Assembly: GCA_964631745.1 (NCBI GenBank)
Contig: CAZVWV010000002.1
Coordinates: 999 to 64,998, forward strand
Origin: an uncultured Bdellovibrionales bacterium
GTDB lineage: Bacteria > Bdellovibrionota_C > UBA2361 > JBGSMV01
Length of the DNA stretch: 64,000 nucleotides
Reading direction: 5' to 3'
Part shown: positions 1 through 64,000 of the stretch, piece by piece
Numbering within the stretch: position 1 is the first letter of the stretch
Layout: the number at the start of each line of letters is the position of its first letter
Notes under the pieces: model-generated
What the model saw: the letters and a program-made list of their open reading frames with translations, nothing else
What the model was told of the DNA's origin: nothing
Databases searched by the model: none
Translations under genes and position numbers: made by a program

Positions 1-482
1 ATCACCAAGTCCAGATACAACCAGAAACAGAAACGCTAAACGCCCTAGTAGAACTAACCCACTCCGAACGCACCGCCAAGGATGAAATCCTAATCTGGGG
101 CTACCTACCCCAATTCTATCTGCTCACCAACTCCCTCTCCCCCTTTGAAGATATCTCATTTATCTCAATTGTGGGCGGGAACTTCACCTCCGATCCCAAT
201 ATAACCCAGCAAACCGACTCAATTATGGTCGCCAAGTTTGAAAAGCAAATGACCGACTCGCCCCCAAAATTCTTTGTGCAGTATCTAGTTAACTCCAACG
301 CCGTGCTCTCTGACCCGACCTTCTTCAAACAAAAGAGCCTGCCCAGCGTGCCGTATCCGCAGGCCGGGCTGGAGCTGCCAAATCAGAGAAGACTTCGCGA
401 GGTGCTTGGCTTGCGCTATCGTAAGATAGGAGAGATGGCTGGGCGGTATGATGGGGCCATTGTGTATGAGTTAGATCGATAA
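1..482 (+). CDS. C-terminal fragment (start lies beyond the window) of a membrane GT-C-type glycosyltransferase paralog. Its periplasmic C-terminal domain is homologous to the C-terminus of the 1326..2921 protein.
   Basis: The reading frame is open from base 3 to the stop at 480-482; the ORF track only reports it from an internal Met at 171. EILIWGYLPQFYLL...KFFVQYLVN...RYRKIGEMAGRYDGAIVYEL aligns with EVLVWGPAPSIYLY...IIFVYYET...RYERVATFEGEFDRAEVYKL at the C-terminus of the 1326..2921 product. Confidence 0.5.
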   Translation, partial: HQVQIQPETETLNALVELTHSERTAKDEILIWGYLPQFYLLTNSLSPFEDISFISIVGGNFTSDPNITQQTDSIMVAKFEKQMTDSPPKFFVQYLVNSNAVLSDPTFFKQKSLPSVPYPQAGLELPNQRRLREVLGLRYRKIGEMAGRYDGAIVYELDR

Positions 483-558
483 CGCCCGTTGATGCCTATA
501 CATCCCAGGGCATGACAACCACCGCTCCTCTCCCGGCGCCTTGAACAGCGCTACCGAT

Positions 559-966
559 CTAAGCAGCTTTACTCTTCGGTAATTCGGCCAACAAATTGGG
601 GTGTTGATTGAGCAGACGAAGAAGATTATCCGTGGAGCGCATCTGCAAAGTCTCCCCCCTTTCGTAGCGACTAAAGCCATTTGCTCCACCACCAAAGTAT
701 TGGGCGGCCTGTTGTTGGGTAAGCCTTAGTTTCTTTCGGATAGCTTTGACCTCGTCCGAAGTCAAAAAGCCGTCAATACCCGCTTGCCAGTCATGCAAAG
801 ACTTTCGTGTCACCCTGAGATCCTCCGCATCAAGAACCCCCTCGGAACAAACGCTACAGTATTCGCCCGGTTGAGCAAGCTTTAGCTTGTGGCCCTTGTA
901 CCTGAAGGTCTCTTGAATTGTTTTGCGATGCAGTTGGCCTTTCTTACAGAAGGGACATTTTCTCAT
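559..966 (-). CDS. mqsA: Type II antitoxin MqsA (zinc-ribbon plus HTH-XRE)
   Basis: N-terminal CPxC...CxxC zinc ribbon (CPFCKKG...CSVCSEG) and C-terminal HTH. Strong similarity to E. coli MqsA (LTQ.EA...FGGG.N.FSRYE.G...P....LLR.L..HP.LL). Confidence 0.85.
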   Translation of the reverse strand: MRKCPFCKKGQLHRKTIQETFRYKGHKLKLAQPGEYCSVCSEGVLDAEDLRVTRKSLHDWQAGIDGFLTSDEVKAIRKKLRLTQQQAAQYFGGGANGFSRYERGETLQMRSTDNLLRLLNQHPNLLAELPKSKAA

Positions 967-967
967 A

Positions 968-1270
968 CTATTTTTCCTTGAAAGAAACTATTAAATGGCC
1001 GCGTTCGTCTTTCATGAACTTTACATACAAGGCTAAATGACCAAATCGAGCATGATACACATCTTGCCACACTCGCGAATCCGCATAAGTCGTCATCGAC
1101 TTATAAAAGTTGCCGGATTTAAGATTTTGAATCACAGAAATCACATCCTCATCTCTTAACCCAAGCGCCCTGGCTGATATATGCGCGGTGCGAGTCATCC
1201 GCAACCCCGATACCGCAAGGAAAGTCTTCTTGATATCTTCTAAATTGTAGCTACAACGACGCTTATCCAT
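968..1270 (-). CDS. mqsR: Type II toxin MqsR (mRNA interferase)
   Basis: 100 aa. FYKSMTTYADSRVWQDVYHAR...LIVSFKEK matches E. coli MqsR (FYKSMTTYSDHTIWQDVYRPR...LIVSFKEK). It sits directly upstream of mqsA with a 1-nt gap. Confidence 0.85.
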   Translation of the reverse strand: MDKRRCSYNLEDIKKTFLAVSGLRMTRTAHISARALGLRDEDVISVIQNLKSGNFYKSMTTYADSRVWQDVYHARFGHLALYVKFMKDERGHLIVSFKEK

Positions 1271-1275
1271 TAACT

Positions 1276-1306
1276 AACCTGTAAGTGTAGTTTAACCTAT
1301 TAGGTT
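1276..1306. promoter_or_regulatory. Putative MqsA operator palindromes in the mqsRA promoter region
   Basis: AACCT-ATT-AGGTT perfect palindrome at 1294..1306 and an imperfect AACCT-GTA-AGTGT at 1276..1288. Both lie immediately upstream of the mqsR start and resemble the E. coli MqsA box AACCT(N)AGGTT. Confidence 0.5.
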
Positions 1307-1325
1307 AGATAAGTCTATGACCGTT

Positions 1326-2921
1326 TTACGAAGTTTGCCCATTAATTATTCCGGGCGCGACATAGGGCCTTAACTTATAAACCTCCGCACGGTCAAACTC
1401 ACCTTCAAAAGTGGCAACACGCTCGTAGCGGTTACTTATGAGATCCTTCACGTATTCTAAGTGCGGCAAATGTTTGAAATCCATCTGCTTCATCGGTGGT
1501 CCCAGTGGATGCCCTACATAAGAGTTGCTAGCAGGTCCAATAAATTCCGGATTACGGTCGCGCATGGTCTCATAATACACAAATATTATCGGCGCAGTGT
1601 CGGTCAGATAATTTTTAAGCAGCACAGACATTTGAGGGTCAATCCCTTGATCTTCAAGTTGATTAGATTCGTAATTGGCCCCCAAAGCCGAGTAGAGTCC
1701 CATGTCAGGAAAAGAAGTGCGGCGTTCACTATACAAATAGATGCTTGGGGCTGGTCCCCAAACGAGAACTTCTTCGCCGAAGTCGGAATTTTTCCGCACT
1801 ACCTCAGCCGCGTTTCGCATGACTAGATCGTCCACCGGCAAGGTCCACCTGCCCGCGCCAATTCCAACACAGATCGGGAATAGCATGTAGCTGCCGCAAA
1901 GGGCGAAGAGTAACCCTTTCAGGTAACGAAACGAAATGGCGCACGCTAATAACCCAGTACTCAGGACAACAGCGGGCTGAAGCACCAAAAGATAATGAAT
2001 ATAGTAGCGTCCGCCAAGCACTGAGTAGATAAGCCCTAACACAGTTACTGATAAGTAAATCACTCGGTAAGGCTTTGGAACGGCACGAACTGCGAGGCAA
2101 ATTAGGAAGCCGATTCCAATCAGCGCAGCTGCCATAGGCTCCGCATCAACTCCCTTTTTTAAAAACTCGAGAATTGAGAATGGAACACCCTTATTACGCA
2201 TCGATAATGGAAAAATCAGGGCATGCTGAACGCAGCTCCAAAGTGCGCCGTGTGCGTAGAGCCACAGCCCGGCTAAGCTCGGCACGAGAGCCACGAAAAC
2301 CATCGCGGTGGCAACGGCACGCTTCCGATTAAGCCAGCTTGAATGGCAGAGTGGTAAGAACATCATCGACCCATACAGAATAAGCCGTTGGTCCATCACG
2401 GCCATAATTCCAAGCAAGAAACCCGCTCCTGCCATCATCCTAGATGATTGCAATCGCCAAGCTCGCGCTAAACTCACAAGAAGCAACCATATTAGCGGCA
2501 ACGCCTGGCTTTGAAGCTCAAAAATAAATCCTACCCATCCATACAGCCAACCGATAGTTACTGCCACCGTCGCTAACAAGACGCGAACGTTTGGCAAACC
2601 TAATTCTTTGGCCAGCATAAATGCTAGAAGCGCTGTGATGCATATATAACTGGCACTCAAACACCAGACCGCGTCCGGCGAATTTAAGAACATCAGCGGA
2701 AAAACATATCCCATGAAATGGTGGGTCACGTCATCGACGTAAGGAATACGCCCGCTCTTAACTACCAGAGCGTGATAAATCATCTCTGTGATGTCGTAAG
2801 AGAGATAAGAATGGTTACGAAAGCTAGAAATCCCAAGGAAGGCGGTCATGATAAGCAGAATGAATATTCCTACCGTGACCGCCCAGGCCTTTGTGCGCTG
2901 ACAACATAGCTCTAAAATCAT
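1326..2921 (-). CDS. Polytopic membrane glycosyltransferase, GT-C fold (ArnT/PMT, GT39/GT83-like)
   Basis: 531 aa. About 11-13 predicted TM helices followed by a ~170-aa soluble C-terminal domain. The first loop has a conserved acidic/aromatic motif (GRIPYVDDVTHHFMGY). The architecture is that of polyprenyl-P-sugar dependent GT-C enzymes. Confidence 0.6.
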   Translation of the reverse strand: MILELCCQRTKAWAVTVGIFILLIMTAFLGISSFRNHSYLSYDITEMIYHALVVKSGRIPYVDDVTHHFMGYVFPLMFLNSPDAVWCLSASYICITALLAFMLAKELGLPNVRVLLATVAVTIGWLYGWVGFIFELQSQALPLIWLLLVSLARAWRLQSSRMMAGAGFLLGIMAVMDQRLILYGSMMFLPLCHSSWLNRKRAVATAMVFVALVPSLAGLWLYAHGALWSCVQHALIFPLSMRNKGVPFSILEFLKKGVDAEPMAAALIGIGFLICLAVRAVPKPYRVIYLSVTVLGLIYSVLGGRYYIHYLLVLQPAVVLSTGLLACAISFRYLKGLLFALCGSYMLFPICVGIGAGRWTLPVDDLVMRNAAEVVRKNSDFGEEVLVWGPAPSIYLYSERRTSFPDMGLYSALGANYESNQLEDQGIDPQMSVLLKNYLTDTAPIIFVYYETMRDRNPEFIGPASNSYVGHPLGPPMKQMDFKHLPHLEYVKDLISNRYERVATFEGEFDRAEVYKLRPYVAPGIINGQTS

Positions 2922-3026
2922 TTAGAGTATTAAATCAAAATCTTATTGTGCTCGAAAGAGCAGTAAGTCATGGCACGATGGTAGAGCTGGCTGGAAATTG
3001 CGGGTTCGCTCCCGAGCCGATCGGAT

Positions 3027-4308
3027 TTAATCTGAGGTCTTAGGAGCTGCATACTGCATTAGTTTTCGATCCAAAAGTAGTATTGAACCGAAAAGAACAC
3101 ATTTCAACAACCAAGCCACCAAGTTATACCCTAAACTCGGCAAAACAGTATAAACCTGGAAACAAAACGCAAGACTGAGCCAGCATTTGCTATATGCGAC
3201 CCAATGAAACAATTTTTGCGACTCCACCATCAAGAGCGTTACCGGCACGATAACTAAGAACTCCTCAAAATGCCCGATATATGGACTGAACAGCAAATAC
3301 ACCGCCATTATATAAATAAGTCCTCGCAACGCCCTGGCGTGCGAGTTTACCTCCACACCAAAAGCTCGCAAACTCGCCAAGCACACCCAGATAAGGAGCG
3401 CGCTCAGGGCACTCGCAAGGCCTTGTGCCAATCGGATTCCGAGAAAAGGCGCAAAGACCCGAATAAAGGTACAGTCTATAAAATCTAACGACCAGAATTT
3501 ATAGGGGCCTTCAAAAGCAGCGCCCGAGTAAGCCCGAAGTGCTGCAAGGTGTTCCCAAAGTATCCCGATCCCCCACCGCGCCGAGACAAACGTCATCGCC
3601 ACCAATAAAAACGTTAAGCCCAGCATCAGCGCCTTGAAACGCCTCGCGAAAATCAATATGGCAGCTCCACAAAGTAAATAAGGGAATTTAATCCCAAGAA
3701 GCAGGATACCAAAACCCATTACCAGATCCCGAGTTATAGTGGCTGATTGAGTAGCGTAGTAAAATAGAAGTAGTAGAAGCCCCGCCGCAAAAATCGAGCT
3801 CTGTCCGAGCATAACCGCCCGCACAAATGGGGAAGAAAAAATGAACGGCAAAATTAAAAGCAGCGGACCATGCCCAATTAGCCCGACAGGCTCAGAGCAG
3901 CGCGTCACCCGGAGCAACCCGTAAAGAAGTATTAAGCATGAAAGGCCGACAAAGTGCATAGGCCAATTGAGGCGAGAGGTGCAGCGCTACTGTAAAGGGA
4001 TACCATACAAGAATAGCAACCGGCCCAACCCCCACCGGCATTACGCCACTAGGCACAGACCCAAAATACGCCGTTAAGCCGTCAATTTGCGACTGCAATG
4101 TATAGATACTCCCAATCTTGTTCGACCAAAGTTCGTCGATTAGTATGAGATGATAGGTAAAGTCTTGAACTCTAAGCAGGCCGAAGTTCGAGGTAATTAA
4201 TCGTTGATTAGCGGCATTTATCAGATAAACAGTGATAACCAAGATACTGAAAACAAGTACGAAAAAGGCTGCGGTATGGGCTCTCTTCTGGTTAATCGTT
4301 GCCTGCAT
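3027..4308 (-). pseudogene. Polytopic membrane protein, putative GT-C/DUF2029-like glycosyltransferase. It is split into two overlapping frames (3892..4308 is the N-terminal part, 3027..3959 the C-terminal part), an apparent frameshift.
   Basis: Two same-strand ORFs overlap by 68 nt in different frames. Both are very hydrophobic and multi-TM. The combined length of about 427 aa is typical for a single membrane GT. Confidence 0.4.
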
Positions 4309-4603
4309 GAATGTGTTATCCGTTATGTGGTGGTTTAACTTAGACTACCTTACCACCGACCTAGCCCAACTAATCTACCATGCGAAAGAGTTGGCCATCG
4401 GGCGAATCCCATATCGCGACATATTTAGCCACCACTTTTTGGGGCTGCTGCTACCACTTCGTGTTATAGACATAATATGGTCGATCTCCCCCGGCCAGCA
4501 ATGGGCACTTTGTCTGGCCTATAATTTTTGCAATGCTATTCTGATCTTTCTCATAGTTCGCGAACTCGCCAGCCCCCGCGAAGCAGCCGTAAGCGGTCAC
4601 TGA
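4232..4603 (+). pseudogene. N-terminal 123-aa fragment of a GT-C glycosyltransferase paralog, truncated by an IS66-family remnant
   Basis: DYLTTDLAQLIYHAKELAIGRIPYRDIFSHHFLGLLLPL aligns with YDITEMIYHALVVKSGRIPYVDDVTHHFMGYVFPL of the 1326..2921 protein. The ORF stops inside the IS66 terminal inverted repeat (GTAAGCG at 4589). Confidence 0.5.
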
Positions 4604-5163
4604 GGCGCGTTATTGCGCAGGCGAATTTTCCAATTTTTTAGCATTCCACTCCGCCGCCCAAAGCCGTGGCGTAAGCTCTGCCACCTTAGCCATGGGGGTG
4701 GAGTCTACACGCTGCAGCACGTCTACGAAATAATCGAACGGTCGCACGCCATGCAACCGGCACGCTGCCACTAAGGATTGCACTATGGCCACCACCTTGG
4801 CGCCAACCTCAGTCCAACAAAACATCCAGTTTTTGCGCCCCATAGGGATAGGTCGTAAGGTACGTTCAAGCTTGTTGTTATCGATGGGAACCGCCGGGTC
4901 GCCCAAAAATACGCGTAGCTCTGCTTCGGCGCGAAGCGCGTGACTGGCAGCTTTGAGAAATGCATTAGATGGTAAAAGCGCCTTGGTCAGCTGCTCAGCC
5001 CGCAGCCAGTTAAAAAACTCATCCACTATCGGACGGGAATGTCGGTCCCGGGCCTTTAGCCTCTCTTCCAAAGAGGCATCTTTAACCACTTCCTCGATAT
5101 CGTAAAGCCGGCGGATATACTCCAGCGCCTTATCACTTAGTTCCGGTTCATACTGCTTTGCTT
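4589..5163 (-). mobile_element. IS66-family remnant. It encodes only the C-terminal ~200 aa of transposase TnpC and is delimited by the characteristic GTAAGCG terminal repeat.
   Basis: ORF 4610..5242 encodes EAKQYEPELSD...VDSTPMAKVAELTPRLWAAEWNAKKLENSPAQ. This is near-identical to ORF 17997..18605 on the opposite strand. The DNA terminus GTAAGCG at 4589..4595 is the typical IS66 end. Confidence 0.8.
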
Positions 5164-5350
5164 CAAAAATAATTGCGTGCGCACTTGGTAAGTTGTCAGG
5201 GAGTGATGAAGATTCGCTAGACACAAAAATTATGTAGCACAATAATTTTCCTGATGCATTATTTTCTCTTCATTCTCGTAAAGAAAATAGCAACTTCTTT
5301 AACTGCAGCCCTTCTAGCACACACATCAGCTCGCGGTAACTTATCTCTTC

Positions 5351-5427
5351 CGTGTGTGGACTCCACCCCCATGTCTAAGGTGGCAGAGCTTACGCCAAGG
5401 CTTTGGGCGGCGGAGGGGATGCTAAAA
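5351..5427 (+). repeat. Third, 77-bp fragment of the same IS66 3' region (it encodes VDSTPMSKVAELTPRLWAAE), in direct orientation to the right copy
   Basis: 5353..5427 matches 18506..18580 with 8 substitutions. It lies 190 bp from the oppositely oriented left remnant. Confidence 0.7.
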
Positions 5428-5466
5428 ACCTGCAAGAGCAATTTCAAAATTCTAGCTTCGCTTGAC

Positions 5467-6912
5467 TTAGTCCTTACCAACGGCGTTCTTTCGAATCCAT
5501 AATTGAACGCGCCGGTTATTTGATTTTATTAGTGAGAAATTACTATTAAGATACCGCTGAATATCCAGACCCTCTCTAGTCATGCGCTCATTGAGCGCCA
5601 AGAATCTTTCATGATTTTTTGGATCGATTACGATTACCTTGGCAACATCAAGAATACCGGGCATCGCCAAAGCAGAGACAGATTCATAAAACCCACAGCC
5701 AACTCCCATGGTGGTCAAAATTGGGTCTCTAAGCTTCTTACTAAGAAAGCAAAGCGAAGGGTCCGCAAAAACTAACGCCGAGGATTCGTGTGGGATATTG
5801 TCATCTAGATCTTTTGCCAAGAACCTTTGTTGATCTCTCGGTTGCCATTTCTGGAACTGGAAAGAAAGAGAAGTTACACAAATTGGATAGATCACGAGAA
5901 TACTAAACATCACAGCAAAATAGATTAGCTTGAGGCTATTTCTTTTTAGAGAGCTCTGCATGAGTTGCCAGATACCGGTAAAGGCAATCAACTTTACGAA
6001 TGGCGCGGCTAATATTATATAGTGAGGATAGGTACGGAAATAGAGGGGCAGCAGCGACGCAATCAGTGCAACAAACGCAGCCACTAAAATTTCAAACACG
6101 CATCTTGGCATTGGCAAAGCTACCATCCACAGCAAAGGGACGATGACAGGCGCAAGTAACAGGGTAAGTCGAGCCAATATTTTCCAGTCAAAAGAGAACC
6201 CGGTATAGTGCCCACCCGACAGCGTATGCAATAAGTCGACAGGCGATACACCACCGATAATATATAAGGCCGAGAAACAAAGAATAATGGGGATTGTGTA
6301 TCCGATTATAAAAATGAGTATTCGTTTAATTCTAGTTTCAATATTGAATGAGTTACGCAAAGTTAATAACAGCAAACAGGGAACAATAAATAATCCAAAC
6401 TGCTTGTAAAGAAACGCGAGACCGCTGCAATACCCTGAGAAAAAGACACCTTGAATGGGGTAACGAACGAGCAAGTAGAACGAAAATAAACTCAGTAGAG
6501 CCACAAACGGTTCGAGGACGATGTAAGTACCTTCGTAGTAGAACGTCATAAATAGAAGAGCCAGGGCGCCAAGGGTACTCAAGTTGGGGTCTTTGGTAAT
6601 TATCCTTAGGAGCTTATAAAGTATCCACGCTGTAATAAGCTGAACTACGACTAACATCGATAGGTAGATGGAATAATCAGCTTCTCGATTACTCACCCAG
6701 GCAATAACAGCAAAAGTAAATATTCCGAAAGGTGTGTATCCACAACTAAAATCCCTATAAAGGACCAATCCGTTGGATACATAATTCGCGGCACGCAAGT
6801 AGGCACCCGCATCTGGGTTGATTGGAGCAAACTCAATAATCGAACCCGCTGCTAATGCAAAGATGCAACTTAGTACAATATTTAGAAAAACGATGATTCT
6901 TCTGGGCGACAT
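5467..6912 (-). CDS. Polytopic membrane protein, probable GT-C-fold glycosyltransferase paralog
   Basis: 481 aa with at least 11 TM helices. The first-loop motif GLVLYRDFSCGYTPFG resembles that of the 1326..2921 protein, and there is a C-terminal soluble domain. It directly abuts the GT2 gene with a 0-nt gap. Confidence 0.5.
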   Translation of the reverse strand: MSPRRIIVFLNIVLSCIFALAAGSIIEFAPINPDAGAYLRAANYVSNGLVLYRDFSCGYTPFGIFTFAVIAWVSNREADYSIYLSMLVVVQLITAWILYKLLRIITKDPNLSTLGALALLFMTFYYEGTYIVLEPFVALLSLFSFYLLVRYPIQGVFFSGYCSGLAFLYKQFGLFIVPCLLLLTLRNSFNIETRIKRILIFIIGYTIPIILCFSALYIIGGVSPVDLLHTLSGGHYTGFSFDWKILARLTLLLAPVIVPLLWMVALPMPRCVFEILVAAFVALIASLLPLYFRTYPHYIILAAPFVKLIAFTGIWQLMQSSLKRNSLKLIYFAVMFSILVIYPICVTSLSFQFQKWQPRDQQRFLAKDLDDNIPHESSALVFADPSLCFLSKKLRDPILTTMGVGCGFYESVSALAMPGILDVAKVIVIDPKNHERFLALNERMTREGLDIQRYLNSNFSLIKSNNRRVQLWIRKNAVGKD

Positions 6913-7827
6913 CTAGTCAAGTTGTTTGTCAACTACATAGTTTGGGCGACCTTTAACTTCGTCTAAGATTCGCCAAATATATTCGCCAAGTATTCCCAGC
7001 ATGAACATAATGATGCCGCCAATAATAAGCAATAGCATCATAATTGGTGCCCACCCTTGGAAGGGAATCATATGCGCGTAGTACGCCCAAATGATAGTCA
7101 AGGCGTACAAGAAGCCACTGACAGCAAAGCCTCCCCCTACCACTGTGAGCAAACGAATCGGCAAATAGCTAACGTTCAAAAATGCAGAATAAAAATTCCT
7201 GAACCGTTTTACAGTATTATACTGCGATTTACCCGTTTTCCGCCGCAACTTGTCATAAGGGATAAATTTAGTTCTATAACCAGTCCATAAAATGTCATAT
7301 TGGTAGAAACGATTTCTTTCGCTCAAAGAATTTATAACATTCAATACTTTTCGGTCGAGCAAGGCGAAATCAAATCCACCAGGCGGAACATTTGGCAAGA
7401 GCAACCAATAAAAAATACGTGATGTTAATTTCCTGGCGAAGGAAGTTTGGTGAGTTCGTCTATAGCTAATGACGATTTCGCTCCCTTCCTCCCATGCCTT
7501 GATCATAGGAACACACTGCTCAGGTGGATCTTGTAAATCTGCGGCCATGTTAATCACACATTCACCGCGCGCATATTGCCAACCCGCCAGAATTGCAGCC
7601 ATTTGACCAAAATTCCTGGTAAAAGAGATAACCCGCACCTTCGCGTCACGTTCTTTTAGAGCCAATAATTCTACTAGAGAGGCATCTGTCGACCCATCAT
7701 TTACGAACAGTAATTCGTAAGAATGATGCGGGAAATGGACTGCAAATTCACCCACAATTCGCTCGTAAAGCGGCATTAGCGAACCGGCATTCTGATAAAC
7801 TGGAAAACAAACTGAAATGATACTCAC
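6913..7827 (-). CDS. GT2 polyprenyl-phosphate glycosyltransferase (ArnC/GtrB/DPM1-like) with two C-terminal TM helices
   Basis: VCFPVYQN...NDGSTD...DLQDPPE motifs of GT-A family 2, followed by the C-terminal hydrophobic hairpin typical of ArnC/GtrB. Confidence 0.8.
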   Translation of the reverse strand: MSIISVCFPVYQNAGSLMPLYERIVGEFAVHFPHHSYELLFVNDGSTDASLVELLALKERDAKVRVISFTRNFGQMAAILAGWQYARGECVINMAADLQDPPEQCVPMIKAWEEGSEIVISYRRTHQTSFARKLTSRIFYWLLLPNVPPGGFDFALLDRKVLNVINSLSERNRFYQYDILWTGYRTKFIPYDKLRRKTGKSQYNTVKRFRNFYSAFLNVSYLPIRLLTVVGGGFAVSGFLYALTIIWAYYAHMIPFQGWAPIMMLLLIIGGIIMFMLGILGEYIWRILDEVKGRPNYVVDKQLD

Positions 7828-8098
7828 GTTTCACACATGTTTATTCGATGTAGCTTGCCGTCCTAGGCCCTCATGAAGACCACACTGCACGAGAGTCACG
7901 ACACAAGCTGCATAACAAAACGCTGACCTACCATGGGTTGCCAGTCCACGGGGAAACTACCTCGCCATCCTGTTTACACGTGCGGAGTGGCGGAACTACC
8001 ATTCTTCGCGCCGGCTTGCAATGACTTGCACGATTTTCCATATCTCTTGCCCCCTCGTCCCGGAATCTATTCTCCGACTGGCATGGGAAATAGCACCA

Positions 8099-8839
8099 TT
8101 ACTTTCCCTTTTCACAAACGAGTACAATGCTAGAGCAAAGCTCGGGATAAAGCTGCCCCAATTCATAGCATCCTTTCAAATATTCATCTGAAACAATGTC
8201 CGTAGCAAGAATTCTATCCCATTGAAAGTTAGCAAGGGCCTTAAAAAAAACACCCGCTCTGTATAACACTGAAAATCCCGATGCCCGAGCATCGCGCTCA
8301 AGAGTATCGAGACTATAGGTAATTCTGTGACCATGGGCAGCTTCGGCAGCGGTTACAGCGGAATTATGCGTAATTAGTCCCATTTTAACAGCAATTTGTC
8401 GTGAAGGAGCATTAGCATTGGGGCAAACCAAGAAAAATCTACCATCATCCGTTACCCATTCTGTATTCACCCGCTTTAAGATTTCAACGGGGTTGTCCGC
8501 ATGTTCAAGAACGTGGATCATCAGAATATTATCAAATCGACACGGCAGCACTAAATCTTCGAAACGGCCATGAACAAAATTGATCTTCTTCGGTAGGCGA
8601 CTACGAGCGATGCGCAAAGCATCCGAAGACGCGTCGACACAAGTGATCTCATCAAAATGACCCAAAATTCGTTCGGTAAAATCACCTTGAAAACTGCCAA
8701 GTTCAAGAGCCTTCCCAGCTCTAAAAAATGGAGCAATGGTGCGAAGCACAAACGGGTGCATCACTTCGTAGTCAAAGCGATAGGCATACTTGCGCACTTC
8801 GTTATCTTTACATTCTTTATTGTAATCTCTGCTTGACAT
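8099..8839 (-). CDS. Class I SAM-dependent methyltransferase
   Basis: Motif I ALELGSFQGDFT and motif II/III ILMIHVLEHADNP. It is paralogous to the 13318..14058 product; both end in a PELC/PELSCG region. Confidence 0.75.
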   Translation of the reverse strand: MSSRDYNKECKDNEVRKYAYRFDYEVMHPFVLRTIAPFFRAGKALELGSFQGDFTERILGHFDEITCVDASSDALRIARSRLPKKINFVHGRFEDLVLPCRFDNILMIHVLEHADNPVEILKRVNTEWVTDDGRFFLVCPNANAPSRQIAVKMGLITHNSAVTAAEAAHGHRITYSLDTLERDARASGFSVLYRAGVFFKALANFQWDRILATDIVSDEYLKGCYELGQLYPELCSSIVLVCEKGK

Positions 8840-8899
8840 CGAAATTAAGTGTATATTTTAAGTCGCCAAATTGGAGCTCGGTCATAAATTATATTAAAA

Positions 8900-9856
8900 T
8901 CACAGTTCGACCAATTGCGCCATACCGAAACCCGTCTTGCCAAATTCATTGCCATTATAGAGTAGATAGATCTGTTCATCGCATCGAAATATATGGGGAT
9001 AGCAAAGCATTTGGGAATCCCAGCCACTTTCTGAACGATTTAATCCTCCCCTCTTGTCATCGCGAATCCAATTGACTAAATCCATCGAACGGGCATAGCC
9101 AAGCCGATAACTCCGTTGCTTTCCTGATCTAAACCCCGTAGCGTGGCGATAACAGAAATACATATGGTAGCAATCATCAATTTTAATCACGCTTGGAAGC
9201 GCCTGACACTCATTTTCGTCTAAAACAGTCTCGATAAGCTGCTTACTGTCACGTTGCCAATGAACTCCGTCCACCGACTGTGCCTGAGCAATGCGGTAAA
9301 CCCTTTGTGGCTCAGTTTCATACGGATCGCAAAACCACTTACATCCGTAGATATACCACATATAGTATCGCTCCCCAATTTTGGATACAAAAGCATCGCT
9401 GACCAAAAAGGGCTCAAGAAGCGAAGCACCTAGTACTGGGCCCTGACCAAGCTTCTCGAATGTCAGCCCTTGATCGTTACTCACCGCATAGCCAATCGAT
9501 GCCTCAGCTGATACAGAGACTCTTCTACTCCATCCAGTCGTGTATGCAATTATCTTATTCCCGTCCCGAAGAACATTCATCGGAAAAATGCCGTGTTCGT
9601 CGAAACATCCGGGTCCTCCCAAGGCGATGACAGGTTCTTGGGCGACAGCCCTAATTGATTTAAAATCCTTATCGAAATCGACATAAGCTACCAGACTCAA
9701 ATATTTTCCATTCTTGTCGAGCATTCGAGTCGAGAAATATACTCGCACAAAATCGTCAAAGACTAAGGCCTGGGGCGACTGTGCGAAAGCCGTACACTGC
9801 TTAGGAAGCTTATGGGTCGAAGGATCGAATATCTGCCCCAATTTTTTCCAAAACAT
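8900..9856 (-). CDS. BNR/Asp-box repeat beta-propeller protein (sialidase or glycoside-hydrolase-like fold), paralog 2
   Basis: Asp-box motifs SNDQGLTF and SVDGVHW. About 45% identical to the adjacent 9863..10828 product (MFWKKLGQIFDP vs MFSWKKLGRVLDP). Confidence 0.45.
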   Translation of the reverse strand: MFWKKLGQIFDPSTHKLPKQCTAFAQSPQALVFDDFVRVYFSTRMLDKNGKYLSLVAYVDFDKDFKSIRAVAQEPVIALGGPGCFDEHGIFPMNVLRDGNKIIAYTTGWSRRVSVSAEASIGYAVSNDQGLTFEKLGQGPVLGASLLEPFLVSDAFVSKIGERYYMWYIYGCKWFCDPYETEPQRVYRIAQAQSVDGVHWQRDSKQLIETVLDENECQALPSVIKIDDCYHMYFCYRHATGFRSGKQRSYRLGYARSMDLVNWIRDDKRGGLNRSESGWDSQMLCYPHIFRCDEQIYLLYNGNEFGKTGFGMAQLVEL

Positions 9857-9862
9857 TTCTTC

Positions 9863-10828
9863 TTAAGCCCCCGAGTAAGTGTCTAATTCTGCTAATCCAA
9901 AACCGACTCTGCCGATTTCATTCCCTTGGTAAAGCACGTACAGTTTACCGTCCAGTTCTACCAAATGAGCATAGCTTATAGATTCCGAGTCCCATCCGGA
10001 CCCCGACGTAGTCAAACCGGCTCGTCCATCCAAACGCACCCAATTATAAAGGTCGTCCGAGCAAGCATAGCCTATACGATAACCACGAGTTGGCTGAGTG
10101 AATCTCAGTGCATACCGGTATGAAAAAAACATATGATACTTATCTCTGAAGAAGGTGACATCGGGACTTGCTTGACATTCCTCTTCGCTCAAGACGGGAG
10201 GAATTAATGTCTTGCCAACTTTAGTCCAGTTCAACCCGTCACTCGAGTAGGCCATGCGTATCTTGTATACCGGTTCTGAACGAGTATCGGTCAGTAGCCA
10301 CTTATCGCCCGCGACGTACCAAAGGTACCACATGTCTTTAAATCTTCTAATTTTTGGACTCCCGATAACAAAGGGTTCGTCTGGGCTATAACCGAGCACT
10401 GGTCCTTCACCAAGACGTTGAAAAGTTTCTCCATTATCCCAGCTGACGGCGACACCAATAGCAGCATTAAACGGGACCGATTCGCATCTGGTCCAACCTG
10501 CATAATACAGTCTTATTTCGTCACCGTAGCGAATGACAGAAGCAGGATAGATACCAAATTCATCGAAGGTGCCTAAGCGGCCGAGCGGTAAGACTGGATT
10601 TGGAGCCAATGCTTTGACACAACGAAGATCTTTTCGATCTAAATCGACGTAACCAAGCTGGCTTACATACTGACCGGCACTATCGGGAGATGTACGAGAT
10701 GAGAAGAAGACTCGAACATTCTCGTCAAGCACCAAGGCTGAAGGAGCCTGCGCAAACTCTCGAATCCATGTTGAACTTGGTATTGAGGCGGGATCAAGAA
10801 CTCTACCCAATTTTTTCCATGAAAACAT
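9863..10828 (-). CDS. BNR/Asp-box repeat beta-propeller protein (sialidase or glycoside-hydrolase-like fold), paralog 1
   Basis: Asp-box motifs SWDNGETF and SSDGLNWT. Tandem paralog of the 8900..9856 product. Confidence 0.45.
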   Translation of the reverse strand: MFSWKKLGRVLDPASIPSSTWIREFAQAPSALVLDENVRVFFSSRTSPDSAGQYVSQLGYVDLDRKDLRCVKALAPNPVLPLGRLGTFDEFGIYPASVIRYGDEIRLYYAGWTRCESVPFNAAIGVAVSWDNGETFQRLGEGPVLGYSPDEPFVIGSPKIRRFKDMWYLWYVAGDKWLLTDTRSEPVYKIRMAYSSDGLNWTKVGKTLIPPVLSEEECQASPDVTFFRDKYHMFFSYRYALRFTQPTRGYRIGYACSDDLYNWVRLDGRAGLTTSGSGWDSESISYAHLVELDGKLYVLYQGNEIGRVGFGLAELDTYSGA

Positions 10829-10839
10829 ATTCCGTGCTG

Positions 10840-11511
10840 CTAAGACAGTTTACACAAACTCTCTGCACCGGTTTTCAAGCATCCATAGTAATAGTCGTTA
10901 AAACCAGCGGCTTCCATCATCTCGAAAATTTTATGCATATCGTATGTGACCCTATGTAATTCAAATCGACCATCGAATGTCGCAAAAGCAGCACGCGGGT
11001 CCTTGTCTCGTGGTTGCCCAACTGAGCCGGGGTTGCAATAAGCCTTGCTGCCATAGTCGCATAAGATCTGCTTATGAGTGTGCCCTGAAACAAAAAATTT
11101 GCCGACAATATTACGAAAATAGTCAGCAGTAGGTTGTACATACTCATCAATGGGATCCGACCAACCGCCGTGAACCAAATGCAGCTTACCTACTCTTCTA
11201 TGCAACGAAAGTTGGCTTAACCAGCTCAAGTTGTCCGCGGTAATAATCTTGCGTTGGTAGGTCAAACAATCGTTGACACTTCTGGAGCGCGGACAGAAGC
11301 CTCCGCCCACCATATACCAATCGTGATTGCCCATTATTGTGGGGATTTCACGCCCTATGAGCTCCTGACAACACTCATTGATCTGAGGATAATAGCCTAC
11401 GACATCACCAAGACAATACACCTGCGACACGCGCAGCGCATCTAGCTTCGCCAAGACCGATTGTAATGCTTCGTAATTGCCATGGATATCAGAAATGAGA
11501 CCAATTTTCAT
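10840..11511 (-). CDS. Calcineurin-like metallophosphoesterase (YfcE/MJ0936-type)
   Basis: DIHGN, GDvvgyyP, GNHD and GHTH motifs. Overlaps the upstream ATP-grasp gene by 4 nt. Confidence 0.75.
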   Translation of the reverse strand: MKIGLISDIHGNYEALQSVLAKLDALRVSQVYCLGDVVGYYPQINECCQELIGREIPTIMGNHDWYMVGGGFCPRSRSVNDCLTYQRKIITADNLSWLSQLSLHRRVGKLHLVHGGWSDPIDEYVQPTADYFRNIVGKFFVSGHTHKQILCDYGSKAYCNPGSVGQPRDKDPRAAFATFDGRFELHRVTYDMHKIFEMMEAAGFNDYYYGCLKTGAESLCKLS

Positions 11512-12470
11512 TTATACGAAACTAAGTCTTCCACATAACGTACCGCTTCGCCATATCTAAGCTTGGGCTGGCGCGGCAACTTCTTTTCTAGAAAAAAATC
11601 AACTAACATCGCAGACTCGTTGTAGCCAAAAGCAGTTCGCATAGATGTGGAAGAAGAGATGCGCGGGTTAATTTCAAGCAATTTTAAGGCCCCGGCGTGT
11701 TTTCTAAATTGAAAATTTGTAGGTCCCAGCGGGCGAAAATAGCGGCACAGTTCGCGCAAGACATCTTGCGCCTCATCGAGTTTCACAACTTCCGCCCTGT
11801 CCGTATATCCATCCTTTGATAACCTACGGCGCAAACTTATTTGCGCACAGTAATCGCCATTTCCATCACCAAAGACTGAAACAGTATACTCTTCCTCGTC
11901 ACTTCCCACAAGTGCTTGCGACATTAAAGACTTACCAATATTCTCACGATGGGCCAGAAATACAGTCCGATCTGCCACCCTCACTATTCCGCGAGCAGCA
12001 TGCCCATGACGCGGTTTCAATATGAACGGAACGCCGAACCGTTCAGCAAGAAGATCAAAATTGTCATCCAATGACGAATCTATAACAAATGCTGGATTGA
12101 GTTTTGCCAGGTGTCCATAAAAAACCCATTTGTCCTTGCAAAGGGCGATTAACTCCGGTCTGTTCAGCGCGAATATGCGGCTGTTTTTTGACATTTCATG
12201 CAAATTCTCACTCCACTTGTACATATCAATCTCAATTCCCGGGACAACTAAATCCACTGCATGCTTACGAATCGTTGCATCCAACCATCCTATATAGCCG
12301 TCGTCATTTGTATTCGGAGCAACTTCAAAAATATCACTGAAGTGTTCAGCGATAGTTCCCGTATAGATGGAAGTGCCAATCAGCGTCACGTTTTCATGGA
12401 CTTTCCGCAGGGAACGCAAAATTCCATAACCGATAATTCCACTGGCTCCCGAAACCAAAATTGTTGTCAT
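11508..12470 (-). CDS. ATP-grasp family ligase
   Basis: FILKPRHGHAARGI (the ATP-binding lysine loop) and LEINPRISSS (the E-x-N signature of ATP-grasp enzymes). N-terminal Rossmann-like GASGIIG. Confidence 0.75.
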   Translation of the reverse strand: MTTILVSGASGIIGYGILRSLRKVHENVTLIGTSIYTGTIAEHFSDIFEVAPNTNDDGYIGWLDATIRKHAVDLVVPGIEIDMYKWSENLHEMSKNSRIFALNRPELIALCKDKWVFYGHLAKLNPAFVIDSSLDDNFDLLAERFGVPFILKPRHGHAARGIVRVADRTVFLAHRENIGKSLMSQALVGSDEEEYTVSVFGDGNGDYCAQISLRRRLSKDGYTDRAEVVKLDEAQDVLRELCRYFRPLGPTNFQFRKHAGALKLLEINPRISSSTSMRTAFGYNESAMLVDFFLEKKLPRQPKLRYGEAVRYVEDLVSYK

Positions 12471-13354
12471 ATGTCTATCTTTGTCCTTCTCGAAGATGCT
12501 ATGCGATTTAACCCTTCCTGAATAGAAATCTTAGGGTAAAAACCGATTCGCTCATAAAGCGAGAAGTTCTTATGGAAGATCTTATCAGCAAGGTCGTCTC
12601 GCGTAATATCGAAGCTGACCTTCCCATGGCGCCCAAACGCCTCAAAGGCGGCATTAGCAACAGTTGAATAAGAATAATCCTGTACATACTGGCAATTGTA
12701 GATCCCTTCGAGACGCAGCTGTACAACTCGGCGCAAGACATCCGTGAGATCTTCGATGAAAATGTAATTTCGTAAAGCGTCATGGCTACCGTAAATGATG
12801 ATATCTCTGCCAGCTTGAGCTTGATCAATAATATGATACAAGAAAGGCTGATGTCGACGGAAGTTTTCAGTCTCACCGTAAATTTGAGAAGGACGCACGA
12901 TGCACAACGGGAGAGAGTTGGTTGCACAATGCATCACCGCCACATCCTCAGAATATCTTTTTGTCAAAGCATATGGTGAATACGAAGCAAAACCTTGCCC
13001 AATAGATGCAAAAATGCTCGAAACTTGAATAAAATGCTTTGCGCCCATTTTGGCGGCTTTTTCACAAAGCCTTAGTGTCCCAAGGACATTAATATTGATT
13101 GCGTCTGATAGTTGATTATACGACGCACCTCCGAAGTGCGCCGCGGTATTTATAACAACATCCAGATTCGTTGGAATTTCCATCTCCTCTGGACCTTCCG
13201 CCAAGTCAACATGAACATCACAAGAATTCCGGCCGCCGGTCACTACCTCACAGAATTCAGAAAGCGCAACTTTGAGTGCTACCCCTAATGCAGAATGACC
13301 CCCGACAATCAGAACTTTCATCGCATCCTCTGAATTTGGGCTAGTATTCCGCAC
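12467..13354 (-). CDS. NAD-dependent epimerase/dehydratase family (extended SDR) protein
   Basis: N-terminal MKVLIVGGHSALG nucleotide-binding motif and catalytic YALTK (YxxxK). Overlaps both neighbouring genes by 4 nt and 37 nt. Confidence 0.7.
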   Translation of the reverse strand: MRNTSPNSEDAMKVLIVGGHSALGVALKVALSEFCEVVTGGRNSCDVHVDLAEGPEEMEIPTNLDVVINTAAHFGGASYNQLSDAININVLGTLRLCEKAAKMGAKHFIQVSSIFASIGQGFASYSPYALTKRYSEDVAVMHCATNSLPLCIVRPSQIYGETENFRRHQPFLYHIIDQAQAGRDIIIYGSHDALRNYIFIEDLTDVLRRVVQLRLEGIYNCQYVQDYSYSTVANAAFEAFGRHGKVSFDITRDDLADKIFHKNFSLYERIGFYPKISIQEGLNRIASSRRTKIDI

Positions 13355-14058
13355 GAAAGTTCAGGATAACCAATTCCTACTTCACATAATGCGTCGATAA
13401 TCCGATGGTCTAGCTTCAAATCCAAAATTTGCTTGGTCGTAAACGGTTTGAGATAAATTCCTTCCAATTGCGCAATCTCACAACCTGCCTTATGCACGTC
13501 CTCTCTCAATGTACGAACAGTATAGTAGCGCTTGTGTCCAAGCAAAACATCATTGCCCGATAGCTCTTCGATGTTGGGCAGCAAGCCCGCAATGTGCCCC
13601 AGCCTTCGATTAAGGGCTTCGGCATTAGGCACGGCAACATATAGTGTCCCACCGGGCTCCAAAAATCTTGCATAACGCGAAATGAGAAAAGCGGGATTAT
13701 CCACATGCTCCAAAACAAAGCCCAAAACAATCAAGTCAAAAATCTCAGTGGTGTCAAAACTTTCGAAGAGTGACTCAACTACTTGCGCTGAACAATCTGG
13801 AAATCTTTGCTTAAAATGGACTGTGACGGCAGGCGAACCATCTATCACCACATGTCGTTTAAAATGCTTCGCGAATCTAGCGGTGGAATACCCATGACCC
13901 AATCCTAACTCTAATAAAGACTTCGCCTCACCTGACAAGGCAATGATTCGCTCAGGATACCAATTCAATAAAATTTCATTATCAAAATCGTACAAAATCC
14001 CACCGTTATAGGCAGTGACCGATCTATCCAATGTTTTATTCATAGGTGTGTCACTCAT
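13318..14058 (-). CDS. Class I SAM-dependent methyltransferase, paralog of the 8099..8839 product
   Basis: Motif I LELGLGHGYS, LIVLGFVLEHVDNP, and a C-terminus co-linear with the other methyltransferase. Confidence 0.7.
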   Translation of the reverse strand: MSDTPMNKTLDRSVTAYNGGILYDFDNEILLNWYPERIIALSGEAKSLLELGLGHGYSTARFAKHFKRHVVIDGSPAVTVHFKQRFPDCSAQVVESLFESFDTTEIFDLIVLGFVLEHVDNPAFLISRYARFLEPGGTLYVAVPNAEALNRRLGHIAGLLPNIEELSGNDVLLGHKRYYTVRTLREDVHKAGCEIAQLEGIYLKPFTTKQILDLKLDHRIIDALCEVGIGYPELSCGILAQIQRMR

Positions 14059-14064
14059 GTCTTA

Positions 14065-15150
14065 TTATTCGATTACTTCACCGACGATCCTAGCTATTTT
14101 GGAAACAATTTCAGACTCAAGGTCATGATACAATGGTAAGCATAGCACTCGCTTGGCTACGTCTTCCGTAATTGGAACGCTTTGCGGTTTAACATAATTA
14201 AGCCTATTCAGCGCAGGGTAAAAGTAGCGACGGGTCAATATAAGTTGATCTTTCAACGCAGCACGGACACGCAACAAAACGCTTTCTGATTCAAAAAGCA
14301 CAGGATAGTAAGAATAATTATATTGCAGACCTGGTTGGCTAGTCGGCCTGCTAAGCTTAGCCTTCCAAAATGGCGCCAGCAGCCTGTCGTATTCATCGGT
14401 TACGACTTTTCTTTTTTGAATGAGTGTTGGAACATGGGGAAGAACTGCTAGGCCCATAGCAGCGTGGAGTTCCGAATTCTTTGCATTAATTCCTAATCCA
14501 AAAAAAGCCTCGGGGCCATTGTGCCCGAAATTCATCAAGTAAAATATCTTGTGTGCGAGGTCATCGTCATTAGTTAAAATGGCCCCGCCTTCCCCAGTAT
14601 GAAATAGTTTAGTGGCATGGAAACTGACTGTCGAGATATCGCCGTTATTTAATATCGCTTTTCCATTCAAACGACACGCAAAAGCCTGGGCCCCGTCGTA
14701 TATGACCTTGAGACGATTAGCTTCTGCGATTTGCTGTATTTTTTCCACATCGCAACTATTACCGTAAACATGCACCGGCAAAATTGCCGATGTATTTCCA
14801 TTAATTTTTGCTTCTATACATGCAGGGTCGAGACAAAATGTGCGCGGGTCTATTTCAGAATAAATTGGCTCGCACCCCTCCCAACAAATCGCCGCGGTAG
14901 TGGCGACGTAACTGAAAGCGCTAGTGATAATTTCCCCACCAAGTCCTAGTGCGCGAATAGCAATTTGCAAGGCAATCGTGCCGTTGCTGACTAGATAAAC
15001 ATGCTTTACTCCGAACAGAGACTTAAGCTCGGCCTGCAAGCGCTGAGATAGAGGACCATGATTCGTAACCCAACGCTGGTCCCAAATTTGCCGCAGATAT
15101 TCCACATAGGTATTAAAATCGGGAACGAATGTTTTGGTTACGGTAATCAT
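14065..15150 (-). CDS. DegT/DnrJ/EryC1/StrS-family PLP-dependent sugar aminotransferase (ArnB/PseC-like)
   Basis: 361 aa. SFHATK carries the PLP lysine. Family-typical N-terminus (VTKTFVPDFNTYVEYLRQIWD..WVTNHGP) and C-terminal LCLPLYHDL. Confidence 0.85.
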   Translation of the reverse strand: MITVTKTFVPDFNTYVEYLRQIWDQRWVTNHGPLSQRLQAELKSLFGVKHVYLVSNGTIALQIAIRALGLGGEIITSAFSYVATTAAICWEGCEPIYSEIDPRTFCLDPACIEAKINGNTSAILPVHVYGNSCDVEKIQQIAEANRLKVIYDGAQAFACRLNGKAILNNGDISTVSFHATKLFHTGEGGAILTNDDDLAHKIFYLMNFGHNGPEAFFGLGINAKNSELHAAMGLAVLPHVPTLIQKRKVVTDEYDRLLAPFWKAKLSRPTSQPGLQYNYSYYPVLFESESVLLRVRAALKDQLILTRRYFYPALNRLNYVKPQSVPITEDVAKRVLCLPLYHDLESEIVSKIARIVGEVIE

Positions 15151-15629
15151 TGGTAACCGTCTCCAATTGTACCTGAATTGAAAAATTTACAGTTTGAAAT
15201 ATATTTGCACGATATTGTATACAATTCATCAATCCCTTTCGGATCTTTCTATCACTAAGTCACAGCTCGGTCGATAGCCCCAGGACAATCTCACTGGCAG
15301 CAACCTATCGTCCTATAATCTACTGGTATAATTGAGGAAATTGAAATGAGGCAGATAGGCAAGAGTTGCACCCCTGAATAGAGTTAGCATTATAGTCTAA
15401 CCTATCAGAAGAAAAGCCGATGGAAGCGCGTCTAGTAAATTTCGCACTACTGTCACATTTTTCAGTTATCAGGGATCCACGTCGCATATGCGGAAAGTTA
15501 CATCGGCTTGAGAAGATCTTATGCCTGTCTGTGTAGGGCATTATAAGCGGAGCTGAGAGTTGGGTTGAAACTCTGCGCAGGCCAGTAAGTGCAGAAATAG
15601 TATCGATTGACGGAAAGACGCTGCGGCGT

Positions 15630-16301
15630 TCATTTGACAAGGCAAACGGTTTGCATCCACTTCATATAGTGAGCGCACTGGTCATAGCGTCCGCCAGCGG
15701 CCACGCTCCCACACTCCCTGTATCCCTCCATCTGCACCTCCAGAATGGTGCCGGTATAGTAATCCAATCCGCGAGCAAGGCTCAGGTCGACCTCGATGTT
15801 AGCCAGCGCATCGGGATCCAAAAGCGATACAAGCTCCACCATTTTCGTCTTTGCCTTCCAAGCAGAGCTTATTGTTCACTTACAAGCTAGACAGAACGTA
15901 CCGCCTTCAGCCGCAGGAATTTTTACCTCCGCAAAGTCGGTGATTCTTTTGGCTTGGCTTTGGTCGATCTTGACCTTTTCAATGAGATCTTTAAGCACTG
16001 CATCTCTGCCGGTCTTGGCAATTTTATCCAGCACCGTTATGGCAGCCTTTGACTCGTCGGCATTCAGGCCAAGCGAGGCACAGATTCCAAGCAACAGCTT
16101 ACGGTTATTAATACGCATGGCATGTTTACCGACATCAAGCACCTTGAAGACCTGATGCATGGCCGAGCGGTAGGTGCAGCACCTGTGCCGGACTTTGGTC
16201 ATACATCCTGGGCGACACCGTGCGCTTTGTGGATTCAATTCCGCCGCGCGTGATGGTAACCGGCCGCACGTCGTAATTACCTCTCGGCATTCCGTGAACA
16301 T
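15630..16301 (-). pseudogene. Decayed fragment of a histidyl-tRNA synthetase-like (HisS/HisZ class II) gene with in-frame stops
   Basis: [16 protein letters not shown]...[10 protein letters not shown] is the HisRS motif-3 region. Upstream in the same frame, INNRKLLLGI...ITVLDKIAKTGRDAVLKDL.EKVKID matches the HisRS insertion domain. Two stop codons at 15876..15878 and 15870..15872 separate the pieces. The N-terminal motif 1/2 region and the anticodon-binding domain are absent. Confidence 0.5.
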
Positions 16302-16898
16302 TTAATAGCCGAAGAGATCGAGGCCGGAATTTCCGGGGCCGCCGCCGCCATCGGGCGGGATGTAAGCGATTATCCGGTAGGCGCTCTGTACCCAACCAGC
16401 GCGTTGGAGCTAGGCGGCCATCTTTATGTGGTGGAGTTCAGCGGAACAGGCGAGATTCAAAACCAAAAGGCTCTAGATGAATTCTCAGCCGTCTTAGACC
16501 GCATACTCTGCGCGCGAAGCGCGGATTACGCCGCCCACCGAAACTAAGGTTTCGGGCTTAAGCCGCCCCAAATAAAGCCTGTGCGACCTGGGTCTTTTGC
16601 GGATTGAATGAAATCACGCGGCAAGTTCGGCGGGCAGAATAAGGTGCCACGGATTATTAATCGGGGGAGGTGTTTGATGGGCTGGTGGCGTATGAGTGAG
16701 GAGGAGGAGCACTTGAGGGTCTATCTATGATGCAAGAGTGGCTGTCTATTACTAGCCCCATTTTGGATCAAAGATCACGACTCTTAATTGAAGCTATGGG
16801 TTCAGTTTTGTCCTTAAGCGGGTGATCGGGTCTTTCGCTAGGGCCCGGGAAAATCTATCGTCTTACAGGATTCAGGAATTAGAACAGGTAGGTCACTC

Positions 16899-17603
16899 GT
16901 GAAAATAGCTATCATGCAACCGTACTGGTTTCCATACATCGGCTATTTTCAGCTCATGTCCGCAGTGGACACCTTCATAGTATACGACAATGTGCAGTAT
17001 ACAAAAAAGGGTTGGGTTAATCGCAATCGAATACTCCATCAAAGTCAACCAGTTCAAATCTCCATACCCATAAAGAAAGGGGGTCATTCGCTATTCATAA
17101 TTGACCGGATCATTGCTGACAATTGGAGTACACAACGGTGGAGAATCTTAAATCAAGTGCGCGATTTTTACCTGCAAGCTCCGATGTATCAAGATGTATT
17201 CCCACTAGTAGAGAACTGCCTATTGCACGAAGATTTAAATCTTTTTCGACATATTTCCTATTCAATTCGTAAGACCCGTGAGTACATGGGCTTGGCGTCA
17301 ACTTTTCTCGTTTCCTCCGAATTAAAAATCGATCACACCCTAAAAGGAGAAGACAAAGTTATTGCAATTTGTAGCGAAATCGGCGCAAAGCAATACATAA
17401 ACCCAATCGGTGGAACCGAACTTTACTCCAGGGAGAAATTCGCCTCATATGGCATTGATTTGCGATTCTTGAAGTCAAAGCAAATTGAATACAAACAATT
17501 CGATAAATCCTTCGTGCCTTGGCTCTCAATAATTGACGTGTTAATGTTTAATGACCTAGAAACTACTAATCAGTTTCTGAAACACGAATATATGTTGCTG
17601 TAA
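16899..17603 (+). CDS. WbqC-like family protein (function unknown, polysaccharide loci)
   Basis: MKIAIMQPYWFPYIGYFQLMSAVDTFIVYDNVQYTKKGWVNRNRI is the hallmark N-terminus of the WbqC family. GTG start. Confidence 0.75.
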   Translation: MKIAIMQPYWFPYIGYFQLMSAVDTFIVYDNVQYTKKGWVNRNRILHQSQPVQISIPIKKGGHSLFIIDRIIADNWSTQRWRILNQVRDFYLQAPMYQDVFPLVENCLLHEDLNLFRHISYSIRKTREYMGLASTFLVSSELKIDHTLKGEDKVIAICSEIGAKQYINPIGGTELYSREKFASYGIDLRFLKSKQIEYKQFDKSFVPWLSIIDVLMFNDLETTNQFLKHEYMLL

Positions 17604-17746
17604 CCCTAGAGGTGAGTTCATGAATACCCGTAGCAAGGCAAGTAGGCTTATTGCGTATGCAAGAAAGGTGACAGAGCGAGCGCGCAGGGAGCCTTTCAAC
17701 AAGAAATAGATGGCTGTCTGAATATCGGCTATATGAAGCTAGCAGA

Positions 17747-18626
17747 ATGACAGTGAAAGCGTTTTGCGCGGAGCGCAAGCTCAATTACTATACGTTTAAG
17801 GGCTGGCAGAGAGTGTTTAGCCGAGAGGGAGTAGAGCAGTTTCGCGAGTTGGCACCCACGCCAAATGCGGAGGCTAGCTACGCTGTAGTGTTAGCCAACG
17901 GCCGGGAGCTTAAAGTAAGCGCTGGATTTTCGATTACATCTAGGGGGCCAGGGGAACGGTACCAATTCTGGTCAACCACCGATCCGGTCGGCACTTTTGT
18001 TAGAGCCCATATACGAGGCGCAGCTAGCCTCGGCGCTCAACGAGTTCTTTGAAGCAAAGCAGTATGAACCGGAACTAAGTGATAGGGCGCTGGAGTATAT
18101 CCGCCGACTTTACGATATCGAGGAAGTGGTTAAAGATGCCTCTTTGGAAGAGAGGCTAAAGGCCCGGGACCGACATTCCCGTCCGATAGTGGATGAGTTT
18201 TTTAACTGGCTGCGGGCTGAGCAGCTGACCAAGGCGCTTTTACCATCTAATGCATTTCTCAAAGCTGCCAGTCACGCGCTTCGCGCCGAAGCAGAGCTAC
18301 GCGTATTTTTGGGCGACCCGGCGGTTCCCATCGATAACAACAAGCTTGAACGTACCTTACGACCTATCCCTATGGGGCGCAAAAACTGGATGTTTTGTTG
18401 GACTGAGGTTGGCGCCAAGGTGGTGGCCATAGTGCAATCCTTAGTGGCAGCGTGCCGGTTGCATGGCGTGCGACCGTTCGATTATTTCGTAGACGTGCTG
18501 CAGCGTGTAGACTCCACCCCCATGGCTAAGGTGGCAGAGCTTACGCCACGGCTTTGGGCGGCGGAGTGGAATTCTAAAAAATTGGAAAATTCGCCTGCGC
18601 AATAACGCGCCTCAGTGACCGCTTAC
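17747..18626 (+). mobile_element. IS66-family remnant. A short tnpA-like ORF (17747..18052) is fused or adjacent to the C-terminal ~200 aa of tnpC (17997..18605), ending in the terminal repeat CGCTTAC at 18620..18626. tnpB and the N-terminal half of tnpC are deleted.
   Basis: HTH-like FCAERKLNYYTFKGWQR and ...VVLANGRELKVSAGF resemble IS66 TnpA. 18049..18622 is about 97% identical to the reverse complement of 4590..5163. Confidence 0.75.
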
Positions 18627-18833
18627 ATGCCGTTTGATAGTTTGCATTTATTGTAATCACATTAGTGTAAAACAACTTGGTCTTTCGGATCGCTCTGAGT
18701 CCTTATGCGTTCAACGCTCTGATTTTCAATTGCGCCATTCATACGAATTGACTCTTCAAAAGCTACCGCCGCATCTCATTGCCAAACAGTTTCGCCGACA
18801 ACGTAAGTAAGCGCTTAGTATGAAATTTCTTAC

Positions 18834-20306
18834 CTACATCCCACCCACAGCCACTTCAGCCAGCCGATACAGCCCTGATGGGAACAGCCCAAAATACACG
18901 ACCCCAAAGGCGCAGAGCGCCATTGAGAGCTTTATTAGTGCGTTTGGCCCGATTGAGGATTGGAGGGTGCGGGATTCTTCGTCGCCTTCTATGAAGTACA
19001 TGGCTACGATTACTCGGAGGTAGTAGTAGCAGGAGACGGCGGAGCTTAGGATGCCTAGGATGGCTAGGCCGGGGTAGCCGGCTTTTACTACGGCGCTGAA
19101 GACGTAGACTTTGCCCATTAGGCCGGCCATGCCGGGGGGCAGGCCTGCTAGGGAAAGTAGGAATAGGGTGAAGAGTGCGGCTAGGAGGGGTTGGGTTGTG
19201 CTTAGGCCGTTAAAGCGTGAGAGGTTATCTGCGTGGCGCTCGGATGAGAATCTGCTGCTTATGGCTATTAGGGCGCCGAATGCGCCCATGGTCATTAGGG
19301 TGTAAGAGACTAGGTAATAGAGCGCGCCGGGGCCGCCGCCGAAGTCGTTCGTGGGGGCAAGCAGGGCCATTAGAACGTAGCCTGCGTGGGCTATGCTGGA
19401 ATATGCCAGCATGCGTTTAACACTTCGTTGTCTTAGGGCGATTAGGTTTCCTATTACCATGGTTAGTAGCGCCAGGGTCCAGACTAGGCCGGACCATTGG
19501 GTGAAGTAGGCTCCAAAGCCGGTCCAGATAACTCTGAATGCGGCCGCAAAAGCTGATGCTTTAATGGCGCAGGCCATGAAGGCTGTTACGGGGGTTGGCG
19601 CGCCTTGGTAGACATCGGGCGCCCAGTAGTGAAACGGAACGGCTCCAATTTTGAAGGCCAACCCGATGATTATCAGTCCTAGTCCTATTAGGGAGAGAGT
19701 TTGATCGCCTTTGATAATTAGCTCGCCGATTATGGCTATATCGGTGCTGCCGGTTACTCCGTATAGAATGGCTATACCAAATAAGAGAAAGGCTGAACTA
19801 AAGGAGCCTAGAAAGAAATATTTTAGGGCGGCTTCAGAGGAAACTTTGCGATCGTAGGCGGCCCCGCAAAGGCAGTAGAGCGCCATCGACATAATCTCAA
19901 GCGCCAGGAATAACATAATAAGCTCAGCGGAGGTGGCAAACCAGATCGCACCGGCTGTGGCCATCAGATACAGCGCGTAGTATTCGGCTGTGGACTCTAT
20001 GCCCTCGTCTCTTAACTTATTGAGTCCTAGTAAAATTCCAAAAAGTGATCCGGCTAGAATTAATACCGTTACAAAGAGCGCGTACGGGTCGGCGAATATA
20101 AATCCTTGGAAGATTCGGGAACCGGCTTGAAAGCCGGAGAGGTTAAAGGCGCAAGCGACAAGTGAGAGCACCACTATGTTACCGGCGAAAGCTCCGCGTG
20201 CCCACTCTGCTTTCGAAAATACATCTATCAAGAGAAGCAGCATTGCCCCTATGCAAAGTATGATGGGGGCGGCTCCTAATGAGAGCTCACTTAGTAGCGC
20301 ATTCAT
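18834..20306 (-). CDS. nuoN: NADH-quinone oxidoreductase subunit N
   Basis: 490 aa, 14-TM antiporter-like subunit, last gene of the nuo operon. Confidence 0.9.
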   Translation of the reverse strand: MNALLSELSLGAAPIILCIGAMLLLLIDVFSKAEWARGAFAGNIVVLSLVACAFNLSGFQAGSRIFQGFIFADPYALFVTVLILAGSLFGILLGLNKLRDEGIESTAEYYALYLMATAGAIWFATSAELIMLFLALEIMSMALYCLCGAAYDRKVSSEAALKYFFLGSFSSAFLLFGIAILYGVTGSTDIAIIGELIIKGDQTLSLIGLGLIIIGLAFKIGAVPFHYWAPDVYQGAPTPVTAFMACAIKASAFAAAFRVIWTGFGAYFTQWSGLVWTLALLTMVIGNLIALRQRSVKRMLAYSSIAHAGYVLMALLAPTNDFGGGPGALYYLVSYTLMTMGAFGALIAISSRFSSERHADNLSRFNGLSTTQPLLAALFTLFLLSLAGLPPGMAGLMGKVYVFSAVVKAGYPGLAILGILSSAVSCYYYLRVIVAMYFIEGDEESRTLQSSIGPNALIKLSMALCAFGVVYFGLFPSGLYRLAEVAVGGM

Positions 20307-20307
20307 C

Positions 20308-21912
20308 TTAAATACCCCTCAATGAAAGTTTTTGTTGCTGAATGATAGCACTCACGTCTACGTTCGATTGGCGCTCGGCGTACCGCTTCTCGCCACTTTG
20401 GACCAACATTACCCGGCGCGCCTCGACTGATGAAATATAGGCGCTGATTGTGGGCTCCATGCGCGCGAAAAATGGCCCGGGGAAGAGTCCCATAACGAAG
20501 ACCAAGACAAGCAGCGGGGCGAAAAAGGCCAGTTCCGTGGGCGTCACGTCTTTCAAGTCACCGTTTTTCTTCTCATCAATCTCGCCGTACATGGTGCGCA
20601 TATAAAGGGTAAGCATATAAATAGCGCCAAGCACCACACCGGCGCAGGCTATGATTGTAAGCACTGGCAGTGTCTTAAAACTTCCGATAAGAATTGCAAA
20701 TTCCCCTACGAAGCCATTGGTGAGCGGCAGGGCGATGGAGCTTAAGGTAAATACTAAGAAAAGGAATGCAAAAATCGGGATGCGAGATGCCAGTCCACCG
20801 TATTCGGAGATCTCTCTGGTGTGGCGGCGATCGTATAGCACTCCGACTAAGAGGAAGAGCGCGCCGGTTGAGATGCCGTGGTTTAACATCTGATAGATTG
20901 AACCAGCGGTGGAGACCACGTTAAAGGCCACAAAACCAAGCACACAGTACCCAAGATGCGAAACAGAAGAATATGCCACAAGTTTTTTGATGTCGTGCTG
21001 GGCCCAGGCCACTAGCGCGCCAAATACCACGCCGATAACGGCGAGTGTTCCGATGTATGGCGCATAGACTTCAGCAGCCCGCGGGAAGAGCGGATAAGCA
21101 AAGCGGATAAATCCGTACAGGCCCATCTTTAATAGAACCCCCGCCAGCACAACCGAGCCGCCCGTGGGGGCTTCAACGTGCGCGTCCGGAAGCCAGGTGT
21201 GGAACGGAAATATGGGGACCTTAATTCCAAAGGCCAAGGCGAAGGCGCCAAAGAGCCAGAGCTCTTCTTTTAAGGTTAGGTTTGAACTTAGAAGAAGTTT
21301 TTCTAAATCAAATGTTAGCTGCCCATTCGAAGCCTCGTAGTACTTCCAGACGGTGTACATCAGAGCTACCAACATCAGCACTGAGCCAAAGACTGTATAA
21401 AGCACAAACTTCAAAGTGGCGTATATTTTTCGTTTGCCTCCCCAAACCCCGATGATGAAATACATGGGGGCCAGCATCAGCTCCCAAAATACGTAGAACA
21501 GGAACATATCTAGGGCTAAAAGCGTGCCGAGCATGGCGGTCTCAAGCACTAACATACTGGCGAGATAGCCACGCACCTTTTTCTCAACTGAACCGGAGGC
21601 CATTACGATGAGCGGCATTAGAAAAGTCGTGAGAAGCACTAAGAAGATACTGATGCCGTCAACTCCGAGCGCATACCCGATTCCAAAACCGGGGATCCAT
21701 TCTTTGCGCTCAACTAACTGGTATGTCGAAAGCGCGCCGTCAAATTGGCGCAGCACCAGGAGCGATACAAAGAATGTAAACAGCGTGGCAGTCAGCGCCA
21801 CGGCTCTAACACTCTTACCGTCGCGGTCGCAGCTTGGCCCGCAAAAAGGAAGCAGGTAGAGCGCCAGCGCCCCAAGCAGCGGAGTAAAAATTGTCCAGGA
21901 GAGAAGTCCCAT
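20308..21912 (-). CDS. nuoM: NADH-quinone oxidoreductase subunit M
   Basis: 534 aa antiporter-like subunit with conserved FPFHTWLPDAH. Confidence 0.9.
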   Translation of the reverse strand: MGLLSWTIFTPLLGALALYLLPFCGPSCDRDGKSVRAVALTATLFTFFVSLLVLRQFDGALSTYQLVERKEWIPGFGIGYALGVDGISIFLVLLTTFLMPLIVMASGSVEKKVRGYLASMLVLETAMLGTLLALDMFLFYVFWELMLAPMYFIIGVWGGKRKIYATLKFVLYTVFGSVLMLVALMYTVWKYYEASNGQLTFDLEKLLLSSNLTLKEELWLFGAFALAFGIKVPIFPFHTWLPDAHVEAPTGGSVVLAGVLLKMGLYGFIRFAYPLFPRAAEVYAPYIGTLAVIGVVFGALVAWAQHDIKKLVAYSSVSHLGYCVLGFVAFNVVSTAGSIYQMLNHGISTGALFLLVGVLYDRRHTREISEYGGLASRIPIFAFLFLVFTLSSIALPLTNGFVGEFAILIGSFKTLPVLTIIACAGVVLGAIYMLTLYMRTMYGEIDEKKNGDLKDVTPTELAFFAPLLVLVFVMGLFPGPFFARMEPTISAYISSVEARRVMLVQSGEKRYAERQSNVDVSAIIQQQKLSLRGI

Positions 21913-21918
21913 ATCTTC

Positions 21919-23805
21919 CTACAGTACTAAATAAAACAGCACAAAAAACACCGTGAAAGCAAAAATGCTGAGCGTGTAAAAACGGAGCTGGCCGGTGTTA
22001 GTTACTTGGCGAACTTCGCCGGAGATATCTATAAACTGCGCTGAGCCGTTTACTATTCCATCAATCAGCCCCTGGTCGATAATCTTCCAGAGAAATTTTG
22101 CGAAACCTTCAAGGGGCCGCACAATTAGGGAGCCATAAATCTCATCGAGGTAATATTTGTGCGAGAAGAGATTCCCAATTGGGTAAAGGGCGTTGTAGAT
22201 CTTTGCGGGCAGGCTCTTAAGTTGGGTATATAACACTAAGCCAAGTGCCAGCCCGAGCAAGCCGATCCAGGAATGCATTATGGCTTCAAGTATGCTCTCT
22301 GAATGGTGGGCGATCTGGCCCAAGGGAATAATATTTGCCAGGTAGTGTTCCAGTGAATATGCATGAGTTTGAAGCACTAGCCCGCCGAAGGCTCCGAGTA
22401 TCGCCAACACAATTAGAGGTACTGTCATGGCCCAAGGGGATTCATGCGGGTGCGCGTGTCCTCGGTAGCTTCCAAGAAAGGTCATTGCAAATGAGCGCGT
22501 CATATAAAATGCCGTGAGGAAGGCTGTGAAATTTACGAGCATTAAGATTGAGCCCATGGCGCTCGCTAGAATAGGATTGTGGGCGTGTTCAAGCGCCGCC
22601 AAAATTGCATGCTTCGATTGATACCCCGAAAAGAAAAATATTCCTGCGATCGCCAGAACTGACACGCCATAAGTAGCGCAGGTGATGGGCATCTTTTTCC
22701 AAAGTCCGCCCATATGGCGCATGTCCTGTTCGTGATGACAGCCGTGGATTACCGATCCGGCCCCTAGGAAGAGGCAGGCCTTAAAGAATGCATGTGTTAC
22801 CACATGAAAAATCGCCACCCAATATGCGCCGACCGCCGCTGCCATAAACATAAATCCAAGCTGGCTTACGGTTGAGTAGGCCAGCACTTTCTTAATGTCG
22901 TTCTGGGCTAAGGCTGTTGTGGCGGCAACGAATGCGGTAGAGACAGCCACTATCAAAATCACCGCGCCAGCTACTTCCGAAAGCGCGAAGATAAAATTAA
23001 GGCGCGCTAGCATATATACACCGGCGGTCACCATAGTAGCGGCGTGAATCAGGGCGGATACCGGCGTTGGCCCGGCCATGGCATCGGGCAGCCACACAAA
23101 TAAGGGTATCTGGGCGCTTTTGCCGCAGGCGCCCACAAAGAGGCAGAGTGCTACGGTTGTAAAAAACGGTGTAGCCAAGCCACTTAGGTTGACCGCTTCT
23201 TGGAGTTCGCGAAAATCCAGAGTGCCGAACTGACTCCAAAGTATAAATACGCCAAACAGGAATCCCGCGTCGCCGATTCGATTAACGACGAAGGCTTTGC
23301 GCCCGGCGGCAGCGTAGCTAATGTTTTTAAACCAAAAGCCAATCAGTAGGTACGAGCAGAGCCCCACCCCTTCCCAGCCGACAAAGAGCACTAAGAGGTT
23401 AGCGCCTAGCACCAGGCAGAGCATCGCAAACATAAAGAGATTCAGATACGAAAAGAATCTGTGCACGGACGGGTCTTCCGCCATGTAGGCTGTGGAATAC
23501 AGGTGGATTAAACTTCCCACGCCCGTGACTACCAAACACATTACGGCTGAGAGTTGATCCAGACGCAGAGTAAAGTTTGCCGAGAGGCCGCCGATGTTAA
23601 TCCAGTTAAAGAGCGTTTGCTCAAATACTCCATCTTCCGGGAGGAGCAACACCTGTTTAACGGTCCAAAAGAACGCCAGAAACGATGCGGCCGTTGCAAT
23701 GATCCCGGCAATTTTATGCTGCTGTCTTCCCACTATGAAGGCTAACAGCGAGCCAACCAGCGGTAAAAGCGGTATTAGTCCAAGCTGTGCTGAAACTGGT
23801 GTCAT
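21919..23805 (-). CDS. nuoL: NADH-quinone oxidoreductase subunit L
   Basis: 628 aa, with the long C-terminal amphipathic helix extension typical of NuoL. WLPDAMAGPTPVSALIHAATMV. Confidence 0.9.
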   Translation of the reverse strand: MTPVSAQLGLIPLLPLVGSLLAFIVGRQQHKIAGIIATAASFLAFFWTVKQVLLLPEDGVFEQTLFNWINIGGLSANFTLRLDQLSAVMCLVVTGVGSLIHLYSTAYMAEDPSVHRFFSYLNLFMFAMLCLVLGANLLVLFVGWEGVGLCSYLLIGFWFKNISYAAAGRKAFVVNRIGDAGFLFGVFILWSQFGTLDFRELQEAVNLSGLATPFFTTVALCLFVGACGKSAQIPLFVWLPDAMAGPTPVSALIHAATMVTAGVYMLARLNFIFALSEVAGAVILIVAVSTAFVAATTALAQNDIKKVLAYSTVSQLGFMFMAAAVGAYWVAIFHVVTHAFFKACLFLGAGSVIHGCHHEQDMRHMGGLWKKMPITCATYGVSVLAIAGIFFFSGYQSKHAILAALEHAHNPILASAMGSILMLVNFTAFLTAFYMTRSFAMTFLGSYRGHAHPHESPWAMTVPLIVLAILGAFGGLVLQTHAYSLEHYLANIIPLGQIAHHSESILEAIMHSWIGLLGLALGLVLYTQLKSLPAKIYNALYPIGNLFSHKYYLDEIYGSLIVRPLEGFAKFLWKIIDQGLIDGIVNGSAQFIDISGEVRQVTNTGQLRFYTLSIFAFTVFFVLFYLVL

Positions 23806-23810
23806 ATTTA

Positions 23811-24113
23811 TTATAGCTTTAGCTCCGTAGCGCTTGAAGTCTCAATGCTCTGATTATTTCTAAACAATGAAAGAATTATAGCCAAGCCAACAGCCGCCTC
23901 GGCCGCGGCCACTACCATCACAAAGAATACAGCCATCTGGCCGGTTAGGTTGCCGTGCATTCTTGAAAAGGCCACAAAAACCAGGTTGACGGCGTTTAGC
24001 ATCAGCTCTAAGCACATGAACACCACAATCGCGTTGCGCCGCACAATCACGCCTATGGCGCCGATGGTGAACATGATCGTGGCCAAAACTAAATATTGTG
24101 TTACCGGTACCAC
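23811..24113 (-). CDS. nuoK: NADH-quinone oxidoreductase subunit K
   Basis: 100 aa, 3 TM helices. [18 protein letters not shown]. Confidence 0.9.
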
Positions 24114-24115
24114 AA

Positions 24116-24613
24116 TTAGCGCTCCCTGTATTTTCGTTTAGACAACATTATCGCCCCTACTACCGCCACCATAATCAGCACGGAAGCAGCCTCGAAGGGG
24201 AAGACGTACTTGGTGTAAAGCTCCCGGCCCATGGCTGCTACGCTGCCTTGTAGCGCCGCGCTTGGCATGGCCGTGGTGATTCCGAACTCAAAGTGCTGGC
24301 CTACAGTAAATAAGAATATAATTCCTAGGAAAACTGCCGCCAAAAAATACGGGATATTAATGGCATTACCCAGCGGTTCAATCTTTACGTTTAAAAGCAT
24401 TAGCACGAACATCACAAGCACCATGATGGCGCCTGCGTAAACTATGATTTGCACGACTGCCAAAAAATGTGCGTCCAAAGTCGCAAAGAGCGCTGCTACT
24501 GTCACAAGATTTAGCACTAATGATAAGCCGCTATAGATCGGGTTTTTAAAAGCCACGACCATCACGGCGGTCACAATCAGCACAATCGATAAGAGGTAAA
24601 ATCCAATTTCCAT
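24116..24613 (-). CDS. nuoJ: NADH-quinone oxidoreductase subunit J
   Basis: 165 aa membrane subunit. It lies 4 nt downstream of nuoH, with no nuoI between them. Confidence 0.85.
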
Positions 24614-24617
24614 ATCA

Positions 24618-25709
24618 CTAAACCGTGGGTAGTACTCCCAAAAGCTTTAGCGCGCCGTAAAGCATCAGATTGACCAAACTAAGCGGCAAAAGAATCTTCC
24701 AACCTAAATTCATAAGTTGATCGAAGCGAAATCTTGGGAGTGTCCAACGGATAACTATTTGTAGAACGCAAAAGAAGATTACTTTGGTCATTAAGATTGC
24801 AAAGCCAACCAGCGCGCCGAGCCAACTTCCGGCCGCGAAGGTGAGAAATGGAAGGTGCCAGCCGCCGAAGAAAAGCACTGTGATCAAGAACGAGAAGAGC
24901 GCAATTTCGCCGAATTCGCCTAACCAAAAGAGCAAAAACTTCATGCCTGAGTATTCAGTGAAGTATCCGGCCGCAAGCTCCGACTCGCTCTCGGGAAGGT
25001 CAAAGGGGGCGCGCTTGGTCTCGGCCATGCCGACTGTAAAGAGAATGAGAAAGGTAAGCGGCTGATAGAAGACGCCCCACAAACTCGACTGAGCATCGAC
25101 CATCTTATAGAGATCCAGGGTGCCATAAACCACGATGGTGGTTACAAAGGCGATGCCCATAGCGAGTTCGTATGAGATCATTTGAGCGGCGGCGCGCAGG
25201 CCTCCAAGTAGAGAAAACTTATTGTTGCCGGTCCAGCCCGCCAAGGCCACGCCGTATACCGAAATTGAGCCCATGGCGAACAGGAACAACACGCCCGCGT
25301 CAATTGGCGCAATCTGGGTGGTGATTTGGTAGCCAAAGAGTTCGAAGTTGGGCGCCATGGGCATGACCGCATACGCCACAAAAATCGGGAAGACCGCTAA
25401 GAAGGGACCTAAGCAATGCACGAAATTAGAAACGCCTTCCGGTATGAAATCCTCTTTCATTATGGCTTTGACGGCATCGTTCACTAAGGTGTTAATAATG
25501 CCGAGGCCGCCCATGATACGGATAAAGAAAAAGAGGGGCTTTAGAATAAAGATATCAGTTTCGATGTAAGCGGCTGCGCGGTTTGCGCCGATTCGATCTT
25601 GAATTAACGCTGAGCCCTTACGCTCAATCCAGGTGCAAAATGCCGCAAGGTGCAGTGCCACTATAAAAAGCACGAAGATAACTTTAACGATGAGTATTAC
25701 TAGCTCCAT
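24618..25709 (-). CDS. nuoH: NADH-quinone oxidoreductase subunit H
   Basis: 363 aa, ND1 family. RAPFDLPESESELAAGYFTEYSGMKF. Confidence 0.9.
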   Translation of the reverse strand: MELVILIVKVIFVLFIVALHLAAFCTWIERKGSALIQDRIGANRAAAYIETDIFILKPLFFFIRIMGGLGIINTLVNDAVKAIMKEDFIPEGVSNFVHCLGPFLAVFPIFVAYAVMPMAPNFELFGYQITTQIAPIDAGVLFLFAMGSISVYGVALAGWTGNNKFSLLGGLRAAAQMISYELAMGIAFVTTIVVYGTLDLYKMVDAQSSLWGVFYQPLTFLILFTVGMAETKRAPFDLPESESELAAGYFTEYSGMKFLLFWLGEFGEIALFSFLITVLFFGGWHLPFLTFAAGSWLGALVGFAILMTKVIFFCVLQIVIRWTLPRFRFDQLMNLGWKILLPLSLVNLMLYGALKLLGVLPTV

Positions 25710-27358
25710 GCGGCGGCTCCCTCAGAAGCGCTGGAATTCGCGCCGGGTTTGTAAGTGTTGAGGCATACTCCGCCGTTTTTAATATTGCGTATGGTTAAGC
25801 CTGCCAGCGCCGGAGTGTTTCGGAGAAGCTCTAGCGTTAACTCTCTATCATTTTGCGGCTGCGCCAACTTGGCGCCGGCGCGCTCTGACAACCGGCAAAG
25901 TATGCGCCAGTCCGGCTCAGAGCCTTCCGGAAAGTCTCTAACTTTGTCGGTGTATTGGAGCCGCATCTTCTGATTTACTAGCAATCCGGATTTTTCGAGG
26001 ATGCTGCGGGAAGGGAAAGTGACCTTCGCCTCTGAAGCCAAAACTGATTTGGCATCCATAACTAACGCTACGCTTTGATCCAGTTTGGAGATAACATTTT
26101 TTAAATCCGGCAGATCGTTTGGGAGGACCGATCGATCCCCGACAAAAAGCGCAGACTTGAATTGGCCGTTTTTCAGATTTGAAATGGCTTCGCGGTAACT
26201 CTGCCCGGGAGTACCAGTTTCTAGACCAGCAAACTCTGCACCTCTAAAATTGGCGGCGTAATCGGGGCTGACAAGAATTTTTTCGACTGCGCTCAGTTCC
26301 CGTTCAGAGTAAGCCACTACAACCTTATAGTTCTTTACTGCTTTTTCTAGGAACTGTTTTAAGATCCAATATTCCTCAAGCAGAAGATCTGGCGAAGCGA
26401 AACAGACAAGCGGTAAGTGCTGTGTCAATTTCTGAGCTTCAGCCAGGGCCTGGTCCCAAGAGGTCTCATGGCCATGCAAACGCGGGGCAGTTAATCTATC
26501 TTTTGGAAGAAAGCGCTCAAAGCCGTACCGCCCTTCGTCGCAAAGCCACTCTTTGTTGACATGCGCGTTGTAACGGGCCTTCACCGTTACAATCTCTCCG
26601 TCTCGCTCGGCCACTTTGACGTTACATCCGGTTGAACAACCGGGGCAAATTGCATCAGTCTGCTTGGTAAACCAAATTCTAGTGTTGAAGCGCCAATCGC
26701 GGTGCGTGAGCGCTCCCACAGGGCATAAATCTACAACCGTACCCGAAAGCGCGTTGTCGAGGGGTTTATCGGGATTTACGGTAATCATGGATCGGTCGCC
26801 GCGGTTTATCATGCCGATCTCATGCGTCTCGGTAATTTCGTCGCAAAAGCGCACGCAGCGTGTGCACATAATGCAGCGCTCGCCGTCTAAGATAACGTGG
26901 GGGCCAAGCTCTTCGGCTTTGACTTTATGCACCTTCTCTTCCATGAAGCGGCTGGGGTTGGCGTTGTATTCGAAGTGATAATCTTGAAGCTTACAGTGCC
27001 CGGCCTGGTCGCAAACAGTGCAGTCCAGCGGATGATTAATCAGAATCATCTCCAAGGTACTTTCCTGTGCGGCCTTTACTTCAGGGCTAGTGTGATGCGT
27101 GGAAACTTTCATGCCTTCGGTAACCTGTGCGTGGCAGGCAACTGCGAGCTTTGGCGCACCTTCGACTTTGACTTGGCACATGCGGCAATTGGCGGGCACG
27201 GAGAGATCCTGGTGGTAACAATAATAAGGGATGTCTATACTGGCGGCTGCGGCGGCCTTAATAATATTAGAGCCCTTTGTAACGCTTACGCTTTTCCCAT
27301 CGATCGTGAGCGTCACCATTTCGGGAGCTTTGCCGGAGCCGTTGCCGTTACCACTCAT
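25700..27358 (-). CDS. nuoG: NADH-quinone oxidoreductase subunit G (75-kDa subunit, short form)
   Basis: 552 aa. N-terminal 2Fe-2S (CRMCQV), a His-ligated 4Fe-4S (HPLDCTVCDQAGHC), CIMCTRCVRFC, and a truncated molybdopterin-like domain. Confidence 0.85.
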   Translation of the reverse strand: MSGNGNGSGKAPEMVTLTIDGKSVSVTKGSNIIKAAAAASIDIPYYCYHQDLSVPANCRMCQVKVEGAPKLAVACHAQVTEGMKVSTHHTSPEVKAAQESTLEMILINHPLDCTVCDQAGHCKLQDYHFEYNANPSRFMEEKVHKVKAEELGPHVILDGERCIMCTRCVRFCDEITETHEIGMINRGDRSMITVNPDKPLDNALSGTVVDLCPVGALTHRDWRFNTRIWFTKQTDAICPGCSTGCNVKVAERDGEIVTVKARYNAHVNKEWLCDEGRYGFERFLPKDRLTAPRLHGHETSWDQALAEAQKLTQHLPLVCFASPDLLLEEYWILKQFLEKAVKNYKVVVAYSERELSAVEKILVSPDYAANFRGAEFAGLETGTPGQSYREAISNLKNGQFKSALFVGDRSVLPNDLPDLKNVISKLDQSVALVMDAKSVLASEAKVTFPSRSILEKSGLLVNQKMRLQYTDKVRDFPEGSEPDWRILCRLSERAGAKLAQPQNDRELTLELLRNTPALAGLTIRNIKNGGVCLNTYKPGANSSASEGAAAWS

Positions 27359-28671
27359 CAGTGCGCCCCTTCATAAACGATATTTAAAAAATCACGGTGC
27401 GGAATCTTCCCGGTAGCGGATTCTATGATTCGCTCCTTAAATTCTTCCGAGAATTTTCGGATGATACTGACATATGGCAGCACCATAGTGTCGCCGAAGG
27501 CGCAGATGGTGTGCCCGCCAATCTGACTGCATACGTTTTCGATCAGCGCTAAGTCGCCGGGCATCCCCATACCGCGTGAGATGCGGGTGACGATCTTCTC
27601 GATCCAATGCCCACCCTCGCGACACGGCGTACACTGCCCGCAAGATTCATGCGAGTAGAATCTGGTAAGATTTAAGAGCGCCTCGACCATGTCGGTGGTG
27701 TCATCAAGCACCATGAAACCGGCGCAGCCAAGCGAGGAACCGGCGTTCTTCAAAGAGTCGTAATCCATGGTTAGTCCATCGATCTCGTCGCCACGTAAAA
27801 CTCCGACAGATGATCCACCGGGAATCAGACATTTTAGTTTTCGTCCGTTCCAGATGCCACCCAGTTCATCTTCTATGAATTGGCGCACAGGGTACCCCAT
27901 TTCAATCTCGTAGATGCCGGGCTTATTAATATGGCCGGAGGCGGAGACTAGCTTCGTGCCTGCGGAGTTCTTAACGCCGATCTTTGAGTAGGCAGCGCCG
28001 CCGTTTTCCATAATCCAGGGTACGTTTGCGAGAGTTTCGACGTTGTTAATAACAGTCGGACAGTTCATAAAGCCTGAAACCGCCGGGAAAGGAGGCTTCA
28101 TGCGGGGTTGCCCTTTCTTTCCCTCTAAAGAATTTAGTAGCGCGCTTTCTTCGCCGCAGATGTAAGCGCCAGCGCCGCGATGGATCACCATCTCATGATT
28201 AAAGCCAGAGCCGAAAATATTCTTACCGAGATACCCCGCAGCATAAGCTTCATCGATAGCTGCTTTGGTACGGGCGTAGGGGTAGCCGTATTCGCCGCGC
28301 ACGTAAATGCAAGACCAGTTACTTTGAAGCGCCCAGGCTGCAATCAACATGCCCTCAATCAAGAGATGCGGATCGTTTTCCATCAGCAATCGATCTTTGA
28401 AGGTGCCCGGCTCACTTTCGTCGGCGTTACAGATTAAGTATACGGGCTTCCCGGAATTGCGCGGAACGAAGCTCCACTTCATCCCCATTGGGAACCCGGC
28501 ACCGCCGCGACCACGCAGATTTGAACTTTTTACCTCTTCGATCACTTTCAGAGGATCCATAGCCAGCGCTTTTCTTACATTTTTATAGGCGCCCCGGCTC
28601 TCTGCACCTTGCAAAGTGTGCTGATTAGGCTCACGAATGTTTTTAAGTAGTATTTGTAAATGCTGTGCCAC
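27358..28671 (-). CDS. nuoF: NADH-quinone oxidoreductase subunit F (51-kDa, FMN and NADH binding)
   Basis: GRGGAGFPMGMKW FMN/NADH motif and C-terminal 4Fe-4S cysteines (ESCGQCTPCREG). Confidence 0.9.
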   Translation of the reverse strand: MAQHLQILLKNIREPNQHTLQGAESRGAYKNVRKALAMDPLKVIEEVKSSNLRGRGGAGFPMGMKWSFVPRNSGKPVYLICNADESEPGTFKDRLLMENDPHLLIEGMLIAAWALQSNWSCIYVRGEYGYPYARTKAAIDEAYAAGYLGKNIFGSGFNHEMVIHRGAGAYICGEESALLNSLEGKKGQPRMKPPFPAVSGFMNCPTVINNVETLANVPWIMENGGAAYSKIGVKNSAGTKLVSASGHINKPGIYEIEMGYPVRQFIEDELGGIWNGRKLKCLIPGGSSVGVLRGDEIDGLTMDYDSLKNAGSSLGCAGFMVLDDTTDMVEALLNLTRFYSHESCGQCTPCREGGHWIEKIVTRISRGMGMPGDLALIENVCSQIGGHTICAFGDTMVLPYVSIIRKFSEEFKERIIESATGKIPHRDFLNIVYEGAH

Positions 28672-28689
28672 TGTATCTACTTCAATCTG

Positions 28690-29253
28690 TTAGCCTAAAA
28701 CCTGCGATTTTGAGTAGCCCTTTAAGCCCTCGCCTAATTTATCTTCAATCATCGATAAACTTAAGTTAGGTTTATCCTTTTGAATTTGGTCTACGATCTT
28801 TAAGAGCTCCGCCGCTGTCAGCTTCTCAAAGAAGCAATCATTTACCTGGCACATCGGAGCAGTTCCACATGAGCCCAAACACTCGACCTCTTCGAAGCTG
28901 AACATTCCATCTGGGGTGACTTCCCGGGGCCTTGTGCCAAATTTATGGGCAAGCGCCTCAGAGAGTTTCTTTGAGCCGCGAACCGCACAGGAAAGTGTGC
29001 GGCACACCTGAAAATGATATTTGCCCAGGGGCTTTTGGCGATACATGGAATAGAAGCTGATAAGCTCTTGCACGTGCACGGGGGCAAGTCCTGCTTTTTC
29101 AGATACCCAAGCCACAGCTCTTTCGTCAAGGCAGCCCAGCTCTTCCTGCACTATATATAGTGCCACCATAGCCGCGGATTGCTTACTTGGATAGAGGGCT
29201 TTGACATCCTCAATTCTCTTTTCGGCTTTATCTGAAAGCTTCATCTGTCGCAC
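28690..29253 (-). CDS. nuoE: NADH-quinone oxidoreductase subunit E (24-kDa, 2Fe-2S)
   Basis: CRTLSC...CLGSCGTAPMCQVND thioredoxin-like 2Fe-2S motif. Confidence 0.85.
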   Translation of the reverse strand: MRQMKLSDKAEKRIEDVKALYPSKQSAAMVALYIVQEELGCLDERAVAWVSEKAGLAPVHVQELISFYSMYRQKPLGKYHFQVCRTLSCAVRGSKKLSEALAHKFGTRPREVTPDGMFSFEEVECLGSCGTAPMCQVNDCFFEKLTAAELLKIVDQIQKDKPNLSLSMIEDKLGEGLKGYSKSQVLG

Positions 29254-30518
29254 TCCCCGCCGATCATATTAATCATGCCAAAAATCGGAACGATATCGGC
29301 AATAGAGTGCCCCAAAAGCATCTTGCGCATGGCCCCCATATGAATAAAAGATGGCGCGCGCACATGCACTTTATAAGGGTGGCCGGAGCCGTCTGAGACG
29401 GTGTAAAATCCGAGCTCGCCATTACCCCCCTCGACCGGCATATAGACATCGCCGACCGGGGGTTTAATGCCGTACATTACCATTTCAAAATGGTTAATCA
29501 TTCCGTCGATTGAATTGTAAACCTGTTCCTTGGGAACTAGTGTTATGTGGGGATCGTCTACAGAGATGGGGCCGCCGGGCAGATGTTTCAAGGCTTGCTC
29601 ACAGATGCGCATCGACTGCTCAGCTTCTTGGAACCTCACCAAAAAGCGATCGTAGTTGTCCCCCTTTGAGCCAAGCGGCACGGTGAATTCAAAGTCTTCG
29701 TAGCTTGAATAAGGGAAGGCTTTGCGCACGTCGTAATTTAGGCCGGAGGCGCGTCCCATAGGGCCGGTTAGAGAGTAATCAATCGCTTCCTGCTTAGAAA
29801 CTTTGGCCACGTCGCACATGCGGTCCATGAAGATTCTGTTTCTGGTAAGGAGCCTATCGCAGTCGGAGAGAATCTTGCGAGTTTGTTTAAATGCCTGAGC
29901 CATCTTTTCGCCAAAGCCGTCGGGCAGATCGTAACGTAGGCCCCCTACTCTGCCGTAGGAAATTGTGAGGCGTGCCCCGGTGACGTCCTCGATAAGCTCC
30001 CAGAGCAGCTCTCTAGCTTCAATCATGTATAACATGACGGTAAAGGCACCGAGTTCCATGGCAGAGGCGCCGAGACAGGTAAGGTGATCTGAAACGCGCG
30101 AGATCTCAGACATAATCACGCGAATATATTGGCACCGTCTTGGAACTTCGATTCCTAAAAGCTTTTCGATCGTGAGGCACCAGCCCACGTTGTTGATTAT
30201 GGGAGAAACATAATTTAGGCGATCAGCGTACGGCATGACTTGGTTGTAGTCGACCGTCTCGCACATTTTTTCGAAGCCGCGGTGCAGATAACCGACTTCG
30301 ACGTCGGCGTCGATGATGCGTTCCCCGACTAACTCGGCGACCACCCGCACAGTGCCGTGTGTGGCGGGATGGGCCGGTCCGAAGTTTAAGATCATGCTCT
30401 CCGAGTGCAGATCGTCTCCCAATTTGTGAGAGCGCATGTGGGTAGTGACGCCGCCAGCGCCGTAATCTACGTTTAGAAGCTCTTTATCGGGAACGGCCGA
30501 ATAATTAGACTCACTCAT
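29241..30518 (-). CDS. nuoD: NADH-quinone oxidoreductase subunit D (49-kDa)
   Basis: 425 aa. NFGPAHPATHG and the C-terminal RAPSF.HMGAM motifs of the NiFe-hydrogenase-like 49-kDa subunit. Confidence 0.9.
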   Translation of the reverse strand: MSESNYSAVPDKELLNVDYGAGGVTTHMRSHKLGDDLHSESMILNFGPAHPATHGTVRVVAELVGERIIDADVEVGYLHRGFEKMCETVDYNQVMPYADRLNYVSPIINNVGWCLTIEKLLGIEVPRRCQYIRVIMSEISRVSDHLTCLGASAMELGAFTVMLYMIEARELLWELIEDVTGARLTISYGRVGGLRYDLPDGFGEKMAQAFKQTRKILSDCDRLLTRNRIFMDRMCDVAKVSKQEAIDYSLTGPMGRASGLNYDVRKAFPYSSYEDFEFTVPLGSKGDNYDRFLVRFQEAEQSMRICEQALKHLPGGPISVDDPHITLVPKEQVYNSIDGMINHFEMVMYGIKPPVGDVYMPVEGGNGELGFYTVSDGSGHPYKVHVRAPSFIHMGAMRKMLLGHSIADIVPIFGMINMIGGECDR

Positions 30519-31177
30519 CGAGCAGCCTCCCTGTGATGCACTCCTAAATTCTGCTGCGGCTTATCTGTAGTCTCGGTAGATGTTTGCCCGGAAACTTTTC
30601 TTGAAATTTGAACCAATTCCGGCCGCAGCATCTTTCGTGCCGTGTTTTCAACTTCAGGTGCTCGGAGTTTTACGCGCGGCTGCTTGGCCTGCACTGGGTA
30701 GTCCTTTCGCAGTGGATAACCCTTGAACTCATCATACATAAGTATGCGCCTTAGGTCTGGGTGGTTACGGAATTGGATGCCGTACATATCCCAAACTTCG
30801 CGTTCCATAAAATTCGCGCTGGACCAAAGCGGCACTAGGCTTTCGATCTCTGATTCTTGCTCCGGCAGATCGAGTTTCACCCGCAAACGGTGTAGTTTTG
30901 TGGTGCTAAGCAGGTGGTAAACAAGCTCGAAACGATGCTCACGAGCGTCCATCCAATCAACAGCGGTGACACTTAGCAAAAGATCGAAATCAAGTTCGGC
31001 ATCAAGCTTTAAGAGTCTAAATAAATCGATGGCGTTCTGCGGGCTGATGCGAACTACAACGTCGCCGAGACTTAGATCAGCCTCTAAAAGTTGGCTGCCA
31101 AGCTTTGCCTTTAATAAGGCTAAAAGCTCCTGATTTCTAACCGGTTCTTTTTCCATAAGGACTACGATTGGGCGCAC
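30515..31177 (-). CDS. nuoC: NADH-quinone oxidoreductase subunit C (30-kDa)
   Basis: 220 aa with conserved EREVWDMYGI.F..HPDLRRIL. It is the first gene of the operon; nuoA and nuoB are not upstream. Confidence 0.85.
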   Translation of the reverse strand: MRPIVVLMEKEPVRNQELLALLKAKLGSQLLEADLSLGDVVVRISPQNAIDLFRLLKLDAELDFDLLLSVTAVDWMDAREHRFELVYHLLSTTKLHRLRVKLDLPEQESEIESLVPLWSSANFMEREVWDMYGIQFRNHPDLRRILMYDEFKGYPLRKDYPVQAKQPRVKLRAPEVENTARKMLRPELVQISRKVSGQTSTETTDKPQQNLGVHHREAAR

Positions 31178-31329
31178 ACTTCCGTGTGTACTGCAAAAAC
31201 TCCTAATTTGGCACGCAAAACGATACTCGCACTGTTGGTTTTATCGAATGCGCCTCTGCCTTGCAAGCTACTAAGGCGGTTGAGGTTCATGGCTTGCGTT
31301 AGAACATAAGAATTATATAGTGCTCCCCC

Positions 31330-33315
31330 ATGATTTCAGAGGAAGAAAAGAGCCTTATCAGCAAGGAAGAGGAAATTCTTAAAACGACGATTGATTCTTT
31401 GGCTTCGCAACAAAAGCACGGGTTTGGGCGGCTAGGAGCGGAGAATATACGTGCTCGAACGTTGACGGCTGAGCTAGTGCTCACGAGACGGGCTGAGGAC
31501 AAGCAGCTTTTGGCGTCGGACGAAGCAGTTTCACATGCCTTAATTGGAAAGAAGAAAGAGGAGCTTAAGAACATCGACCTGCTTCTAAAAAACCCGTATT
31601 TCGCGCGTTTTGAGGTGCAAGAGATACCGTCCCGGGGCGGTAGTAGTGTTGGCGAGGCGCGAAAGATTGAGTACAAGCTCGGATTTGTGGCCAATCCGGA
31701 CTGCCGCATCATGGATTGGCGCAAGGCGCCTATCTCAAAGCTTTATTACGAGTATAAGGAAGGTGACGAATATTTTGAGGAGATCCAGGGGCGAGAGCGT
31801 GAGGGCACTATAACGTTAAGGCATGCGCTGGAGATCTCGGCCGGTGCGTTGACCAAAGTTAGTGGCGCCAAGGGAACCTTCGTTAAGAAGGGCGAGGTTT
31901 GGGAGAAACGCGGCGAGGCTGGCGGCGATGAACATCAGAGCGGCACTCTGCCACATATCCTTAGCCTTATTACCCCCGAGCAGTTCAAAACCATTTCGGA
32001 AGAATCAACCATTCCGTTATTGATTCAGGGCGTAGCGGGCTCGGGCAAGACCACCGTGGCTCTGCATCGCTTGGCGTGGTTGCTGCATGAGGAAAACTCT
32101 GCCCTGCTTTCGTCTGAGTGTTTGGTGTTGGTGTTAAGTCAAACATTGAAGCGATACATCACAGGCTTGTTGCCTGCGGTTGGCGCGCCTGAAGTAAAGA
32201 TTCAAACCTTTGCCGAGTGGGCGGCGGAAACAATTTCGCATTTTATGCCTGCATTCTGCGGTGAAGATGGAAGGCTACAAGTGCTTAATATTGAGCCTCC
32301 GCTTGGCGTGCAACGCGTTAAGACCAGCATGGCGCTCCTAAGGATGCTTGAGAGCGAGCGTGACATTGCGGATCCTTACGACCTCTTAATTAGATGCTTG
32401 TCAAATTATCGCCAATTAATTGAATTGGATGAAACCAAGCTTTTAGATCGCGAGGTGATCGATGCTGCCCTAAGCCGCACCATCAGCAATCGGGAGCAGG
32501 CAACTCTCGAAGCGTGCGATCTGGCGTTTTTCATGCGTGCGCTTGAGCTAAGGGAGAAACAGATATTTCTTCCTGACAAAAAAACTGGGCATCTTGGGCA
32601 TTTAGTGGCAGACGAAGTTCAGGACATGAGCGCGCTTGAGCTTGCTTGTATTTTCGGGGGAGTCAAAAAATCCGGAAGTGTGACCTTGGTGGGTGACACC
32701 TCTCAGGCCCTCTCCGGAAAGCAGTTTGTTGGCTGGGAGAAACTGCGAAGCTATTGGGGGCTTAAGGATTCACTTTCCAGATTTATCACCTTGGATGTTA
32801 GTCACCGCTCAACGCAACAGATCATGCGCTTTGCCAACTACGTGCAAGGCAATCAGTCCAAGGCACAAGGCAGGGAGGGTCGCCCGCCGATTCTCTTCAA
32901 ATGCGCAGGTCATCAAGCAGCCTTAAGTGCCGCCATGAATTGGTTGAACGAAGCCATGAAACGGTATCCAAACGCCCTCACTTGTGTAATTTGCGGGACT
33001 TCCCAACAGGCCAAGGAGTTGCATGGGCTCTTGGAACCAACCTTCGGTGCGGCGTTGAGAATCGGCCAGACCGAGGACTTTAGCTTTGAAGAAGGCATTG
33101 TGATTGCGCCACTACAGGTGGTGCGGGGCTTAGAGTTTGTAAACGTGCTGATTTGGGAACCGGATTCAAAGTTCTTCCCGGCCGATGAGCACGGGCGGAA
33201 TTTATTTTACACCGCAGCCACCAGGGCCTCGCAGAATTTGTGTATGGTGGCGAGTAAGGCTTTGAGCGCACTAATGCCAAGAGAGGAGAGTCGCTTGATG
33301 CGGGTGGTGGCGTGA
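31330..33315 (+). CDS. helD: HelD-like (helicase IV class) UvrD-family helicase that would associate with RNA polymerase
   Basis: The N-terminal domain motif RIMDWRKAPISKLYYEYKEGDEY matches B. subtilis HelD ([23 protein letters not shown]). Walker A LLIQGVAGSGKTTVALHRLAWLL and a C-terminal UvrD-like 2A domain. Confidence 0.7.
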   Translation: MISEEEKSLISKEEEILKTTIDSLASQQKHGFGRLGAENIRARTLTAELVLTRRAEDKQLLASDEAVSHALIGKKKEELKNIDLLLKNPYFARFEVQEIPSRGGSSVGEARKIEYKLGFVANPDCRIMDWRKAPISKLYYEYKEGDEYFEEIQGREREGTITLRHALEISAGALTKVSGAKGTFVKKGEVWEKRGEAGGDEHQSGTLPHILSLITPEQFKTISEESTIPLLIQGVAGSGKTTVALHRLAWLLHEENSALLSSECLVLVLSQTLKRYITGLLPAVGAPEVKIQTFAEWAAETISHFMPAFCGEDGRLQVLNIEPPLGVQRVKTSMALLRMLESERDIADPYDLLIRCLSNYRQLIELDETKLLDREVIDAALSRTISNREQATLEACDLAFFMRALELREKQIFLPDKKTGHLGHLVADEVQDMSALELACIFGGVKKSGSVTLVGDTSQALSGKQFVGWEKLRSYWGLKDSLSRFITLDVSHRSTQQIMRFANYVQGNQSKAQGREGRPPILFKCAGHQAALSAAMNWLNEAMKRYPNALTCVICGTSQQAKELHGLLEPTFGAALRIGQTEDFSFEEGIVIAPLQVVRGLEFVNVLIWEPDSKFFPADEHGRNLFYTAATRASQNLCMVASKALSALMPREESRLMRVVA

Positions 33316-33372
33316 GGGGCGCGCGGATTGGTGTATTTGCTTATTATGTATATGCCTCAACCGCGTGATTCG

Positions 33373-33789
33373 CTACAGGCCACAATACTTACCAATTTGC
33401 AGCGCGAAATCCCTAAAAACACACATTTCAGTCGTTATTTTTTCGAAAACCCTGCCCCATTCAATAGTCGCGTATCGATGCACTAACAAATTCCTAAACC
33501 CTACCGCTTTCGAAAGTTTCTCAGCCAGCGATTTTTCTATTATTCCCTTTCCGCCAAGCTCCAAGAATAGGCTTCCTGCCGACAAACCACCGAGATCATC
33601 AAGGTCTGAGGCAAGATGCGCAGCTATGTCGATACAGTTCTGTACCGCGCGCTCTAGGTTTACCGAAATGATGTCTTGGATATCAAGATCCACGAAAAGT
33701 CGGTCAGCCGACTCTGGCATCTTACTCTCAATTCGCGCCACGCAATTTCTTAGATTTTCTAACTTTTGTGCAACTAACTTTCTATCCAT
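33373..33789 (-). CDS. hepT: HepT-type HEPN toxin (DUF86)
   Basis: 138 aa. The R-x4-H HEPN motif RNLLVHRY. Overlaps the upstream MntA gene by 8 nt (ATGAATAA). Confidence 0.8.
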   Translation of the reverse strand: MDRKLVAQKLENLRNCVARIESKMPESADRLFVDLDIQDIISVNLERAVQNCIDIAAHLASDLDDLGGLSAGSLFLELGGKGIIEKSLAEKLSKAVGFRNLLVHRYATIEWGRVFEKITTEMCVFRDFALQIGKYCGL

Positions 33790-34192
33790 GAATAAACCTT
33801 TCGCGACGCGCTTTAAGTATCGACTCCCACAACGGAATGTAGTCTAGTCCTTCCATCAAACACCGGGAGATAAGATTACCATACAACTCAGAATTTCGAT
33901 TAATAAGCGTTACCCTGCAAGAGACGATCTGCTGCAGCAAGACTCCGGATGCTGCCCGAAGATCAATGAGATCGATTTCTTTATTGGTTTTTTGAGATAA
34001 GCGCTGCGCCAAGTTAAGACGTTCATCCATGGTGAGCGGATGTTTCATTGCCACTGCTATATCGATATCACTATGCGACGTGGCGCCCCCATTTGCATAC
34101 GACCCGAAGCAGATCGCCAGTTGAAGATTGGGGATCTCCGTTAGAGTGTTTTTGATTGTTTCCAACAGACTCGACAGTATTTTCTTGGGCAT
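33782..34192 (-). CDS. mntA: MntA-type minimal nucleotidyltransferase antitoxin
   Basis: The Pol-beta NTase motif GSYANGGATSHSDIDIAV (GS...SDxD). Confidence 0.8.
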   Translation of the reverse strand: MPKKILSSLLETIKNTLTEIPNLQLAICFGSYANGGATSHSDIDIAVAMKHPLTMDERLNLAQRLSQKTNKEIDLIDLRAASGVLLQQIVSCRVTLINRNSELYGNLISRCLMEGLDYIPLWESILKARRERFIHG

Positions 34193-34335
34193 AACTTCAG
34201 CCGAACTTAAAATTGGTACGATATCAGAGCATTATATACTACTCTAAAAGAGAGAGGAAGCTTCGCGCGCGGAAGCTCATGTACAAAAATCTCTCGATTT
34301 TCGCTCAGAGACCATGCGCAATTTTTCAGCTGCTG

Positions 34336-35109
34336 TTACGCCAATATCGGGCAGGCGCCACGGATTGAGCCATAATGCGCTTTATCTTTACTGCCGGGGG
34401 TGTGGTTCACTTCGCCCTTCTTGTTGATATATAGGCAGCCCAGCTGAGTTGGTTTGAGCTGTTTTACCATGGCGTGCGCCTGGTCTAGTGCTTTGATCCA
34501 ACGCAGCTTAATCTGCTTTGGATCAACCTCCACACGCAAGGTCTCCTGAGCTAACAGGTCGGGGGTAATCCTGGCATTTCTAGCGATCATTTCTAGAATT
34601 AGTTCCGGCGTAAAGCCCGGATCCTTTCCGCAAGCTGCCCAGCAACACGCTCCAAGATGCAGGAGCGTATCGTGAATTGAAAGTATGTCGATTACGTCAC
34701 GAACCTCGGTGCGCCCCGCCAGGGCGAGGCACTTGTTAATGGCGGCATCTATCTCATGCAGCCGGTAGCCTAGGTCAGGGTCAGGTATAATGGGGAAGAA
34801 ACGAAAGGCAGAGTCGCTTGTCCATTCAAGCTTCACTCCGTCGTTAGTATCCTTAACAAAGGCTCTGACAAAGTTGGGTGTTTCAATCAGTACTTCAACT
34901 TTAAATCCATTACCTTTTAGGGTGTTTATATCGGCAATGGCGCTTAATGTTACGCTCGCAGCAGGATCATGAAAGAGATCGATATCTCTGGAAAACCGCG
35001 GCGAATCCGGAGATCTATTTATTACGGTTGCTCCGGCGACATAGCTTTCCGGATTTCGATTTACCGCAAGCAGCGAGAGAACCTTTCGTTGGAATGGTGT
35101 TAAGGGCAT
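34336..35109 (-). CDS. AbiEii/AbiGii-family nucleotidyltransferase toxin-like protein (DUF1814)
   Basis: VAGATVINRSPDSPRFSRDIDLFHD matches the family signature GGTAL...R.SEDlDF. 257 aa. Translationally coupled to the upstream small ORF by a 10-nt overlap. Confidence 0.6.
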   Translation of the reverse strand: MPLTPFQRKVLSLLAVNRNPESYVAGATVINRSPDSPRFSRDIDLFHDPAASVTLSAIADINTLKGNGFKVEVLIETPNFVRAFVKDTNDGVKLEWTSDSAFRFFPIIPDPDLGYRLHEIDAAINKCLALAGRTEVRDVIDILSIHDTLLHLGACCWAACGKDPGFTPELILEMIARNARITPDLLAQETLRVEVDPKQIKLRWIKALDQAHAMVKQLKPTQLGCLYINKKGEVNHTPGSKDKAHYGSIRGACPILA

Positions 35110-35495
35110 AGTTTCGATGCCTCCATATAACCGATGCGGCCGCCATAAGTTTTCAGGCCCTTTATAATTTGCGGTAAGTCAGTCGCGGTAATAATTAAGT
35201 CCCGTTTCATGTGCCAGAAACATTGCTCATAGTACTTTTCAAAAAGCTGTTGGGCCCGCTCCAGAACCGAATCCGTCTCTTTAGGACTGGCCTCACTAGT
35301 CGTCATAGCAGCCACGAAGCGCCGCAGCACTTCATTAATTTTGCGCTGATACCCAGGGCCTGAGCCCTTGAACCAGTCCACAATTTCGCGATCAAGCTTT
35401 ATAAATACCGGAACCTTAGGGGACTTGTCCTGTTTAAAGATGTCACCGGCAGCCTGGGCCAACTTTAGGTTGGCTTGGGAAATTGATCTTGGCAT
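35100..35495 (-). CDS. Putative antitoxin: a BrnA-like (DUF4415) segment fused to a ~55-aa C-terminal extension
   Basis: KVPVFIKLDREIVDWFKGSGPGYQRKINEVLRRFV resembles the BrnA core (I.LDedVLeWFk...GyQt.iN..LR.y). It is upstream of, and overlaps, the AbiEii-like gene. Confidence 0.45.
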   Translation of the reverse strand: MPRSISQANLKLAQAAGDIFKQDKSPKVPVFIKLDREIVDWFKGSGPGYQRKINEVLRRFVAAMTTSEASPKETDSVLERAQQLFEKYYEQCFWHMKRDLIITATDLPQIIKGLKTYGGRIGYMEASKLCP

Positions 35496-35519
35496 ATATA
35501 TGATTATATATATGATTCA
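35496..35519. promoter_or_regulatory. Perfect 2 x 12-bp direct repeat (ATATATATGATT)x2 abutting the start codon of the 35100..35495 gene. Candidate autoregulatory operator or UP element.
   Basis: Seen directly in the sequence at 35496..35507 and 35508..35519. Confidence 0.35.
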
Positions 35520-35628
35520 TATTTTGGGTCAAGCACGATTATGGGAGGCTACCTAGCCTGATATATCGGCATCGTTGTATGGCGAAACGCCGTTATTTGA
35601 CTAAGAATCATGTTGGTTTAGACCGGGA

Positions 35629-36846
35629 ATGAAAGGTGGTATGGCCCCGTTAGGGTGCCCTAAATCGATTATGATTTTAGACGAAGATCTATTAAAGCGC
35701 AGACGGGCACAGGGAAAAGCTCCTGACGGTGAGGATTTTGAACCGGAGCACATTGGCGCGATTCCTGAGGAGTCGGATGACCCATTCCGATCTTTTGACG
35801 CTTTCGGTCGAGCTGCAAAGCGTCTGTTCGAGGAGCTTGCAGGCAAAGCCCGTGACCCCAATTTAAATCCGAAATTTACTAAGTTTAATTCGGGCGAAAC
35901 TGAGCGAGCAGAAAGTACTTCGGATGCTGCTCGCACCGCTCCCGACGATAGAGTTGCGGAGGAGTATTTCTTTCTTGTCGGGATGGCCACGGGCGAAAGC
36001 GAGAAGCGTCCTCCTTATATTTTGCCGCCACTTAGGGGACCTGAGACGGACGCTGAACCCAGCATCACTCAGAGCGAGGATGAGGAGGATTTACGAAGAG
36101 CTCGTCTCAGCACTCGCGAGCCATTGCAGACAACGATCGAAGTCTCGGAGCAGCGTTTACCGCGACCTGATGAGGGCGCGGAAATTTTACAAGCAGATCG
36201 GTTTGGACAGATTACAGAGCATGCTGTTGATGACTCCCAGTTCCTACGGGCCTCCCTGTCCGCATCAGACGAACCTCGAATACCAGTAGGAAGGATCGTG
36301 CCGCTCTTTTTAGAAGCCGAAGGATCGATCTTAAAGCCCAATGTCGAGCGCGGCCGCGCCCGCATATTAAGTCAGGCTTCGTTGCCCGTAGATGACCATG
36401 TCTTGGGCGCACTGGAACAGGCCCAGAGCTTATTGGCACAACTGCCGCCGATTCCAAACCTCGCAGATATTCCAGCTAACCCCGCGGGGATAGCGCAGAC
36501 GACAGGGCACCCACCGGGCAATCTCCAATCAGGTAATGACTGGAGTGAAGATTTTGGGAGCGTTGATTTTAACTCCCCATCACAACCCGCCCAGGAATTA
36601 GAGGCAGCGCGCGCCGCCATGAAATTAGTAGCTGCCTCATCCTTGGCCACGGCCCATGCCGCACGGGGTCCACTCGAAGATCATTCTAGGCGACTCGCCA
36701 TAGTCGGAGCCGCTTTGGCCGCCGACCCGGAAGAGCTTGACTCTGCGCCCTTTTTAGACGGCGTGAGACGGGCACAGGCTGCTGTGGCGGAAAGGGTCAG
36801 ACTGCTGAATCTGAACGAGCACGAGCTTGCTCTCAGAGCGGCTTAG
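35629..36846 (+). CDS. Hypothetical acidic, Ala/Glu/Asp/Pro-rich low-complexity protein (405 aa) in a locally GC-rich patch
   Basis: A long ORF with no recognisable domain. The region has higher GC than its surroundings, which explains the several antisense ORFs in the track. Confidence 0.4.
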   Translation: MKGGMAPLGCPKSIMILDEDLLKRRRAQGKAPDGEDFEPEHIGAIPEESDDPFRSFDAFGRAAKRLFEELAGKARDPNLNPKFTKFNSGETERAESTSDAARTAPDDRVAEEYFFLVGMATGESEKRPPYILPPLRGPETDAEPSITQSEDEEDLRRARLSTREPLQTTIEVSEQRLPRPDEGAEILQADRFGQITEHAVDDSQFLRASLSASDEPRIPVGRIVPLFLEAEGSILKPNVERGRARILSQASLPVDDHVLGALEQAQSLLAQLPPIPNLADIPANPAGIAQTTGHPPGNLQSGNDWSEDFGSVDFNSPSQPAQELEAARAAMKLVAASSLATAHAARGPLEDHSRRLAIVGAALAADPEELDSAPFLDGVRRAQAAVAERVRLLNLNEHELALRAA

Positions 36847-37227
36847 ATTGCAGGTGTGATTCAGAGAGGGCTGCTCCTGGTCTCAAGAGATACAACTCTT
36901 AGCGGCATACCCCGCTTGGAAGATAGGAACGTGAATCCTTCTGAACGTCACCGATCTCTCGAAACTCCCTCGTCGACCGCAACCAACCTGCCATCATTAA
37001 CCTTATAAAGCCGCATGGACTGATTCACGCTTCTGGCCGGTCCGAAATATACACGCATGCGGTCTGCGATGGATCCGGTTTTGTTGGATTCAACGGCGGC
37101 TGCCACATACATTAAGCCCTGATAGCCCAGTGCAACTATGCTTGCGTCCCAAGCCTCCTCTCCATATAGCTCTCGGTATCTTGTGAGAATCGGTGACTCG
37201 GCTGGCGGTAGCCAAGGTACGTAAACT

Positions 37228-37509
37228 CTAAGCCGCCTTGGATGTAACCACTCGATAGTCGTACCCTAAAGACACTAGAATATTGAAGATCACATCGAAA
37301 GTGATATTAGCAGTTCCAATTCCTGACTCAATCTGAGCAATTCTTGCCTGACTTACCCCAAGTTTTCTTGCGACCATGACTTGCGAAATCTTCTTGGCTT
37401 TTCGAATCTTTTTAATCATGCCGATTAGACGCTGTTTCTCCCTAATCTCGGATATATCGGCACCAAGCGACTTTGCTAATTGTTCCACTGTAACTTCTTT
37501 CCAAGGCAT
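37228..37509 (-). CDS. HTH-XRE family antitoxin (HigA-like)
   Basis: 93 aa. KISQVMVARKLGVSQARIAQIESG HTH. Immediately downstream (2-nt gap) of the Gp49-like toxin gene. Confidence 0.7.
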   Translation of the reverse strand: MPWKEVTVEQLAKSLGADISEIREKQRLIGMIKKIRKAKKISQVMVARKLGVSQARIAQIESGIGTANITFDVIFNILVSLGYDYRVVTSKAA

Positions 37510-37510
37510 A

Positions 37511-37843
37511 CTATATCTCTCGAATTCGTTTTAAAATTAATTTCATTTCTTTCTGTGGGATCTCCTGCGTCTTTTTCCGAAAAGCATGGATCAAATAAAT
37601 TGCCTCTGCACGCTTGATAAAATAAATAACTCGAACTTGCCCACCCTTGTCCCCGAATCGTAGCTCATGCAGTCCACGCGCTATATTTGAAAGGTTACGA
37701 CTCAATGGCATACTAAGATTTTGCCCAGATTCAAGAAGAGCGACAGCGTCTGCGACTTCAAGTTGTGTGGCCGCTGGCAACTCCAATAGAAATTCTTCAA
37801 CTGGACTTCGTCCACTTGATTTCTTGAAATATCGAACCTTCAC
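37511..37843 (-). CDS. RelE/ParE-superfamily toxin, Gp49/HigB-like (DUF891)
   Basis: 110 aa. GLHELRFGDKGGQVRVIYFIKRAEAIYLIHAFRKKTQEIPQKE matches the Gp49-like family core (l.ELR......yRvlYf......iyLLhaF.KKtqk.P..e). Confidence 0.7.
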   Translation of the reverse strand: MKVRYFKKSSGRSPVEEFLLELPAATQLEVADAVALLESGQNLSMPLSRNLSNIARGLHELRFGDKGGQVRVIYFIKRAEAIYLIHAFRKKTQEIPQKEMKLILKRIREI

Positions 37844-37852
37844 TTTAAAAAT

Positions 37853-37885
37853 ATAAGCTTCAACTTATAATAAGTCAAGGCTTAT
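37853..37885. promoter_or_regulatory. Two tandem inverted-repeat operators ATAAG-N6-CTTAT in the promoter of the HigB-like/HTH operon
   Basis: ATAAGcttcaaCTTAT at 37853..37868 and ATAAGtcaaggCTTAT at 37870..37885, 10-40 bp upstream of the toxin start. Confidence 0.45.
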
Positions 37886-37969
37886 TATATGGACGGGAGA
37901 CGTCCTATAACATGGCGACCCGGGCCCAGATAATCAGCCAAACCTCACAGGCGCTAAGCCGACGAAATA

Positions 37970-38905
37970 TTGCAAACAACCCCAAAGGCTGCTAAAAAGA
38001 GCTGTATGTGTGCAAATATATACAAGCTATTTAAGCATTTAACACCAAAAGCCATCCCGGCACTTTTCATTCTCTGCGCGATTTTTAGCTCAGCCTCTGC
38101 CGGATTTGCCTGCCCGAAGATCTCTGACATGCCTGACTTCAACTGCGATCAGACTGTGCATTTTGTCTTGCTCGGGGACAGCCTGGCCTATGGCTTTGGG
38201 GATACCAAAAACGGTGACCAAGGCGGATACGCTTTGCGCGCTCAGGCTAAATTTCCAAACCTGACTATTTCTAATCTGGGCGAGCCCGGGCTTCGTACCC
38301 TTCAGCTCATTTTGAAGATTCAGCGCGCCTTTAAGAGGAATTCGCATTCTCCGTTCAAAGAGGCACTTTTAAGCGCTGATGTTGTTTTTCTGGATCTAGG
38401 GCGCAACGACCGCTGGTTATTCGGAGAGCCGTTAGAAGCTTATAGAAATCTAAAACGTATCGCTTCCATGATCAAAAGCAGCGTGCAGAAAGCCGGCGGC
38501 GTTTCTCCTTTGGTCGTGAAAGCTGTGCTAATGTTACCTAATCGCGGCTCGCAGGGACCTTGGGTGGCGGCTTTGAATGATCTGATAAAGGCCTCAAATT
38601 CTCTGAACTTCCCGGCAGATCTTCGTTTCGATACGGTCAGCAAGCGCTTATTATCTTTTGATCAAATTCACCCAACCTCTAAAGGTTACGCCGCCCTCGC
38701 AAGCGTGTTTATCAAATATATTAAGAAGAGTTTGCCAGGAAAAATTACTGCCTTGCGTCCTGACTTAGATTCAGACGGAGTTTACGATCTCTTCGAGACA
38801 TCCAAATATTTTACCGACCCTACTCTTTTGGATAGTGATGGGGACGGAGTGAGCGATGGCGATGAGCTTTTTGTGTTTAATTCAGATCCTTTAAGCGTGT
38901 CTTAA
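37970..38905 (+). CDS. Secreted SGNH/GDSL-family hydrolase with C-terminal thrombospondin type-3 (calcium-binding) repeats
   Basis: GDSL block VLLGDSLAYGFG, catalytic DQIHPTSKGY (DxxH), and TSP3-like DLDSDGVYD / DSDGDGVSDGDE repeats. An N-terminal signal-like hydrophobic segment; the true start is uncertain. Confidence 0.65.
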   Translation: MQTTPKAAKKSCMCANIYKLFKHLTPKAIPALFILCAIFSSASAGFACPKISDMPDFNCDQTVHFVLLGDSLAYGFGDTKNGDQGGYALRAQAKFPNLTISNLGEPGLRTLQLILKIQRAFKRNSHSPFKEALLSADVVFLDLGRNDRWLFGEPLEAYRNLKRIASMIKSSVQKAGGVSPLVVKAVLMLPNRGSQGPWVAALNDLIKASNSLNFPADLRFDTVSKRLLSFDQIHPTSKGYAALASVFIKYIKKSLPGKITALRPDLDSDGVYDLFETSKYFTDPTLLDSDGDGVSDGDELFVFNSDPLSVS

Positions 38906-38935
38906 CAACCTCAGAGCCCTTGGACCGGACTGCCT

Positions 38936-39712
38936 TCAGGTTAACACCTCATGTCCGCTATCTGTAACCAAGACCGTGTGCTCCCACTGCGCCGATAATT
39001 TTCCATCAGCAGTTCGTACGGTCCAACTATCAACTTTCGACAAAACCGTCTTGTGGGTTCCTGCGTTGATCATCGGTTCCACAGTAAAGGTCATGCCGGG
39101 TTTCATTTTTTCAGCGGTGCCTCGTCTGCCCACATGAATTACTTGCGGGGGCTCATGAAAATTTCTACCTAACCCATGGCCCGTATACTCCCGCACGATT
39201 CCATACCCCTTCCCTAAGCCCTCAATAAATTCCGATATGGCCGCCCCGATATCCCCAATATGTTTGCCAGGACTGACTTCACCGATGCCAACGTGCAGTG
39301 CTTGCAAAGTATCATCAACTAGCTCCTGCGCCTCTTTTGAGCAGGCTTCCCGCCCACCCACAAAATACATGCGGCTTGAATCCCCATGGAAGCCGTTCTT
39401 AATAGATGTCACATCAACATTAATAATGTCACCGGCCTTCAAAATCACATAAGGACTCGGCACTCCGTGGCAGATAACATCATTAACGGAGGTGCAAACT
39501 GATTTTGGATACCCTCTATAGTTCAAAGTGGCAGGCGTTGCGCCATGCTCAAGGGTTAAGCGATGCACCATTGTGTTGATCTCTTCTGTGCTGACACCCG
39601 GTTTTACGAAATTTTGCATAGCATCGAGAATGGCAGAGGTAACGCGACAGGCCTCTCGCATCAACGCGATTTCTTCTTCGGTTTTTATCGGGATTTTAAC
39701 CATTCGCTCCAA
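38936..39712 (-). CDS. map: Methionine aminopeptidase type I
   Basis: 258 aa with the metal-ligand context (D..V..DV..I.NG.HGD...EH.V). Pita-bread fold signature. Confidence 0.9.
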   Translation of the reverse strand: MERMVKIPIKTEEEIALMREACRVTSAILDAMQNFVKPGVSTEEINTMVHRLTLEHGATPATLNYRGYPKSVCTSVNDVICHGVPSPYVILKAGDIINVDVTSIKNGFHGDSSRMYFVGGREACSKEAQELVDDTLQALHVGIGEVSPGKHIGDIGAAISEFIEGLGKGYGIVREYTGHGLGRNFHEPPQVIHVGRRGTAEKMKPGMTFTVEPMINAGTHKTVLSKVDSWTVRTADGKLSAQWEHTVLVTDSGHEVLT

Positions 39713-39833
39713 CTATACGCCTCAAGTGACAGCCATTTCACACACAGCACAGTTTCACAGCACAGTTTCAAATTGTAGCTGGCAGGCGCGAAGTGTGTCA
39801 ATTGACCCGACTCAATGCTATCCTCGCTCACCT

Positions 39834-40487
39834 ATGTTTCAATCGCCCTTTCCACTTGAGGTAGCCTTCGAATGCGTGAAAGTTGAGTTGGCCGACAAAC
39901 GACTCGCCCAACCGGCTCACTCCACAGCTCCGTCCAGTGGAAAACGAGCCCGGGAATATCAAGCTGGCCGGAAAGCCGCTAAACTTGCATTGACTAAGCT
40001 CGGGCAGGCTTTCGCTACCGATCTCACTAGTGCACCCGATGGCGCGCCACTTTGGCCAAATGGGATATGTGGTTCAATCTCACATTCAAAAGGCTTGGCT
40101 GTGGCTGCGGCAACTTATCAACAAAACTATCTCTCGCTTGGACTGGATCTGCAGGAACTTCGAGCGCTGCGCATGCCACTCGCGTTTGCTGAAAGGATCT
40201 GCACCAAAAACGAACTTGCGAATCTAAGTCATCTCGGAAAATTGCTCGATGAACAACTACTAAGAATTTTCTCGGTCAAGGAAGCCCTTTATAAAGCTTT
40301 ATCCAAATACAGCGCCAAGCGGCTCTTATTTAAAGATGCAGAAGTATGCTTTAATGGCGCCGCTGTGCACGCGGAAGTTCTGGGCTTCAACGACCCTATT
40401 TCGGTCCGGCAGATTCGATCACAGGGATTTATTCTCTCCGGGGTACTTCTGAAGCAGTTGGCCAACTCGGCGCAATGTGATAACTAA
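39834..40487 (+). CDS. 4'-phosphopantetheinyl transferase (Sfp/EntD type)
   Basis: [13 protein letters not shown] and [12 protein letters not shown] motifs. Start moved to the ATG at 39834; the track ORF from 39528 overlaps map. Confidence 0.75.
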
Positions 40488-40492
40488 AGCAT

Positions 40493-42148
40493 ATGTCATT
40501 AGGCACAAAAGTTAACCTCAGCGCTCCCGAGTATATTGAAAATGCGCGCGCTTTTAATAAGCATATTGAAGCGCTTAACCTTCATTTAAAAAGTGCGCTT
40601 GCGCCACTCGATGACGATCAGATTGCGCGACACAAAGAGCGCGGAAAACTGCACGCACGTGAACGGGTCGATCGCCTACTGGATCCAGGCTCGCCCTTTT
40701 TAGAGATCGGAGCGCTCGCTGGCTTAAATGTGTACGAGGGCGTGCGTGCTGGGGCTGGCATGATCTGTGGCATCGGCCGTATTTCTGGCCGGGAGTGCAT
40801 GCTGGTTGCAAATGACGCTACTGTTAAAGGTGGCTCGTACTTCCCGTTAACTGTTAAGAAGCATCTGCGCGCTCAGGAGATCGCTCTGGAAAATCGACTT
40901 GCTTGCCTCTATCTGGTCGATTCCGGCGGCGCTTATTTGCCAATGCAAGATCAAGTCTTCCCCGACAGAGAACATTTCGGTCGCATATTTTACAATCAGG
41001 CCCGCATGAGTGCGGCAGGCATTCCTCAAATTGCTGTTGTTATGGGATCATGTACAGCGGGCGGAGCATATGTGCCAGCCATGAGCGATGAAGCTATTAT
41101 TGTGCGCAATCAAGGAACTATCTTTCTTGGTGGTCCGCCCTTGGTAAAGGCTGCCACCGGTGAAGAGATTTCGGCAGAGGAGCTTGGCGGCGGCGATGTT
41201 CACACAAAGCTTAGCGGCGTAGCCGATCATTTGGCGGAAGATGATCTGGATGCCATTCGAATTGCTAGAAGAATCGTGAGCACGCTTGGAGTTCACAAAA
41301 AGGCTGCTCTCGACCAGCTAACTAGCCGCCCGCCCCTCTATCCCGCCCAAGAGATTTACGGATTGGTACCTTCCGACCACAAGAAATACTTCCCGATTCG
41401 AGAGATTCTAGCGCGCATTCTTGATGCTAGCGAGCTGGATGAGTTTAAGCAAAATTATGGCACGACCATGATCTGCGGCTTTGCGCGCATCAATGGCTAT
41501 CTCGTTGGAATCTTGGCAAACGACGGAATCCTGTTCTCTGAGAGCGCCTTAAAGGCCACCCACTTCATTCAACTCTGCAACCAACGCAATATCCCCTTGG
41601 TATTTTTTCAAAACATCACTGGCTTTATGGTTGGCAAAGATTATGAACGACGCGGTATAGCCAAAGATGGCGCCAAACTCGTAACCGCAGTGTCATGCTC
41701 TCGGGTTCCAAAATTCACCGTTGTAATGGGCGGATCTTTTGGTGCCGGTAACTATGGTATGTGTGGCCGTGCTTACCAACCTCGATTTCTTTTCATGTGG
41801 CCAAACGCTCGCATCTCAGTCATGGGTCCAGAACAAGCCGCACAGGTATTAACACAGGTGCGTGTCGATTCTTCAGCTTCGCGCGGCAAGAAAATCCCCG
41901 AGGCCGAGATTAATAAATACCGGGATGATATTTTGGCCCAATACAACTCTCAAGCTAGCGCTTTCTATGCAACCGCTCGGGTCTGGGATGACGGAATTAT
42001 AGATCCGGTGCAAACCCGCACGGCGCTGGCGCTCTCGATCGCCGCAAGCGCCAACTCGGATTGGACCGATGCGCACAGTTCCTCAGGGGATAGGGCCCCA
42101 GGGAGCGCCATGCAGAATCGTCCCCATTACGGAGTTTTTCGCACCTAA
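40493..42148 (+). CDS. Acyl-CoA carboxylase carboxyltransferase (beta) subunit, 3-methylcrotonyl-CoA carboxylase-like
   Basis: 551 aa with two crotonase-like carboxyltransferase halves. The length and N-terminus are typical of MCCase beta. Confidence 0.85.
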
Positions 42149-44136
42149 TGTTTAATAAAGTATTGGTCGCTAACCGGGGCGAGATTGCGCTTCGGATCAT
42201 TAGAAGCTGTAAGAAGCTTGGGATAAGATCTGTAGCCGTTTACTCTGAAGCCGATGCTAGGAGTCTGCATGTAAAGACTGCGGACGAGGCTTACTTGCTT
42301 GGTCCCTCAGAAGCCAAGGACTCTTACCTTAATATCGCCAAGATAATTGAAATCGCATCGGCTCATCAGGTTGCGGCCATACATCCGGGCTACGGATTTC
42401 TGGCGGAAAATGCCGAGTTTGCCGAGGCCTGCAAAAGTGCTGGCATAATATTTATCGGCCCGACTCCAGAAACCATCCGATTAATGGGAGATAAGTTACA
42501 GGCTAAAAAACTCGCTCATGAGTTAAAGATTAGACTCGTTCCTGGGATCACCTTAGAAAGCGCCGGAATGGAGATTGCAACTTCTCAAGCCAAACTTAAA
42601 TCATTTGCCCAAGAAGCCGGCTATCCACTGATTCTTAAAGCCGCTGCAGGCGGAGGCGGACGCGGAATGCGGCGAATTTTTAACGAGGCTGACATTGAGC
42701 ATTCTCTATTGGGTGCCTCCAGAGAGGCTCAAGCTTTCTTTTCAGATGGTCGCATCTTTGTAGAAAAACTAGTTCAGAAAGCGCGCCACATTGAGGTGCA
42801 GATTTTTGGAGATAAATTTGGCGCTGTGCGCCATCTTTATGACCGCGATTGCAGCATGCAACGCAACCATCAAAAGGTGCTTGAAGAAGCTCCGGCTCCG
42901 AACATCAGCGATAAGACACGCGCGAATCTTTACAAGGCCGCTCTCAGTTTAGCCAAAGCTTCGAAATATGAAGGCGCAGGCACAGTTGAGTTCCTACTAG
43001 ATGCCGACGAAAATTTTTACTTTCTGGAAGTTAATAGCCGCCTTCAAGTTGAACACCCTGTAACGGAAGAGCTCACCGGCCTCGATCTTGTAGAGCTGCA
43101 ACTGAAAATAGCGGCGGGCGAGAAACTTGAGAACTTGATTCCGGAGCTGCCAACTAATCCAGGCAAAACCTCAGCCATCGAACTCAGAGTATGCTCTGAA
43201 TCACCCCACCAGGATTTTGTAGCCTCGACCGGAACGATTTCGTGCCTGAAGTTCCCTTCTTTATCAGGAGTGCGCCTGGAAAGCGGTGTGGAGGCAGAGG
43301 ATACAGTCACTCACTATTACGATTCCTTGTTAGCAAAGATCGTGGTGCGCGCTGACTCGCGCAAGGAGGCGATTGAGTTGGCACGGCAGGCTCTTAATCA
43401 GACCACTATCTTCGGTGTTTCGACGAACCTCTCTTTATTACACTTATTGCTGGAAGATTCGGCCTTTGCCAACGCTGCTCATAATACAGACCGCTTACCT
43501 GAGATTCTTCAGGGCGGAAAAGCCTTTCAGAGCCAGATAGCTTGCGCGGCTTTTGCTCTTGCGGTTTGGAATATGCACCCGGAATTCAATAACCCCTGGG
43601 CCAGCGCCTTCGGTTTTCGCTTAGATGGTAAGAGAAAGCATTCCTCTTCGTTTGAATTTAAATTGGGTGATTTGCAAATTGAAGGTGTAGTCGAGTTCGA
43701 CGATAGCCTAATTTGCGCCCAAGTATTGGATCAAAACTTTCGAACAGAAATTGCCGCCAATTTCCGAAACGGGACAATTGAGATCAACGGTAAAAAAGTT
43801 AAAATTGACGTGGCCTCGTACGCATTCCACGCCTGGATCTCGACCGATCAGGGATGCTTTAAGTTTGATTATCCTACCAGACGACTAAGAGAACATCAGT
43901 CCGACATGGGCTCGCATTCAAACGAGATCGTTTCCGCACTGCCCGGCAAAGTGATCGCGTTAAAGGTTGAAACGGGCTCCAGCATCTCAGCCGGAGATGC
44001 CTTGGTCGTAATAGAGTCCATGAAGATGGAACATATCCTGAAAGCGCCCGCGGACGGGATGGTCGACGAACTATGCTGCACCCCTGGCCAGGTAATCGAG
44101 GCGGGGCAGATTTTGGCGAAACTCAAGTTTTCATGA
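42148..44136 (+). CDS. Acyl-CoA carboxylase alpha subunit (biotin carboxylase plus BCCP), methylcrotonyl-CoA carboxylase-like
   Basis: [21 protein letters not shown] biotin-carboxylase N-terminus, an ATP-grasp core, and the C-terminal biotinylation motif ESMKMEH. Confidence 0.85.
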   Translation: MFNKVLVANRGEIALRIIRSCKKLGIRSVAVYSEADARSLHVKTADEAYLLGPSEAKDSYLNIAKIIEIASAHQVAAIHPGYGFLAENAEFAEACKSAGIIFIGPTPETIRLMGDKLQAKKLAHELKIRLVPGITLESAGMEIATSQAKLKSFAQEAGYPLILKAAAGGGGRGMRRIFNEADIEHSLLGASREAQAFFSDGRIFVEKLVQKARHIEVQIFGDKFGAVRHLYDRDCSMQRNHQKVLEEAPAPNISDKTRANLYKAALSLAKASKYEGAGTVEFLLDADENFYFLEVNSRLQVEHPVTEELTGLDLVELQLKIAAGEKLENLIPELPTNPGKTSAIELRVCSESPHQDFVASTGTISCLKFPSLSGVRLESGVEAEDTVTHYYDSLLAKIVVRADSRKEAIELARQALNQTTIFGVSTNLSLLHLLLEDSAFANAAHNTDRLPEILQGGKAFQSQIACAAFALAVWNMHPEFNNPWASAFGFRLDGKRKHSSSFEFKLGDLQIEGVVEFDDSLICAQVLDQNFRTEIAANFRNGTIEINGKKVKIDVASYAFHAWISTDQGCFKFDYPTRRLREHQSDMGSHSNEIVSALPGKVIALKVETGSSISAGDALVVIESMKMEHILKAPADGMVDELCCTPGQVIEAGQILAKLKFS

Positions 44137-44487
44137 GGCTCCACAACACTCCGGATTATTCGGGGGCCCCGCTGCGCATGGTCTCCGAGCTAAAGCGCGC
44201 CCCACCTGCTCGCACCGGCTGCTGCCTATCGGCCTAAGAATTTGTGCCGCTACGTGGCACCGGCCGACGAGTCGTCGGCGCTCCATAATATCCCTACTCT
44301 GCGCCGCGTTTGTAATTTACCCGGGGTTTTTAAGCAGCTACCAAAATACAACATAAGTATTTAATATTACTCTCTTTATTACCTATTGAGCTGTGCCTCC
44401 AAACCTCCGAAATATCTAAGTGACGGGAACTGCTAAGGATCTCCCACACAAAGGACTAAAATTGCTGCGCATTTTTTTGCGACGACG

Positions 44488-47400
44488 ATGCTGAAACGAT
44501 TCGCAAAGACACTCCCATTCTTGATTCTAATCACTGGCTCAGTGGTTTCTCTCGAGATCTATCGCCAACAGCTTCAAGATGTGGTTGATGATGTCAGTTA
44601 CAATTTAGAATTGGAGTCGCTCCAGACCGTAAAGGCCTTAGACGAGAAGCTTGGGGTGTACGAGGCGGCGCTGAGAGGCAGCGCGGGGTTCTATACGGCC
44701 TCCGGCGACGTAAGCTTAGCAAGTTGGCAAAGTTATGTGGGCTCCCTAGATATCTTTACACAGTATCCGGGTGTAATGGGGATGGGGATAGTAAAGCCAG
44801 TCAACGTACAGGACTTGGAGGCTTTCGTCGCAGCTCAGAGTCTCGCTAGCTCTCAAAGCTTCGCGATCAGAGACTTTCCGGCCCAAATACTGGGTGCACA
44901 TGCCGCTCCTGCTGAAGATTCCAAACTAAAATATATCGTAACTTATCTCTGGCCCGAGGATTTGAGTGCAAAGGTTGCCGGGCTTGATATAGGCAGCGAA
45001 CAACAGCGACGACTGGCTGCTGAATCGGCACGAGATACAGGTAAGGCTGTGATGACGCCCAAAATCCAGATCTGGCAGGGCGACAACTCGGCCGCTGGTT
45101 CGCTCTTACTGCTCCCTATTTACAAAACGCGACAGATGTTAGACAGCACCGAAGCTCGGCGGGCGGCCTTCGAAGCTTGGGCGTTGATGCCACTGACATA
45201 CAATGAATTCTTCAGGGATTTGCCGAGACTTCGAAAGTTTCACGCTCTTGATATTTTTCAAAACATCACGCCCGCTTCGGACTCATTGGTGTTCGCCGCT
45301 GAGCCAGTGAGGGCACCGGGAACGCAGGCCTATTCCAAAATCACACGAATCAATTTAGCGGGTGTTCCTTTTACCTTGGCCTGGCAAGATACTCTCCCAA
45401 AAGGCTCGGCCATGTCGCATGAGGCGCTTATACTGGCGCTTTCTTTGGCCACAACTTTCCTTTTCACTGGTCTAACCTATCTCTTATCAGCGCTTGAACG
45501 CCGTGCTCAAAAAATCGCCAGTGATCAGCTAACTTCCACCAGAGCAAAAGATTCCGAACTGAAAGCCGTTAATGACTCGGCCCCAGTTGGAATATTCAGA
45601 ACGGATACTAAGGGCGAGCTACTCTATGTTAATCGACGCTTCGAAGAGATCGCTCAAACGGAAGTAAACGCTTGTGTGGGGTTTGAATGGCTTGGACTTA
45701 TTAACGCAGAAGCACGAGAGCGCATACAATCAGAATGGCGCGCAAGTCTTCGGGCCAAGATCGCCTTTAGCACAGAGCTTCACTTTCGGGACAGAGACGG
45801 TCACTTACGACATGCAAGCCTAAAGGCGCAACCTGTTTACAACGGAACAGAGTATCTGGGCTATGCGGGGACTTTGGAAGACACGACTGAAAAAGTCTGG
45901 GGCGAAAAGCAAGCAGCGGTCCAGGTCGCCATCACCGATGCGCTGAGTCAGGCTTTCAGCCTTGATGAAGTCAGCTCGTTTATTTTGAAAGAACTGTGCG
46001 AGAAATTCGATTGGGATGCGGGAGCGATCTGGCTGGTGGATAAAAAATCGACCAAGCTTAGATGCATCGAGGTTTGGCACAATCCCGATAGAGCGCTCGG
46101 GGCCTTTGCTCAAAATTCTTTAAACCTACAAGTTAGTGAGGGCGAGGGACTACCCGGACAGGTATGGCAACGTGGCACAGTACTATGGCACTCCGATCTT
46201 AGCACTCAAACTAATCTCGCCAGGGTGGATGCCATTCGAGATAATAATCTTCGCACGCTCTTGGCGATGCCGATACTCTCAGGCGGGCACACACGCGGCG
46301 TGCTTGAGTTTTTCAAAGCTCAGTCGCTAAAACCAAATCGAGACCTAATTAGCTTTTTAAATACTCTAACAACGCAGATTAGTCAGCTGCTGGAGCGCAA
46401 GGAAGCAGAGGAACGCGTACGCGTTAGCGAAGAACGCTTGCAGGGCTTATTAGATAATTGTTCACAGTTCATTTTTATTAAAGACCTAAACGGGCGATAT
46501 CTAATCGCCAACAAGGCCTTTGAAAAAACATTACAGGTCGCTGCAGGGAGCCTCATTGGAAAGTCAGACTACGAAGTATTTCCAAAAGAGATTGTCGAAG
46601 CATTTCGAGCGAATGACGCCAAGGTGTTGGCCAAGAACCAAAGTCTAGAATTCGAGGAAGAGCTTCTTGTTGATGGCCAAGAAAAGACCTATCTCACCAC
46701 CAAGTTTCCTTTGCGCGATAGTGATACAGCACCCTATGCAATTTGCGGCATTGCTACCGACATAACGGATAGGAAGTCCGCCGAAGATGCCCTGCGGGTT
46801 GTACTTCAATCAGTAACGGCCAAGGCCGATGAAACCCTATTTTGCACTTTAGCCGAGCAGGTGGCTCGTTCCTTACAAGTCGAATACGTGAGCATCTCAA
46901 AGATACTCCCCGACAAACCGGGTTGGATTCAGAGCCTGACTTTTTATGCTAACGGGGCACTGCTGAGCAGCAGCGAACATCCCCTTGCCGGCACTCCCTG
47001 CGAAGACGTGATCGAGCGAGGTCCACTTCTTCACTCGCAGGATGTAGCAGACATGTATCCGGATTTTCCGTACCTTAAAGCCATGGGCGCGTATAGTTAC
47101 TTTGGGTCTGCTCTCTTAGACTCCGCCGGAAACATCATAGGGATTCTAGCGATCATACATACAGAAGCGTTGACGTTAGATAAGCACCGCGAGTCTCTAA
47201 TCCAGATCTTTGCGGCACGCGCCTCTGTTGAACTTGAGCGTCAGGGTTATCAGGAAGAGCTTATTCACGCTAAAAATATCGCCGAGAATATCGCCCGCCT
47301 CAAGTCTGAATTTCTGGCCAATATGAGTCACGAGATCCGCACTCCCATGAATGGCATAATCGGCATGACTAATCTTGCGCTTGAAACTGAGCTTGACCAG

Positions 47401-48450
47401 GAGCAAAAGGGATATTTGGAGGTCGTTAAAGATTCGGCTAATGCGCTTCTTACGATCATTAATGATATCTTAGACTTTTCCAAAATAGAAGCGGGCAAAT
47501 TCACGATCGAGGCCCATCCCTTTGAGTTGAGGAATTTTATCTCCAAAGAGCTGACCCTGCTTTCGGCAAGAGCGACGGAAAAGAAAGTTAAAGTGAGTTT
47601 CTCTATTCAAAATGAAATCCCCAAAACATTAGTGGGCGATCAAGTTAGAATTGGGCAACTGCTCATGAATCTTATCGGGAATGCGATCAAATTCACTTCC
47701 CCCTCCGGAGATGTGCATTTAAGAGTTGAAATAGACAGTTGGAATGCCTTGCGCGATCGTTGTTGGCTTCATTTTGTAGTGCGAGATACCGGCATTGGTA
47801 TCGAGACAGAGAAACTGGAACATATTTTTGAGGCCTTCTCGCAGGCCGACGCGTCGACTACCCGACAGTACGGGGGAACGGGGCTAGGGCTCTCCATTAG
47901 CAAGAAACTTGTGGAACTCATGAACGGCAGAATCTGGGCCGACAGCAAAGTCGGAGAAGGTTCGGAGTTTCACTTCTTAATTGAATTCGCCGTGGCCGCA
48001 GAGGGCGCTATAAAAAGTGCCGCGCCTGCTGCTAGGCACGTCATGGCTGCTCCACAGTACGGTCTATCGGTACTAGTGGTTGAAGATAACATAGTGAATC
48101 AGAAGCTAACCAAAAAGCTGTTGGAAAAGCGCGGCTGTTCGGTCATTATCGCGAACAATGGGAAGGAAGCGCTTGATTTAATCAAAGCTAAGCCAGATTC
48201 ATCATATGATCTGATTTTTATGGACTGCCAGATGCCGGTCATGGGCGGATTTGAAACCACCGAACATATTCGAAAATTACAGGGGCGTATTGGTGATATT
48301 CCGATCGTAGCCATGACTGCACATGCTATGACTGGAGACCGGGAGCGCTGCCTTAGCGCCGGCATGAACGATTATATTTCAAAGCCCCTGGAGGTTACCT
48401 GCCTAAACGAGATCTTGGAGCGATGGGGTACCTCGCATAAGAAGATCTAG
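44488..48450 (+). CDS. Hybrid sensor histidine kinase: TM, periplasmic CHASE, TM, PAS, GAF, PAS, GAF, HisKA, HATPase, REC
   Basis: 1320 aa. H-box [19 protein letters not shown]-boxes DTGIGI / GGTGLGLSI, and receiver D in [14 protein letters not shown]. Confidence 0.85.
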
Positions 48451-49248
48451 CTGCTGCTTCAATGCGCTGGCCAAGGGGGACTCGATTCCCGCGATTTGAG
48501 CACGCTCAATAAAAGCGTCTAACATAAATGGAAGCTCAGTGCGTTTGCCATTTCTCAGATCGCATAAAGTTGAATTGAAATTCTCTCCGTGGTCCTTAAT
48601 AGACTGAAATATATAATCGTTAGACCAGCTATCCAGGTTAATTCCCTGGGCTCTAGCGACATTTCGGATCTCCTGCAATAGATGCAAAGCTCTCTGATGC
48701 ACTCCGGGGTCCTCTATCAAAATCTTGTTAGGAGCGTTTGCAAGTGTCGCCAAAGTGTTCACCAGCAAATTGACCATAAGCTTGCGCCATTCGCAATGCT
48801 TCACCGATTCGCAAAGTTCAACCAAGAAACCGTAACGTCCAAGTTCTTCGGCCCAGGTAGAAAGCTCCAACTGGAGATGGGCAGCGCCCGCCAGCAGAAC
48901 CCGAGCCTCACCGTGTTGCGAGACTCTTCCTTGTTTATCGAGGCTGACTCCGAAATTTAGGAGCAACCTGTAAAATTTGAGCGTTGGGCAGATTGACACA
49001 GCTCTGTCGTAAATTCCGAGCCCGTTCGAAATCAGAAACAAATCATGTGAGGGATTTAGATGATTTCGAATACCCTGCAGCACGGACTCTACGTCGTAGC
49101 CCTTTACGCATAACCAGATCGAACTATTGGCACCAACTTCTTTTAGAGTGCCACCCCGCACAAGTGTTTGAACCTCAAGATTTTGTGCTTGCAGAATTTG
49201 GGCAACAAATTTGCCGACCGGACCTGCACCAACCACCAAAGCATTCAT
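48403..49248 (-). CDS. panE: 2-dehydropantoate 2-reductase (ApbA/PanE family)
   Basis: MNALVVGAGPVGKFVAQIL Rossmann motif, ~281 aa, and the family's C-terminal domain. Confidence 0.7.
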   Translation of the reverse strand: MNALVVGAGPVGKFVAQILQAQNLEVQTLVRGGTLKEVGANSSIWLCVKGYDVESVLQGIRNHLNPSHDLFLISNGLGIYDRAVSICPTLKFYRLLLNFGVSLDKQGRVSQHGEARVLLAGAAHLQLELSTWAEELGRYGFLVELCESVKHCEWRKLMVNLLVNTLATLANAPNKILIEDPGVHQRALHLLQEIRNVARAQGINLDSWSNDYIFQSIKDHGENFNSTLCDLRNGKRTELPFMLDAFIERAQIAGIESPLASALKQQLDLLMRGTPSLQDLV

Positions 49249-50291
49249 TGCCCACCATGCATAATCTGTAAGGATTCCTGGAGGGCGGAAAGCTGCTCAG
49301 CCCAGTAACGATCTGAACCGAAATCAAGAAACATTCTTGGAAAGATCGGATCTTCCCAGCGCCTTGCAATCCAGGCGCTAAAGCGCAACATGCGGCTGGC
49401 TCTGAGCGGTTCGATGAGTCGCAAGGACTCTCTATCGAATCTACGAAGCTGCTCGTAACCGCTCAAAAACACTTCCCGCCTGCGGGCGGCATCCTCATCG
49501 CGCGAGGGCAAAATCAACCAGAGATCTTGCACAACCGGTCCGAGCAAACTGTCATCAAAATCCATTAAAGTGAGCTGATTATCGTTCCACAAAACGTTTC
49601 CCAGATGCAGGTCAGCATGCACGCGCTGCATTGTTAGGCCCTGCATCCAGGAATCCATAACGATTAGAATTTGCTCCATCACCTGTTTCAATGGCAAGCC
49701 GTAGCGCTCGCCTAAACACTTATGCGAGAGCAGATATTCCAAGTCCTGCCGCACGTCCATAACGGACAAAGACCTTCTAGCCTTAAATGAATTCGAGGCA
49801 CCACACATATGGAGCCTGGCAGCCGTGCGCCCCAGAATTTCGAGCTGTGTATCGGTTAGCTCATCTAAATGGCGCCCTCCAACTTTGGGCGAGACGTTAA
49901 AGTATATGCCGGATGGTTCACCAGACGATGATTCAATGACCTGTAATGTCTTACCTTCCTTATTGGCAAGCGGAACCACCACCGGCAGGTCTTTTTCAAA
50001 TAATTCACCCAAAAAAGCATGTTCTTCTAAAATTTGGGCTTGGCTCCAACGCCCAGGACGATAGAATTTGGCAACCTTAAACCTATCGTAACGCGAGCGC
50101 ACCTCTGCTTCTGGAATCTCTATCTCTACCTCGTAAACACGGTTTTCCAAGCTGTTTAACGCCAATACCCGACCGGTGCATCGAAAACCGTAGCTTTCAA
50201 CCGCCCGCAGCACTTTTTCAGGCGTTAAGTCGTAAAAAAACCTTGTTTCTCCCGGTATTTCGCTCATACGAGAATTCTTACACATTCTCAC
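49245..50291 (-). CDS. srkA: Stress-response serine/threonine kinase SrkA (YihE/RdoA; APH-like fold)
   Basis: NSLENRVYEVE...KFYRPGRWSQAQILEEHAFLGEL is co-linear with E. coli SrkA (NSYENRVYQFQ...KFYRPERWTADQILEEHQF). Catalytic HADLHLGNVLW and DFDD. Confidence 0.75.
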   Translation of the reverse strand: MRMCKNSRMSEIPGETRFFYDLTPEKVLRAVESYGFRCTGRVLALNSLENRVYEVEIEIPEAEVRSRYDRFKVAKFYRPGRWSQAQILEEHAFLGELFEKDLPVVVPLANKEGKTLQVIESSSGEPSGIYFNVSPKVGGRHLDELTDTQLEILGRTAARLHMCGASNSFKARRSLSVMDVRQDLEYLLSHKCLGERYGLPLKQVMEQILIVMDSWMQGLTMQRVHADLHLGNVLWNDNQLTLMDFDDSLLGPVVQDLWLILPSRDEDAARRREVFLSGYEQLRRFDRESLRLIEPLRASRMLRFSAWIARRWEDPIFPRMFLDFGSDRYWAEQLSALQESLQIMHGGQ

Positions 50292-50489
50292 CTATAAGCA
50301 ACACTGACTCGCATTGAACCTAGAAAGAGCAGTTGAATAATAACGGGGTTTCGTCGTCACAGCTCTGCGCTGCAATTTTACTCTTTTTCGCGAGATAAAG
50401 TTGTATTAGCGTGAGCGCGAGCTGATAGGGCATGAATATTTCATGCTCGATCGCCTCGCTTCAAAAGTTGAATGTTTATTGGAGATACA

Positions 50490-50843
50490 ATGAAAAAAAT
50501 CATCGCGGTAGCCTTGAGCGTATTAGCCTGTTCAAATATGGCGTTTGCTAACGACCCTCATGCTGGGAATATGGCCACCAAGGAATACTCTTTCAAGAAC
50601 CACTGTGTAATGGGAATCACGATGGGCAAGGAAGTTCCCTGCGATCCTTCATTTAGCGAAGCTACTACCTGGACCGATCCGGCCACTTCCATGCATTACT
50701 GTTTCAGTACACCTGAAATGAAAACTGCTTTTGCAACCTCTATTAAGGACAATCTATCCAAGGCTAACAATGAATGGGCTAAGATTCATACCCATGATAG
50801 CCATGCAGCTAACACCAACACGGGTCATAGCTCGACTCACTAA
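50490..50843 (+). CDS. Small secreted protein with a YHS-like putative metal-binding core and a His-rich tail
   Basis: Signal peptide MKKIIAVALSVLACSNMAFA. The C.MG...G.....DP......W.D..T...Y.FS.PE.K.AF pattern resembles the YHS domain. C-terminal HTHDSHAANTNTGHSSTH. RBS GGAGA 4 nt upstream of the ATG at 50490. Confidence 0.4.
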   Translation: MKKIIAVALSVLACSNMAFANDPHAGNMATKEYSFKNHCVMGITMGKEVPCDPSFSEATTWTDPATSMHYCFSTPEMKTAFATSIKDNLSKANNEWAKIHTHDSHAANTNTGHSSTH

Positions 50844-50878
50844 CAGGCTTCTGGACATATATCCTGAATACTAAGAAG

Positions 50879-51967
50879 ATGGGGCTCAACAGAGCCCCAT
50901 CTTTGTATGTGCGTATGCTGACAGCCGATCCAAATAATTTATATATTCACACATTAGATCCATTCGCCATACAACTCACAGAGAGCTTTGGTATTCGATG
51001 GTACGGCCTTGCATACCTGACAGGATTTCTCGCCACGTATTATCTTATTCAATGGTTCTCAAAAAAGGGCTTAAGTTCGCTGACAAACGAATTGGCGGGT
51101 GATTTCGTTTTCGCGGCAGCCATCGGAACTATAATAGGCGGCCGACTCGGTTACTGTTTGCTATATAGTCCCGATCTGTTTCTTAGTTTTACAAATACCC
51201 CGCCCTTCTGGGGCGTTTTTGCAATTAATCAGGGTGGCATGGCGAGCCACGGTGGCATTCTTGGGATTTTCATCACGTGTATATTGTTTGGAAGAAAACG
51301 TAATATTTCGGCGTTGCACCTGGCCGATTTATCGGCGCTCGGCGGAACCATCGGCATCTTCTTTGGTAGAATTGCGAATTTCATTAACGGTGAATTAGTT
51401 GGGCGCGCCTGTGTTTCGCTGCATGCTTGGTGCGTTAAGTTCCCGTCCGATATCCTGCTTTGGCCAGCGCAAGAGCCAAATCGCCTTGCTGGGCTGGCGC
51501 CCCTGGTCTTAGACCAGGGCCTTTCCAACACTAAATGGTCAGAGCTAATGGCGGCGCTGCCCGGGAGTTCCGGGGCCTGGGAGAAGGTTGAGTCGGCCTT
51601 GCAGCATATAATCTTGTCTATTCAGCACGGCAACGCCCAGCTAGTCGAAGCAATCGCTCCGTTGCTTACGGCGCGGCACCCCTCCCAATTATACGAAGCC
51701 ATGCTTGAAGGTTTGTTAATGTTCATCTTGCTAATGCCATTGATGCTTAGAAAAGCGCGTTACGGAATGGTTTGCGCGTGGTTTTTTATTTTTTATTCGC
51801 TAGTTCGAATCCTAGGCGAAGCATTTCGTATGCCCGACGCGCAACTCGGCTTCCAGCTCTGGGGACTCACGCGAGGACAGTGGTTAAGCTTCGGGCTATT
51901 GGGATTTGGAATAGTATTTTTGATATACGTACGCAACCAGCATTACGGCGAGGATACTCAATCCTAA
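50879..51967 (+). CDS. lgt: Prolipoprotein diacylglyceryl transferase
   Basis: The Lgt signature GRIANFINGELVGR (G.xxNF.N.E..G) and WYGLAYLTGF. 362 aa, with an insertion relative to the 291-aa E. coli enzyme. Confidence 0.8.
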   Translation: MGLNRAPSLYVRMLTADPNNLYIHTLDPFAIQLTESFGIRWYGLAYLTGFLATYYLIQWFSKKGLSSLTNELAGDFVFAAAIGTIIGGRLGYCLLYSPDLFLSFTNTPPFWGVFAINQGGMASHGGILGIFITCILFGRKRNISALHLADLSALGGTIGIFFGRIANFINGELVGRACVSLHAWCVKFPSDILLWPAQEPNRLAGLAPLVLDQGLSNTKWSELMAALPGSSGAWEKVESALQHIILSIQHGNAQLVEAIAPLLTARHPSQLYEAMLEGLLMFILLMPLMLRKARYGMVCAWFFIFYSLVRILGEAFRMPDAQLGFQLWGLTRGQWLSFGLLGFGIVFLIYVRNQHYGEDTQS

Positions 51968-53640
51968 CTGCAGTAAACAATTACCAATACCTGAACCACA
52001 ACTACTCGCAGCAACATAGTGAACGGATAAACGGTTGAGTACGCGATCGAAGGTTCGTCAGAGCCGGTAAGCGAGGTGGCAAATGCTAAGGCGGGCGGAT
52101 CGGTCATGCTGCCCGCTAACAATCCACAAAGATTGAGATAGTTCAATCTATATATCAACCGCCCAATAATCCCAACTATCAACAAAGGCACCAAAGTTAT
52201 CACGGCGCCACACAGCATCCAGTACAACCCCTGGCCATGTACCAAGACTTGGACGAATTGATCCCCGGCTTTAAGCCCTACGCAAGACAGGAACAGCACG
52301 ATGCCTAGTTCACGCATCATAAAGTTGGCGCTTGCCGGCATATGCCACACCAGCGGGCCAATATTTCCGATTCTGCTGAGCACGATGGCTGCAATTAATG
52401 GTCCGCCCGCCAACCCCAAGCGTACAGCCGATGGAATACCGGGAATGTGAATAGGGTATGTGCCAATAGCGACCCCCATAACAATTCCTAAAAAGATCGG
52501 GATTAACCTAGGATAATTTAGCTGTTTGAAAGAATTTCCAAGCTTGGCTGCCGCGGCTTTAATGCCGCCCTCTTCGCCCACCAGCCGTATAGTGTCACCG
52601 AATTGAAGTCTAACACCTGGGCTAAGCGGCAGCTGTACGTCCGCTCTACGGACACGCGTGGCGGTTACGCCGAAGGTCTCATTCAGGTCAAGCTCGTCGA
52701 TAGTCTTGGCCAACGGCCAACTCTCAGAGATCAAGACGTCCTTGTAAACCATGTCGCTCTCGACCTTGCGCAGATCAAACTCTGCGCGCGCGCCGATAAT
52801 TAGCAAGAGTTGATCTAACTTTTCTCTAGGTCCGACAGCTAAAATTATATCTCCAACGCCAAGCGTGTGGTCCGGTCGCGCCAACTCGGGGTCGCCCCCA
52901 GGGCGCATGATTCGAGAGATCACAACTCCAGACTCGCTCAGTGTAGGAACTTGATCTAAGCGCAATCCGGCCAGATTAGGGTTACGAACCTCAAGACTCT
53001 GGTGGGAAACATGCACCTGGGCGCGTTTATTCAAATTCTCTATTTCATCCACTTCAGATTTTAAATTGACTCTAAGAATCAAGCGCAAGAGAATCATAGC
53101 AATGATTATGCCGGCTACCCCGAAGGGATAGGCCACTGCGTAACCAAGACCTGGCAGCTTCATATCCGCCGAAGAGATTCCGGCTATGTCTTGAAGCGCC
53201 TGCTGCGCTGCCGCTAAACTCGGCGTGTTCGTCGTTGCTCCGGCCAACACGCCCACGGCCATCGGGAAACTGGAGACGCCCCCGGCGTTCAGAGCCAAGA
53301 GCACAGTCAACAGGGCCCCCAATAACACAGTGGCACTGGCGAGAATGTTTAAAGGCAACCCTTGGCGACGCAACGAACTAAAAAATCCCGGCCCGACCTG
53401 CATTCCAATCGTATAAACGAACAATATCAACCCAAATTCACGCGCGAATTCGAGCACTGCGGGATCAATATGGAAGCCGAAATGTCCAAAGGCGATACCG
53501 CTAAAGAGCACGCCAGCTATGCCAAGAGAAACGCCCCACACCCGAACAGAGCCTAAAGCTAAGCCTGCGGCCGCCACTAACCCGATCACTACGATCGCCT
53601 GGGACACTGTCTGCCCGCTTAATGCCTCTCCGAACCACAT
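51964..53640 (-). CDS. YidE/YbjL/AspT-family (AAE) duplicated transporter with two central TrkA-C (RCK_C) domains
   Basis: 558 aa. N- and C-terminal membrane repeats (FVYTIGMQVGPGFF / FLSCVGLKAGDQF) flank two soluble RCK_C-like segments. Confidence 0.75.
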   Translation of the reverse strand: MWFGEALSGQTVSQAIVVIGLVAAAGLALGSVRVWGVSLGIAGVLFSGIAFGHFGFHIDPAVLEFAREFGLILFVYTIGMQVGPGFFSSLRRQGLPLNILASATVLLGALLTVLLALNAGGVSSFPMAVGVLAGATTNTPSLAAAQQALQDIAGISSADMKLPGLGYAVAYPFGVAGIIIAMILLRLILRVNLKSEVDEIENLNKRAQVHVSHQSLEVRNPNLAGLRLDQVPTLSESGVVISRIMRPGGDPELARPDHTLGVGDIILAVGPREKLDQLLLIIGARAEFDLRKVESDMVYKDVLISESWPLAKTIDELDLNETFGVTATRVRRADVQLPLSPGVRLQFGDTIRLVGEEGGIKAAAAKLGNSFKQLNYPRLIPIFLGIVMGVAIGTYPIHIPGIPSAVRLGLAGGPLIAAIVLSRIGNIGPLVWHMPASANFMMRELGIVLFLSCVGLKAGDQFVQVLVHGQGLYWMLCGAVITLVPLLIVGIIGRLIYRLNYLNLCGLLAGSMTDPPALAFATSLTGSDEPSIAYSTVYPFTMLLRVVVVQVLVIVYCS

Positions 53641-53673
53641 TGTAGTAACCAGTAAACCTTTATGGAATAAAAC

Positions 53674-54459
53674 CTATTGCAGATCGTCTAGCGGATCCGC
53701 CAATGGATCTGCCGATTCCTGCGTCTTTTGCACAGACCTTCCTTTTACAAGGCCTTCACGATACTGAGTGTACGCTCCTTGCGTAAATAAATAGTAATCT
53801 ACGGCACTTTCTTTGGCCGCCTTAACGGTATCAAGCATATCGGCACGCTGATCAACTAAGTCAAGCGCCTTGGCTCCGATTGATACTCCCCAAGCCTGGT
53901 TATCAGTAAGATCAAAGATTGAGCCCACATAGTAAATCGGGCTCAGAGCCGCATCGGCCACACGACCAACGGCATCTCTGACGTTGCTTGGTCCCAGAAA
54001 TGGAATCACAATATAGGCTCCTGCCGGAACGCCGTTGCGCTGCAACATTAGGCCGAAATCTTGCTCGTCAATGGGCAATCCCATATCAGTTGCAACGTCG
54101 AACAATCCAGCTATGCCAACAGTGGAGTTGATTAAGAATCGTCCAGATTGCTTAAAGGCGTCACTAACCTCGCCTTGAAAGAGATTACTCACAAATACCG
54201 ATGGAAATCGCAGGTTATTAAAGAAATTGCCGATCGAATCCTGCACACGATCAGGCAGGACCTTATCGTATCCCCTGGCAACCGGCTCAAGCACATGCAC
54301 GTCTAAGCGATCGTTAAACCAAAAAATTCCGCGATTTACCGGTTCGATCGGGTCCGACACCTCAATTTTTTCATCGCTACTCTTGACACTGTCCTCAGCC
54401 AACAAAGTCAGCGGGGCCAAGGTTAAAAAGAGCAGTAATATTAAATGTTTTTTTCTCAT
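53674..54459 (-). CDS. mlaA: MlaA/VacJ-family outer-membrane lipoprotein
   Basis: DPIEPVNRGIFWFNDRLDVHVLEPVARGY...VSNLFQG matches the MlaA core (DP.E..NR..F.FND.LD...L.PVA.GY). Confidence 0.75.
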   Translation of the reverse strand: MRKKHLILLLFLTLAPLTLLAEDSVKSSDEKIEVSDPIEPVNRGIFWFNDRLDVHVLEPVARGYDKVLPDRVQDSIGNFFNNLRFPSVFVSNLFQGEVSDAFKQSGRFLINSTVGIAGLFDVATDMGLPIDEQDFGLMLQRNGVPAGAYIVIPFLGPSNVRDAVGRVADAALSPIYYVGSIFDLTDNQAWGVSIGAKALDLVDQRADMLDTVKAAKESAVDYYLFTQGAYTQYREGLVKGRSVQKTQESADPLADPLDDLQ

Positions 54460-54474
54460 ATGCGCCTAAAAGTG

Positions 54475-55428
54475 TTATCGATCGGCGATAGTCGGATCGC
54501 TTCCCACACGTATCTCACGGCCATCGTAAATACCATCGCGATCGCTATCCTGAATCGCTGGATTCGTCTTAAAAATAAATTCAAGATCATCGGACAACCC
54601 GTCTCCATCCGTATCTACGAACTTATCAGAACTGCCAAACTGGTTCTCGATACTATCGGGTAAATTGTCGCGGTCTTTGTCCACAAACTTAGAATTCTGA
54701 TCCAACGGATCGCTTCCTCCCAACACTTCCAAACCATCCGAGATCCCATCACCATCAGAATCGGCAAGATTTGCTGAAGTTCCAAGCTGTATTTCCTCAT
54801 TATTAGTTAGTCGATCAAGATCCTCATCGGACCCTCTAAAGCGATCGACTAATCGAGAAAGCCCGGCCAAGCTTGGCATGCTCAGTTGATCTGCGGGATC
54901 ACTGCCGTGATTGACCTCGTAACTATCGGTAAATCCATCGCCGTCGGTATCCTGCTCCTGAGACTTTTCTCCAGCTTTACCGAGCCAGTCACCGTTAGCC
55001 AGATCAGGCTGCGAACTTCCGGCCTTCTCGAGCTCCATGAGCGCGCTCTTTAGACCGAGAGACTTTTCTGCTGAGGCGCTCGGAAGTACGGCGGCACCAA
55101 CAGCTACCGTGGCCGTAGGAGAAGCACTAATACTCGCGGCTGGCGACGGACTGCCAACCACAACCGTCTGCGTTCCCGATATCGCGGTTCTGCTGGGCGT
55201 TGCGGTAAGAGAATCTGGGGTGGTGGTAATAGTCCCGGTGGCAGTAGGAGTGCCAGTCTCAACTACGGTAACCTGGTCGAGAAAAGAATAACTTTTTTGA
55301 CAGTAGTTTACCCCTGTCAGCGCAAGTCCTAAAAAAATGCAAGCTATGCCTGTGCAGAGCTGCGCAAATGCTGGTCTATCCGTCATAGTGAAAGATAATA
55401 TTGTAAACTGCGAGTTACCAAAACCCAT
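54475..55428 (-). CDS. Secreted or surface protein with a Thr/Ser/Ala-rich linker and multiple thrombospondin type-3 calcium-binding repeats
   Basis: DTDGDGFTDSYEV, DSDGDGISDGLEV, DTDGDGLSDDLEF and DSDRDGIYDGREI repeats. Confidence 0.6.
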   Translation of the reverse strand: MGFGNSQFTILSFTMTDRPAFAQLCTGIACIFLGLALTGVNYCQKSYSFLDQVTVVETGTPTATGTITTTPDSLTATPSRTAISGTQTVVVGSPSPAASISASPTATVAVGAAVLPSASAEKSLGLKSALMELEKAGSSQPDLANGDWLGKAGEKSQEQDTDGDGFTDSYEVNHGSDPADQLSMPSLAGLSRLVDRFRGSDEDLDRLTNNEEIQLGTSANLADSDGDGISDGLEVLGGSDPLDQNSKFVDKDRDNLPDSIENQFGSSDKFVDTDGDGLSDDLEFIFKTNPAIQDSDRDGIYDGREIRVGSDPTIADR

Positions 55429-55569
55429 GAACCTAGTGACAGCTACTTATTTCTTGGAGGCGTCTATTCAAGGAGCAAATTTGGCAGAAATTAAAACAAC
55501 GTTACCTATGTTGTTGAGGGTAAAAATCCAGTATACATAGATCACCCATCAAATTTTTTAGGAGTTTTT

Positions 55570-56154
55570 ATGACGCATGAACTGCCCCCACTTCCTTACG
55601 ATTACGAAGCGCTCGAGCCCCATATTGACGGCCAAACCATGCGGCTTCACCACGACAAGCACCATCTTGCTTACGTAAACGGCCTCAACAAGGCTGAAGA
55701 GATGTTGGCCAAGGCCCGCGAAACCAACGACTTTTCGCTCGTCAAACATTGGGAACGTGAAGCTGCATTTCACGGGGCTGGTCATTTTTTGCACTGTATT
55801 TTTTGGGAGAACATGGGTCCAAATTGTGGTGGTGAACCAACTGGAAAGCTCGCAGATGGTATCAATGCTAGATTTGGCACTTTCAAATCCTTCATGACGC
55901 ACTTCAAGGCTGCTGGCGCCGCTGTTGAGGGGTCCGGTTGGGTATTGCTCGTGAAGAATAACATGACCAAGGCTTTGGATATCTTAACAGCCGAGAAACA
56001 TCAGGATCTGACCCAATGGGTGGTTACGCCACTCTTGGTTTGCGATGTTTGGGAGCATGCCTATTATTTAAAATATCAGAACAATAGAGGCGCATACCTG
56101 GATGCCTTTCAGAATGTGATTAACTGGAAAGACGTGGCACAGCGACTTGGTTGA
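55570..56154 (+). CDS. sod: Fe/Mn superoxide dismutase
   Basis: LPPLPYDYEALEPHIDGQTMRLHHDKHH and the C-terminal DVWEHAYY signature. Confidence 0.9.
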   Translation: MTHELPPLPYDYEALEPHIDGQTMRLHHDKHHLAYVNGLNKAEEMLAKARETNDFSLVKHWEREAAFHGAGHFLHCIFWENMGPNCGGEPTGKLADGINARFGTFKSFMTHFKAAGAAVEGSGWVLLVKNNMTKALDILTAEKHQDLTQWVVTPLLVCDVWEHAYYLKYQNNRGAYLDAFQNVINWKDVAQRLG

Positions 56155-56164
56155 TCAATTTTGG

Positions 56165-56521
56165 CTAAGCCAGTTTGGAATGCGTGCTAGGCTCAATTTC
56201 CCGCACTTCCACCGTCAGGCGGCATCGCAAAGTTGCGAGACTCTCTGCGAAGGCCGTGCGCAGATACGTCAGCATAGCAGCGCTTAAGTTCTGCCGGATT
56301 TCCGTCTCTCTACCTGCTAACATAGCGATGCCAAGGTGGATAAAGGCGTTTGATTGAGACCCGTCGCCGATATAATAATTTTGGTGCACGATAACACGGC
56401 TTTTTAGGTCTTTGAGATCAAAGGGGGCGTGTTGCAGTGCCAGGTCGTGTAAGCCTCGAAAAAAGCCCTCACCCGGACGCTCCAGCACGTTTTCAGATAT
56501 TTCAAGCACTAGGTGTGGCAC
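56165..56521 (-). CDS. 5-carboxymethyl-2-hydroxymuconate isomerase family protein (HpcD-like)
   Basis: With the GTG start at 56521 the product begins (M)PHLVLEISENVLE..., co-linear with E. coli HpcD MPHFIVECSDNIRE...IRSRVHWVD. The track ORF starts further upstream at 56575. Confidence 0.65.
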   Translation of the reverse strand: MPHLVLEISENVLERPGEGFFRGLHDLALQHAPFDLKDLKSRVIVHQNYYIGDGSQSNAFIHLGIAMLAGRETEIRQNLSAAMLTYLRTAFAESLATLRCRLTVEVREIEPSTHSKLA

Positions 56522-56731
56522 GCCCGGTACTTTACAGGTTCTTGACCTCGGCTTCAACTTTTGGCCAAGAAGCATCGGGGCGACATTTGGCGGCCAGGTT
56601 GCAGCTAAACCCCTAATATTGACTGGAAATTACGCCAAAAACGTACCCCACACTATCCACTTAACTTTTTTAAGGGACATTCCGACAGGTTCTCCGTAAA
56701 GTTATGCTTATTCATTCCAAAGGAGATTTAA

Positions 56732-57514
56732 ATGAAAAGAGTCATAAAGAAACTGACATGCTGTGCGTTCGTATTCGCTGCTTGCGTGTCGACACCCTTA
56801 TTCGCCGATGATGCCGCAGTCGCTGCGGGCGCGACGGATGAGAAGCCCTGGTCTGTGGACATGAGCGTTGCCTTAGTTTCCGATTATATGTTTCGTGGAC
56901 AGGATTTGTATGATGGTTCGGCCATCCAGCCCTATGTGGGAGGAAGCTATGATACCGGCTACGGAAAGCTTGGCGCTTTTGGCTGGATGCATATCTCCGC
57001 TGACGGCAGCACTAATGTCCAGGATTTTACAGAACTAGATCTCGGAATAAATTATGAGGTAGATTTCAAACCGTTAACATTTGGCGTTGGAAATCTTTGG
57101 TATACATACCCAAATGATAACGATGGCATCAAGGATACTGCCGAAGTTTTCTTTAGTGTGGCCCTTGATGACAGCGAGCTCAATGATTTTTATACATTGA
57201 GCCCAAAATTTACATTCTATAACGACTACAAAGAGATCGATTATGAATATTATGAACTCACTTTGAGCCATGAATATTCAGGTGGAAGTTTTGGTGATGA
57301 TGCCACGCTGACACCCTACGTAACCTTCGGCTTTGCCTCAAACGGCGAAAAAGTTTACGCAGAGAACGGCCTTGAGCAAGTTACGGAAGGCTTGAGTCTT
57401 GCGCTACCACTAGGCGAGATGACAGTTACACCTAACCTAAATTACACCCATGGCATAGATGACCTAGCCAGGGATCAATTCTGGTTTGGAGTGACTCTGG
57501 GCTACAGTCTCTAA
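56732..57514 (+). CDS. Outer-membrane beta-barrel protein of the Gcw_chp (TIGR02001) family
   Basis: Signal peptide. VSDYMFRGQDLYDGSAIQPYVGGSY is the hallmark of Gcw_chp proteins. Alternating amphipathic strands and a C-terminal aromatic-rich strand. Confidence 0.55.
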   Translation: MKRVIKKLTCCAFVFAACVSTPLFADDAAVAAGATDEKPWSVDMSVALVSDYMFRGQDLYDGSAIQPYVGGSYDTGYGKLGAFGWMHISADGSTNVQDFTELDLGINYEVDFKPLTFGVGNLWYTYPNDNDGIKDTAEVFFSVALDDSELNDFYTLSPKFTFYNDYKEIDYEYYELTLSHEYSGGSFGDDATLTPYVTFGFASNGEKVYAENGLEQVTEGLSLALPLGEMTVTPNLNYTHGIDDLARDQFWFGVTLGYSL

Positions 57515-57531
57515 GCGGCCCGATTAAATCC

Positions 57532-57570
57532 GCCCGCTAAATGCAGCGATGCTTTAGCGGGCGGGTCTTT
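57532..57570. terminator. Bidirectional rho-independent terminator between the convergent outer-membrane-protein and sufS genes
   Basis: Perfect 10-bp stem GCCCGCTAAA / TTTAGCGGGC with an 11-nt loop, followed by GGGTCTTT. An A-rich tract lies on the other side. Confidence 0.55.
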
Positions 57571-57607
57571 GCACAATATCCACAAAATATCCGCACAGCT
57601 CCCACCC

Positions 57608-58858
57608 TTATTGAAATAGTTTACGCGCATATCGCAGAGCTTCCTTGAGACGCAAGATATCTTCAAGGTCTGAATAAACACCGAAACTAATTCGAGCCGA
57701 GGATTGCAGACCAAGTTTATGAAGCGTTGGCATGGCACAGTGGTGCCCGCCTCTAAATTGCACATTGAACTGGTCGGCTACACTTGAAAGATCGTGAGGA
57801 TGCACACCCTCTAGATTAAAAGAAATTATCGAGGCCTGCGCCCCGCCCACATTAGCAGGACCATATAATTTCACCCCAGGCTCAGACTTCATGATTTCCC
57901 AGGTTTTGTTAAACAGCGCAGACTCGTGTTCTTGCAAACGGGTCCGGCCCACTTGCTCGACAAATCCGATCGCCTCTGCCAACGCTATCACTTCTGCTAT
58001 GGCAGGAGTGCCAGCTTCAAACTTCTGGGGAATCGCGGCGTAGGTCGAACCCCGCGTAGTCACGCTCTGGATCATGTCTCCCCCACCCTGAAACGGTTGC
58101 ATTAGTTCAAGCCATCGGGCTTTACCATACAGCACGCCCACGCCCGTGGGGCCGTATAATTTATGCCCAGATAACGCTAAGAAGTCACAGTCAAGATCGA
58201 CCACATTAATTGGTGTGTGCACCACAGACTGGGCCGCGTCCACAAGAACTACTGTGCCAACTTCATGAGCGACTGCGGTAAGCTCTTTTATGGGAACCAC
58301 GCTACCCAAAGAGTTTGCAACTTGTGTAATAGCTAAGAGTTTCGGTTTTAGGGTTTTAAGCTTCTGTTTTGCATCCTCTACCGACAAAGCTCCATTAGAA
58401 TCGATCTCAATCCACTCAATCGAAAGTTGTTTGCGCTCGGCCAAAAGTTGCCACGGCACGATATTACTGTGATGTTCCAGTAAACTAAGTAAGATGACGT
58501 CGCCGGCCTTGAAGTAATTCTCAAAAGCATATGCAACTAAATTGATGGCTTCGGTGGTGCCGCGAGTGAAAATTATTTCACGGGAACTCCCTGCCCCGAT
58601 AAAACCTGCGACTAGATCACGGGTATGCTCATAGCCTTCCGTCGCTTTAGCGCTGAGCTTATAAGCGCCTCTGTGAATATTGGCATGCTCAAAAGAAAGG
58701 TAATCGCGCAATCGATCGATCACCGCCGCTGGCTTTTGACTAGATGCGGCTGTGTCTAGATATGCAAGCGGTGCCTCCGCTGTATATTTTGAGTAGATCG
58801 GAAAATGCCCGCGGATATTCTTTCCAGGTTGTAATGCGCCCTCTTTCATTGCGCGCAT
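57608..58858 (-). CDS. sufS: Cysteine desulfurase, SufS/CsdA group II (aminotransferase class V)
   Basis: PLP lysine in SGHKLYGPTGVGVLYGK, and the active-site cysteine in RGGHHCAMP, characteristic of group II. Confidence 0.85.
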   Translation of the reverse strand: MRAMKEGALQPGKNIRGHFPIYSKYTAEAPLAYLDTAASSQKPAAVIDRLRDYLSFEHANIHRGAYKLSAKATEGYEHTRDLVAGFIGAGSSREIIFTRGTTEAINLVAYAFENYFKAGDVILLSLLEHHSNIVPWQLLAERKQLSIEWIEIDSNGALSVEDAKQKLKTLKPKLLAITQVANSLGSVVPIKELTAVAHEVGTVVLVDAAQSVVHTPINVVDLDCDFLALSGHKLYGPTGVGVLYGKARWLELMQPFQGGGDMIQSVTTRGSTYAAIPQKFEAGTPAIAEVIALAEAIGFVEQVGRTRLQEHESALFNKTWEIMKSEPGVKLYGPANVGGAQASIISFNLEGVHPHDLSSVADQFNVQFRGGHHCAMPTLHKLGLQSSARISFGVYSDLEDILRLKEALRYARKLFQ

Positions 58859-58944
58859 AGCTTATTACATGCTCTCGATTAGTACAACGCGGCCCTCATC
58901 TATAGCACTTGCTCGTTTGCATGAGATAGCGGTACTTTTCGTGC

Positions 58945-59841
58945 ATGAGAACTTCAGCCTCATCAAGACCCACTGCTTGGGGGTGGCTCATCGCCCTAGC
59001 AAGCTTAATTTTGGGGATCATTTTGGTGGTGGGCATTTCGTTTTGCGCTTCGGATATTTATCGCACGATGCTTGTAAAGCGCGTGACATCATTGATCGAC
59101 GCTGGACGCTTTAGTCAAGCGGAGACGGAGCTGGCGAATTATTTTTCTCCCCCTTGGTTCTTAAGCTCTTTACGTGGTCGCTCTTTATCCCTAGCTACAA
59201 ATGCGCGCGATGATTCGCTCTCATTGCTGCGCAGCGTGGCCGCCGTTTATCGAAACGACATTAACAGTGCCCTTGGCTTTATCCCTAACGCTCAAAATGA
59301 AAAGTATCAAGAATTTCGAGTACTCTTGAGCGAACTTGATCACACACGCGATGAGTTGCAAAACACGCGCTCCGAGCTTTTTAGGCTACGAGGTTGGTTA
59401 GATAATTTTCCAACACAGTATGACTCTATCGCAAAAGCATTTGGAGAGCTCTTTTCGCTGACCCCGGTGAGATACGAAGGTGAATCCAGATCGCTCCCTA
59501 TATATGAATCTGGAGTGCTGCAGGGGTTACCCCAGCTTGCTAACCTAAGCGACGATATACCTGATTTCCCTGCGCTGGCCGGCGCACTTCAAGCGGCAGG
59601 GGGACAGGTGACATTGGAAGCCGCCGATCAGCATGAAGCTTTTCTTAGGCGAGTTGATGAACTGAGAACAACGCTAGCGGGGGCTCAAGAAGAGCGAGAA
59701 GATACCTTCAAAAGAATAGCGGAGCTGGAGGCCTTGGAACGCGCAGGCGCCGCCCAGAGGGTTTCCTTTGAACGAGAGCTAAAAATTAACGCACGTGCCT
59801 TTGTTAACGATTCGCTGCGCTTGGCCTGGGATTTGTTTTGA
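58945..59841 (+). CDS. Hypothetical membrane-anchored coiled-coil protein
   Basis: A single N-terminal TM (WGWLIALASLILGIILVVGISF) followed by helical, heptad-like sequence. No recognisable domain. Confidence 0.4.
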   Translation: MRTSASSRPTAWGWLIALASLILGIILVVGISFCASDIYRTMLVKRVTSLIDAGRFSQAETELANYFSPPWFLSSLRGRSLSLATNARDDSLSLLRSVAAVYRNDINSALGFIPNAQNEKYQEFRVLLSELDHTRDELQNTRSELFRLRGWLDNFPTQYDSIAKAFGELFSLTPVRYEGESRSLPIYESGVLQGLPQLANLSDDIPDFPALAGALQAAGGQVTLEAADQHEAFLRRVDELRTTLAGAQEEREDTFKRIAELEALERAGAAQRVSFERELKINARAFVNDSLRLAWDLF

Positions 59842-59963
59842 TTCTAAACAGCTAGCTAATTACCTTATTAGAGCAAAGCATTTAGTGACCGCCATTTTCA
59901 GGCGCGGCTTTAACCCAAAAACACCCCCAAAATAAGCGAAAAAAATAATCCTGCATTTTTTTC

Positions 59964-59992
59964 TTGCCTTACGGGTTTTCAAGCGCTAGAAT
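59964..59992 (+). promoter_or_regulatory. Sigma70-like promoter: TTGCCT, 17 nt, TAGAAT
   Basis: Hexamers at 59964..59969 and 59987..59992 with 17-nt spacing. About 350 nt upstream of the 60349 ORF. Confidence 0.35.
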
Positions 59993-60348
59993 GCTCGTTC
60001 TTCGCTGAAAGATAGAGAGTTTTTGTTTGTTATTTGACGTTTTGAGTCGAAGTTGTTAGTCGGAAAACTGTTAGGACCTTTGGCTGGGTGTAGGCTGAGT
60101 GGAAGCTGCCTGGAAGCTGAGTGTAGTTTGTTCACCAACAAGTAAGGTCACTGCCTATTATTATTTAGTGTTCTGAGAGCATTTTCGCCGGAGGGCATTT
60201 TTGAACGGGCGACAAGACCCAGTTCAAAATAGGGTTGTGTTGTTTGCGAAGTAAGTCTTGTCGGCGAACGATTACTAACCGGTAGCTAAACCGCGAAGTG
60301 TAGCTACATAACTGAAACTATTAACTTATTTACATTTGAGGTGTTTAA

Positions 60349-60699
60349 ATGAAATTTTGGTCTAATTCTGAAATTCCGCCCTACGGCCCATTTGTACCAG
60401 AAAAGCGACTTCTTGCAGCGGTTTTGCAGCGTGCGATCACAGATTTTCTTAGCGGTGACGGGGAACTAGCCGAAGGCGCCAAGGCTTGGCTCTTAGAAGA
60501 AGAATCTTCCGATGCTCCGCTTACATTCAGCTTCATCTGTGAAGCTCTCGATTTAGACAAGCCTGGCTTAACAAAGGCCATTCTTCGTCAATGCCAGCAG
60601 GACCGATCTCAAGCTGGCCAACTTCATGATGGCCAACTTCAACATGCCGGACAAAGTCACAATCAAGGTGACCAATACTTGCAACAAGCTGCGGTTTAG
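60349..60699 (+). CDS. Hypothetical protein with a Gln-rich tail
   Basis: ORF only. No domain recognised. Confidence 0.35.
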   Translation: MKFWSNSEIPPYGPFVPEKRLLAAVLQRAITDFLSGDGELAEGAKAWLLEEESSDAPLTFSFICEALDLDKPGLTKAILRQCQQDRSQAGQLHDGQLQHAGQSHNQGDQYLQQAAV

Positions 60700-60828
60700 T
60701 TTGTAAAACTTACCGAAATATCACGGCGAGACACACAGCAAGGCATGCAGCAGCGCCCTCCGGGGCGCTGCTGCTAGATTTAATCACTTGCAATCTTTTG
60801 CGACGCCAACAGCTTGCTTTTTTTGGCT

Positions 60829-60858
60829 TTGCCCCTTCCGCGCACCCTGGTATATAAT
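60829..60858 (+). promoter_or_regulatory. Sigma70-like promoter with an extended -10: TTGCCC, 18 nt, TGgTATATAAT
   Basis: Seen at 60829..60834 and 60848..60858, about 35 nt upstream of the 60891 start. Confidence 0.35.
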
Positions 60859-60890
60859 ACTAAGTAAGAGTAATTATTGTATTAACCCAG

Positions 60891-61157
60891 ATGGATTCAT
60901 CGGCTAGCAGAGGAAATGACCCTAAACGTTGGGAAGCGTTATTGGCGTTGCTAGACGAAAAACTTCAGCTAGGATTGCTCGGATATATTTCAAGAGTTGC
61001 CTCATATCACTTTGAAAACGAATTGCTTTTTATCGAGCCAGGTAATGAGGAAGATGCCGCCTATTTGAAACGTGATGCGGTATTACGTCAACTTGAGCTT
61101 TTTGCTCAGGAAGCAGCCAAGATAGAGAAGGTCAAAATTAAGACTAATACCCCCTAA
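60891..61157 (+). CDS. Small hypothetical protein (88 aa), possibly a DnaA domain-I-like fold
   Basis: W..L..L...L....GY......Y.F...L..IEPGN......L.......L.L pattern. Weak; inference only. Confidence 0.3.
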   Translation: MDSSASRGNDPKRWEALLALLDEKLQLGLLGYISRVASYHFENELLFIEPGNEEDAAYLKRDAVLRQLELFAQEAAKIEKVKIKTNTP

Positions 61158-61283
61158 GGGGGTAAAAAATGACCTAACTTCGAGACACGTTTATCTTACT
61201 ATTTTATCTCACGATGGGGCTGCGTGCCTTCCCCACCCTTCCCCGTGTAATTTAATAAAAATTTTGAGTATATTGATAAGATT

Positions 61284-63092
61284 ATGAAAAGCTCAGAACT
61301 ACCAAAAGACGATCTCTATAAAATAAGACACTCGCTGGCGCATGTTATGGCGCAGGCTGTGCTAAAAATTCGCCCGCACGCCAAACTCGCATTCGGGCCT
61401 CCGATTGATACTGGGTGTTACTATGATTTTCTTTTTGATCAGCCACTTACCAGTAATGACTTCGTCACTATCGAAAATAACATGCGCGCCATCATCAAGG
61501 AGAAACAAGAATTCATCGGCTCCTCACGCCCAGTGAAAGAGGCCTGCGATTTTTTGAGGGCGCAAAATGAGAACTTCAAGCTCGAATATTGCGAAGAGCT
61601 AATTAGTAAGGGGGAAACTACGATCGGATTTTACAAGAACGGCCCTTTTGAAGATATGTGCGCCGGTCCCCACCTCAAACACACGGGCGAAATTCCGAGG
61701 GATTGTTTCAAAATAGACTCATTGGCGGGTGCCTATTGGCGCGGCGATGAGAACAATCCCCAGCTGACCCGCATCTACTGCTTAGCTTTTTCAACTAAGG
61801 CCGAACTTGACCAATACATTGAGAATCGCAAATTGGCCATGGAACGGGATCACAGAAAGCTCGGCAAAGAATTAGAGCTCTTCATGTTCTCGGATCAAGT
61901 TGGACCTGGACTTCCACTTTGGATGCCAAACGGGACCGTCATCCGGGAGGCGCTTGAAGCGTTAGCCAAAGAGACGGAGCAACGTTACGCATATCAGCGC
62001 GTTGCCACACCGCACCTGGCAAAAGAGGAATTGTACCTAACCTCAGGACATCTGCCATTTTACAAAGACTCGATGTTTCCGCCCATGCAGTTGGAGGGCG
62101 AGTCGAACTATTACCTTAAGGCTATGAACTGCCCGCATCACCATATGATTTACGGGCACCGGCCTCGAAGTTACCGGGAACTGCCGTTGCGCTTAGCCGA
62201 GTACGGCAACTGTTACCGGTTCGAAGCTTCCGGAACTCTGGCGGGTTTATTGCGCGTGCGTTCCTTGGCCATGAATGACGCCCATATTTATTGCACGATC
62301 GAGCAGCTTAAAGCGGAGTTGAAAAACACCTTTAAGATGACCATTGATTATTACGAGATGTTTCGTTTTAAGAATGTGCGTGTGCGCGTATCCACTCATG
62401 ACCCACTTAACAAAGAGAAATTTGTCGACAACCCCGAGCTTTGGAAATTCTCGGAAGAAGTCGTGGAAGAGGTCGCCAAAGAGATGGGCGTTGAATATTT
62501 TGTCGGACAAGGCGAGGCTGCCTTTTACGGACCCAAGATCGACTTTCAAGCTTCGACCATGCTTGGTCGGGAAGAAAGCATCAGCACCACTCAGCTAGAT
62601 TTTGCGAGCCCAATTCGGTTCGGGTTAGCTTATACCGCTGAAGATGGTAAAGAGCATAAACCTTACATCGTGCATCGAGCGCCGCTTGGAACACACGAAC
62701 GCTTTTTGGCGTTTTTGATTGAGCATTTTGGTGGGGCCTTTCCGACCTGGATGTCGCCCAAGCAACTAAGAATAATCCCCGTGGGTGAAAAGTTTAACGA
62801 GGCCGCGCACAACCTAGCGCAACGCTTGCGTGACAAGTTGATACGCGTCGATCTAGACGATTCGGATAATTCCTTTAATAAGAAAATTCGCGAAGCCGTA
62901 ACGCACAAGATCCCAAATATGGCGATCTTAGGTGGCCGTGAGGTAGAAAACGGCACGGTAACACTGCGACGCTACGCCGTGCCCGAACAAGTTACTATGA
63001 CTCAGGACGAACTGCTGGCGAGGCTGCTGATGTTAAACGAAAAGCGCATAATGGATAACTTCCCCGATATGGTTATTCCGGACAAGCTTTAG
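61284..63092 (+). CDS. thrS: Threonyl-tRNA synthetase (short form lacking the N-terminal TGS domain)
   Basis: Starts directly in the editing domain (IRHSLAHVMAQAV... vs E. coli IRHSCAHLLGHAI at residue ~70). Class II motifs and C-terminal anticodon-binding domain. 602 aa. Confidence 0.9.
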   Translation: MKSSELPKDDLYKIRHSLAHVMAQAVLKIRPHAKLAFGPPIDTGCYYDFLFDQPLTSNDFVTIENNMRAIIKEKQEFIGSSRPVKEACDFLRAQNENFKLEYCEELISKGETTIGFYKNGPFEDMCAGPHLKHTGEIPRDCFKIDSLAGAYWRGDENNPQLTRIYCLAFSTKAELDQYIENRKLAMERDHRKLGKELELFMFSDQVGPGLPLWMPNGTVIREALEALAKETEQRYAYQRVATPHLAKEELYLTSGHLPFYKDSMFPPMQLEGESNYYLKAMNCPHHHMIYGHRPRSYRELPLRLAEYGNCYRFEASGTLAGLLRVRSLAMNDAHIYCTIEQLKAELKNTFKMTIDYYEMFRFKNVRVRVSTHDPLNKEKFVDNPELWKFSEEVVEEVAKEMGVEYFVGQGEAAFYGPKIDFQASTMLGREESISTTQLDFASPIRFGLAYTAEDGKEHKPYIVHRAPLGTHERFLAFLIEHFGGAFPTWMSPKQLRIIPVGEKFNEAAHNLAQRLRDKLIRVDLDDSDNSFNKKIREAVTHKIPNMAILGGREVENGTVTLRRYAVPEQVTMTQDELLARLLMLNEKRIMDNFPDMVIPDKL

Positions 63093-63105
63093 CTAGTAGG
63101 ATCAA

Positions 63106-63315
63106 ATGGCAACCAACGGCTACAAGTGCCCCAACTGTAACACCAGCTTTTTGGAGAAGAGCAAAGATTTCCCGTTTTGCTCCGCACGCTGCCGGCTGAT
63201 AGACTTGGGCGCCTGGGCCAAGGAGCAGTATCGCATTAAGGGGCCTGAGGTTACGGAGCCGGAATCCGGCTCTACCGCGAACGAGGAGAGCGATGATGTG
63301 GGAACGATTAAGTAG
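63106..63315 (+). CDS. yacG: DNA gyrase inhibitor YacG (zinc-ribbon protein)
   Basis: CPNC...FCSARCRLIDLGAWA matches the YacG signature CP.C......PFCS.RC.LIDLG.W. Confidence 0.75.
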   Translation: MATNGYKCPNCNTSFLEKSKDFPFCSARCRLIDLGAWAKEQYRIKGPEVTEPESGSTANEESDDVGTIK

Positions 63316-63431
63316 CTTGCGATATTCGATACCAGATTAGTCTCAAAATATCTTAGCCCCATAAGCTCCTACAATTACTACATTAAAGTTTGCATTTTGC
63401 CTGCGCCCTTCGGTCTTCTGCCCCCATCTAA

Positions 63432-64000
<569 letters not shown>

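Follow-up and report, generated by a model that had tools for sequence, protein, structure and literature searches.

A GtrB-type lipid-sugar loading enzyme paired with a putative GT-C glycosyltransferase, beside members of a rare GT-C family, in a diderm bacterium

The window analyzed here is the whole 64,000-nucleotide (64-kb) stretch of DNA from an uncultured Bdellovibrionales bacterium; MlaA, Lgt, and nuo genes indicate a diderm host. An earlier note on this DNA had described six open reading frames (ORFs) in the first 7827 nt, all of which are present where it placed them. We label them A to F and list them below with the other features of the locus.

3..482, plus strand: A, the 3'-terminal 159 codons of a B-family GT-C gene, encoding the soluble C-terminal domain; open from the window edge
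1326..2921, minus strand: B, an intact 531 amino acid GT-C-fold glycosyltransferase of a rare unannotated family
3027..4308, minus strand: C, consisting of the next two ORFs
3027..3959, minus strand: C1, a 310 amino acid polytopic membrane ORF with no family match, which may be the 3' portion of a frameshifted gene
3892..4308, minus strand: C2, a 138 amino acid membrane ORF in another frame, a possible 5' part of the gene of C1
4232..4588, plus strand: D (ORF 4232..4603), the N-terminal approximately 119 codons of a B-family GT-C protein (TM1, loop 1, and TM2), cut by IS66
4589..5242, minus strand: fragment (3' part only) of an IS66-family transposase (Pfam: DDE_Tnp_IS66, HMM positions 161-283 of 284)
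5347..5419, plus strand: another short IS66 remnant, from the 3' end and facing the first (direct and inverted repeats)
5467..6912, minus strand: E, a predicted divergent GT-C glycosyltransferase of 481 amino acids, directly downstream of F
6913..7827, minus strand: F, a 304 amino acid GtrB/ArnC-type polyprenyl-phosphate glycosyltransferase with a GT2 domain and two C-terminal transmembrane helices
8099..17603, minus strand (WbqC on the plus strand): upstream cassette ended by F and belonging to the same system (Pfam assignments), containing a methyltransferase, two GH130-like propellers, a metallophosphoesterase, an ATP-grasp protein, an epimerase, a methyltransferase, a DegT aminotransferase, and pseudogene debris

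F has the organization of the GtrB/ArnC/DPMS type, with an N-terminal GT2 (GT-A) domain (PF00535, E 2e-21) and two C-terminal transmembrane segments at approximately residues 222-246 and 262-280. The homology extends over the full length: residues 4-300 align with residues 28-327 of GtrB sll0501 (structure 5EKP, E 3e-55), and ArnC structures are matched at E 7e-36, which bears out the previous description of this gene as an ArnC/GtrB-like GT2. Among NCBIfam models the best match is PgfS (E 2.6e-56), and ArnC is matched at E 9e-41. The scores are 191.1 bits against a cut-off of 500 for the PgfS equivalog (NF047588) and 139.8 bits against 529 for the ArnC equivalog (NF007986), so F is a member of the family and an ortholog of neither. 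We saw no further polyprenyl-phosphate GT2 in the window.

E follows F with a gap of 0 nt and is the only GT-C gene physically coupled to it. The product has approximately ten transmembrane segments and finds no match in Pfam or NCBIfam. Against the profile of the family represented by B (described below), hhalign gives 96.5% (E 9e-10, 350 columns) and, in a second comparison, 97.4%; hmmsearch with the family HMM gives E 4e-15. From sequence, we assign E to the GT-C superfamily as a remote relative of B, homologous at 16% identity. E retains the loop-1 Asp (D34) and LYRD. It is without HH and DQR, two motifs invariant among B-family proteins, and may for this reason have a different chemistry.

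The pairing of F with a GT-C recurs elsewhere. On one metagenome contig (L037), a 44%-identical homolog of E lies directly behind a 72%-identical GT2, and in 80 metagenome loci a homolog of F closes the same DegT/WbqC/GH130/methyltransferase cassette. Downstream of these F homologs, where sequence is available, there is typically a GtrA gene (PF04138, E 5e-19) and then a GT-C of varying family (PMT_2, Glyco_transf_22, GT87, or none). A polyprenyl-phosphate-sugar synthase and a GT-C are encoded together, as in three-component (Gtr-type) systems, by F and E, on L037, and at the homologous loci. An HMM built from 13 syntenic homologs finds no GtrA-like flippase in the 64-kb window, and the window has no small multi-transmembrane ORFs outside the nuo operon. 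The module is therefore locally incomplete; its flippase gene may lie in another part of the genome.

The best reading of F and E is that they form the lipid-carrier part of a Gtr-type module in the three-component paradigm of periplasmic glycosylation (PMC11127046), with E likely its periplasmic transferase. F, at the cytoplasmic face of the inner membrane, would load undecaprenyl phosphate with a sugar taken from a nucleotide sugar. The upstream cassette (DegT, WbqC, methyltransferases, and GH130-like proteins) probably makes or tailors this sugar. The lipid-linked sugar would then be flipped across the membrane by a flippase that may be encoded outside the window, and E would place it on a periplasmic acceptor by means of D34, as in other GT-C enzymes.

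The remaining GT-C genes are of a different kind. B consists of a membrane domain of many helices followed by a C-terminal alpha/beta domain (approximately residues 366-531), and its polytopic membrane domain, judged against solved GT-C enzymes, has the helical architecture of the GT-C superfamily. A is homologous to B residues 383-517 (27.5% identity over 138 amino acids, E 2e-15) and matches the family HMM at E 6e-31, so the soluble C-terminal domain that two of the proteins were thought to share is real. The gene of A begins upstream of the window. D is 31% identical to B (E 2e-16) and matches the HMM at E 7e-38, over positions 5-116 only. For both A and D the identity to B (27% and 31%) is lower than that to proteins encoded in other genomes: A is 36% identical to its nearest relative, P0036, and D is 50% identical to P0011.

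In an alignment of 80 family members, loop 1 carries the signature D43..Y49..GRxPYRD..HHFLGY with an invariant H68, and D itself contains GRIPYRD..HHFLG. A common loop-1 motif had been proposed for three of the proteins; it holds as a signature of the family, whereas E keeps LYRD without HH. D43 lies directly behind TM1, is found in at least 90% of the 80 members and retained in D and E, and is a candidate catalytic base or metal ligand, possibly equivalent to ArnT D55 or PglB D56. A, B, and D represent a separate, rare, and unannotated GT-C family, defined by the signature D..YH..GRxPYRD..HHFLGY, a DQR motif, and the C-terminal alpha/beta domain. Of its 80 aligned members, 27 match PMT_2 (best E 1e-8). 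The top PDB match of the family profile, the O-mannosyltransferase TMEM260, is not significant (E 0.032). Eight of 17 genomic loci show the order NYN-dnaB-GT-C, others of the genes lie in unrelated polysaccharide loci, and genomes with the family typically hold several old paralogs. B-family enzymes would also have to take a polyprenyl-phosphate-linked donor, with no specific tie to F.

The earlier note counted at least five GT-C membrane proteins. B stands by its fold and A, D, and E by homology; C matches no family tested. Profile searches of Pfam and NCBIfam, the check it proposed, give no direct match to a GT-C model for A, B, C1, C2, D, or E at E ≤ 0.1, PMT_2 (PF13231) of the ArnT-like GT83 class of CAZy included.

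C encodes an orphan polytopic membrane protein. C1 has approximately eight hydrophobic segments; C2 overlaps it by 68 nt, and the start of C2 overlaps that of D head-to-head by 77 nt. Three-frame translation places the two overlapping ORFs in different frames, so that C is possibly frameshifted; a frameshifted member had been claimed, and the overlap agrees with this, but C shows no similarity to the B family. Comparison with the other ORFs, Pfam, NCBIfam, our profiles, and homolog searches revealed no similarity to any family tested, and a single-sequence structural model was unusable (pLDDT 44). There is an even chance that C is some other polytopic envelope protein, e.g., a Wzy-type polymerase, an O-antigen-ligase-like protein, or a transporter, in which case the family of five is really four. 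The hhalign probability of C against the B family is 0.2%, C is unlike all the groups into which the polytopic, mostly GT-C-like membrane proteins of the retrieved loci were clustered, it has zero Pfam matches even at E ≤ 10, and it is without a soluble C-terminal domain. Wzy proteins are notoriously orphan in sequence, which fits C. On the other hand, C matches no alternative family either, including the Wzy_C and polysaccharide-flippase families of Pfam; its loop 1 has a string, QDFTYH, reminiscent of the D..YH of the B family; and there are GT-C families (GT87-like) of about this size that likewise have no soluble domain.

We put the probability at roughly 70% that positions 1..7827 are a patchwork of the F-E module, B-family GT-C genes, and the orphan C, as opposed to one integrated system of five transferases. 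An enzyme loading a sugar onto a lipid is here paired, in standard fashion, with a membrane glycosyltransferase, as in a known kind of surface-sugar system. Alongside are three copies of a rare, unnamed GT-C branch, of which only B is intact, A running off the window edge and D being broken by an insertion sequence.

A bolder reading takes A, B, and D, with their 128 cluster representatives (the B-type proteins), as a new GT-C branch at the family level, with an unclassified signature, a range of Bdellovibrionota/Oligoflexia-like bacteria, and use of the F-cassette sugar. Taken as a whole this reading is tentative, and we consider it somewhat doubtful. The B-type proteins may be a branch that is unclassified in Pfam or NCBIfam; their catalytic signature may combine the loop-1 Asp, followed by GRxPYRD and the invariant His-His, with DQR and an alpha/beta domain of their own in the periplasm; the family may be largely confined to Bdellovibrionota/Oligoflexia-like bacteria; and one paralog may be fixed beside dnaB while the rest are scattered in glycan loci. 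If true, B-type enzymes could use an acceptor or a donor so far undescribed among GT-C enzymes, and several of them here may draw on an unusual tailored sugar loaded onto undecaprenyl phosphate by a widespread, uncharacterized DegT-WbqC-GH130-GtrB cassette.

Does F supply the other transferases as well? The earlier note had suggested one donor for several acceptors. On this speculative reading F is the sole donor-loading enzyme, its Und-P-sugar is used by E, B, formerly D, and perhaps C and A, and every GT-C adds that one sugar to an acceptor of its own, such as lipid A, core, O-antigen, or proteins. A single GtrB-type GT2 does have at least four GT-C genes or fragments within 7 kb, F being apparently the only polyprenyl-phosphate GT2 in the window, and two B-family loci (L003 and L018) have an F-like GT2 within approximately 2 kb. 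There is also precedent in the streptococcal Pgf operon, in which one GT-A (PgfS, the best NCBIfam match of F) is combined with two GT-Cs, PgfM1 and PgfM2 (PMC12041528), and PMC11127046 mentions loci that have multiple GT-Cs. However, the layout does not demonstrate a shared donor. E alone is coupled to F, two IS66 remnants stand between B, C, and D and the F-E pair, and A is further off behind an MqsRA toxin-antitoxin pair. In the metagenome loci the conserved cassette has, as a rule, one adjacent GT-C, and most B-family relatives are near dnaB or in other polysaccharide loci instead of beside a GT2 of the F type. A functional linkage, partly disrupted by IS events, could still underlie the closeness of B, C, and D to F; since such genes need no linkage, proximity is weak evidence either way. 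We regard a single donor serving several acceptors as unlikely.

As had been claimed, one member is cut by an insertion sequence: D stops where the IS66 fragment starts, at 4589. This fragment is one arm of a 579-nt inverted repeat (99%) whose partner lies at 18048-18626. The truncation of D, together with the possible frameshift in C, supports decay. That the paralogs form a variable family, rapidly diversifying or phase-variable and switched by frameshifts and IS insertion, is highly improbable: beyond the broken D, the apparent frameshift in C, and the several paralogs per genome in related MAGs (including a tandem pair in L005), we found no homopolymer of seven or more bases and no simple sequence repeat in 1..8000 other than CACACACA at 5318, inside the IS area, and no repeat tract at the frame change in C; the IS copies are themselves degraded fragments, which makes the truncation irreversible; and paralogs only 27-31% identical and nearer to proteins of other genomes indicate old divergence, not recent diversification.

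The patchwork reading can be compared with four known systems. The streptococcal Pgf system shares with this locus one GtrB-type enzyme and more than one GT-C (PMC12041528). In contrast, the PgfM1 and PgfM2 of Gram-positive bacteria are GT-Cs from the YfhO family whereas the host here is diderm, and F scores 191 bits against the PgfS cut-off of 500.

The GT39 PMT, TMEM260, and DUF2723 proteins differ in the C-terminal domain, which is here a small alpha/beta domain. Neither the PMT N-terminal domain nor the luminal MIR domain that define GT39 in CAZy is matched in Pfam, and as there is no Pfam match of any kind, there is no MIR domain. The resemblance to Pmt4 is limited to the transmembrane fold. 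Loop 1 of PMTs carries an Asp-Glu motif, from which the signature D..YH..GRxPYRD..HHF differs.

The locus is also unlike the ArnC/ArnT pathway (GT2 ArnC; GT83 ArnT) that adds aminoarabinose to lipid A. F reaches only 139.8 of the 529 bits of the ArnC cut-off, we saw no homologs of ArnA, ArnD, or ArnE/F, and B and E have no ArnT, GT83, or PMT_2 match of their own. Sequence identity to ArnT is approximately 10%.

The remaining comparison is with the Gtr systems of Shigella and Salmonella, in which a GtrA flippase and a GtrB Und-P-glucose synthase act with a serotype-specific GT-C (Gtr*). Here GtrA is absent from the window and E belongs to no described Gtr* family; since F ends a large sugar-tailoring cassette (aminotransferase, methyltransferases, and GH130-like proteins), its sugar is probably not plain glucose. 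There are also shared features: F aligns with the structure of GtrB from end to end, the GT-C gene E comes directly after it, related loci have the same GT2 followed by GtrA and a variable GT-C, and the logic of a lipid-linked monosaccharide donor used by a periplasmic GT-C would be the same (PMC11127046).

Do the membrane proteins encoded at 1-7827 of the window belong to a single glycosylation system? The earlier note described them as ArnT/PMT-like GT-C paralogs accompanied by one ArnC-like GT2 and acting on several acceptors. All the ORFs that it named are confirmed by our ORF listing and are labeled A to F here:

3..482, plus strand: A, membrane ORF open from the window edge, 159 codons
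559..1270, between A and B: intact MqsR toxin/MqsA antitoxin pair (Pfam E-values 1e-28 and 7e-33)
1326..2921, minus strand: B, membrane ORF, 531 amino acids
3027..3959 and 3892..4308, minus strand: C, overlapping pair of membrane ORFs in different frames
4232..4603, plus strand: D, membrane ORF, 123 amino acids
4610..5242: IS66 transposase fragment, with an arm (4589-5167) forming a 579-nucleotide, 99% inverted repeat with 18048-18626
5347-5419: 73-nucleotide IS66 end remnant (IS66 3' end)
5467..6912, minus strand: E, membrane ORF, 481 amino acids
6913..7827, minus strand: F, GT2, 304 amino acids

In our reading, F and E would constitute a single Gtr-type module, supplied by the sugar-tailoring cassette that lies upstream of F (8099-17603). 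Beside this module there appears to be a separate, lineage-restricted GT-C family, of which B is intact, D is truncated by an insertion sequence, and A is cut by the window edge, together with an orphan, C; the entire region would have been scarred by IS66 elements. The other large membrane ORFs of the window were considered as further GT-Cs and rejected, being nuo subunits, Lgt, and an Asp-Al_Ex permease. Otherwise the window carries diderm housekeeping genes (nuo operon, MlaA, Lgt), and the acceptors may plausibly be LPS or outer-membrane glycoconjugates.

By BLASTP, A is similar to the C-terminal domain of B (27.5% over 138 amino acids, E-value 2e-15), in line with the homologous C-terminal domain that the earlier note proposed for two of the proteins, and D is similar to the N-terminal end of B (31%, E-value 2e-16); at this level C and E show nothing against the other membrane ORFs. 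Direct scans of A to E against Pfam and NCBIfam give zero matches at E ≤ 0.1, a word-indexed search of 5.8 billion proteins returns only B itself for B and nothing for E, and phmmer against PDB sequences yields no meaningful match for either. Searching 1.84 billion representatives exhaustively with HMMER identifies 128 relatives of B, nearly all of them 500-530 amino acids long; identities do not exceed 36%. The alignment of 80 sequences of this family (A1) has the signature D43..Y49..GRxPYRD..H67-H68-F..GY, D177-Q-R179, FP..YRN, GGR..Y310..P316, and LVWGY.P.IY, with H68, D177, R179, Y310, and P444 invariant. The loop-1 motif noticed at first reading is real and forms part of this signature. 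Among all window ORFs, the A1 HMM recovers B, D (E-value 7e-38), A (6e-31), and E (4e-15), and no other. Both A and D have closer relatives in other genomes (36% identity for A, 50% for D) than B, which indicates that the paralogs in the window are old lineages and not recent duplicates.

Pfam PMT_2 is matched weakly by 27 of the 80 aligned members (best E-value 1e-8), and the top PDB sequence match of the family profile is the O-mannosyltransferase TMEM260 (E-value 0.032). We modeled B with AlphaFold2, using A1 as the multiple alignment (pLDDT 93, pTM 0.92). In this model, a helical membrane domain precedes an alpha/beta domain that begins near residue 366, and a Foldseek search with the model against the PDB finds GT-C-fold proteins at every rank from 1 to 35, including STT3/PglB/AglB, ALG9, AftD, ArnT, DPY19, AftB, Pmt4, ALG3, PIG-U, Emb, and PimE. 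Taken with the PMT_2 and TMEM260 matches, these ranks make “ArnT/PMT-like GT-C” a correct description of B; it extends by homology to A, D, and E. On these sequence comparisons, the B family appears to be a new and rare GT-C family lying beyond current profile libraries, with a distinctive His-His/DQR signature.

Where does this family occur in other genomes? We scanned species-representative genomes (GTDB) with a degenerate DNA pattern written by hand for GxxPY..HHFxGY. The scan found 19 loci (17 of them true family members), mostly from Bdellovibrionota/Oligoflexia MAGs, with two to three copies in several genomes; the motif of B itself was not recovered. One locus from a Deltaproteobacteria/Bdellovibrionota MAG (L005, 1-3096) has a tandem pair of B-family genes adjoining nucleotidyltransferase, methyltransferase, GT4, and epimerase genes, which shows local multiplication of the family in other genomes too. 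Eight loci (L002, L007, L008, L013-L017), from Bdellovibrionota-like MAGs and one Candidatus Dadabacteria MAG (L015), have in common the conserved order NYN-domain gene, dnaB, GT-C, with the GT-C gene directly downstream, and their members form the subgroup that lies furthest from A, B, and D. The combination of dnaB with an NYN-domain gene is an unexpected housekeeping neighborhood for a glycosyltransferase. A recurrent gene of approximately 485 amino acids upstream of B-family genes was considered as a second GT-C and rejected, since it is dnaB. Other B-family genes lie in unrelated polysaccharide loci, and in two loci (L003, L018) an F-like GT2 is found about 2 kb from the B-family gene.

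F carries PF00535 and two C-terminal transmembrane helices. It aligns over its full length with the GtrB structure sll0501/5EKP (E-value 3e-55) and with ArnC structures (E-value 7e-36), in agreement with its initial description as an ArnC/GtrB-type GT2. Its top NCBIfam matches, PgfS and ArnC, both fall far under the equivalog cut-offs. F is, as predicted from these alignments, a polyprenyl-phosphate glycosyltransferase of the GtrB/ArnC type. The start codon of E abuts the stop codon of F with no gap. E aligns to the B family by hhalign over 350 columns (96.5%, E-value 9e-10) and to an independent alignment with 97.4%. Three family features persist in E (loop-1 Asp, G..LYRD string, R..Y..P motif), and GY and KQF stand in place of HH and DQR. 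We infer that E is probably a divergent and newly recognized GT-C member paired with a GtrB.

Metagenomes are rich in F homologs (314 relatives confirmed, identity up to 72%), and we read the gene context in 80 fetched loci (L022-L101). The F homolog in these loci typically closes the same cassette as precedes F in the window: DegT aminotransferase, WbqC, methyltransferase, two GH130-like five-bladed propellers, (a protein of approximately 150 amino acids), methyltransferase, and GtrB-type GT2. The cassette is strongly conserved over many metagenome contigs, its proteins matching at E-values of about 1e-100 to 1e-140. The window version has in addition a metallophosphoesterase, an ATP-grasp protein, and an epimerase, which are also present in six fetched loci. 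No paper describing the cassette was found in the literature, nor anything relevant on WbqC or on GT-C in Bdellovibrio; it is apparently a widespread, uncharacterized sugar-tailoring cassette. On the 3' side of the F homolog, where sequence is available, there is usually a GtrA of approximately 130 amino acids (PF04138, E-value 5e-19), followed by a large polytopic protein that is PMT_2-like, ALG9-like, GT87-like, or without match, depending on the locus. In one contig (L037) a 72%-identical F homolog is immediately followed by a 44%-identical E homolog.

The window cassette shows several peculiarities. The gap between the methyltransferase and GT2 genes (7828-8098) is 271 nucleotides, compared to about 0-50 nucleotides in the homologous metagenome loci. 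The gene of approximately 150 amino acids usual between the first GH130-like gene and the methyltransferase gene is absent. Between DegT and WbqC, a 1.7-kb stretch (15150-16900) has only short overlapping ORFs and resembles the remains of pseudogenes within the cassette; one ORF fragment in it bears what we take to be a resemblance to a class II aminoacyl-tRNA synthetase/HisZ motif.

Might B also draw on the product of F? Every GT-C needs a polyprenyl-phosphate-linked donor, so B could use it, and the Pgf operon, in which one GT-A is accompanied by two GT-Cs (PMC12041528), offers a precedent. However, nothing in the data requires a shared donor, and we consider it unlikely.

C clearly encodes a polytopic membrane protein and is a candidate frameshift, with no repeat at the frame change. 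A 428-amino acid reconstruction joining both frames has no match in Pfam even at E ≤ 10, and hhalign does not relate it to the B family (probability 0.2%). Its sole match in the protein database is its own annotated 261-amino acid version; metagenome contigs gave no relatives, and jackhmmer found nothing. For each of 12 (mostly GT-C-like) polytopic membrane protein clusters from the fetched loci, its hhalign probability is below 1%, and its single-sequence AlphaFold2 model (pLDDT 44) is unusable. The second ORF of C (C2) starts at 4308 on the minus strand and D at 4232 on the plus strand, which gives a head-to-head overlap of their 5' ends over 77 nucleotides (4232-4308), where the Lys-rich N-terminus of D lies antisense to the first hydrophobic helix of C2. 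This leaves no room for divergent promoters, and therefore at least one of the two starts or genes is probably nonfunctional; truncation has already affected D.

The window holds three IS66-family fragments (4589-5242, 5347-5419, 18048-18626), all of them 3' ends. Matches to the IS66 fragment reach only approximately 73%, on Aromatoleum and Acidithiobacillus plasmids. D is truncated by IS66, which bears out the suggestion that one member had been cut by an insertion sequence. The inverted arms flank the whole cassette with E and F, about 12.9 kb, and suggest a past inversion or composite-element history. Phase variation of the GT-C paralogs, also raised in the earlier note, is not supported, as repeat tracts are lacking, the IS copies have decayed, and the divergence of the paralogs is old.

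GT-C enzymes act outside the cytoplasm, where they modify lipid A, O-antigens, cell-wall polymers, and proteins; they shape interactions with phages, the immune system, and antibiotics. To these the locus adds a well-modeled, unannotated family with a His-His/DQR signature, and it is a clear example of a conserved cassette ending in a GtrB-type enzyme and paired with interchangeable GT-Cs. Both would be useful for annotation (e.g., new Pfam or CAZy seeds) and as biochemical targets. Classical three-component glycosylation combines a lipid-sugar synthase, a flippase, and an interchangeable GT-C (PMC11127046). The metagenome loci of F homologs have the same layout, whereas the window has no GtrA-like gene. 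The architecture and mechanism proposed here would be those of the known three-component systems, and the gain is incremental and not conceptual.

Follow-up and report, generated by a model that had tools for sequence, protein, structure and literature searches.

IS66-family remnants in inverted orientation bracket a low-GC sugar-modification block beside the nuo operon, with junctions suggestive of IS-associated scrambling

The window analyzed here, a 64-kb stretch of metagenome-derived DNA, contains a block of sugar-modification genes lying between two inverted IS66-related sequences and next to the nuo operon. The features of the region are as follows.

4232..4588, plus strand: truncated gene of which 119 N-terminal codons are left, paralogous to that of the 531-aa membrane protein encoded by ORF 1326-2921 (minus strand)
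4589..5167, minus strand: left arm, 579 nt from the 3′ end of an IS66-family element, covering TnpC residues ~349-538, with the right terminal repeat intact and the outward tip GTAAGCGG at 4589
5168..5346, no strand assigned: filler of 179 bp between the left arm and the third remnant
5347..~5477, plus strand: third, older IS66-family 3′-end remnant, ~88-93% similar to the arms over ~75-90 nt, with a tblastn match to TnpC residues 504-520
5467..7827, minus strand: distal end of the operon, with genes for a polytopic membrane protein of 481 aa that matched no family and for a GT2 glycosyltransferase
8099..15150, minus strand: eight-gene operon, recognized by Pfam matches and conserved order
15630..16154, minus strand: frameshifted HisRS-like pseudogene with hisS profile positions ~142-291 of 406 recognizable and a host-like GC of ~0.52
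16380..16730, plus strand: C-terminal fragment of a GH3/OlsH-like amido-synthetase pseudogene with two in-frame stops, 5′-truncated near 16380-16400
16899..17603, plus strand: intact WbqC-family gene (Pfam E 3e-66)
17696..17917, plus strand: tnpA remnant of the right IS66 element (NCBIfam IS66 TnpA, E 5.6e-7, 30 bits against a cut-off of 28)
17976..18035, plus strand: short TnpC piece, residues ~233-253 ('SALLLEPIYEAQLASAL'), just N-terminal of the catalytic DETP motif
18048..18626, plus strand: right arm, a second copy of the 579-nt IS66 3′ fragment; its outward tip is at 18626, 207 bp downstream of the nuoN stop
18834..20306, minus strand: nuoN, the last gene of the nuo operon, where ordinary core chromosome begins

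Three of these features, the third IS66 remnant, the short TnpC piece and the GH3-like fragment, had been missed in a preliminary description of this DNA.

Profile matches agreed with the gene content reported earlier for the segment between the arms, namely a DegT aminotransferase operon, a GT2 gene, a HisRS-like pseudogene and WbqC. In transcription order the eight-gene operon encodes a DegT aminotransferase, a SAM methyltransferase, an NAD epimerase/dehydratase, an ATP-grasp protein and a metallophosphoesterase, followed by two GH130/GH32N-like propeller proteins and a second SAM methyltransferase. The bracketed genes belong to a ten-gene cassette whose arrangement is conserved across metagenomes, the operon being the core of this cassette, which many of them contain. 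None of the family-library matches to the ten genes indicates a function. The cassette was found at 80 other loci, none of which has an IS66 gene within 10 kb. Its GC content in other genomes ranges from 0.31 to 0.66, mostly tracking that of the host, and the best homologue of the ATP-grasp protein is 60% identical. In 26 of 27 other loci the gene immediately after DegT, on the same strand, is WbqC; here it is displaced and inverted relative to this canonical slot between DegT and the methyltransferase. Within the 2.4 kb of the bracketed segment nearest to nuo lie the displaced WbqC and the two pseudogene fragments, HisRS-like and GH3-like, which diverge from a breakpoint near 16400.

Comparison of the block with its flanks, which had been proposed as a check, showed it to be compositionally distinct. 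The GC content of the bracketed genes is 0.441 (n=11) against 0.497 for the flanking genes (n=33; Mann-Whitney p = 1.8e-6), and GC3 is 0.434 against 0.529 in the same gene sets (p = 3.1e-6). There is a sharp step at the IS remnants: membrane genes of the left flank have a GC of 0.48-0.49 and bracketed genes one of 0.40-0.47, while the pseudogene patch inside the bracket is host-like. A composition deviating from that of the host, with boundaries at mobility-gene remnants, is as expected of a horizontally acquired genomic island. The intact 10-kb low-GC copy of the cassette may have been horizontally acquired, composition being the only evidence for this.

The two arms form an inverted repeat of 579 nt each, with 12,880 nt in between. 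Their alignment verified the inverted copies of about 575 bp reported earlier, together with their boundaries, and revised the identity upwards from the ~97% first given: only three mismatches (at 4642, 5108 and 5130) separate the arms, corresponding to 99.5% identity, and one run of 466 nt is free of mismatches. Both tips are intact, point outwards and are identical over at least 29 nt. This 29-nt tip occurs exactly twice in the window and in none of 100 shuffles, so the repeat cannot be attributed to chance. At the inner junctions the sequences adjoining the two arms differ.

The repeated sequence is homologous to TnpC, the DDE transposase of IS66. Both arms match Pfam DDE_Tnp_IS66 (profile positions 161-283 of 284; E 1.4e-29) as well as IS66_C. 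They also match NCBIfam transpos_IS66 (E 9e-43); being partial, this match scores 147 bits, short of the 180-bit full-length cut-off. Against the 538-aa TnpC of ISAzo19, the arms cover residues ~349-538, with 50% identity over 183-190 aa (residues 342/349-531). Each arm had been said to carry the C-terminal half of TnpC and a GTAAGCG repeat. The C-terminal region and an intact GTAAGCG-type right-end tip are indeed present in both; the portion retained amounts to some 35% of the protein, not to half of it. Both arms terminate in GTAAGCGGTCACTGAGG, the counterpart of which at the ISAzo19 tip is GTAAGCGGTAACTGACC.

Residues 1-348 of TnpC are gone from both copies, apart from the 20-aa piece in the right one, and the DETP region is missing. 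With this first part of the DDE domain deleted, neither copy would be able to supply transposase. A comparison with IS66 TnpB revealed no tnpB in either copy and the tnpA remnant is found in the right copy alone, so the arms are to be classed as remnants of an IS66 element and not as an IS66 element. The earlier claim that the right copy keeps a tnpA-like ORF and has lost tnpB was thus borne out, the TnpA match lying just above its cut-off. The ORF containing the tnpA remnant (17747-18052) continues into unrelated sequence. Behind the short TnpC piece a deletion of ~95 aa takes out the DETP region and ends at the right-arm boundary; this junction of the right copy's internal tnpC deletion is no more than about 12 nt away from the inner boundary of the arms. 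No left terminal repeat was recognizable upstream of the tnpA remnant, the search for one being at chance level (89 of 500 shuffles reach the score).

On the left side, the tip of the third remnant was placed tentatively at 5477 from a gapped alignment, where it overlaps the last codons of the 481-aa ORF. Neither IS66 TnpA, TnpB and TnpC nor any other part of the window resembles the filler between this remnant and the left arm. Within the 64 kb there is no full-length copy of this IS and no IS66 sequence beyond the remnants described, no other mobile elements were found in the rest of the window, and no active transposase is present in the flanking copies or elsewhere within it. A full-length copy of this IS66 member is not on record; of the closest TnpC fragments, one is 74% identical and itself another remnant, and the other is ~58% identical. 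JGI metagenome contigs contained 0 exact matches to a 30-mer of the IS end.

The preliminary description took the block for one mobilized into this site as a composite unit, and the junctions do not agree with this. At the left, the IS tip cuts the membrane-protein gene exactly after codon 119; the product of the truncated gene matches residues 2-110 of the 531-aa protein (tblastn, 31% identity over 115 aa, E 6e-16). The remaining ~410 codons are absent from the right junction and from everywhere else in the 64 kb, so that removal of the unit does not restore the target: the gene cut at 4588 does not resume at 18627. The search of the flanks for an 8-bp target-site duplication, suggested earlier, gave no match between AAGCAGCC (4581-4588) on the left and ATGCCGTT (18627-18634) on the right, and the remaining pairings of termini likewise lack one. 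The reference ISAzo19, by comparison, has GTAAGCGG tips with a perfect 8-bp duplication, GGGCTGCC, on both sides. Simple insertion of a unit is not supported by the sequence, since the target-site duplication is missing and the remainder of the cut gene is nowhere in the window, and the arms share their inner breakpoint.

The explanation that we favour, and consider reasonably probable, is that the IS66 sequences are relics of IS66-family activity in an IS-scrambled surface-glycan locus, with the arms being copies of one already-truncated fragment. This locus would lie downstream of nuo in a Bdellovibrionota/Oligoflexia-like genome that has not been sampled. One 579-nt IS66 3′ fragment would have given rise to two inverted copies with tips outward, and an older IS66 end lies beside the left copy; all three remnants are non-autonomous, lacking tnpB, the DETP part of the DDE domain and a detectable left end. 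The same inner breakpoint and the mere three differences argue that the arms are recently arisen copies of one truncated fragment. Duplication or conversion of this fragment during an IS-associated rearrangement is the most likely route, and two independent insertions of a full-length IS are less likely; alternatively, the shared breakpoint could result from two transpositions of one non-autonomous derivative with a coincident later deletion. The borders were probably formed by insertion followed by deletion or rearrangement, as suggested by loss of the remainder of the gene, lack of a target-site duplication and the mosaic nuo-proximal 2.4 kb; the other 10 kb hold the widespread sugar-modification cassette in an intact, low-GC copy. 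A single sequence does not allow the order of events to be reconstructed. There is no close relative to bear witness to the ancestral state, NuoN being at most 57% identical and the 531-aa protein of the left flank having no homologue in 5.8 billion clusters. In the nearest genomes (NuoN 49-57% identical) the nuo operon is common to both, and nothing downstream of nuoN is shared with the window.

A true composite transposon is improbable. It would require a 14-kb unit with two IS66 right ends that moved into this site, mobilized in trans by a full-length IS66 elsewhere, and a later IS-adjacent deletion that took one of the target duplications along with what was left of the interrupted gene. 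IS-adjacent deletions sparing the IS tip are known IS behaviour, and composite transposition followed by such a deletion would yield identical junctions; the outer tips are both intact, identical and correctly oriented, and the cargo is compositionally distinct with its boundary at the IS remnants. Against this stand the missing duplication and a target gene with no continuation at the right junction or elsewhere in the 64 kb. Moreover, each arm is the right end of a fragment that was already truncated and whose left end is undetectable. Neither the unit nor the IS end turned up in another copy (the 30-mer had 0 JGI metagenome matches), the TnpC sequences on record reach at most 74% identity, and the cassette occurs at 80 other loci without IS66. 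The 14-kb unit was not detected elsewhere by either of these comparisons, in a lineage that is very poorly sampled.

The locus might instead be an ancestral one: a native low-GC surface-polysaccharide locus spanning 1-17.6 kb on which IS66 landed incidentally, so that the bracket would have nothing to do with the arrival of the genes. We regard this as quite improbable. Low GC is common in polysaccharide loci, the left flank also has large orphan membrane proteins, one of which has the truncated gene as a paralogue, the GC of the cassette usually tracks that of the host, pointing to long residence in many lineages, and the 60% identity of the best ATP-grasp homologue leaves no close donor. However, the GC/GC3 step at the IS remnants is sharp, with flank membrane genes and bracketed genes on different sides of it, and the host-like GC of the bracketed pseudogene patch argues for a mosaic and not for one coherent native locus. 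It is also unlikely that the joins across the 579-nt repeat, in orientation of the middle or in linkage of the segments, are errors of assembly in this MAG contig, in which case no single cell need carry the bracket as drawn. In favour of such errors, the 466-nt mismatch-free stretch is longer than the k-mers of short reads, a separate k-mer assembly of run SRR12762304 ends only 31 nt inside the IS at the nuoN junction, and an assembly graph would be equally consistent with both orientations of the middle segment. Nevertheless, the three mismatches indicate that two distinct copies exist, and the inner junction sequences differ, as expected of two real loci. The outer nuoN-IS junction is repeated in an independent Logan contig from SRR12762304, and one island gene occurs in the same run. 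The inverted-repeat bracket would stand even with a wrong orientation.

In their present state, and on the explanation preferred here, the arms would be passive, providing homology for RecA-dependent inversion of the 12.9-kb segment; 579 bp of inverted sequence with 99.5% identity is plausibly ample substrate for homologous inversion. As for a programmed invertible switch, inverted repeats are present and a dedicated site-specific recombinase is not: no recombinase or invertase domain was detected among the scanned ORFs of at least 80 aa across 1.3-18.6 kb. The proposal that inversion would uncouple the operon from its flanking promoters was not sustained, the 1.75 kb upstream of the first operon gene lying inside the invertible segment and promoter scans being at chance level. 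It is very doubtful that the 14-kb segment is still mobilizable, in trans by a full-length IS66 elsewhere, or is flipped by RecA at an appreciable frequency. In the former case a full-length copy of this otherwise unrecorded IS66 member would recognize the two identical right ends. If it were such a mobilizable or invertible unit, a Bdellovibrionota-like bacterium would carry or switch, as one block, a widely conserved and uncharacterized DegT-ATP-grasp-propeller glycan cassette.

Overall, the data partly support a composite-transposon-like island. The bracketing architecture and the distinct composition hold, in that IS66 remnants do bracket a low-GC sugar-modification block beside the nuo operon; composite mobilization and promoter uncoupling do not, and the junctions suggest IS-associated scrambling and not a clean composite insertion. 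Beyond annotation the significance is small: the region is an example, from a poorly sampled lineage, of IS66 debris marking and scrambling the edge of a surface-glycan locus, and orientation at this repeat in the metagenome-derived contig is not to be trusted. The most useful by-product is recognition of the ten-gene cassette, with its conserved order in metagenomes spanning the GC range given above.

Among known elements, the arms are most readily compared with ISAzo19 (Aromatoleum aromaticum plasmid 2, locus L091). Besides the 50% identity in the C-terminal region of TnpC, the terminal sequences are nearly the same, GTAAGCGGTCACTGAGG...GCGTTATT here and GTAAGCGGTAACTGACC...GCGTTATT in ISAzo19, and a remnant of a tnpA-type accessory gene, as in IS66-family elements, is present. 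Unlike ISAzo19 and IS66, the arms lack tnpB, the N-terminal two-thirds of TnpC including DETP, a recognizable left terminal repeat and the 8-bp duplication. With Tn5 and Tn10 the locus shares inverted IS sequences, outward intact termini and passenger genes between them. It differs from these composite transposons in that both flanking copies are truncated, transposase-dead and apparently copies of one fragment representing the same (right) end, the target duplication is missing, the interrupted target gene is incomplete and the unit was not found elsewhere. The locus may also be set beside IS-mediated chromosomal inversions and IS-bordered O-antigen and capsule clusters. It resembles the former in having long inverted repeats that could support RecA-dependent inversion, and the latter in being a low-GC polysaccharide-modification cluster with IS remnants at its borders and pseudogene debris at one of them.

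The window contains one long repeat, an inverted pair of 579-nt arms with 12,880 nt between them. The preliminary description had reported an inverted pair of IS66-family fragments with an identity of about 97% judged by eye; the pair was confirmed, and alignment put the identity at 99.5%, with only three mismatches (positions 4642, 5108 and 5130). A 29-nt tip, GTAAGCGGTCACTGAGGCGCGTTATTGCG, is present exactly twice, once per arm and facing outward, and gave no matches in 100 shuffles. Both arms encode the C-terminal part of an IS66 transposase (positions 161–283 of 284 in the Pfam DDE_Tnp_IS66 profile, together with the IS66 C-terminal element), corresponding at 50% identity to residues ~349–538 of the 538-aa TnpC of ISAzo19, a reference IS66 of Aromatoleum aromaticum. 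The ISAzo19 locus (L091) carries an intact insertion: its tips read GTAAGCGGTAACTGACC..., and the 8-bp duplication, GGGCTGCC, is perfect. The IS66-related features of the window are as follows.

4589–5167, minus strand: left arm, IS66-family 3′ fragment
18048–18626, plus strand: right arm, IS66-family 3′ fragment
17747–18052, plus strand: tnpA remnant of the right copy; residues 1–57 match positions 18–79 of 79 in the NCBIfam IS66 TnpA profile
After a gap of ~80 nt from the tnpA remnant: TnpC piece of the right copy, 20 aa, SALLLEPIYEAQLASAL
5347–~5477, plus strand: third IS66 remnant, 88–93% similar to the arms over 75–90 nt, encoding VDSTPMSKVAELTPRLW

The tnpA remnant scored 30 bits against the NCBIfam cut-off of 28, and tnpB is missing from the right copy. 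The 20-aa piece belongs immediately before the catalytic DETP motif of full-length TnpC; after it about 95 residues are deleted in the right copy, and reading resumes at FFEAKQYEPEL. The left copy starts at FEAKQYEPEL and is preceded by 179 nt of unrelated sequence. Neither this filler (5168–5346) nor the stretch 17604–18047 is similar to other parts of the window. No left terminal repeat was detectable upstream of the tnpA remnant, the best alignment score being reached by 89 of 500 shuffles; candidates picked by eye at 17600 and 17630 were rejected, because local alignments to the right end of the window's own element and to the left end of ISAzo19 were at chance level.

Towards the inside, the 579 nt common to both arms end within about a dozen nucleotides of the junction left by the internal deletion in the right copy. 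A common inner breakpoint is unexpected from two full-length insertions decaying independently, and the arms are therefore read as copies of one fragment: they are probably recent copies, made by duplication or conversion, of a single already truncated fragment. The third remnant derives from an older or different IS66 element, and its probable tip overlaps the final codons of the ORF for a 481-aa polytopic membrane protein at the distal end of the bracketed operon. Left arm and third remnant stand back to back with tips outward as an 889-bp unit (4589–5477) with a 179-bp unrelated core. This unit is bounded by two IS66 right-end-like termini and has no flanking duplication (AAGCAGCC versus CAACGGCG).

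Between the arms, the operon at 15150–8099 (minus strand) and the GT2 gene match a cassette present in many metagenome contigs. The main features of this segment are listed below.

6913–15150 and 16899–17603: ten-gene cassette, its order conserved in dozens of contigs (loci L094, L106, L124, L125, L128, L134 and others)
Between WbqC and DegT: HisRS-like pseudogene, frameshifted, covering hisS profile positions ~142–291 of 406
16380–16730, plus strand: GH3/OlsH-like acyl-amido synthetase pseudogene, C-terminal ~110 codons with motif GKFGGQNKVPRI and two in-frame stops

The order of the cassette, on one strand, is DegT aminotransferase, WbqC, methyltransferase, epimerase/dehydratase, ATP-grasp protein (ATPgrasp_Ter type), metallophosphoesterase, two GH130/GH32N-like propeller proteins, methyltransferase and GT2. 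Cassette proteins elsewhere are 45–68% identical to those of the window, in cassettes with a GC content of 0.31–0.66. More than 2,600 ATP-grasp homologues were found at E≤1e-40; the best, among 5.8 billion clusters, is only 60% identical, and hence no recent cassette donor can be named. None of 80 cassette loci had IS66, nuo, HisRS-like or 481-aa protein homologues within 10 kb, and no family-library match gave an indication of the cassette's function.

Of the 27 loci with both genes, 26 have WbqC directly after DegT in the same orientation. In the window WbqC (16899–17603) is read from the other strand, lies 1.75 kb upstream of DegT (13318–15150) and abuts the right IS remnant; the spacing between DegT and the methyltransferase gene is 6 nt. 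A single inversion is insufficient to explain this displacement. The GH3/OlsH-like fragment is on the strand opposite to the HisRS-like pseudogene, and the two diverge from a breakpoint near 16400 in surroundings of host-like GC. The segment between the arms is thus mosaic, with ~10 kb of intact cassette and 2.4 kb of rearranged debris.

The left flank (1326–4588) is occupied by a group of large ORFs for polytopic membrane proteins, of 531, 310 and 138 aa plus a truncated paralogue; Pfam and NCBIfam gave no match for them. The 310-aa ORF shares 68 nt with the 138-aa ORF in another frame, so that the two may represent one frameshifted gene. The remaining window carries ordinary core functions (UvrD-like helicase, acyl-CoA carboxylase subunits, hybrid sensor kinase, Lgt, MlaA, SodA/B and a class II aminoacyl-tRNA synthetase) and no other mobile elements.

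Target duplications of 8 bp are established for the IS66 family. The outer flanks of the arms, AAGCAGCC (left) and ATGCCGTT (right), do not match, hence there is no 8-bp duplication, and no pairing of termini, direct or reverse-complemented, yielded a convincing one. The best results, a 5/8 match for the unsupported candidate at 17600 and an offset 6-mer shared by two right ends, were judged to be chance. The left tip lies directly after codon 119 of an ORF (4232–4588, plus strand) whose product resembles the N-terminus of the 531-aa membrane protein encoded next to it (ORF 1326–2921, minus strand; 31% identity, E 6e-16). The rest of the gene cut at 4588 was found neither from 18627 onward nor elsewhere in the window. 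Since the interrupted gene fails to resume at the right junction, simple transposition of a 14-kb unit into it is not supported, and at least one deletion or rearrangement must have shaped the borders. The data do not distinguish a composite insertion followed by an adjacent deletion from separate IS events with recombination; we consider genuine composite transposition with a subsequent adjacent deletion unlikely. An Rfam scan of the window detected no RNA family and thus no tRNA integration site.

Misassembly, or an arbitrary orientation in the MAG, is likewise unlikely in our judgement. An independent k-mer assembly of SRR12762304 reproduced the nuoN–IS junction, ending 31 nt into the IS, and short Logan contigs of SRR12762304 contained nuoN and one island methyltransferase gene by exact-protein match; no such matches are on record for the 531-aa protein, the 481-aa protein, WbqC or the 202-aa TnpC fragment. 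These data support the outer nuoN–IS junction and not linkage or orientation across the arm, which holds a 466-nt mismatch-free stretch. The remaining alternative, a native locus on which IS copies merely landed, appears the least probable. The bracketed genes (n=11) have a mean GC of 0.441 versus 0.497 for other long ORFs of the window (n=33; Mann-Whitney p 1.8e-6) and a GC3 of 0.434 versus 0.529 (same genes; p 3.1e-6). The left-flank membrane genes (0.48–0.49) and the IS fragments (0.52–0.53) are host-like in GC. Among 185,579 species genomes, NuoN relatives reach at most 57% identity, the nearest being Bdellovibrionota/Oligoflexia MAGs. Gene order in their nuo operons agrees with that of the window at 18.8–30 kb; downstream of nuoN they show no match to the window, and none of the flank or island genes is located close to their nuoN. 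The 531-aa protein has no homologue but itself among 5.8 billion protein clusters, so there is no relative in which the paralogue might be seen intact or the site empty.

The likeliest reading, which we hold to be reasonably probable, is that dead IS66 relics mark the IS-scrambled border of a surface-glycan locus. The relics would be unable to transpose by themselves and would offer only passive homology for inversion. The earlier suggestion that such an inversion would uncouple the operon from flanking promoters was not supported: the region upstream of the operon is itself part of the invertible segment, and scans for consensus promoters did no better than chance. Promoter and terminator scans at the junctions gave counts not clearly above shuffled controls, promoter-like sites being below the shuffled mean at 15100–18900 and ~1.5 sd above it at 4100–5600.

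The IS66 member of the window is not on record as a full-length copy. A 30-mer from the IS end had no exact matches in JGI metagenomes, the protein collection held no full-length close TnpC relative, and the nearest TnpC fragments are 74% and ~58% identical. The former, P0002, is likewise a C-terminal remnant, in an unrelated context. This 151-aa IS66 TnpC remnant (loci L082–L090) occupies the same conserved site in several metagenome contigs, freshwater or other, where it is flanked by genes for an AAA/DUF4143 ATPase and a LanC-like protein. Its recurrence indicates that C-terminal TnpC relics persist in other genomes too. The conserved cassette may deserve attention of its own; it is already well known that IS remnants border polysaccharide clusters and that long inverted IS copies serve as substrates for inversion.

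Follow-up and report, generated by a model that had tools for sequence, protein, structure and literature searches.

A rearranged copy of a conserved, previously uncharacterised gene cassette in an uncultured Bdellovibrionales bacterium

What do the genes at positions 6913-17603 of the window (the whole 64,000-nucleotide stretch of DNA that was analysed) produce? A sequence-only reading had presented them as a co-directional amino-sugar tailoring operon resembling an extended Arn pathway, with two "BNR" propellers and GT-C (ArnT-like) enzymes, in a combination that is not a textbook pathway. The observation was partly confirmed and its interpretation is partly supported. The locus represents a conserved, previously uncharacterised cassette in rearranged form; the most likely product is an amino sugar, acylated and methylated, that is surface-attached through a lipid carrier. 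Two invariant enzyme families of the cassette are without known function.

Organization of the locus and of its island

The locus and its borders comprise the following features:

4589-5167: left arm of the IS66 inverted repeat (579 nt, 99%; transposase remnants)
5467-6912, minus strand: ten-TM membrane protein, probable GT-C (by transitive homology)
6913-7827, minus strand: GT2 (PF00535, 2e-21; full-length PgfS and ArnC model matches)
8099-8839, minus strand: methyltransferase MT2 (Methyltransf_23, 8e-14)
8900-9856, minus strand: PropB, paralogous five-bladed propeller, invariant core member
9863-10828, minus strand: propeller PropA (GH32N, 3e-6; NF052550, 2e-11)
10840-11511, minus strand: metallophosphoesterase, YfcE-like (PF12850, 9e-22)
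11508-12470, minus strand: ATP-grasp (NF009402, 196.3 bits for a cut-off of 218; PF15632, 2e-12)
12467-13354 as ORF, minus strand: SDR (PF01370, 1e-24)
13318-14058, minus strand: methyltransferase MT1 (Methyltransf_23, 7e-17; weak NodS similarity)
14065-15150, minus strand: DegT (PF01041, 3e-85; intact ORF)
15151-16898: gene debris in the DegT-WbqC interval (HisRS and GH3_C-like fragments)
16899-17603, plus strand: WbqC (PF08889, 3e-66)
18048-18626: right arm of the same repeat (IS66), adjoining the nuo operon

The genes listed earlier are thus present as intact ORFs with family matches at the expected places, the corrections being the propeller type, the WbqC strand and the GT-C placement. 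They form a compact amino-sugar tailoring operon, with the 4-nt overlaps previously noticed found at two junctions, SDR/ATP-grasp (12467-12470) and ATP-grasp/phosphoesterase (11508-11511), so that the ATP-grasp gene overlaps both neighbours. The remaining minus-strand gaps are of 0-60 nt except for the 271 nt between MT2 and GT2. The true start of SDR is likely the ATG at 13321, which abuts the MT1 stop codon and yields 284 aa, its homologues having 280-294 aa. WbqC is divergent, on the strand opposite to the other nine genes, and separated from DegT by 1,748 nt with gene fragments; the claim that all genes are co-directional is therefore wrong. The fragments match HisRS (15876-16301, minus strand; 3net, E 4.7e-9) and, weakly and below cut-off, GH3_C (16305-16544, plus strand; E 0.0025). 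The GT-C candidates lie at 5467-6912 and further left, outside 6913-17603. In a family-model search no enzyme of the locus scored above its equivalog cut-off and all substrate assignments are consequently inferred.

Both island edges carry the 579-nt inverted repeat with IS66 transposase remnants, and GC content is 0.435-0.466 within the island versus ~0.50 outside. The 99% identity of the flanking remnants and the lower GC would fit a non-functional island, acquired through IS66 and now eroding, as would the inversion of WbqC and its isolation from the operon by gene fragments, the truncation of a membrane-protein paralogue near the cassette, the overlapping membrane ORFs at 3027-4308, which may be a frameshifted gene, and the absence of a flippase gene from the window. 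Such decay is unlikely, however, given that ten out of ten cassette ORFs are full length relative to homologues with their conserved residues intact, that translational coupling is preserved and that the same proteins were independently recovered from a sequencing run. The displacement of WbqC, the missing flippase gene and the truncated membrane-protein neighbours nevertheless mean that the window copy may be partly inactive. The reading that we prefer, with about even confidence, is that a modular glycan-decoration cassette, operating by the pathway described below, reached this genome by horizontal transfer and that its copy in the window is partly rearranged.

Conservation and modularity of the cassette

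The order DegT-WbqC-[slot 1]-PropA-PropB-[slot 2]-MT2(-GT2) is found in many phyla with ~40-70% protein identity. A search for the gene set in other genomes had been proposed; its recurrence in the same order in dozens of unrelated genomes rules out a chance grouping. PropB relatives occur in at least 539 species genomes. The 80 loci kept for comparison (56-65% identity) span more than 10 phyla and belong to Bacteroidota, Alpha-, Beta- and Gammaproteobacteria, Campylobacterota, Desulfobacterota, Chloroflexota, Firmicutes, Verrucomicrobiota, Chlorobi and CPR. No characterised cassette member was found in the open literature, in agreement with the view that this is not a textbook pathway. The cassette is a stand-alone operon with one GT2 in Rhizobium leguminosarum plasmids, while its neighbours elsewhere are flagellin, TPR-GT41 or Wzm/Wzt genes: in Dickeya zeae WH1 it is flanked by fliA and fliC, and Wzm/Wzt genes, among them a Wzt that carries a C-terminal domain, are upstream in ~11 loci.

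Variation is confined to the acyl-capping enzymes, whose alternative sets almost never occur together. The variants are GNAT, 3-hydroxyacyl-CoA dehydrogenase plus GNAT, an E1/lipoyl-acyltransferase set, an ATP-grasp::HAD fusion and, as in the window, MT1-SDR-ATP-grasp-metallophosphoesterase. A large module in slot 1, of the ATP-grasp type or otherwise, goes with an empty slot 2 in 37 of 38 loci. When slot 1 is empty, slot 2 has a ~150 aa insert (20 of 22 loci); the single insert scanned proved to be a GNAT, which is also the annotation of the Rhizobium counterpart. Eight loci in which slot 1 contains hardly more than MT1, alone or with 3-hydroxyacyl-CoA dehydrogenase, all have a slot-2 insert. 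It measures ~610-690 nt in seven of them, the one scanned being a 186-aa GNAT, and is not a GNAT in the eighth (L054).

The two class I SAM methyltransferases are indeed paralogous, though distantly (28% identity), and differ in their status. MT2 belongs to the core, following PropB in nearly every sufficiently long locus, with 58-67% identity to most counterparts. MT1 is optional, adjoins WbqC in canonical loci and is 56-64% identical to its counterparts at other loci. The metallophosphoesterase (60-70% identity across phyla) is the partner of ATP-grasp and is replaced elsewhere by a HAD-like C-terminal domain fused to ATP-grasp, a domain called from its DxDxT motif only, without HMM match.

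The amino sugar and its side chain

DegT scored 245.8 bits against the DesI model TIGR04427, under the 650-bit cut-off. Its best solved relative is DesI (2po3, 1e-53) and it has a SFHATK motif with the Schiff-base lysine. On this evidence it appears closest to DesI-type 4-aminotransferases for 4-keto-6-deoxyhexoses. In step 1 of the preferred pathway DegT would aminate a NDP-4-keto-6-deoxyhexose, most likely dTDP-4-keto-6-deoxyglucose, supplied from elsewhere in the genome. It counts against this step that no 4,6-dehydratase or nucleotidyltransferase gene is found within the window and that a RmlB-like gene lies at 10 kb or less in only 9 of 86 loci.

The lack of a dehydratase in most loci would also suit a DegT that aminates a small phosphorylated ketone, the resulting amino-alcohol or amino-acid side group being coupled to a uronic acid that the glycan already contains. 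This follows the aminotransferase, ATP-dependent ligase and phosphatase logic of Campylobacter jejuni HS:2 capsule amidation, where the Cj1437 transaminase provides serinol phosphate from DHAP, the C-terminal ATP-dependent amidoligase of Cj1438 joins the phosphorylated partner to a carboxylate or amine of the glycan and a dedicated phosphatase, the HAD enzyme Cj1435, then strips the phosphate (PMC11800397). Such a role is very improbable: minimal cassettes keep DegT without ATP-grasp and phosphatase, the closest families of DegT are all NDP-sugar aminotransferases, and the Bradyrhizobium cassette is adjoined by genes coding a RmlB-like dehydratase and a DesI-like DegT.

Step 2 of the preferred pathway is assigned to WbqC, whose ORF is intact and retains the N-terminal MQPYxFPYxGYF motif; its canonical position is between DegT and MT1. 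Two structure-search methods ranked BshC first for the WbqC model, followed by class I aaRS and MshC, with a low Foldseek TM-score to BshC (0.38); a sequence-level link to BshC was searched for and none was found, the resemblance being of fold only. In three loci (L029, L044, L053) a protein of 399-404 aa occupies the place of WbqC, and the two that were scanned, from L029 and L044, are ATP-grasp carboxylate-amine ligases. From this replacement and the BshC/class-I-aaRS-like model we infer that WbqC, through a nucleotide-binding fold, uses ATP to acylate the sugar amine with a carboxylate, which is probably an amino acid. It differs from the cysteine:glucosamine-derivative ligases BshC and MshC of bacillithiol and mycothiol synthesis in being less than half their size (234 vs 540 aa) and in having no HIGH/KMSKS motifs recognisable by eye. 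The ligase activity of BshC itself is not known to have been reconstituted in vitro.

The slot enzymes would cap or extend the side chain in step 3. The presence of a GNAT implies a remaining free amine once WbqC has acted, and in minimal cassettes the GNAT would acetylate it. The idea that ATP-grasp carries out N-aminoacylation is refined accordingly in the model: WbqC is the conserved candidate ligase, and the ATP-grasp block is optional and swappable. In the window type, MT1 would methylate the side chain, ATP-grasp would attach a phosphorylated partner through a second amide bond, the metallophosphoesterase would then dephosphorylate that partner, following the Cj1438/Cj1435 logic, and SDR would adjust the oxidation state. 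ATP-grasp is of the PRK12767/ATPgrasp_Ter type, with 2pn1 and RimK/LysX as PDB relatives. SDR is of the extended type (epimerase/reductase) with a readable YxxxK; it passed no equivalog model. The parallel to C. jejuni HS:2 lies in the pairing of ATP-grasp with the metallophosphoesterase or its fusion to a HAD-like domain, whereas the two systems differ in ATP-grasp subfamily as well as in phosphatase superfamily, and pairwise comparison of ATP-grasp and phosphoesterase with the Cj1438 C-terminus and Cj1435 gave no detectable similarity (E 9 and 5.4).

The cassette can also be compared with the vio island of Pseudomonas syringae, whose VioB acyltransferase is fed by fatty-acid-type enzymes. 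That island is not known to include WbqC, a propeller pair, ATP-grasp or a phosphoesterase. Compared by description, the two systems share an aminotransferase of the DesI/VioA type, acylation at the 4-amino nitrogen and a methylation step (vioA, vioB, vioR, vioM, vioT, for modified viosamine; PMC3927599). The vio genes serve flagellin glycosylation (PMC3927599), and the cassette adjoins flagellin/TPR-GT41 genes in several genomes.

The propeller pair and delivery to the surface

PropA and PropB (47% identity) are not of the BNR/sialidase type. They are cytoplasmic five-bladed GH130/GH43/GH32-like beta-propellers without signal peptide or TM helix. PropA is directly upstream of PropB in every locus whose contig reaches far enough and, to judge from such comparisons, the two are invariant core members of the cassette. 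Their fold matches GH130 phosphorylases and the mannoside synthase Uhgb_MS; among the family models no GH130 equivalog was passed, nor any family cut-off clearly, and no mapping of their catalytic and phosphate-binding residues onto GH130 was obtained. Unlike GH130 beta-mannoside phosphorylases and GH130/GT108-type mannoside synthases, they belong to a biosynthetic operon, in which the two paralogues are always paired. After methylation of the sugar by MT2 (step 4), PropA/PropB would perform an obligatory sugar-directed step (step 5), for which the best guess is a GH130-type glycosyl transfer.

The propellers could instead derive from GH130 and act as glycosyltransferases, or as phosphorylases run towards synthesis, each adding one residue, so that the cassette would make a short capped oligosaccharide and not a single sugar. 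MT2 would methylate its terminal residue, for instance to give a cap that ends the chain and is recognised by Wzt. The fold match, the cytoplasmic location of both proteins, the documented transferase activity of GH130 enzymes (PMC12814180) and the Wzm/Wzt genes of ~11 loci make this a tentative possibility, weakened by contexts free of ABC transporters (the stand-alone Rhizobium operon, flagellar loci, Gtr-like delivery) and by the GH130 equivalog and residue results. It overlaps with the preferred pathway and differs mainly in the product.

In step 6 of the preferred pathway GT2 would load the finished sugar on undecaprenyl phosphate in this genome and, after flipping, the GT-C protein would transfer this sugar to an acceptor in the periplasm, for example LPS or a protein. 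The undecaprenyl-type carrier enzyme proposed earlier is supported: GT2 has about two C-terminal TM helices and matches the PgfS and ArnC models over its full length (191 and 140 bits, both sub-cut-off), from which it is classed as a putative polyprenyl-phosphate-type glycosyltransferase, ArnC/GtrB/PgfS-like. It is 51-73% identical to the cassette-trailing GT2 of 14 loci.

The resemblance to Arn concerns the delivery architecture only. In Arn (ArnBCADTEF) and Gtr (GtrA/GtrB/Gtr-type) systems, too, the sugar is put on polyprenyl phosphate by a GT2 that has two TM helices at its C-terminus, and a polytopic GT-C transferase comes next. The ArnC match, the GT-C-like protein after GT2 and the presence of DegT and SDR are what speaks for an extended pathway for 4-amino-4-deoxy-L-arabinose that modifies lipid A. 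This identity was rejected for the gene set and is the least credible of the readings weighed here. DegT reached 132.5 bits with the ArnB model (cut-off 631), less than with DesI; SDR has no ArnA match; formyltransferase, the deformylase ArnD and ArnE/F are absent from the locus; the tailoring genes are unrelated to ArnA/ArnD; the ArnB and ArnC equivalog cut-offs are unmet; the window has no flippase; PgfS, not ArnC, is the top GT2 model; and the cassette has flagellin, TPR-GT41 or Wzm/Wzt surroundings in other genomes.

The ten-TM protein starts immediately after the GT2 stop codon, with zero gap. It had no direct match in Pfam, NCBIfam or PDB. Full HMMER searching gave relatives in 383 representative clusters and, among 40 aligned members of the family, nine match PMT_2 and six PMT, with D34 of the first loop invariant. 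It is probably a GT-C transferase that uses a lipid-linked sugar, which retains the GT-C part of the earlier description at another position. Genes coding GtrA and large polytopic proteins adjoin the same GT2 at other loci related to that of the window.

A recurring gene cassette and its copy in the window

The window carries one copy of a gene set that recurs in many phyla, hereafter the cassette. Mapping of the window proteins onto fetched loci revealed a single recurring order, DegT-WbqC-(slot 1)-PropA-PropB-(slot 2)-MT2, often followed by GT2. PropA and PropB are paralogous propeller proteins, MT1 and MT2 are SAM methyltransferases, and GT2 is a glycosyltransferase of polyprenyl-phosphate type. 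Slot 1 is the position between WbqC and PropA, and slot 2 that between PropB and MT2. One genome of each GTDB species was scanned, and at least 539 proved to have a relative of PropB; they are distributed among Bacteroidota, Alpha-, Beta- and Gammaproteobacteria, Campylobacterota, Desulfobacterota, Chloroflexota, Firmicutes, Verrucomicrobiota, Chlorobi and CPR. The cassette is conserved and modular.

Genes of the window copy (window coordinates, strand, product and supporting matches)
6913-7827, minus: GT2 (PF00535, 2e-21)
8099-8839, minus: MT2 methyltransferase (Methyltransf_23)
8900-9856, minus: PropB, paralogous propeller
9863-10828, minus: PropA, paralogous propeller
10840-11511, minus: YfcE-like metallophosphoesterase (PF12850, 9e-22)
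11508-12470, minus: ATP-grasp ligase (NF009402, 196 bits against a cut-off of 218; ATPgrasp_Ter)
12467-13354, likely true start 13321, minus: extended SDR (PF01370, 1e-24)
13318-14058, minus: MT1 methyltransferase (Methyltransf_23)
14065-15150, minus: DegT aminotransferase (PF01041, 3e-85; top model DesI TIGR04427, 245.8 bits; top structure DesI 2po3, 1e-53)
16899-17603, plus: WbqC (PF08889, 3e-66)

Nine of the genes are intact and closely packed on the minus strand (6913-15150), overlapping by 4 nt at two junctions and otherwise separated by 0-60 nt, with 271 nt ahead of GT2. The sequence-only reading had listed the genes correctly and erred in describing them as co-directional: WbqC is a plus-strand gene 1,748 nt past the DegT start codon and is outside the transcript of the operon. 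Locus L005, from another genome, has the exact gene set and order of the window except that WbqC is kept between DegT and MT1, which makes the window copy a rearranged derivative of the canonical cassette. Note that WbqC as publicly called (P0121, 215 aa) begins 19 codons late (window 16899-16955), and that a start at the GTG at 16899 brings back MQPYxFPYxGYF, the most conserved motif of the family.

On plasmids of Rhizobium leguminosarum the cassette is a stand-alone operon (DegT-WbqC-"glycosylase"-hypothetical-GNAT-methyltransferase-glycosyltransferase) amid unrelated genes, and in Dickeya zeae WH1 the same gene set was reported as an insert between fliA and fliC (PMC9650423). No match was found in phages, nor in E. 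coli genomes, where a link to a glycan of known structure was sought with distant blastn, a search that sees 60% protein identity poorly. The open-access literature yielded no characterised example. The modular architecture is new relative to the searchable literature, while its general kind, sugar tailoring with delivery on a lipid carrier, is already known.

Hundreds of species carry the cassette, ranging from rhizobia and soil Bacteroidota to CPR bacteria; two of its invariant protein families, WbqC and the propeller pair, lack an assigned function. Its pattern can be converted into assays: an invariant core with exclusive capping modules, a WbqC that can be swapped for an ATP-grasp ligase, and an ATP-grasp accompanied by a phosphatase. 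A solution would put names to thousands of genes now labelled "hypothetical" or "glycosylase", give glycobiology a new family of amide-forming enzymes and identify a common surface epitope that matters for recognition by phages, hosts and plants. The value of the window is mainly that of one rearranged example; the R. leguminosarum plasmids and D. zeae WH1 are the tractable carriers.

The conserved core: WbqC and the propeller pair

WbqC belongs to family PF08889 (223.8 bits against a gathering score of 21.3, residues 7-223), for which the searchable literature reports no function. Searched by sequence against the PDB, alone or as a profile, it had no match. Its predicted structure has a class-I-aaRS-like nucleotide-binding fold, as in BshC/MshC, and the structure search returned BshC first, with MshC and the class I tRNA synthetases of lysyl, glutamyl and cysteinyl type following. 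Both BshC and MshC attach cysteine to a glucosamine derivative at its amine. In three Bacteroidota loci (L029 7795-8994, L044 7772-8986, L053 7788-8987) WbqC is absent and a protein of 399-404 residues takes its place between DegT and PropA; those of L029 and L044, which were scanned, are ATP-grasp carboxylate-amine ligases. The GNAT downstream is retained in all three. From the modelled fold and this gene displacement, sequence motifs playing no part, we infer that WbqC is the conserved ATP-dependent ligase acylating the amine made by DegT. The acyl group is probably an amino acid. The WbqC step would leave an amine free, which GNAT, MT1 or ATP-grasp would then cap.

PropA and PropB share 47% identity; neither has a signal peptide or transmembrane (TM) helix. 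Their earlier designation as BNR propellers does not hold, BNR_4 scoring 17.2 against a cut-off of 27.3 and the PropB model being five-bladed rather than six-bladed. A single clear Asp-box-like motif is present in each of the two and probably prompted the label. The predicted PropB structure (pLDDT 93) is a five-bladed propeller, consistent with a GH130-type fold. PropB reaches 26.0 bits with PF04041 (GH130), exactly the 26-bit cut-off, no single domain passing alone, and 51.7 bits with NF052550 against a cut-off of 450. PropA scores 27.3 with GH32N (cut-off 22.1) and has a GH43 match under its cut-off. HMM alignments to 7fip and 9fj8 did not place the GH130 catalytic Asp and phosphate-binding residues on PropB, the blade register being shifted. 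PropB homologues form 6158 clusters, the best 120 of which are all ~317 aa long, 60-66% identical and unnamed or generically named. Any function of the propellers in the mechanism is putative.

Variable slots, sugar identity and delivery

The contents of the two slots are nearly mutually exclusive.

Occupation of the slots
Slot 1 with an ATP-grasp-type or other large module; slot 2 empty: 37 of 38 loci
Slot 1 empty; slot 2 with an insert of ~150 aa, one scanned and found to be a GNAT: 20 of 22 loci
Slot 1 with hardly more than MT1, alone or with a 3-hydroxyacyl-CoA dehydrogenase; slot 2 with an insert: 8 loci

Modules found in slot 1
MT1-SDR-ATP-grasp-phosphoesterase, the window type: ~25 loci
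MT1 and an ATP-grasp whose C-terminal extension bears a DxDxT motif of HAD type, without a HAD HMM match
MT1 with E1-alpha/E1-beta and a lipoyl::hexapeptide-acyltransferase fusion

In seven of the eight MT1-type loci the slot-2 insert measures ~610-690 nt, and the one scanned codes a 186-aa GNAT; the eighth, L054, has an insert of 1,315 nt that is not a GNAT. As all slot modules make or transfer an acyl group, the slots are read as offering alternative chemistries for capping a single conserved scaffold. Note that in L006 (6024-9029) E1-alpha, E1-beta and a single lipoyl::hexapeptide-repeat acyltransferase protein replace the ATP-grasp block; this set suggests an unusual route in which the acyl is moved from a 2-oxo acid via the lipoyl arm straight onto the sugar amine.

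The ATP-grasp ligase always has a phosphatase partner, in the form of a metallophosphoesterase or of a HAD-like domain fused to it. It aligns over its full length with the 'carbamoyl phosphate synthase-like' equivalog PRK12767.1-1 at 196.3 bits, below the cut-off of 218, and is, judging by its sequence, a close relative of that uncharacterised family. A comparable pairing operates in the C. jejuni HS:2 capsule, where the C-terminal ATP-dependent amidoligase of Cj1438 couples glucuronate with serinol phosphate, whose phosphate is next stripped by Cj1435, a HAD phosphatase (PMC11800397). Homology of the two pairs was rejected, BLASTP against the supplement sequences of that study giving E-values of 9 and 5.4 for Cj1438C and Cj1435. 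The likeness to the window ATP-grasp and phosphoesterase is in logic only, and by this mechanistic analogy the window module would include a ligase-phosphatase step. The C. difficile type A flagellin genes were likewise rejected as homologues of MT1, ATP-grasp and phosphatase, CD0242 being described as a nucleotidyltransferase (PMC10714395).

The sugar is best approached through DegT. The model of ArnB (NF008658) gives 132.5 bits (cut-off 631) and is outscored by those of DesI (245.8), WecE-type and PseC proteins. DesI TIGR04427 is the best-scoring model, yet its equivalog cut-off of 650 is missed, so the assignment of dTDP-4-keto-6-deoxyglucose as a DesI/VioA-type substrate stays inferential. 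The DesI-like matches, together with a locus of Bradyrhizobium genosp. A (L070, 13891-17851), support an NDP-4-amino-4,6-dideoxyhexose as the sugar. There the cassette adjoins an RmlB-like dTDP-glucose 4,6-dehydratase (TIGR01181, 326 bits) and is also flanked by a 501-aa membrane protein and by another DegT that is DesI-like. A dehydratase is near the cassette in only 9 of 86 loci, the window not among them. By eye, the 501-aa protein has an ArnT-like FDEAYYW motif, without an HMM match.

The description of the operon as Arn-like finds support in the delivery step and none in the Arn sugar pathway, which modifies lipid A with L-Ara4N. In the window DegT falls below the ArnB cut-off, no ArnA model is among the matches of the SDR, and neither a formyltransferase nor a deformylase (the ArnA/ArnD functions) was found among the island ORFs. 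An Arn/Gtr-like delivery step is reasonably supported by GT2 and a GT-C candidate. GT2 has two C-terminal TM helices and aligns end-to-end with both the ArnC model NF007986 (139.8 bits, cut-off 529) and the PgfS model, the latter scoring higher (191 bits). The base right after its stop codon starts the gene of a 481-aa protein with ~10 TM helices (5467-6912). This protein had no direct match in Pfam, NCBIfam, PDB phmmer, a word-indexed homologue search or a profile search against the PDB; exhaustive HMMER retrieved 383 related clusters. Among 40 aligned members of its family, nine match PMT_2 and six match PMT, and all the aligned relatives keep an aspartate in their first loop. PMT_2 and PMT are GT-C families. 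Note that the fast word-indexed search misses such divergent polytopic proteins (none against the 383 clusters by HMMER).

Compared with a Gtr system (GtrA, GtrB and a GT-C), the window has the GtrB-like GT2 and the polytopic protein without GtrA; no small flippase ORF of ArnE/F type was found in it either. Elsewhere GtrA (PF04138) lies beside the orthologous GT2 (L050) or is fused (L012), other loci have small 4-TM ORFs, and the orthologous GT2 also adjoins polytopic proteins of 500-790 aa. Further genomes pair the cassette with flagellin, TPR-GT41 or Wzm/Wzt genes; its behaviour is that of a plug-in precursor module.

Taken as a whole, the proposed mechanism is a hypothesis whose chances we consider evenly balanced. 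A joint reading of the core is possible but rather doubtful: WbqC proteins would be an unrecognised family of small, ATP-dependent BshC/MshC-like ligases that aminoacylate amino sugars, the obligate PropA/PropB pair a biosynthetic enzyme derived from GH130 (either a glycosyltransferase of non-classical kind or a sugar tailoring activity that is new), and with MT2 they would form a phylum-spanning plug-in cassette whose swappable caps diversify one surface sugar displayed on LPS, flagellin or other glycoconjugates.

The island and its surroundings

The ten cassette ORFs, all intact, lie together with truncated membrane-protein genes in an island of low GC (0.435-0.466, against ~0.50 around). 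The island is bracketed by two inverted, 99% identical 579-nt remnants of the C-terminus of an IS66 transposase (4589-5167 and 18048-18626), which resemble the trace that an IS-mediated acquisition or inversion leaves. The island was probably acquired horizontally and has been reshuffled. A third scrap of the same IS66 element end, 73 nt long, is found at 5347-5419. Promoter and terminator scans of the window gave nothing decisive.

The spacer between DegT and WbqC (15151-16898) is gene debris:
15876-16301, minus: histidyl-tRNA synthetase fragment (3net, E 4.7e-9)
16305-16544, plus: GH3_C-like fragment (E 0.0025, under cut-off)
A transposase-like motif was also seen by eye at ~15600-15690 (plus), with no Pfam match.

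To the left, a 531-aa protein with ~7 TM helices (1326-2921, minus) has a truncated paralogue of its amino terminus in a 123-aa ORF (4232-4603, plus; 33% identity, E 5e-18) that the IS66 remnant cuts short. Their first loops share the motif G-R-I-P-Y-x-D, and neither protein matches a family. The overlapping minus-strand membrane ORFs 3027-3959 (310 aa) and 3892-4308 (138 aa), also without a family match, may be one frameshifted gene. Directly to the right of the island begins the complex I (nuo) operon (18834-31177, minus), from NuoN to NuoC. Scans of the window found no Rfam family and no tRNA. The rest of the window codes Gram-negative housekeeping functions, namely MlaA, Lgt, SodB, ThrRS and an acyl-CoA carboxylase pair, along with a 1320-aa CHASE-PAS-GAF hybrid histidine kinase. 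On the minus strand, immediately to the left of the genes for membrane proteins, lie those of an MqsA antitoxin (559-966, Pfam 7.5e-33) and its toxin MqsR (968-1270, Pfam 1.4e-28).

Follow-up and report, generated by a model that had tools for sequence, protein, structure and literature searches.

A conserved pair of predicted five-bladed propeller proteins in a probable amino-sugar cassette of an uncultured Bdellovibrionales bacterium

What do two adjacent paralogous propeller genes do in the middle of a sugar-tailoring operon? The window, a stretch of 64,000 nucleotides from an uncultured Bdellovibrionales bacterium, carries such a pair on its minus strand. PropB (9863-10828, minus strand; 321 aa) lies upstream and PropA (8900-9856, minus strand; 318 aa) follows after a gap of 6 nt. 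An earlier note on this DNA had described two adjacent genes of about 320 aa at 8900-10828 with about 45% identity. The open reading frames are exactly there, and the measured identity is 47% over 315 residues (E 3e-102). Neither protein has an N-terminal hydrophobic stretch, a signal peptide or a TM-like segment by hydropathy, which agrees with the cytoplasmic location proposed before. The biosynthetic sugar setting is also borne out: both genes belong to a same-strand run of sugar-tailoring genes whose stops and starts overlap or abut. Promoter and terminator scans do not clearly mark the operon ends (32 found against 23.4 expected, and 25 against 13.1, from shuffled sequence). The best explanation is that PropB and PropA are cytoplasmic five-bladed propeller proteins, co-transcribed and descended from an ancient duplication.

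The earlier note had read the pair as sialidase-like BNR/Asp-box propellers, each with two clear Asp-boxes. A propeller is indeed predicted, but the AF2 model has five four-stranded blades and an N-terminal closing strand. The pattern S-x-D-x-G-x-T-[WF] matches exactly once per protein (regular expression and shuffle test; chance in shuffled sequence 0.00015 to 0.0009): SWDNGETF in PropB (aa 129-136; 10421..10444, minus strand), in blade 2 by DSSP of the model, and SNDQGLTF in PropA (aa 126-133; 9458..9481, minus strand). So one canonical Asp-box per protein stands, but the remaining sites either are a residue short or have no Gly: SVDGVHW and SMDLVNW in PropA (aa 194-200 and 257-263), SSDGLNW and SDDLYNW in PropB (aa 195-201 and 257-263). 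These sites are of the 's-Asp-box' type described for five-bladed GH32/GH43 propellers (PMC2716378). Among the GH32 invertases and inulinases (for example exo-inulinase 1y4w), likewise five-bladed, the Aspergillus niger exo-inulinase has one full Asp-box in blade 2 and short Asp-boxes in other blades (PMC2716378), and PropA and PropB match this pattern.

A sialidase-type propeller is thus extremely improbable, even with a canonical Asp-box in each protein and one RefSeq record that calls a homologue (H1) an 'exo-alpha-sialidase'. Sialidases are six-bladed, and the predicted five blades speak against that architecture. No sialidase occurs among the listed fold matches, and no sialidase chain reaches a better E than 0.71 when the PDB is searched by sequence. 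The Pfam family BNR_4 matches PropA only and scores under its threshold (17.2 bits against a cut-off of 27.3 bits); no other BNR or sialidase family is listed for either protein at E up to 10. The RIP part of the F/YRIP sialidase motif is absent from both translations. One full box with short ones is, moreover, the arrangement known from five-bladed GH32. The 'BNR' label is an interpretation that does not hold up.

The nearest relatives lie elsewhere. All listed fold matches are five-bladed, and the model is itself a five-bladed propeller that can be superposed on GH130 structures. With the family profile, the best PDB sequence matches are the GH130 beta-1,2-mannoside phosphorylases 9fj8 (E 8e-11) and 7fip (E 1.4e-9). 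Profile searches, which the earlier note had recommended against BNR and GH130 among others, gave mixed results: besides the subthreshold BNR_4, GH130 is at or below threshold and GH32N above it for PropB. Pfam PF04041 (GH130) gives PropA 26.0 bits, equal to the cut-off, with a best stretch of only about 65 residues (184-248), and PropB 13.2 bits. The NCBIfam model of beta-1,2-mannobiose phosphorylase gives 52 and 44 bits against a cut-off of 450 bits, and neither protein has a full-length GH130 profile match above the curated threshold. Pfam GH32N gives PropB 27 bits against a cut-off of 22.1 bits. The Pfam matches to GH32N, GH43, GH130 and GINT1_N fall on different blades depending on the homologue, which indicates blade-level similarity, and we rejected all four as a family assignment. 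Neither Pfam nor NCBIfam has a model that covers the family. The best explanation is a new, unnamed family inside the GH32/GH43/GH130/GH137 superfamily, whose relatives are invertase and mannoside-phosphorylase enzymes, not sialidases.

The closest known systems are Teth514_1788/1789 of GH130 subfamily 6 (PDB 9fj8, 7fip) and the related GT108 mannosyltransferase/phosphorylases, although no GT108 chain is among the listed fold matches. Teth514_1788/1789 also use GDP-mannose (transferase activity), and in a related enzyme, Uhgb_MS, the nucleotide is docked at the dimer interface (PMC12814180). Identity to the GH130_6 phosphorylases is just 18-20%, and their catalytic Asp is missing in PropB. They work as homo-oligomers in mannan catabolism, whereas here a heterologous A/B pair is set in amino-sugar biosynthesis and action on mannose is unsupported. 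The GH137 beta-L-arabinofuranosidase BT_0996 (PDB 5mui, 5mt2; 16-17% identity) is a periplasmic polysaccharide degrader from a pectin utilisation locus, unlike the cytoplasmic PropA and PropB.

The family is large and widespread. A search with PropB gave more than 6000 homologues, and an exhaustive representative search 963 clusters at E below 1e-30. Identity across phyla is 55-66%; these include Bacteroidota, Pseudomonadota, Bacillota, Chloroflexota, Acidobacteriota, Melainabacteria and others. In 39 fetched loci, A-type and B-type proteins form separate orthologous groups, and both are present at full length in 36. A single propeller is found in two loci (L023, L034) and for distant homologues in Bernardetia and Leisingera; we considered a 628-aa protein after the Bernardetia propeller as a second propeller and rejected it on examination. 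One distant unpaired homologue (33% identical) sits in the arrangement DegT-WbqC-MT-acetyltransferase-propeller. A PropA-type domain is fused to a GNAT acetyltransferase in P0257, P0274 and P0300, and GNAT is fused to the methyltransferase MT1 in L008, L020 and L026; these fusions tie PropA to steps on a soluble intermediate. In a betaproteobacterial variant the two propeller genes converge on a methyltransferase gene that separates them, so co-translation of A and B is not obligatory. This arrangement, the single-propeller loci and the lack of any A-B fusion among the best 150 representatives count against the A/B enzyme proposed below.

Gene order around the pair is conserved as DegT-WbqC-PropB-PropA-(GNAT)-methyltransferase-GT2, often with RmlA/RmlB beside it; RmlA/RmlB-like genes are directly adjacent in several loci. 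Of 40 sources, 35 have DegT, 33 have WbqC and 26 have a methyltransferase, and GT2 or another glycosyltransferase is nearly always part of the cassette. The co-occurrence expected by the earlier note holds for DegT but not for the window-type ATP-grasp gene, which is found in a minority of loci only; the constant partner that it missed is WbqC. One locus (L003) has an L-amino-acid-ligase-type ATP-grasp in the place of WbqC. Acyl chemistry differs among cassette variants (GNAT; hexapeptide transferase with AMP-ligase; ATP-grasp) while the propeller pair persists. The cassette occurs in O-antigen loci with Wzm/Wzt transporters and also beside TPR-GT41 glycosyltransferases, which we take to be protein O-glycosyltransferases. 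It resembles the viosamine, perosamine and anthrose clusters (VioA/VioB, Per, Ant, the Pseudomonas syringae viosamine island) in its DesI/VioA-like aminotransferase, N-acyl transferase and methyltransferase, in its RmlA/RmlB supply and in a product destined for O-antigens and flagellin glycans. We know of no characterised cluster of those types with propellers or WbqC as required steps.

The window carries a variant of the cassette with added SDR, ATP-grasp and phosphoesterase genes. The DegT-family PLP aminotransferase (14065..15150, minus strand; PF01041, 287 bits) scores 246 bits with NCBIfam DesI, under the cut-off, and matches PDB 2po3 at E 1e-53; it is closest to 4-aminotransferases of the DesI/VioA/perosamine-synthase type. 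It is followed by MT2, a class I SAM methyltransferase of the window-type variant (13318..14058, minus strand; same position in L010, L044 and L045). The variant module then comprises an NAD-dependent epimerase/reductase-type SDR (12467..13354, minus strand; Pfam Epimerase, 88 bits), an ATP-grasp ligase of the ATPgrasp_Ter/PRK12767 type (11508..12470, minus strand), both syntenic in L001, L010, L044 and L045, and a YfcE-like calcineurin-type metallophosphoesterase (10840..11511, minus strand; 61-67% identity to L001 and L010). Beyond the propeller pair lies MT1, a NodS-like class I SAM methyltransferase (8099..8839, minus strand) that follows the pair in most loci with 56-67% identity across phyla. 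Next is a GT2 polyprenyl-phosphate sugar synthase of the PgfS/ArnC/GtrB-like kind (6913..7827, minus strand) with two C-terminal TM segments; NCBIfam PgfS (191 bits) and ArnC (140 bits) are both under cut-off. The adjoining 481-aa protein (5467..6912, minus strand) has about 10 TM segments by hydropathy, no Pfam or NCBIfam match, and a 27% identical counterpart beside GT2 in L022; as a candidate GT-C type transferase, it would take over the lipid-linked sugar. WbqC (16899..17603, plus strand) is detached from DegT and inverted here, and its modelled fold is like that of BshC and class-I LysRS, which suggests a BshC/class-I-aaRS-like ligase. The 12.9-kb sugar island is flanked by inverted-repeat arms of 579 nt, 99% complementary (left 4589..5167, inside an IS66 transposase fragment; right 18048..18626).

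Both paralogues share a set of invariant residues (model and alignment). Gln27, Asp89-Glu90, Glu151, Glu217-Gln219 and Asp280 are at or just before inner strands, and Arg45, Arg238 and Asn303 lie where strand 2 ends. PropA keeps Arg114 without exception, and PropB almost without exception. In the model, the shared invariant residues occupy the canonical funnel position. The conserved Arg45, Arg114, Arg238 and Arg/Lys307 are candidate phosphate binders, and Arg residues in the funnel suit a phosphate-bearing ligand. Blade 1 reads F-A-Q-A/S-P, with Gln27 and Pro29 at least 95% conserved in both paralogues. Neither has the Asp nucleophile/base that GH32 and GH43 carry at the blade 1 inner strand; the nucleophile Asp of GH32 WMNDPNG is replaced by Gln-Ala-Pro. 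In this the pair resembles phosphorylases, where phosphate stands in for the Asp. Glu217 of PropB and Glu216 of PropA show no variation in 39 and 38 sequences, respectively, and the next residue is Cys, Ala or Ser. By the blade topology of the model, this Glu would have the position of the GH32 acid/base; the Asp of GH32 RDP is absent in PropB. In distant unpaired homologues Glu217 is not strictly kept, which counts against this active-site model. PropA has three invariant A-specific residues, His88, Asp154 and Asn301. Asp154 is kept in 38/38 A-type sequences and the position is acidic in 0/39 B-type sequences; in the alignment register favoured by sequence, its counterpart would be the catalytic Asp in 'EDPR' of GH130.

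We tentatively propose, as a reading with a reasonable if minority chance of being right, that PropA and PropB are a non-hydrolytic A/B enzyme pair acting on a nucleotide-sugar intermediate. The pair, a DesI/VioA/Per-like DegT and WbqC would form the constant core of a mobile cassette. Its substrate would be the nucleotide form of a 4-amino-4,6-dideoxyhexose, most probably with dTDP as the nucleotide and RmlA/RmlB as the supply. The amine would be N-acylated or aminoacylated by WbqC or by an ATP-grasp ligase in its stead, GNAT would acetylate and MT1 methylate. The WbqC+DegT clusters of Escherichia coli O121 and Shigella dysenteriae 7, with Qui4N(N-acetylglycyl) as their sugar, are candidates for a set without propellers; if WbqC and GNAT by themselves yield such a sugar, the propellers and MT1 would be responsible for a further change. 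GT2 would hand on the finished sugar, in the window to polyprenyl phosphate and from there to the 10-TM transferase. PropA and PropB may act as a hetero-oligomer on a small-molecule intermediate at the anomeric C1-O-phosphate bond, in a reaction of phosphorylase or transferase type like that of GH130_6 and GT108 enzymes, not glycan hydrolysis. The catalytic subunit would be PropA, which has the complete equipment (Asp154, His88, Asn301 and additional Arg residues), and PropB a partly degenerate or differently specific partner. Genes, fold, orthology, synteny and fusions are observed, and substrate class, hetero-oligomer and reaction type are inferred. A non-hydrolytic role, which the earlier note had suggested (phosphorylase or transglycosylase, among others), is plausible by analogy with the solved relatives closest in sequence, GH130 phosphorylases with GDP-mannose transferase activity. 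The cassette usually has a GT2 or another glycosyltransferase behind it, so a transferase role for the propellers is superfluous, and we rejected them as its only glycosyltransferase. To our knowledge, known viosamine and perosamine pathways need no such step, and the proposed reaction has no assigned place in textbook chemistry.

Ordinary cytoplasmic glycoside hydrolysis is an unlikely alternative with several features in its favour. The pair could release free sugar from an NDP-sugar, as PseG does in pseudaminic acid synthesis, or it could correct or cut back faulty glycosides, whether lipid-linked or soluble. The listed solved neighbours are all hydrolases except the GH130 phosphorylases, the invariant Glu217, with Cys218, opens blade 4 much like the 'EC' acid/base motif of GH32, and DegT, GNAT and a sugar-cleaving enzyme recall the PseC/PseH/PseG layout. 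Against this, blade 1 (Gln27-Ala28-Pro29) lacks the Asp nucleophile/base, no NeuB/PseI-like synthase or CMP-transferase is present to use a released sugar, and the Leloir-type GT2 after the cassette needs an intact nucleotide sugar. A nonulosonic acid pathway of the PseC/PseH/PseG type was itself rejected, as no cassette has such a synthase or CMP-transferase.

The pair might instead act away from the glycosidic bond, with an N-acyl or aminoacyl side chain or an acetyl group as the target (amidase, deacetylase, cyclase) and the funnel re-used as in the five-bladed GalNAc deacetylase of Flavonifractor plautii. We regard this as quite unlikely: dozens of glycosidases are at least as close as that deacetylase, and the two paralogues share no conserved His-rich metal site. 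The persistence of the pair across cassettes with differing acyl chemistry also points to a step on what does not vary among them, the sugar nucleotide. Very unlikely is a non-catalytic pair that channels the intermediate among DegT, WbqC, GNAT and MT1 or presents it to the membrane GT2. It would account for the incomplete retention of any known family's catalytic residue set and for the loss in PropB of polar residues kept in PropA, and it is compatible with the GNAT fusions. However, both paralogues keep 55-61% identity across phyla and share about 40 positions with conservation of 95% or more, many of which are charged residues at the funnel; this goes beyond what binding normally calls for.

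On the most far-reaching reading, the family would perform an undescribed step on a nucleotide-activated 4-amino-6-deoxyhexose, for example C1 phosphorolysis or transfer with a change of anomer, of nucleotide carrier or of ring form. With a BshC-like WbqC that aminoacylates the sugar amine, it would define an unrecognised cross-phylum pathway whose product decorates O-antigens and flagellins; this fuller picture, too, has a minority chance of being right. Unlike in the viosamine, perosamine and anthrose clusters, the most conserved genes here are WbqC, PropB and PropA, all three without assigned function. Once known, the propeller step would complete a common route to surface-glycan diversity, which bears on serotyping, phage receptors and immune recognition, and it could bring a biosynthetic activity into a superfamily whose known activities are almost all in glycan degradation. 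The public labels on homologues ('glycosylase', 'SacC/GH32', 'GH43/DUF377', 'exo-alpha-sialidase') are all misleading. Our literature search, including work on biosynthetic clusters and WbqC, found no paper on the family, and an enterobacterial flagellin-island survey makes no mention of propellers. A blastn search of 8000-11600 against all complete Escherichia coli genomes gave no match; protein identity of about 55% leaves room for the WbqC-bearing O-antigen clusters of E. coli. In Dickeya zeae WH1 the same gene set is reported to lie between fliA and fliC.

PropA (8900-9856, minus strand, 318 aa) and PropB (9863-10828, minus strand, 321 aa), the adjacent ORFs that an earlier note had described as Asp-box propellers, lie exactly where it placed them, spaced by 6 nucleotides in the window. 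The two proteins share 47% identity across 315 residues (E 3e-102). We looked for a hydrophobic N-terminus or transmembrane-like segment and found none in either protein. The earlier note had credited each protein with two clear Asp-boxes. The motif is indeed present in both, but there is one canonical match per protein (S-x-D-x-G-x-T-[WF]: SNDQGLTF in PropA, SWDNGETF in PropB; chance of a match 0.00015 to 0.0009 in same-composition shuffles), and the other two in each are the shorter variants S-x-D-G-x-x-W and S-x-D-L-x-x-W. Short Asp-boxes in GH32/GH43 propellers were described by Quistgaard and Thirup (PMC2716378); an exo-inulinase in their account has the full Asp-box once, in blade 2, and short ones elsewhere (PMC2716378). 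The pattern in PropA and PropB agrees with this five-bladed group.

Pfam and NCBIfam matches of the pair are weak and partial, every one of them within the five-bladed clan: GH130 at 26 bits, GH32N at 27 bits, GH43 at 21 bits and the beta-1,2-mannobiose phosphorylase model at 52 bits against a cut-off of 450 bits. Because the same Pfam models land on different blades in other homologues, these matches reflect blade-level similarity. With a family profile, the best solved relatives by sequence are the GH130 beta-1,2-mannoside phosphorylases 9fj8 (E 8e-11) and 7fip (E 1.4e-9). The only BNR-type match is to BNR_4 (17 bits, under threshold). Since the family matches and the Asp-box pattern point to the five-bladed group, the sialidase-like reading is unsupported, the BNR/sialidase family label was wrong, and we regard a sialidase as extremely improbable. 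By modelled fold the pair belongs with GH130, GH137, GH43 and GH32, but PropA and PropB lack, or do not clearly show, the sequence features that define each of these. Within the GH32/43/130/137 superfamily they form a family of their own, for which there is no curated model. Our literature search found no paper characterising this propeller family or WbqC. What is new here is a family, within a well-known superfamily of propellers, whose members come in pairs and in an unusual biosynthetic setting. RefSeq carries the same sialidase mislabel: a PropB orthologue on a Rhizobium sp. CIAT894 plasmid (H1, NZ_CP020948.1 79417-80364) is called 'exo-alpha-sialidase', and near-identical proteins on other Rhizobium plasmids are named 'glycosylase'.

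A word-index search gave 6057 homologues. The top ones, at 59-66% identity, come from very different phyla, under source names such as 'hypothetical', 'glycosylase', 'SacC (GH32)' and 'GH43/DUF377'. An exhaustive search of cluster representatives gave 7714 matches (963 below 1e-30), nearly all single-domain proteins of 310-325 aa. We mapped the window genes onto 38 genome loci and one annotated Rhizobium plasmid locus. PropA orthologues (A-type) and PropB orthologues (B-type) are reciprocally distinct in every locus. Of the 39 loci, 36 carry full-length copies of the two; the B copy is broken in L026, and L023 and L034 have a B-like copy only. A distant single homologue from Bernardetia (33% identity) sits in a DegT-WbqC-methyltransferase-acetyltransferase-propeller arrangement. 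The top match of the representative search, P0243 (5844 aa), and two others, P0356 (2300 aa) and P0301 (1935 aa), are giant proteins matched by the propeller profile in 9 to 40 stretches, and may be multi-propeller repeat proteins.

The usual gene order is DegT, WbqC (PF08889), PropB, PropA, GNAT, MT1 (a class I methyltransferase) and GT2. With the window added as a fortieth source, DegT is found in 35 of 40 sources, WbqC in 33, the methyltransferase cluster in 26 and the main GNAT cluster in 20, with another type of GNAT in a further three; these are minimum values, as several loci end at contig ends. RmlA- and RmlB-like genes adjoin the cassette in several loci, and other loci have flanking Wzm/Wzt ABC transporter genes. 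In a betaproteobacterial variant, PropB and PropA converge around an FkbM methyltransferase, accompanied by an AMP-ligase, a ketoreductase-type SDR, a hexapeptide acyltransferase and TPR-GT41 glycosyltransferases, which we take to be protein O-glycosyltransferases. Three independent representatives of about 470 aa (P0257, P0274 and P0300) fuse a PropA-type propeller to a C-terminal GNAT, and no A-B fusion occurs among the best 150 representatives. GNAT-MT1 fusions were called in L008, L020 and L026 from ORF length (390-402 aa) and the lack of a separate GNAT gene. The interval between fliA and fliC is a typical site of flagellin glycosylation islands. In Dickeya zeae WH1 it is reported to contain an insert that encodes WbqC and DegT together with a methyltransferase, a second protein with a methyltransferase domain, a glycosylase and two hypothetical proteins (PMC9650423); judged by gene names, this insert corresponds to the cassette. 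In L003, an ATP-grasp protein with an L-amino-acid-ligase C-terminal domain (8768-9967) takes the WbqC position between DegT and PropB and looks like a non-orthologous replacement; L025 has the same type (2826-4109) and keeps WbqC too. In R. leguminosarum UPM791 an IS3 element divides the cassette and WbqC is truncated.

The window operon, all on the minus strand, runs from DegT (14065-15150) through a second methyltransferase, MT2 (13318-14058), an SDR (12467-13354), an ATP-grasp protein (11508-12470) and a metallophosphoesterase (10840-11511) to the propellers, MT1 (8099-8839), a PgfS/ArnC-like GT2 (6913-7827) with two TM segments at its C-terminus and a protein of about 10 TM segments without a family match (5467-6912). 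WbqC (16899-17603) is full length, inverted relative to the operon and detached from DegT. The same operon variant is intact in Herbaspirillum (L044), a 1.6-Mb metagenome contig (L045) and L010, where WbqC comes immediately after DegT and a GNAT is absent from the cassette.

DegT is closest to DesI (dTDP-4-keto-6-deoxyglucose 4-aminotransferase) and perosamine synthases, which together with the nearby RmlA/RmlB points to a 4-amino-4,6-dideoxyhexose nucleotide. The wbq gene names presumably derive from the O121 cluster, whose sugar we take to be Qui4N(N-acetylglycyl). We infer that WbqC is an ATP-dependent ligase that uses an amino acid, or an acid of another kind, to acylate the amine of the sugar. 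This acylation would come first, then acetylation by the GNAT, which is RimI-like, and methylation by MT1, which is NodS-like. Sugars of E. coli O-antigens are known to carry glycine, N-acetylglycine, alanine, N-acetylserine and allothreonine in amide linkage (PMC7685785).

Residues kept at 95% or more in both orthologous groups occupy the active-site positions of the superfamily, with blades taken from a model. At or just before the inner strands these are Gln27/Pro29 (blade 1), Asp89-Glu90 (blade 2), Glu151-Pro152 (blade 3), Glu217-x-Gln219 (blade 4) and Asp280 (blade 5); at second-strand ends, Arg45, Arg238, Asn303 and Arg/Lys307, along with Arg114, which never varies in PropA and is almost always kept in PropB. 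Against this conservation, a non-catalytic scaffold seems improbable. Neither protein has an Asp in blade 1, and both therefore lack the nucleophile or base of GH32/GH43; a true hydrolase, for example in NDP-sugar hydrolysis or editing, is unlikely. GH130 phosphorylases have no base either, phosphate being the attacker, and share this absence with PropA and PropB. Three positions invariant in PropA (38/38) differ in 39 PropB sequences: His88 is Phe in all 39, Asp154 is Gly, Ser or Thr and never acidic, and Asn301 is Leu, Cys or Gln. PropA also keeps extra Arg residues.

In our view the propellers act directly on the nucleotide-sugar or sugar-1-phosphate intermediate, because the pair stays the same where acylating and methylating enzymes differ, because the fusion partners of PropA act on a soluble intermediate, and because the proteins are cytoplasmic with a Leloir-type GT2 downstream. 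GH130_6 enzymes, the closest characterised relatives, make and break C1-O-phosphate bonds and can also use GDP-mannose, and the related GH130_4 enzyme Uhgb_MS has the nucleotide docked across a dimer interface (PMC12814180). Our tentative working model is an A/B hetero-oligomer in which Asp154 of PropA, with His88, would be the acid catalyst, Arg residues for the phosphates would come from both subunits, and the reaction would be phosphorolytic or a transfer, not hydrolysis. Its weakest points are that known viosamine chemistry offers no defined place for it, that the residue mapping is ambiguous and that single-propeller cassettes exist. Non-glycosidic side-chain chemistry, as in a GalNAc deacetylase of the same fold, is rather doubtful, somewhat more so than hydrolysis. 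The non-hydrolytic role suggested in the earlier note remains the best lead. A GH-like fold in a sugar operon will not astonish a glycobiologist; with a cassette this widespread, A/B pairing this strict and three conserved genes that lack a known function, the gap is nevertheless well defined and testable.

The 12.9-kb sugar island lies between the arms (4589-5167 and 18048-18626) of a 579-nt inverted repeat, 99% complementary, each inside a C-terminal fragment of an IS66-family transposase (ORFs 4610-5242, minus, and 17997-18605, plus). Its GC is 0.44-0.47, against 0.49-0.53 for most of the remaining window, nuo operon included. Given the IS66 inverted repeats, the detached and inverted WbqC and the lower GC, the island looks horizontally acquired and locally rearranged, and its layout looks like a composite transposon or an invertible segment. 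Two direct copies of a 73-nt element (5347-5419 and 18498-18570), with 90% identity, lie close to where the IS66 fragments have their inner edges, and a third, inverted copy is inside the left fragment (4645-4717); the element may be a terminal or internal repeat of IS66. Just beyond the left arm, two multi-TM proteins without a Pfam match (1326-2921, 531 aa, about 7 TM; 3027-3959, 310 aa, about 8 TM; both minus) could be remnants of glycan export or transfer machinery. The right IS66 fragment adjoins a nuo operon (NADH:quinone oxidoreductase, 18834-28671, minus) with NuoN/M/L-, NuoH-, NuoG- and NuoF-like subunits, so the insertion site is beside core energy-metabolism genes. An MqsR toxin (968-1270) and MqsA antitoxin (559-966) are also encoded on the minus strand.
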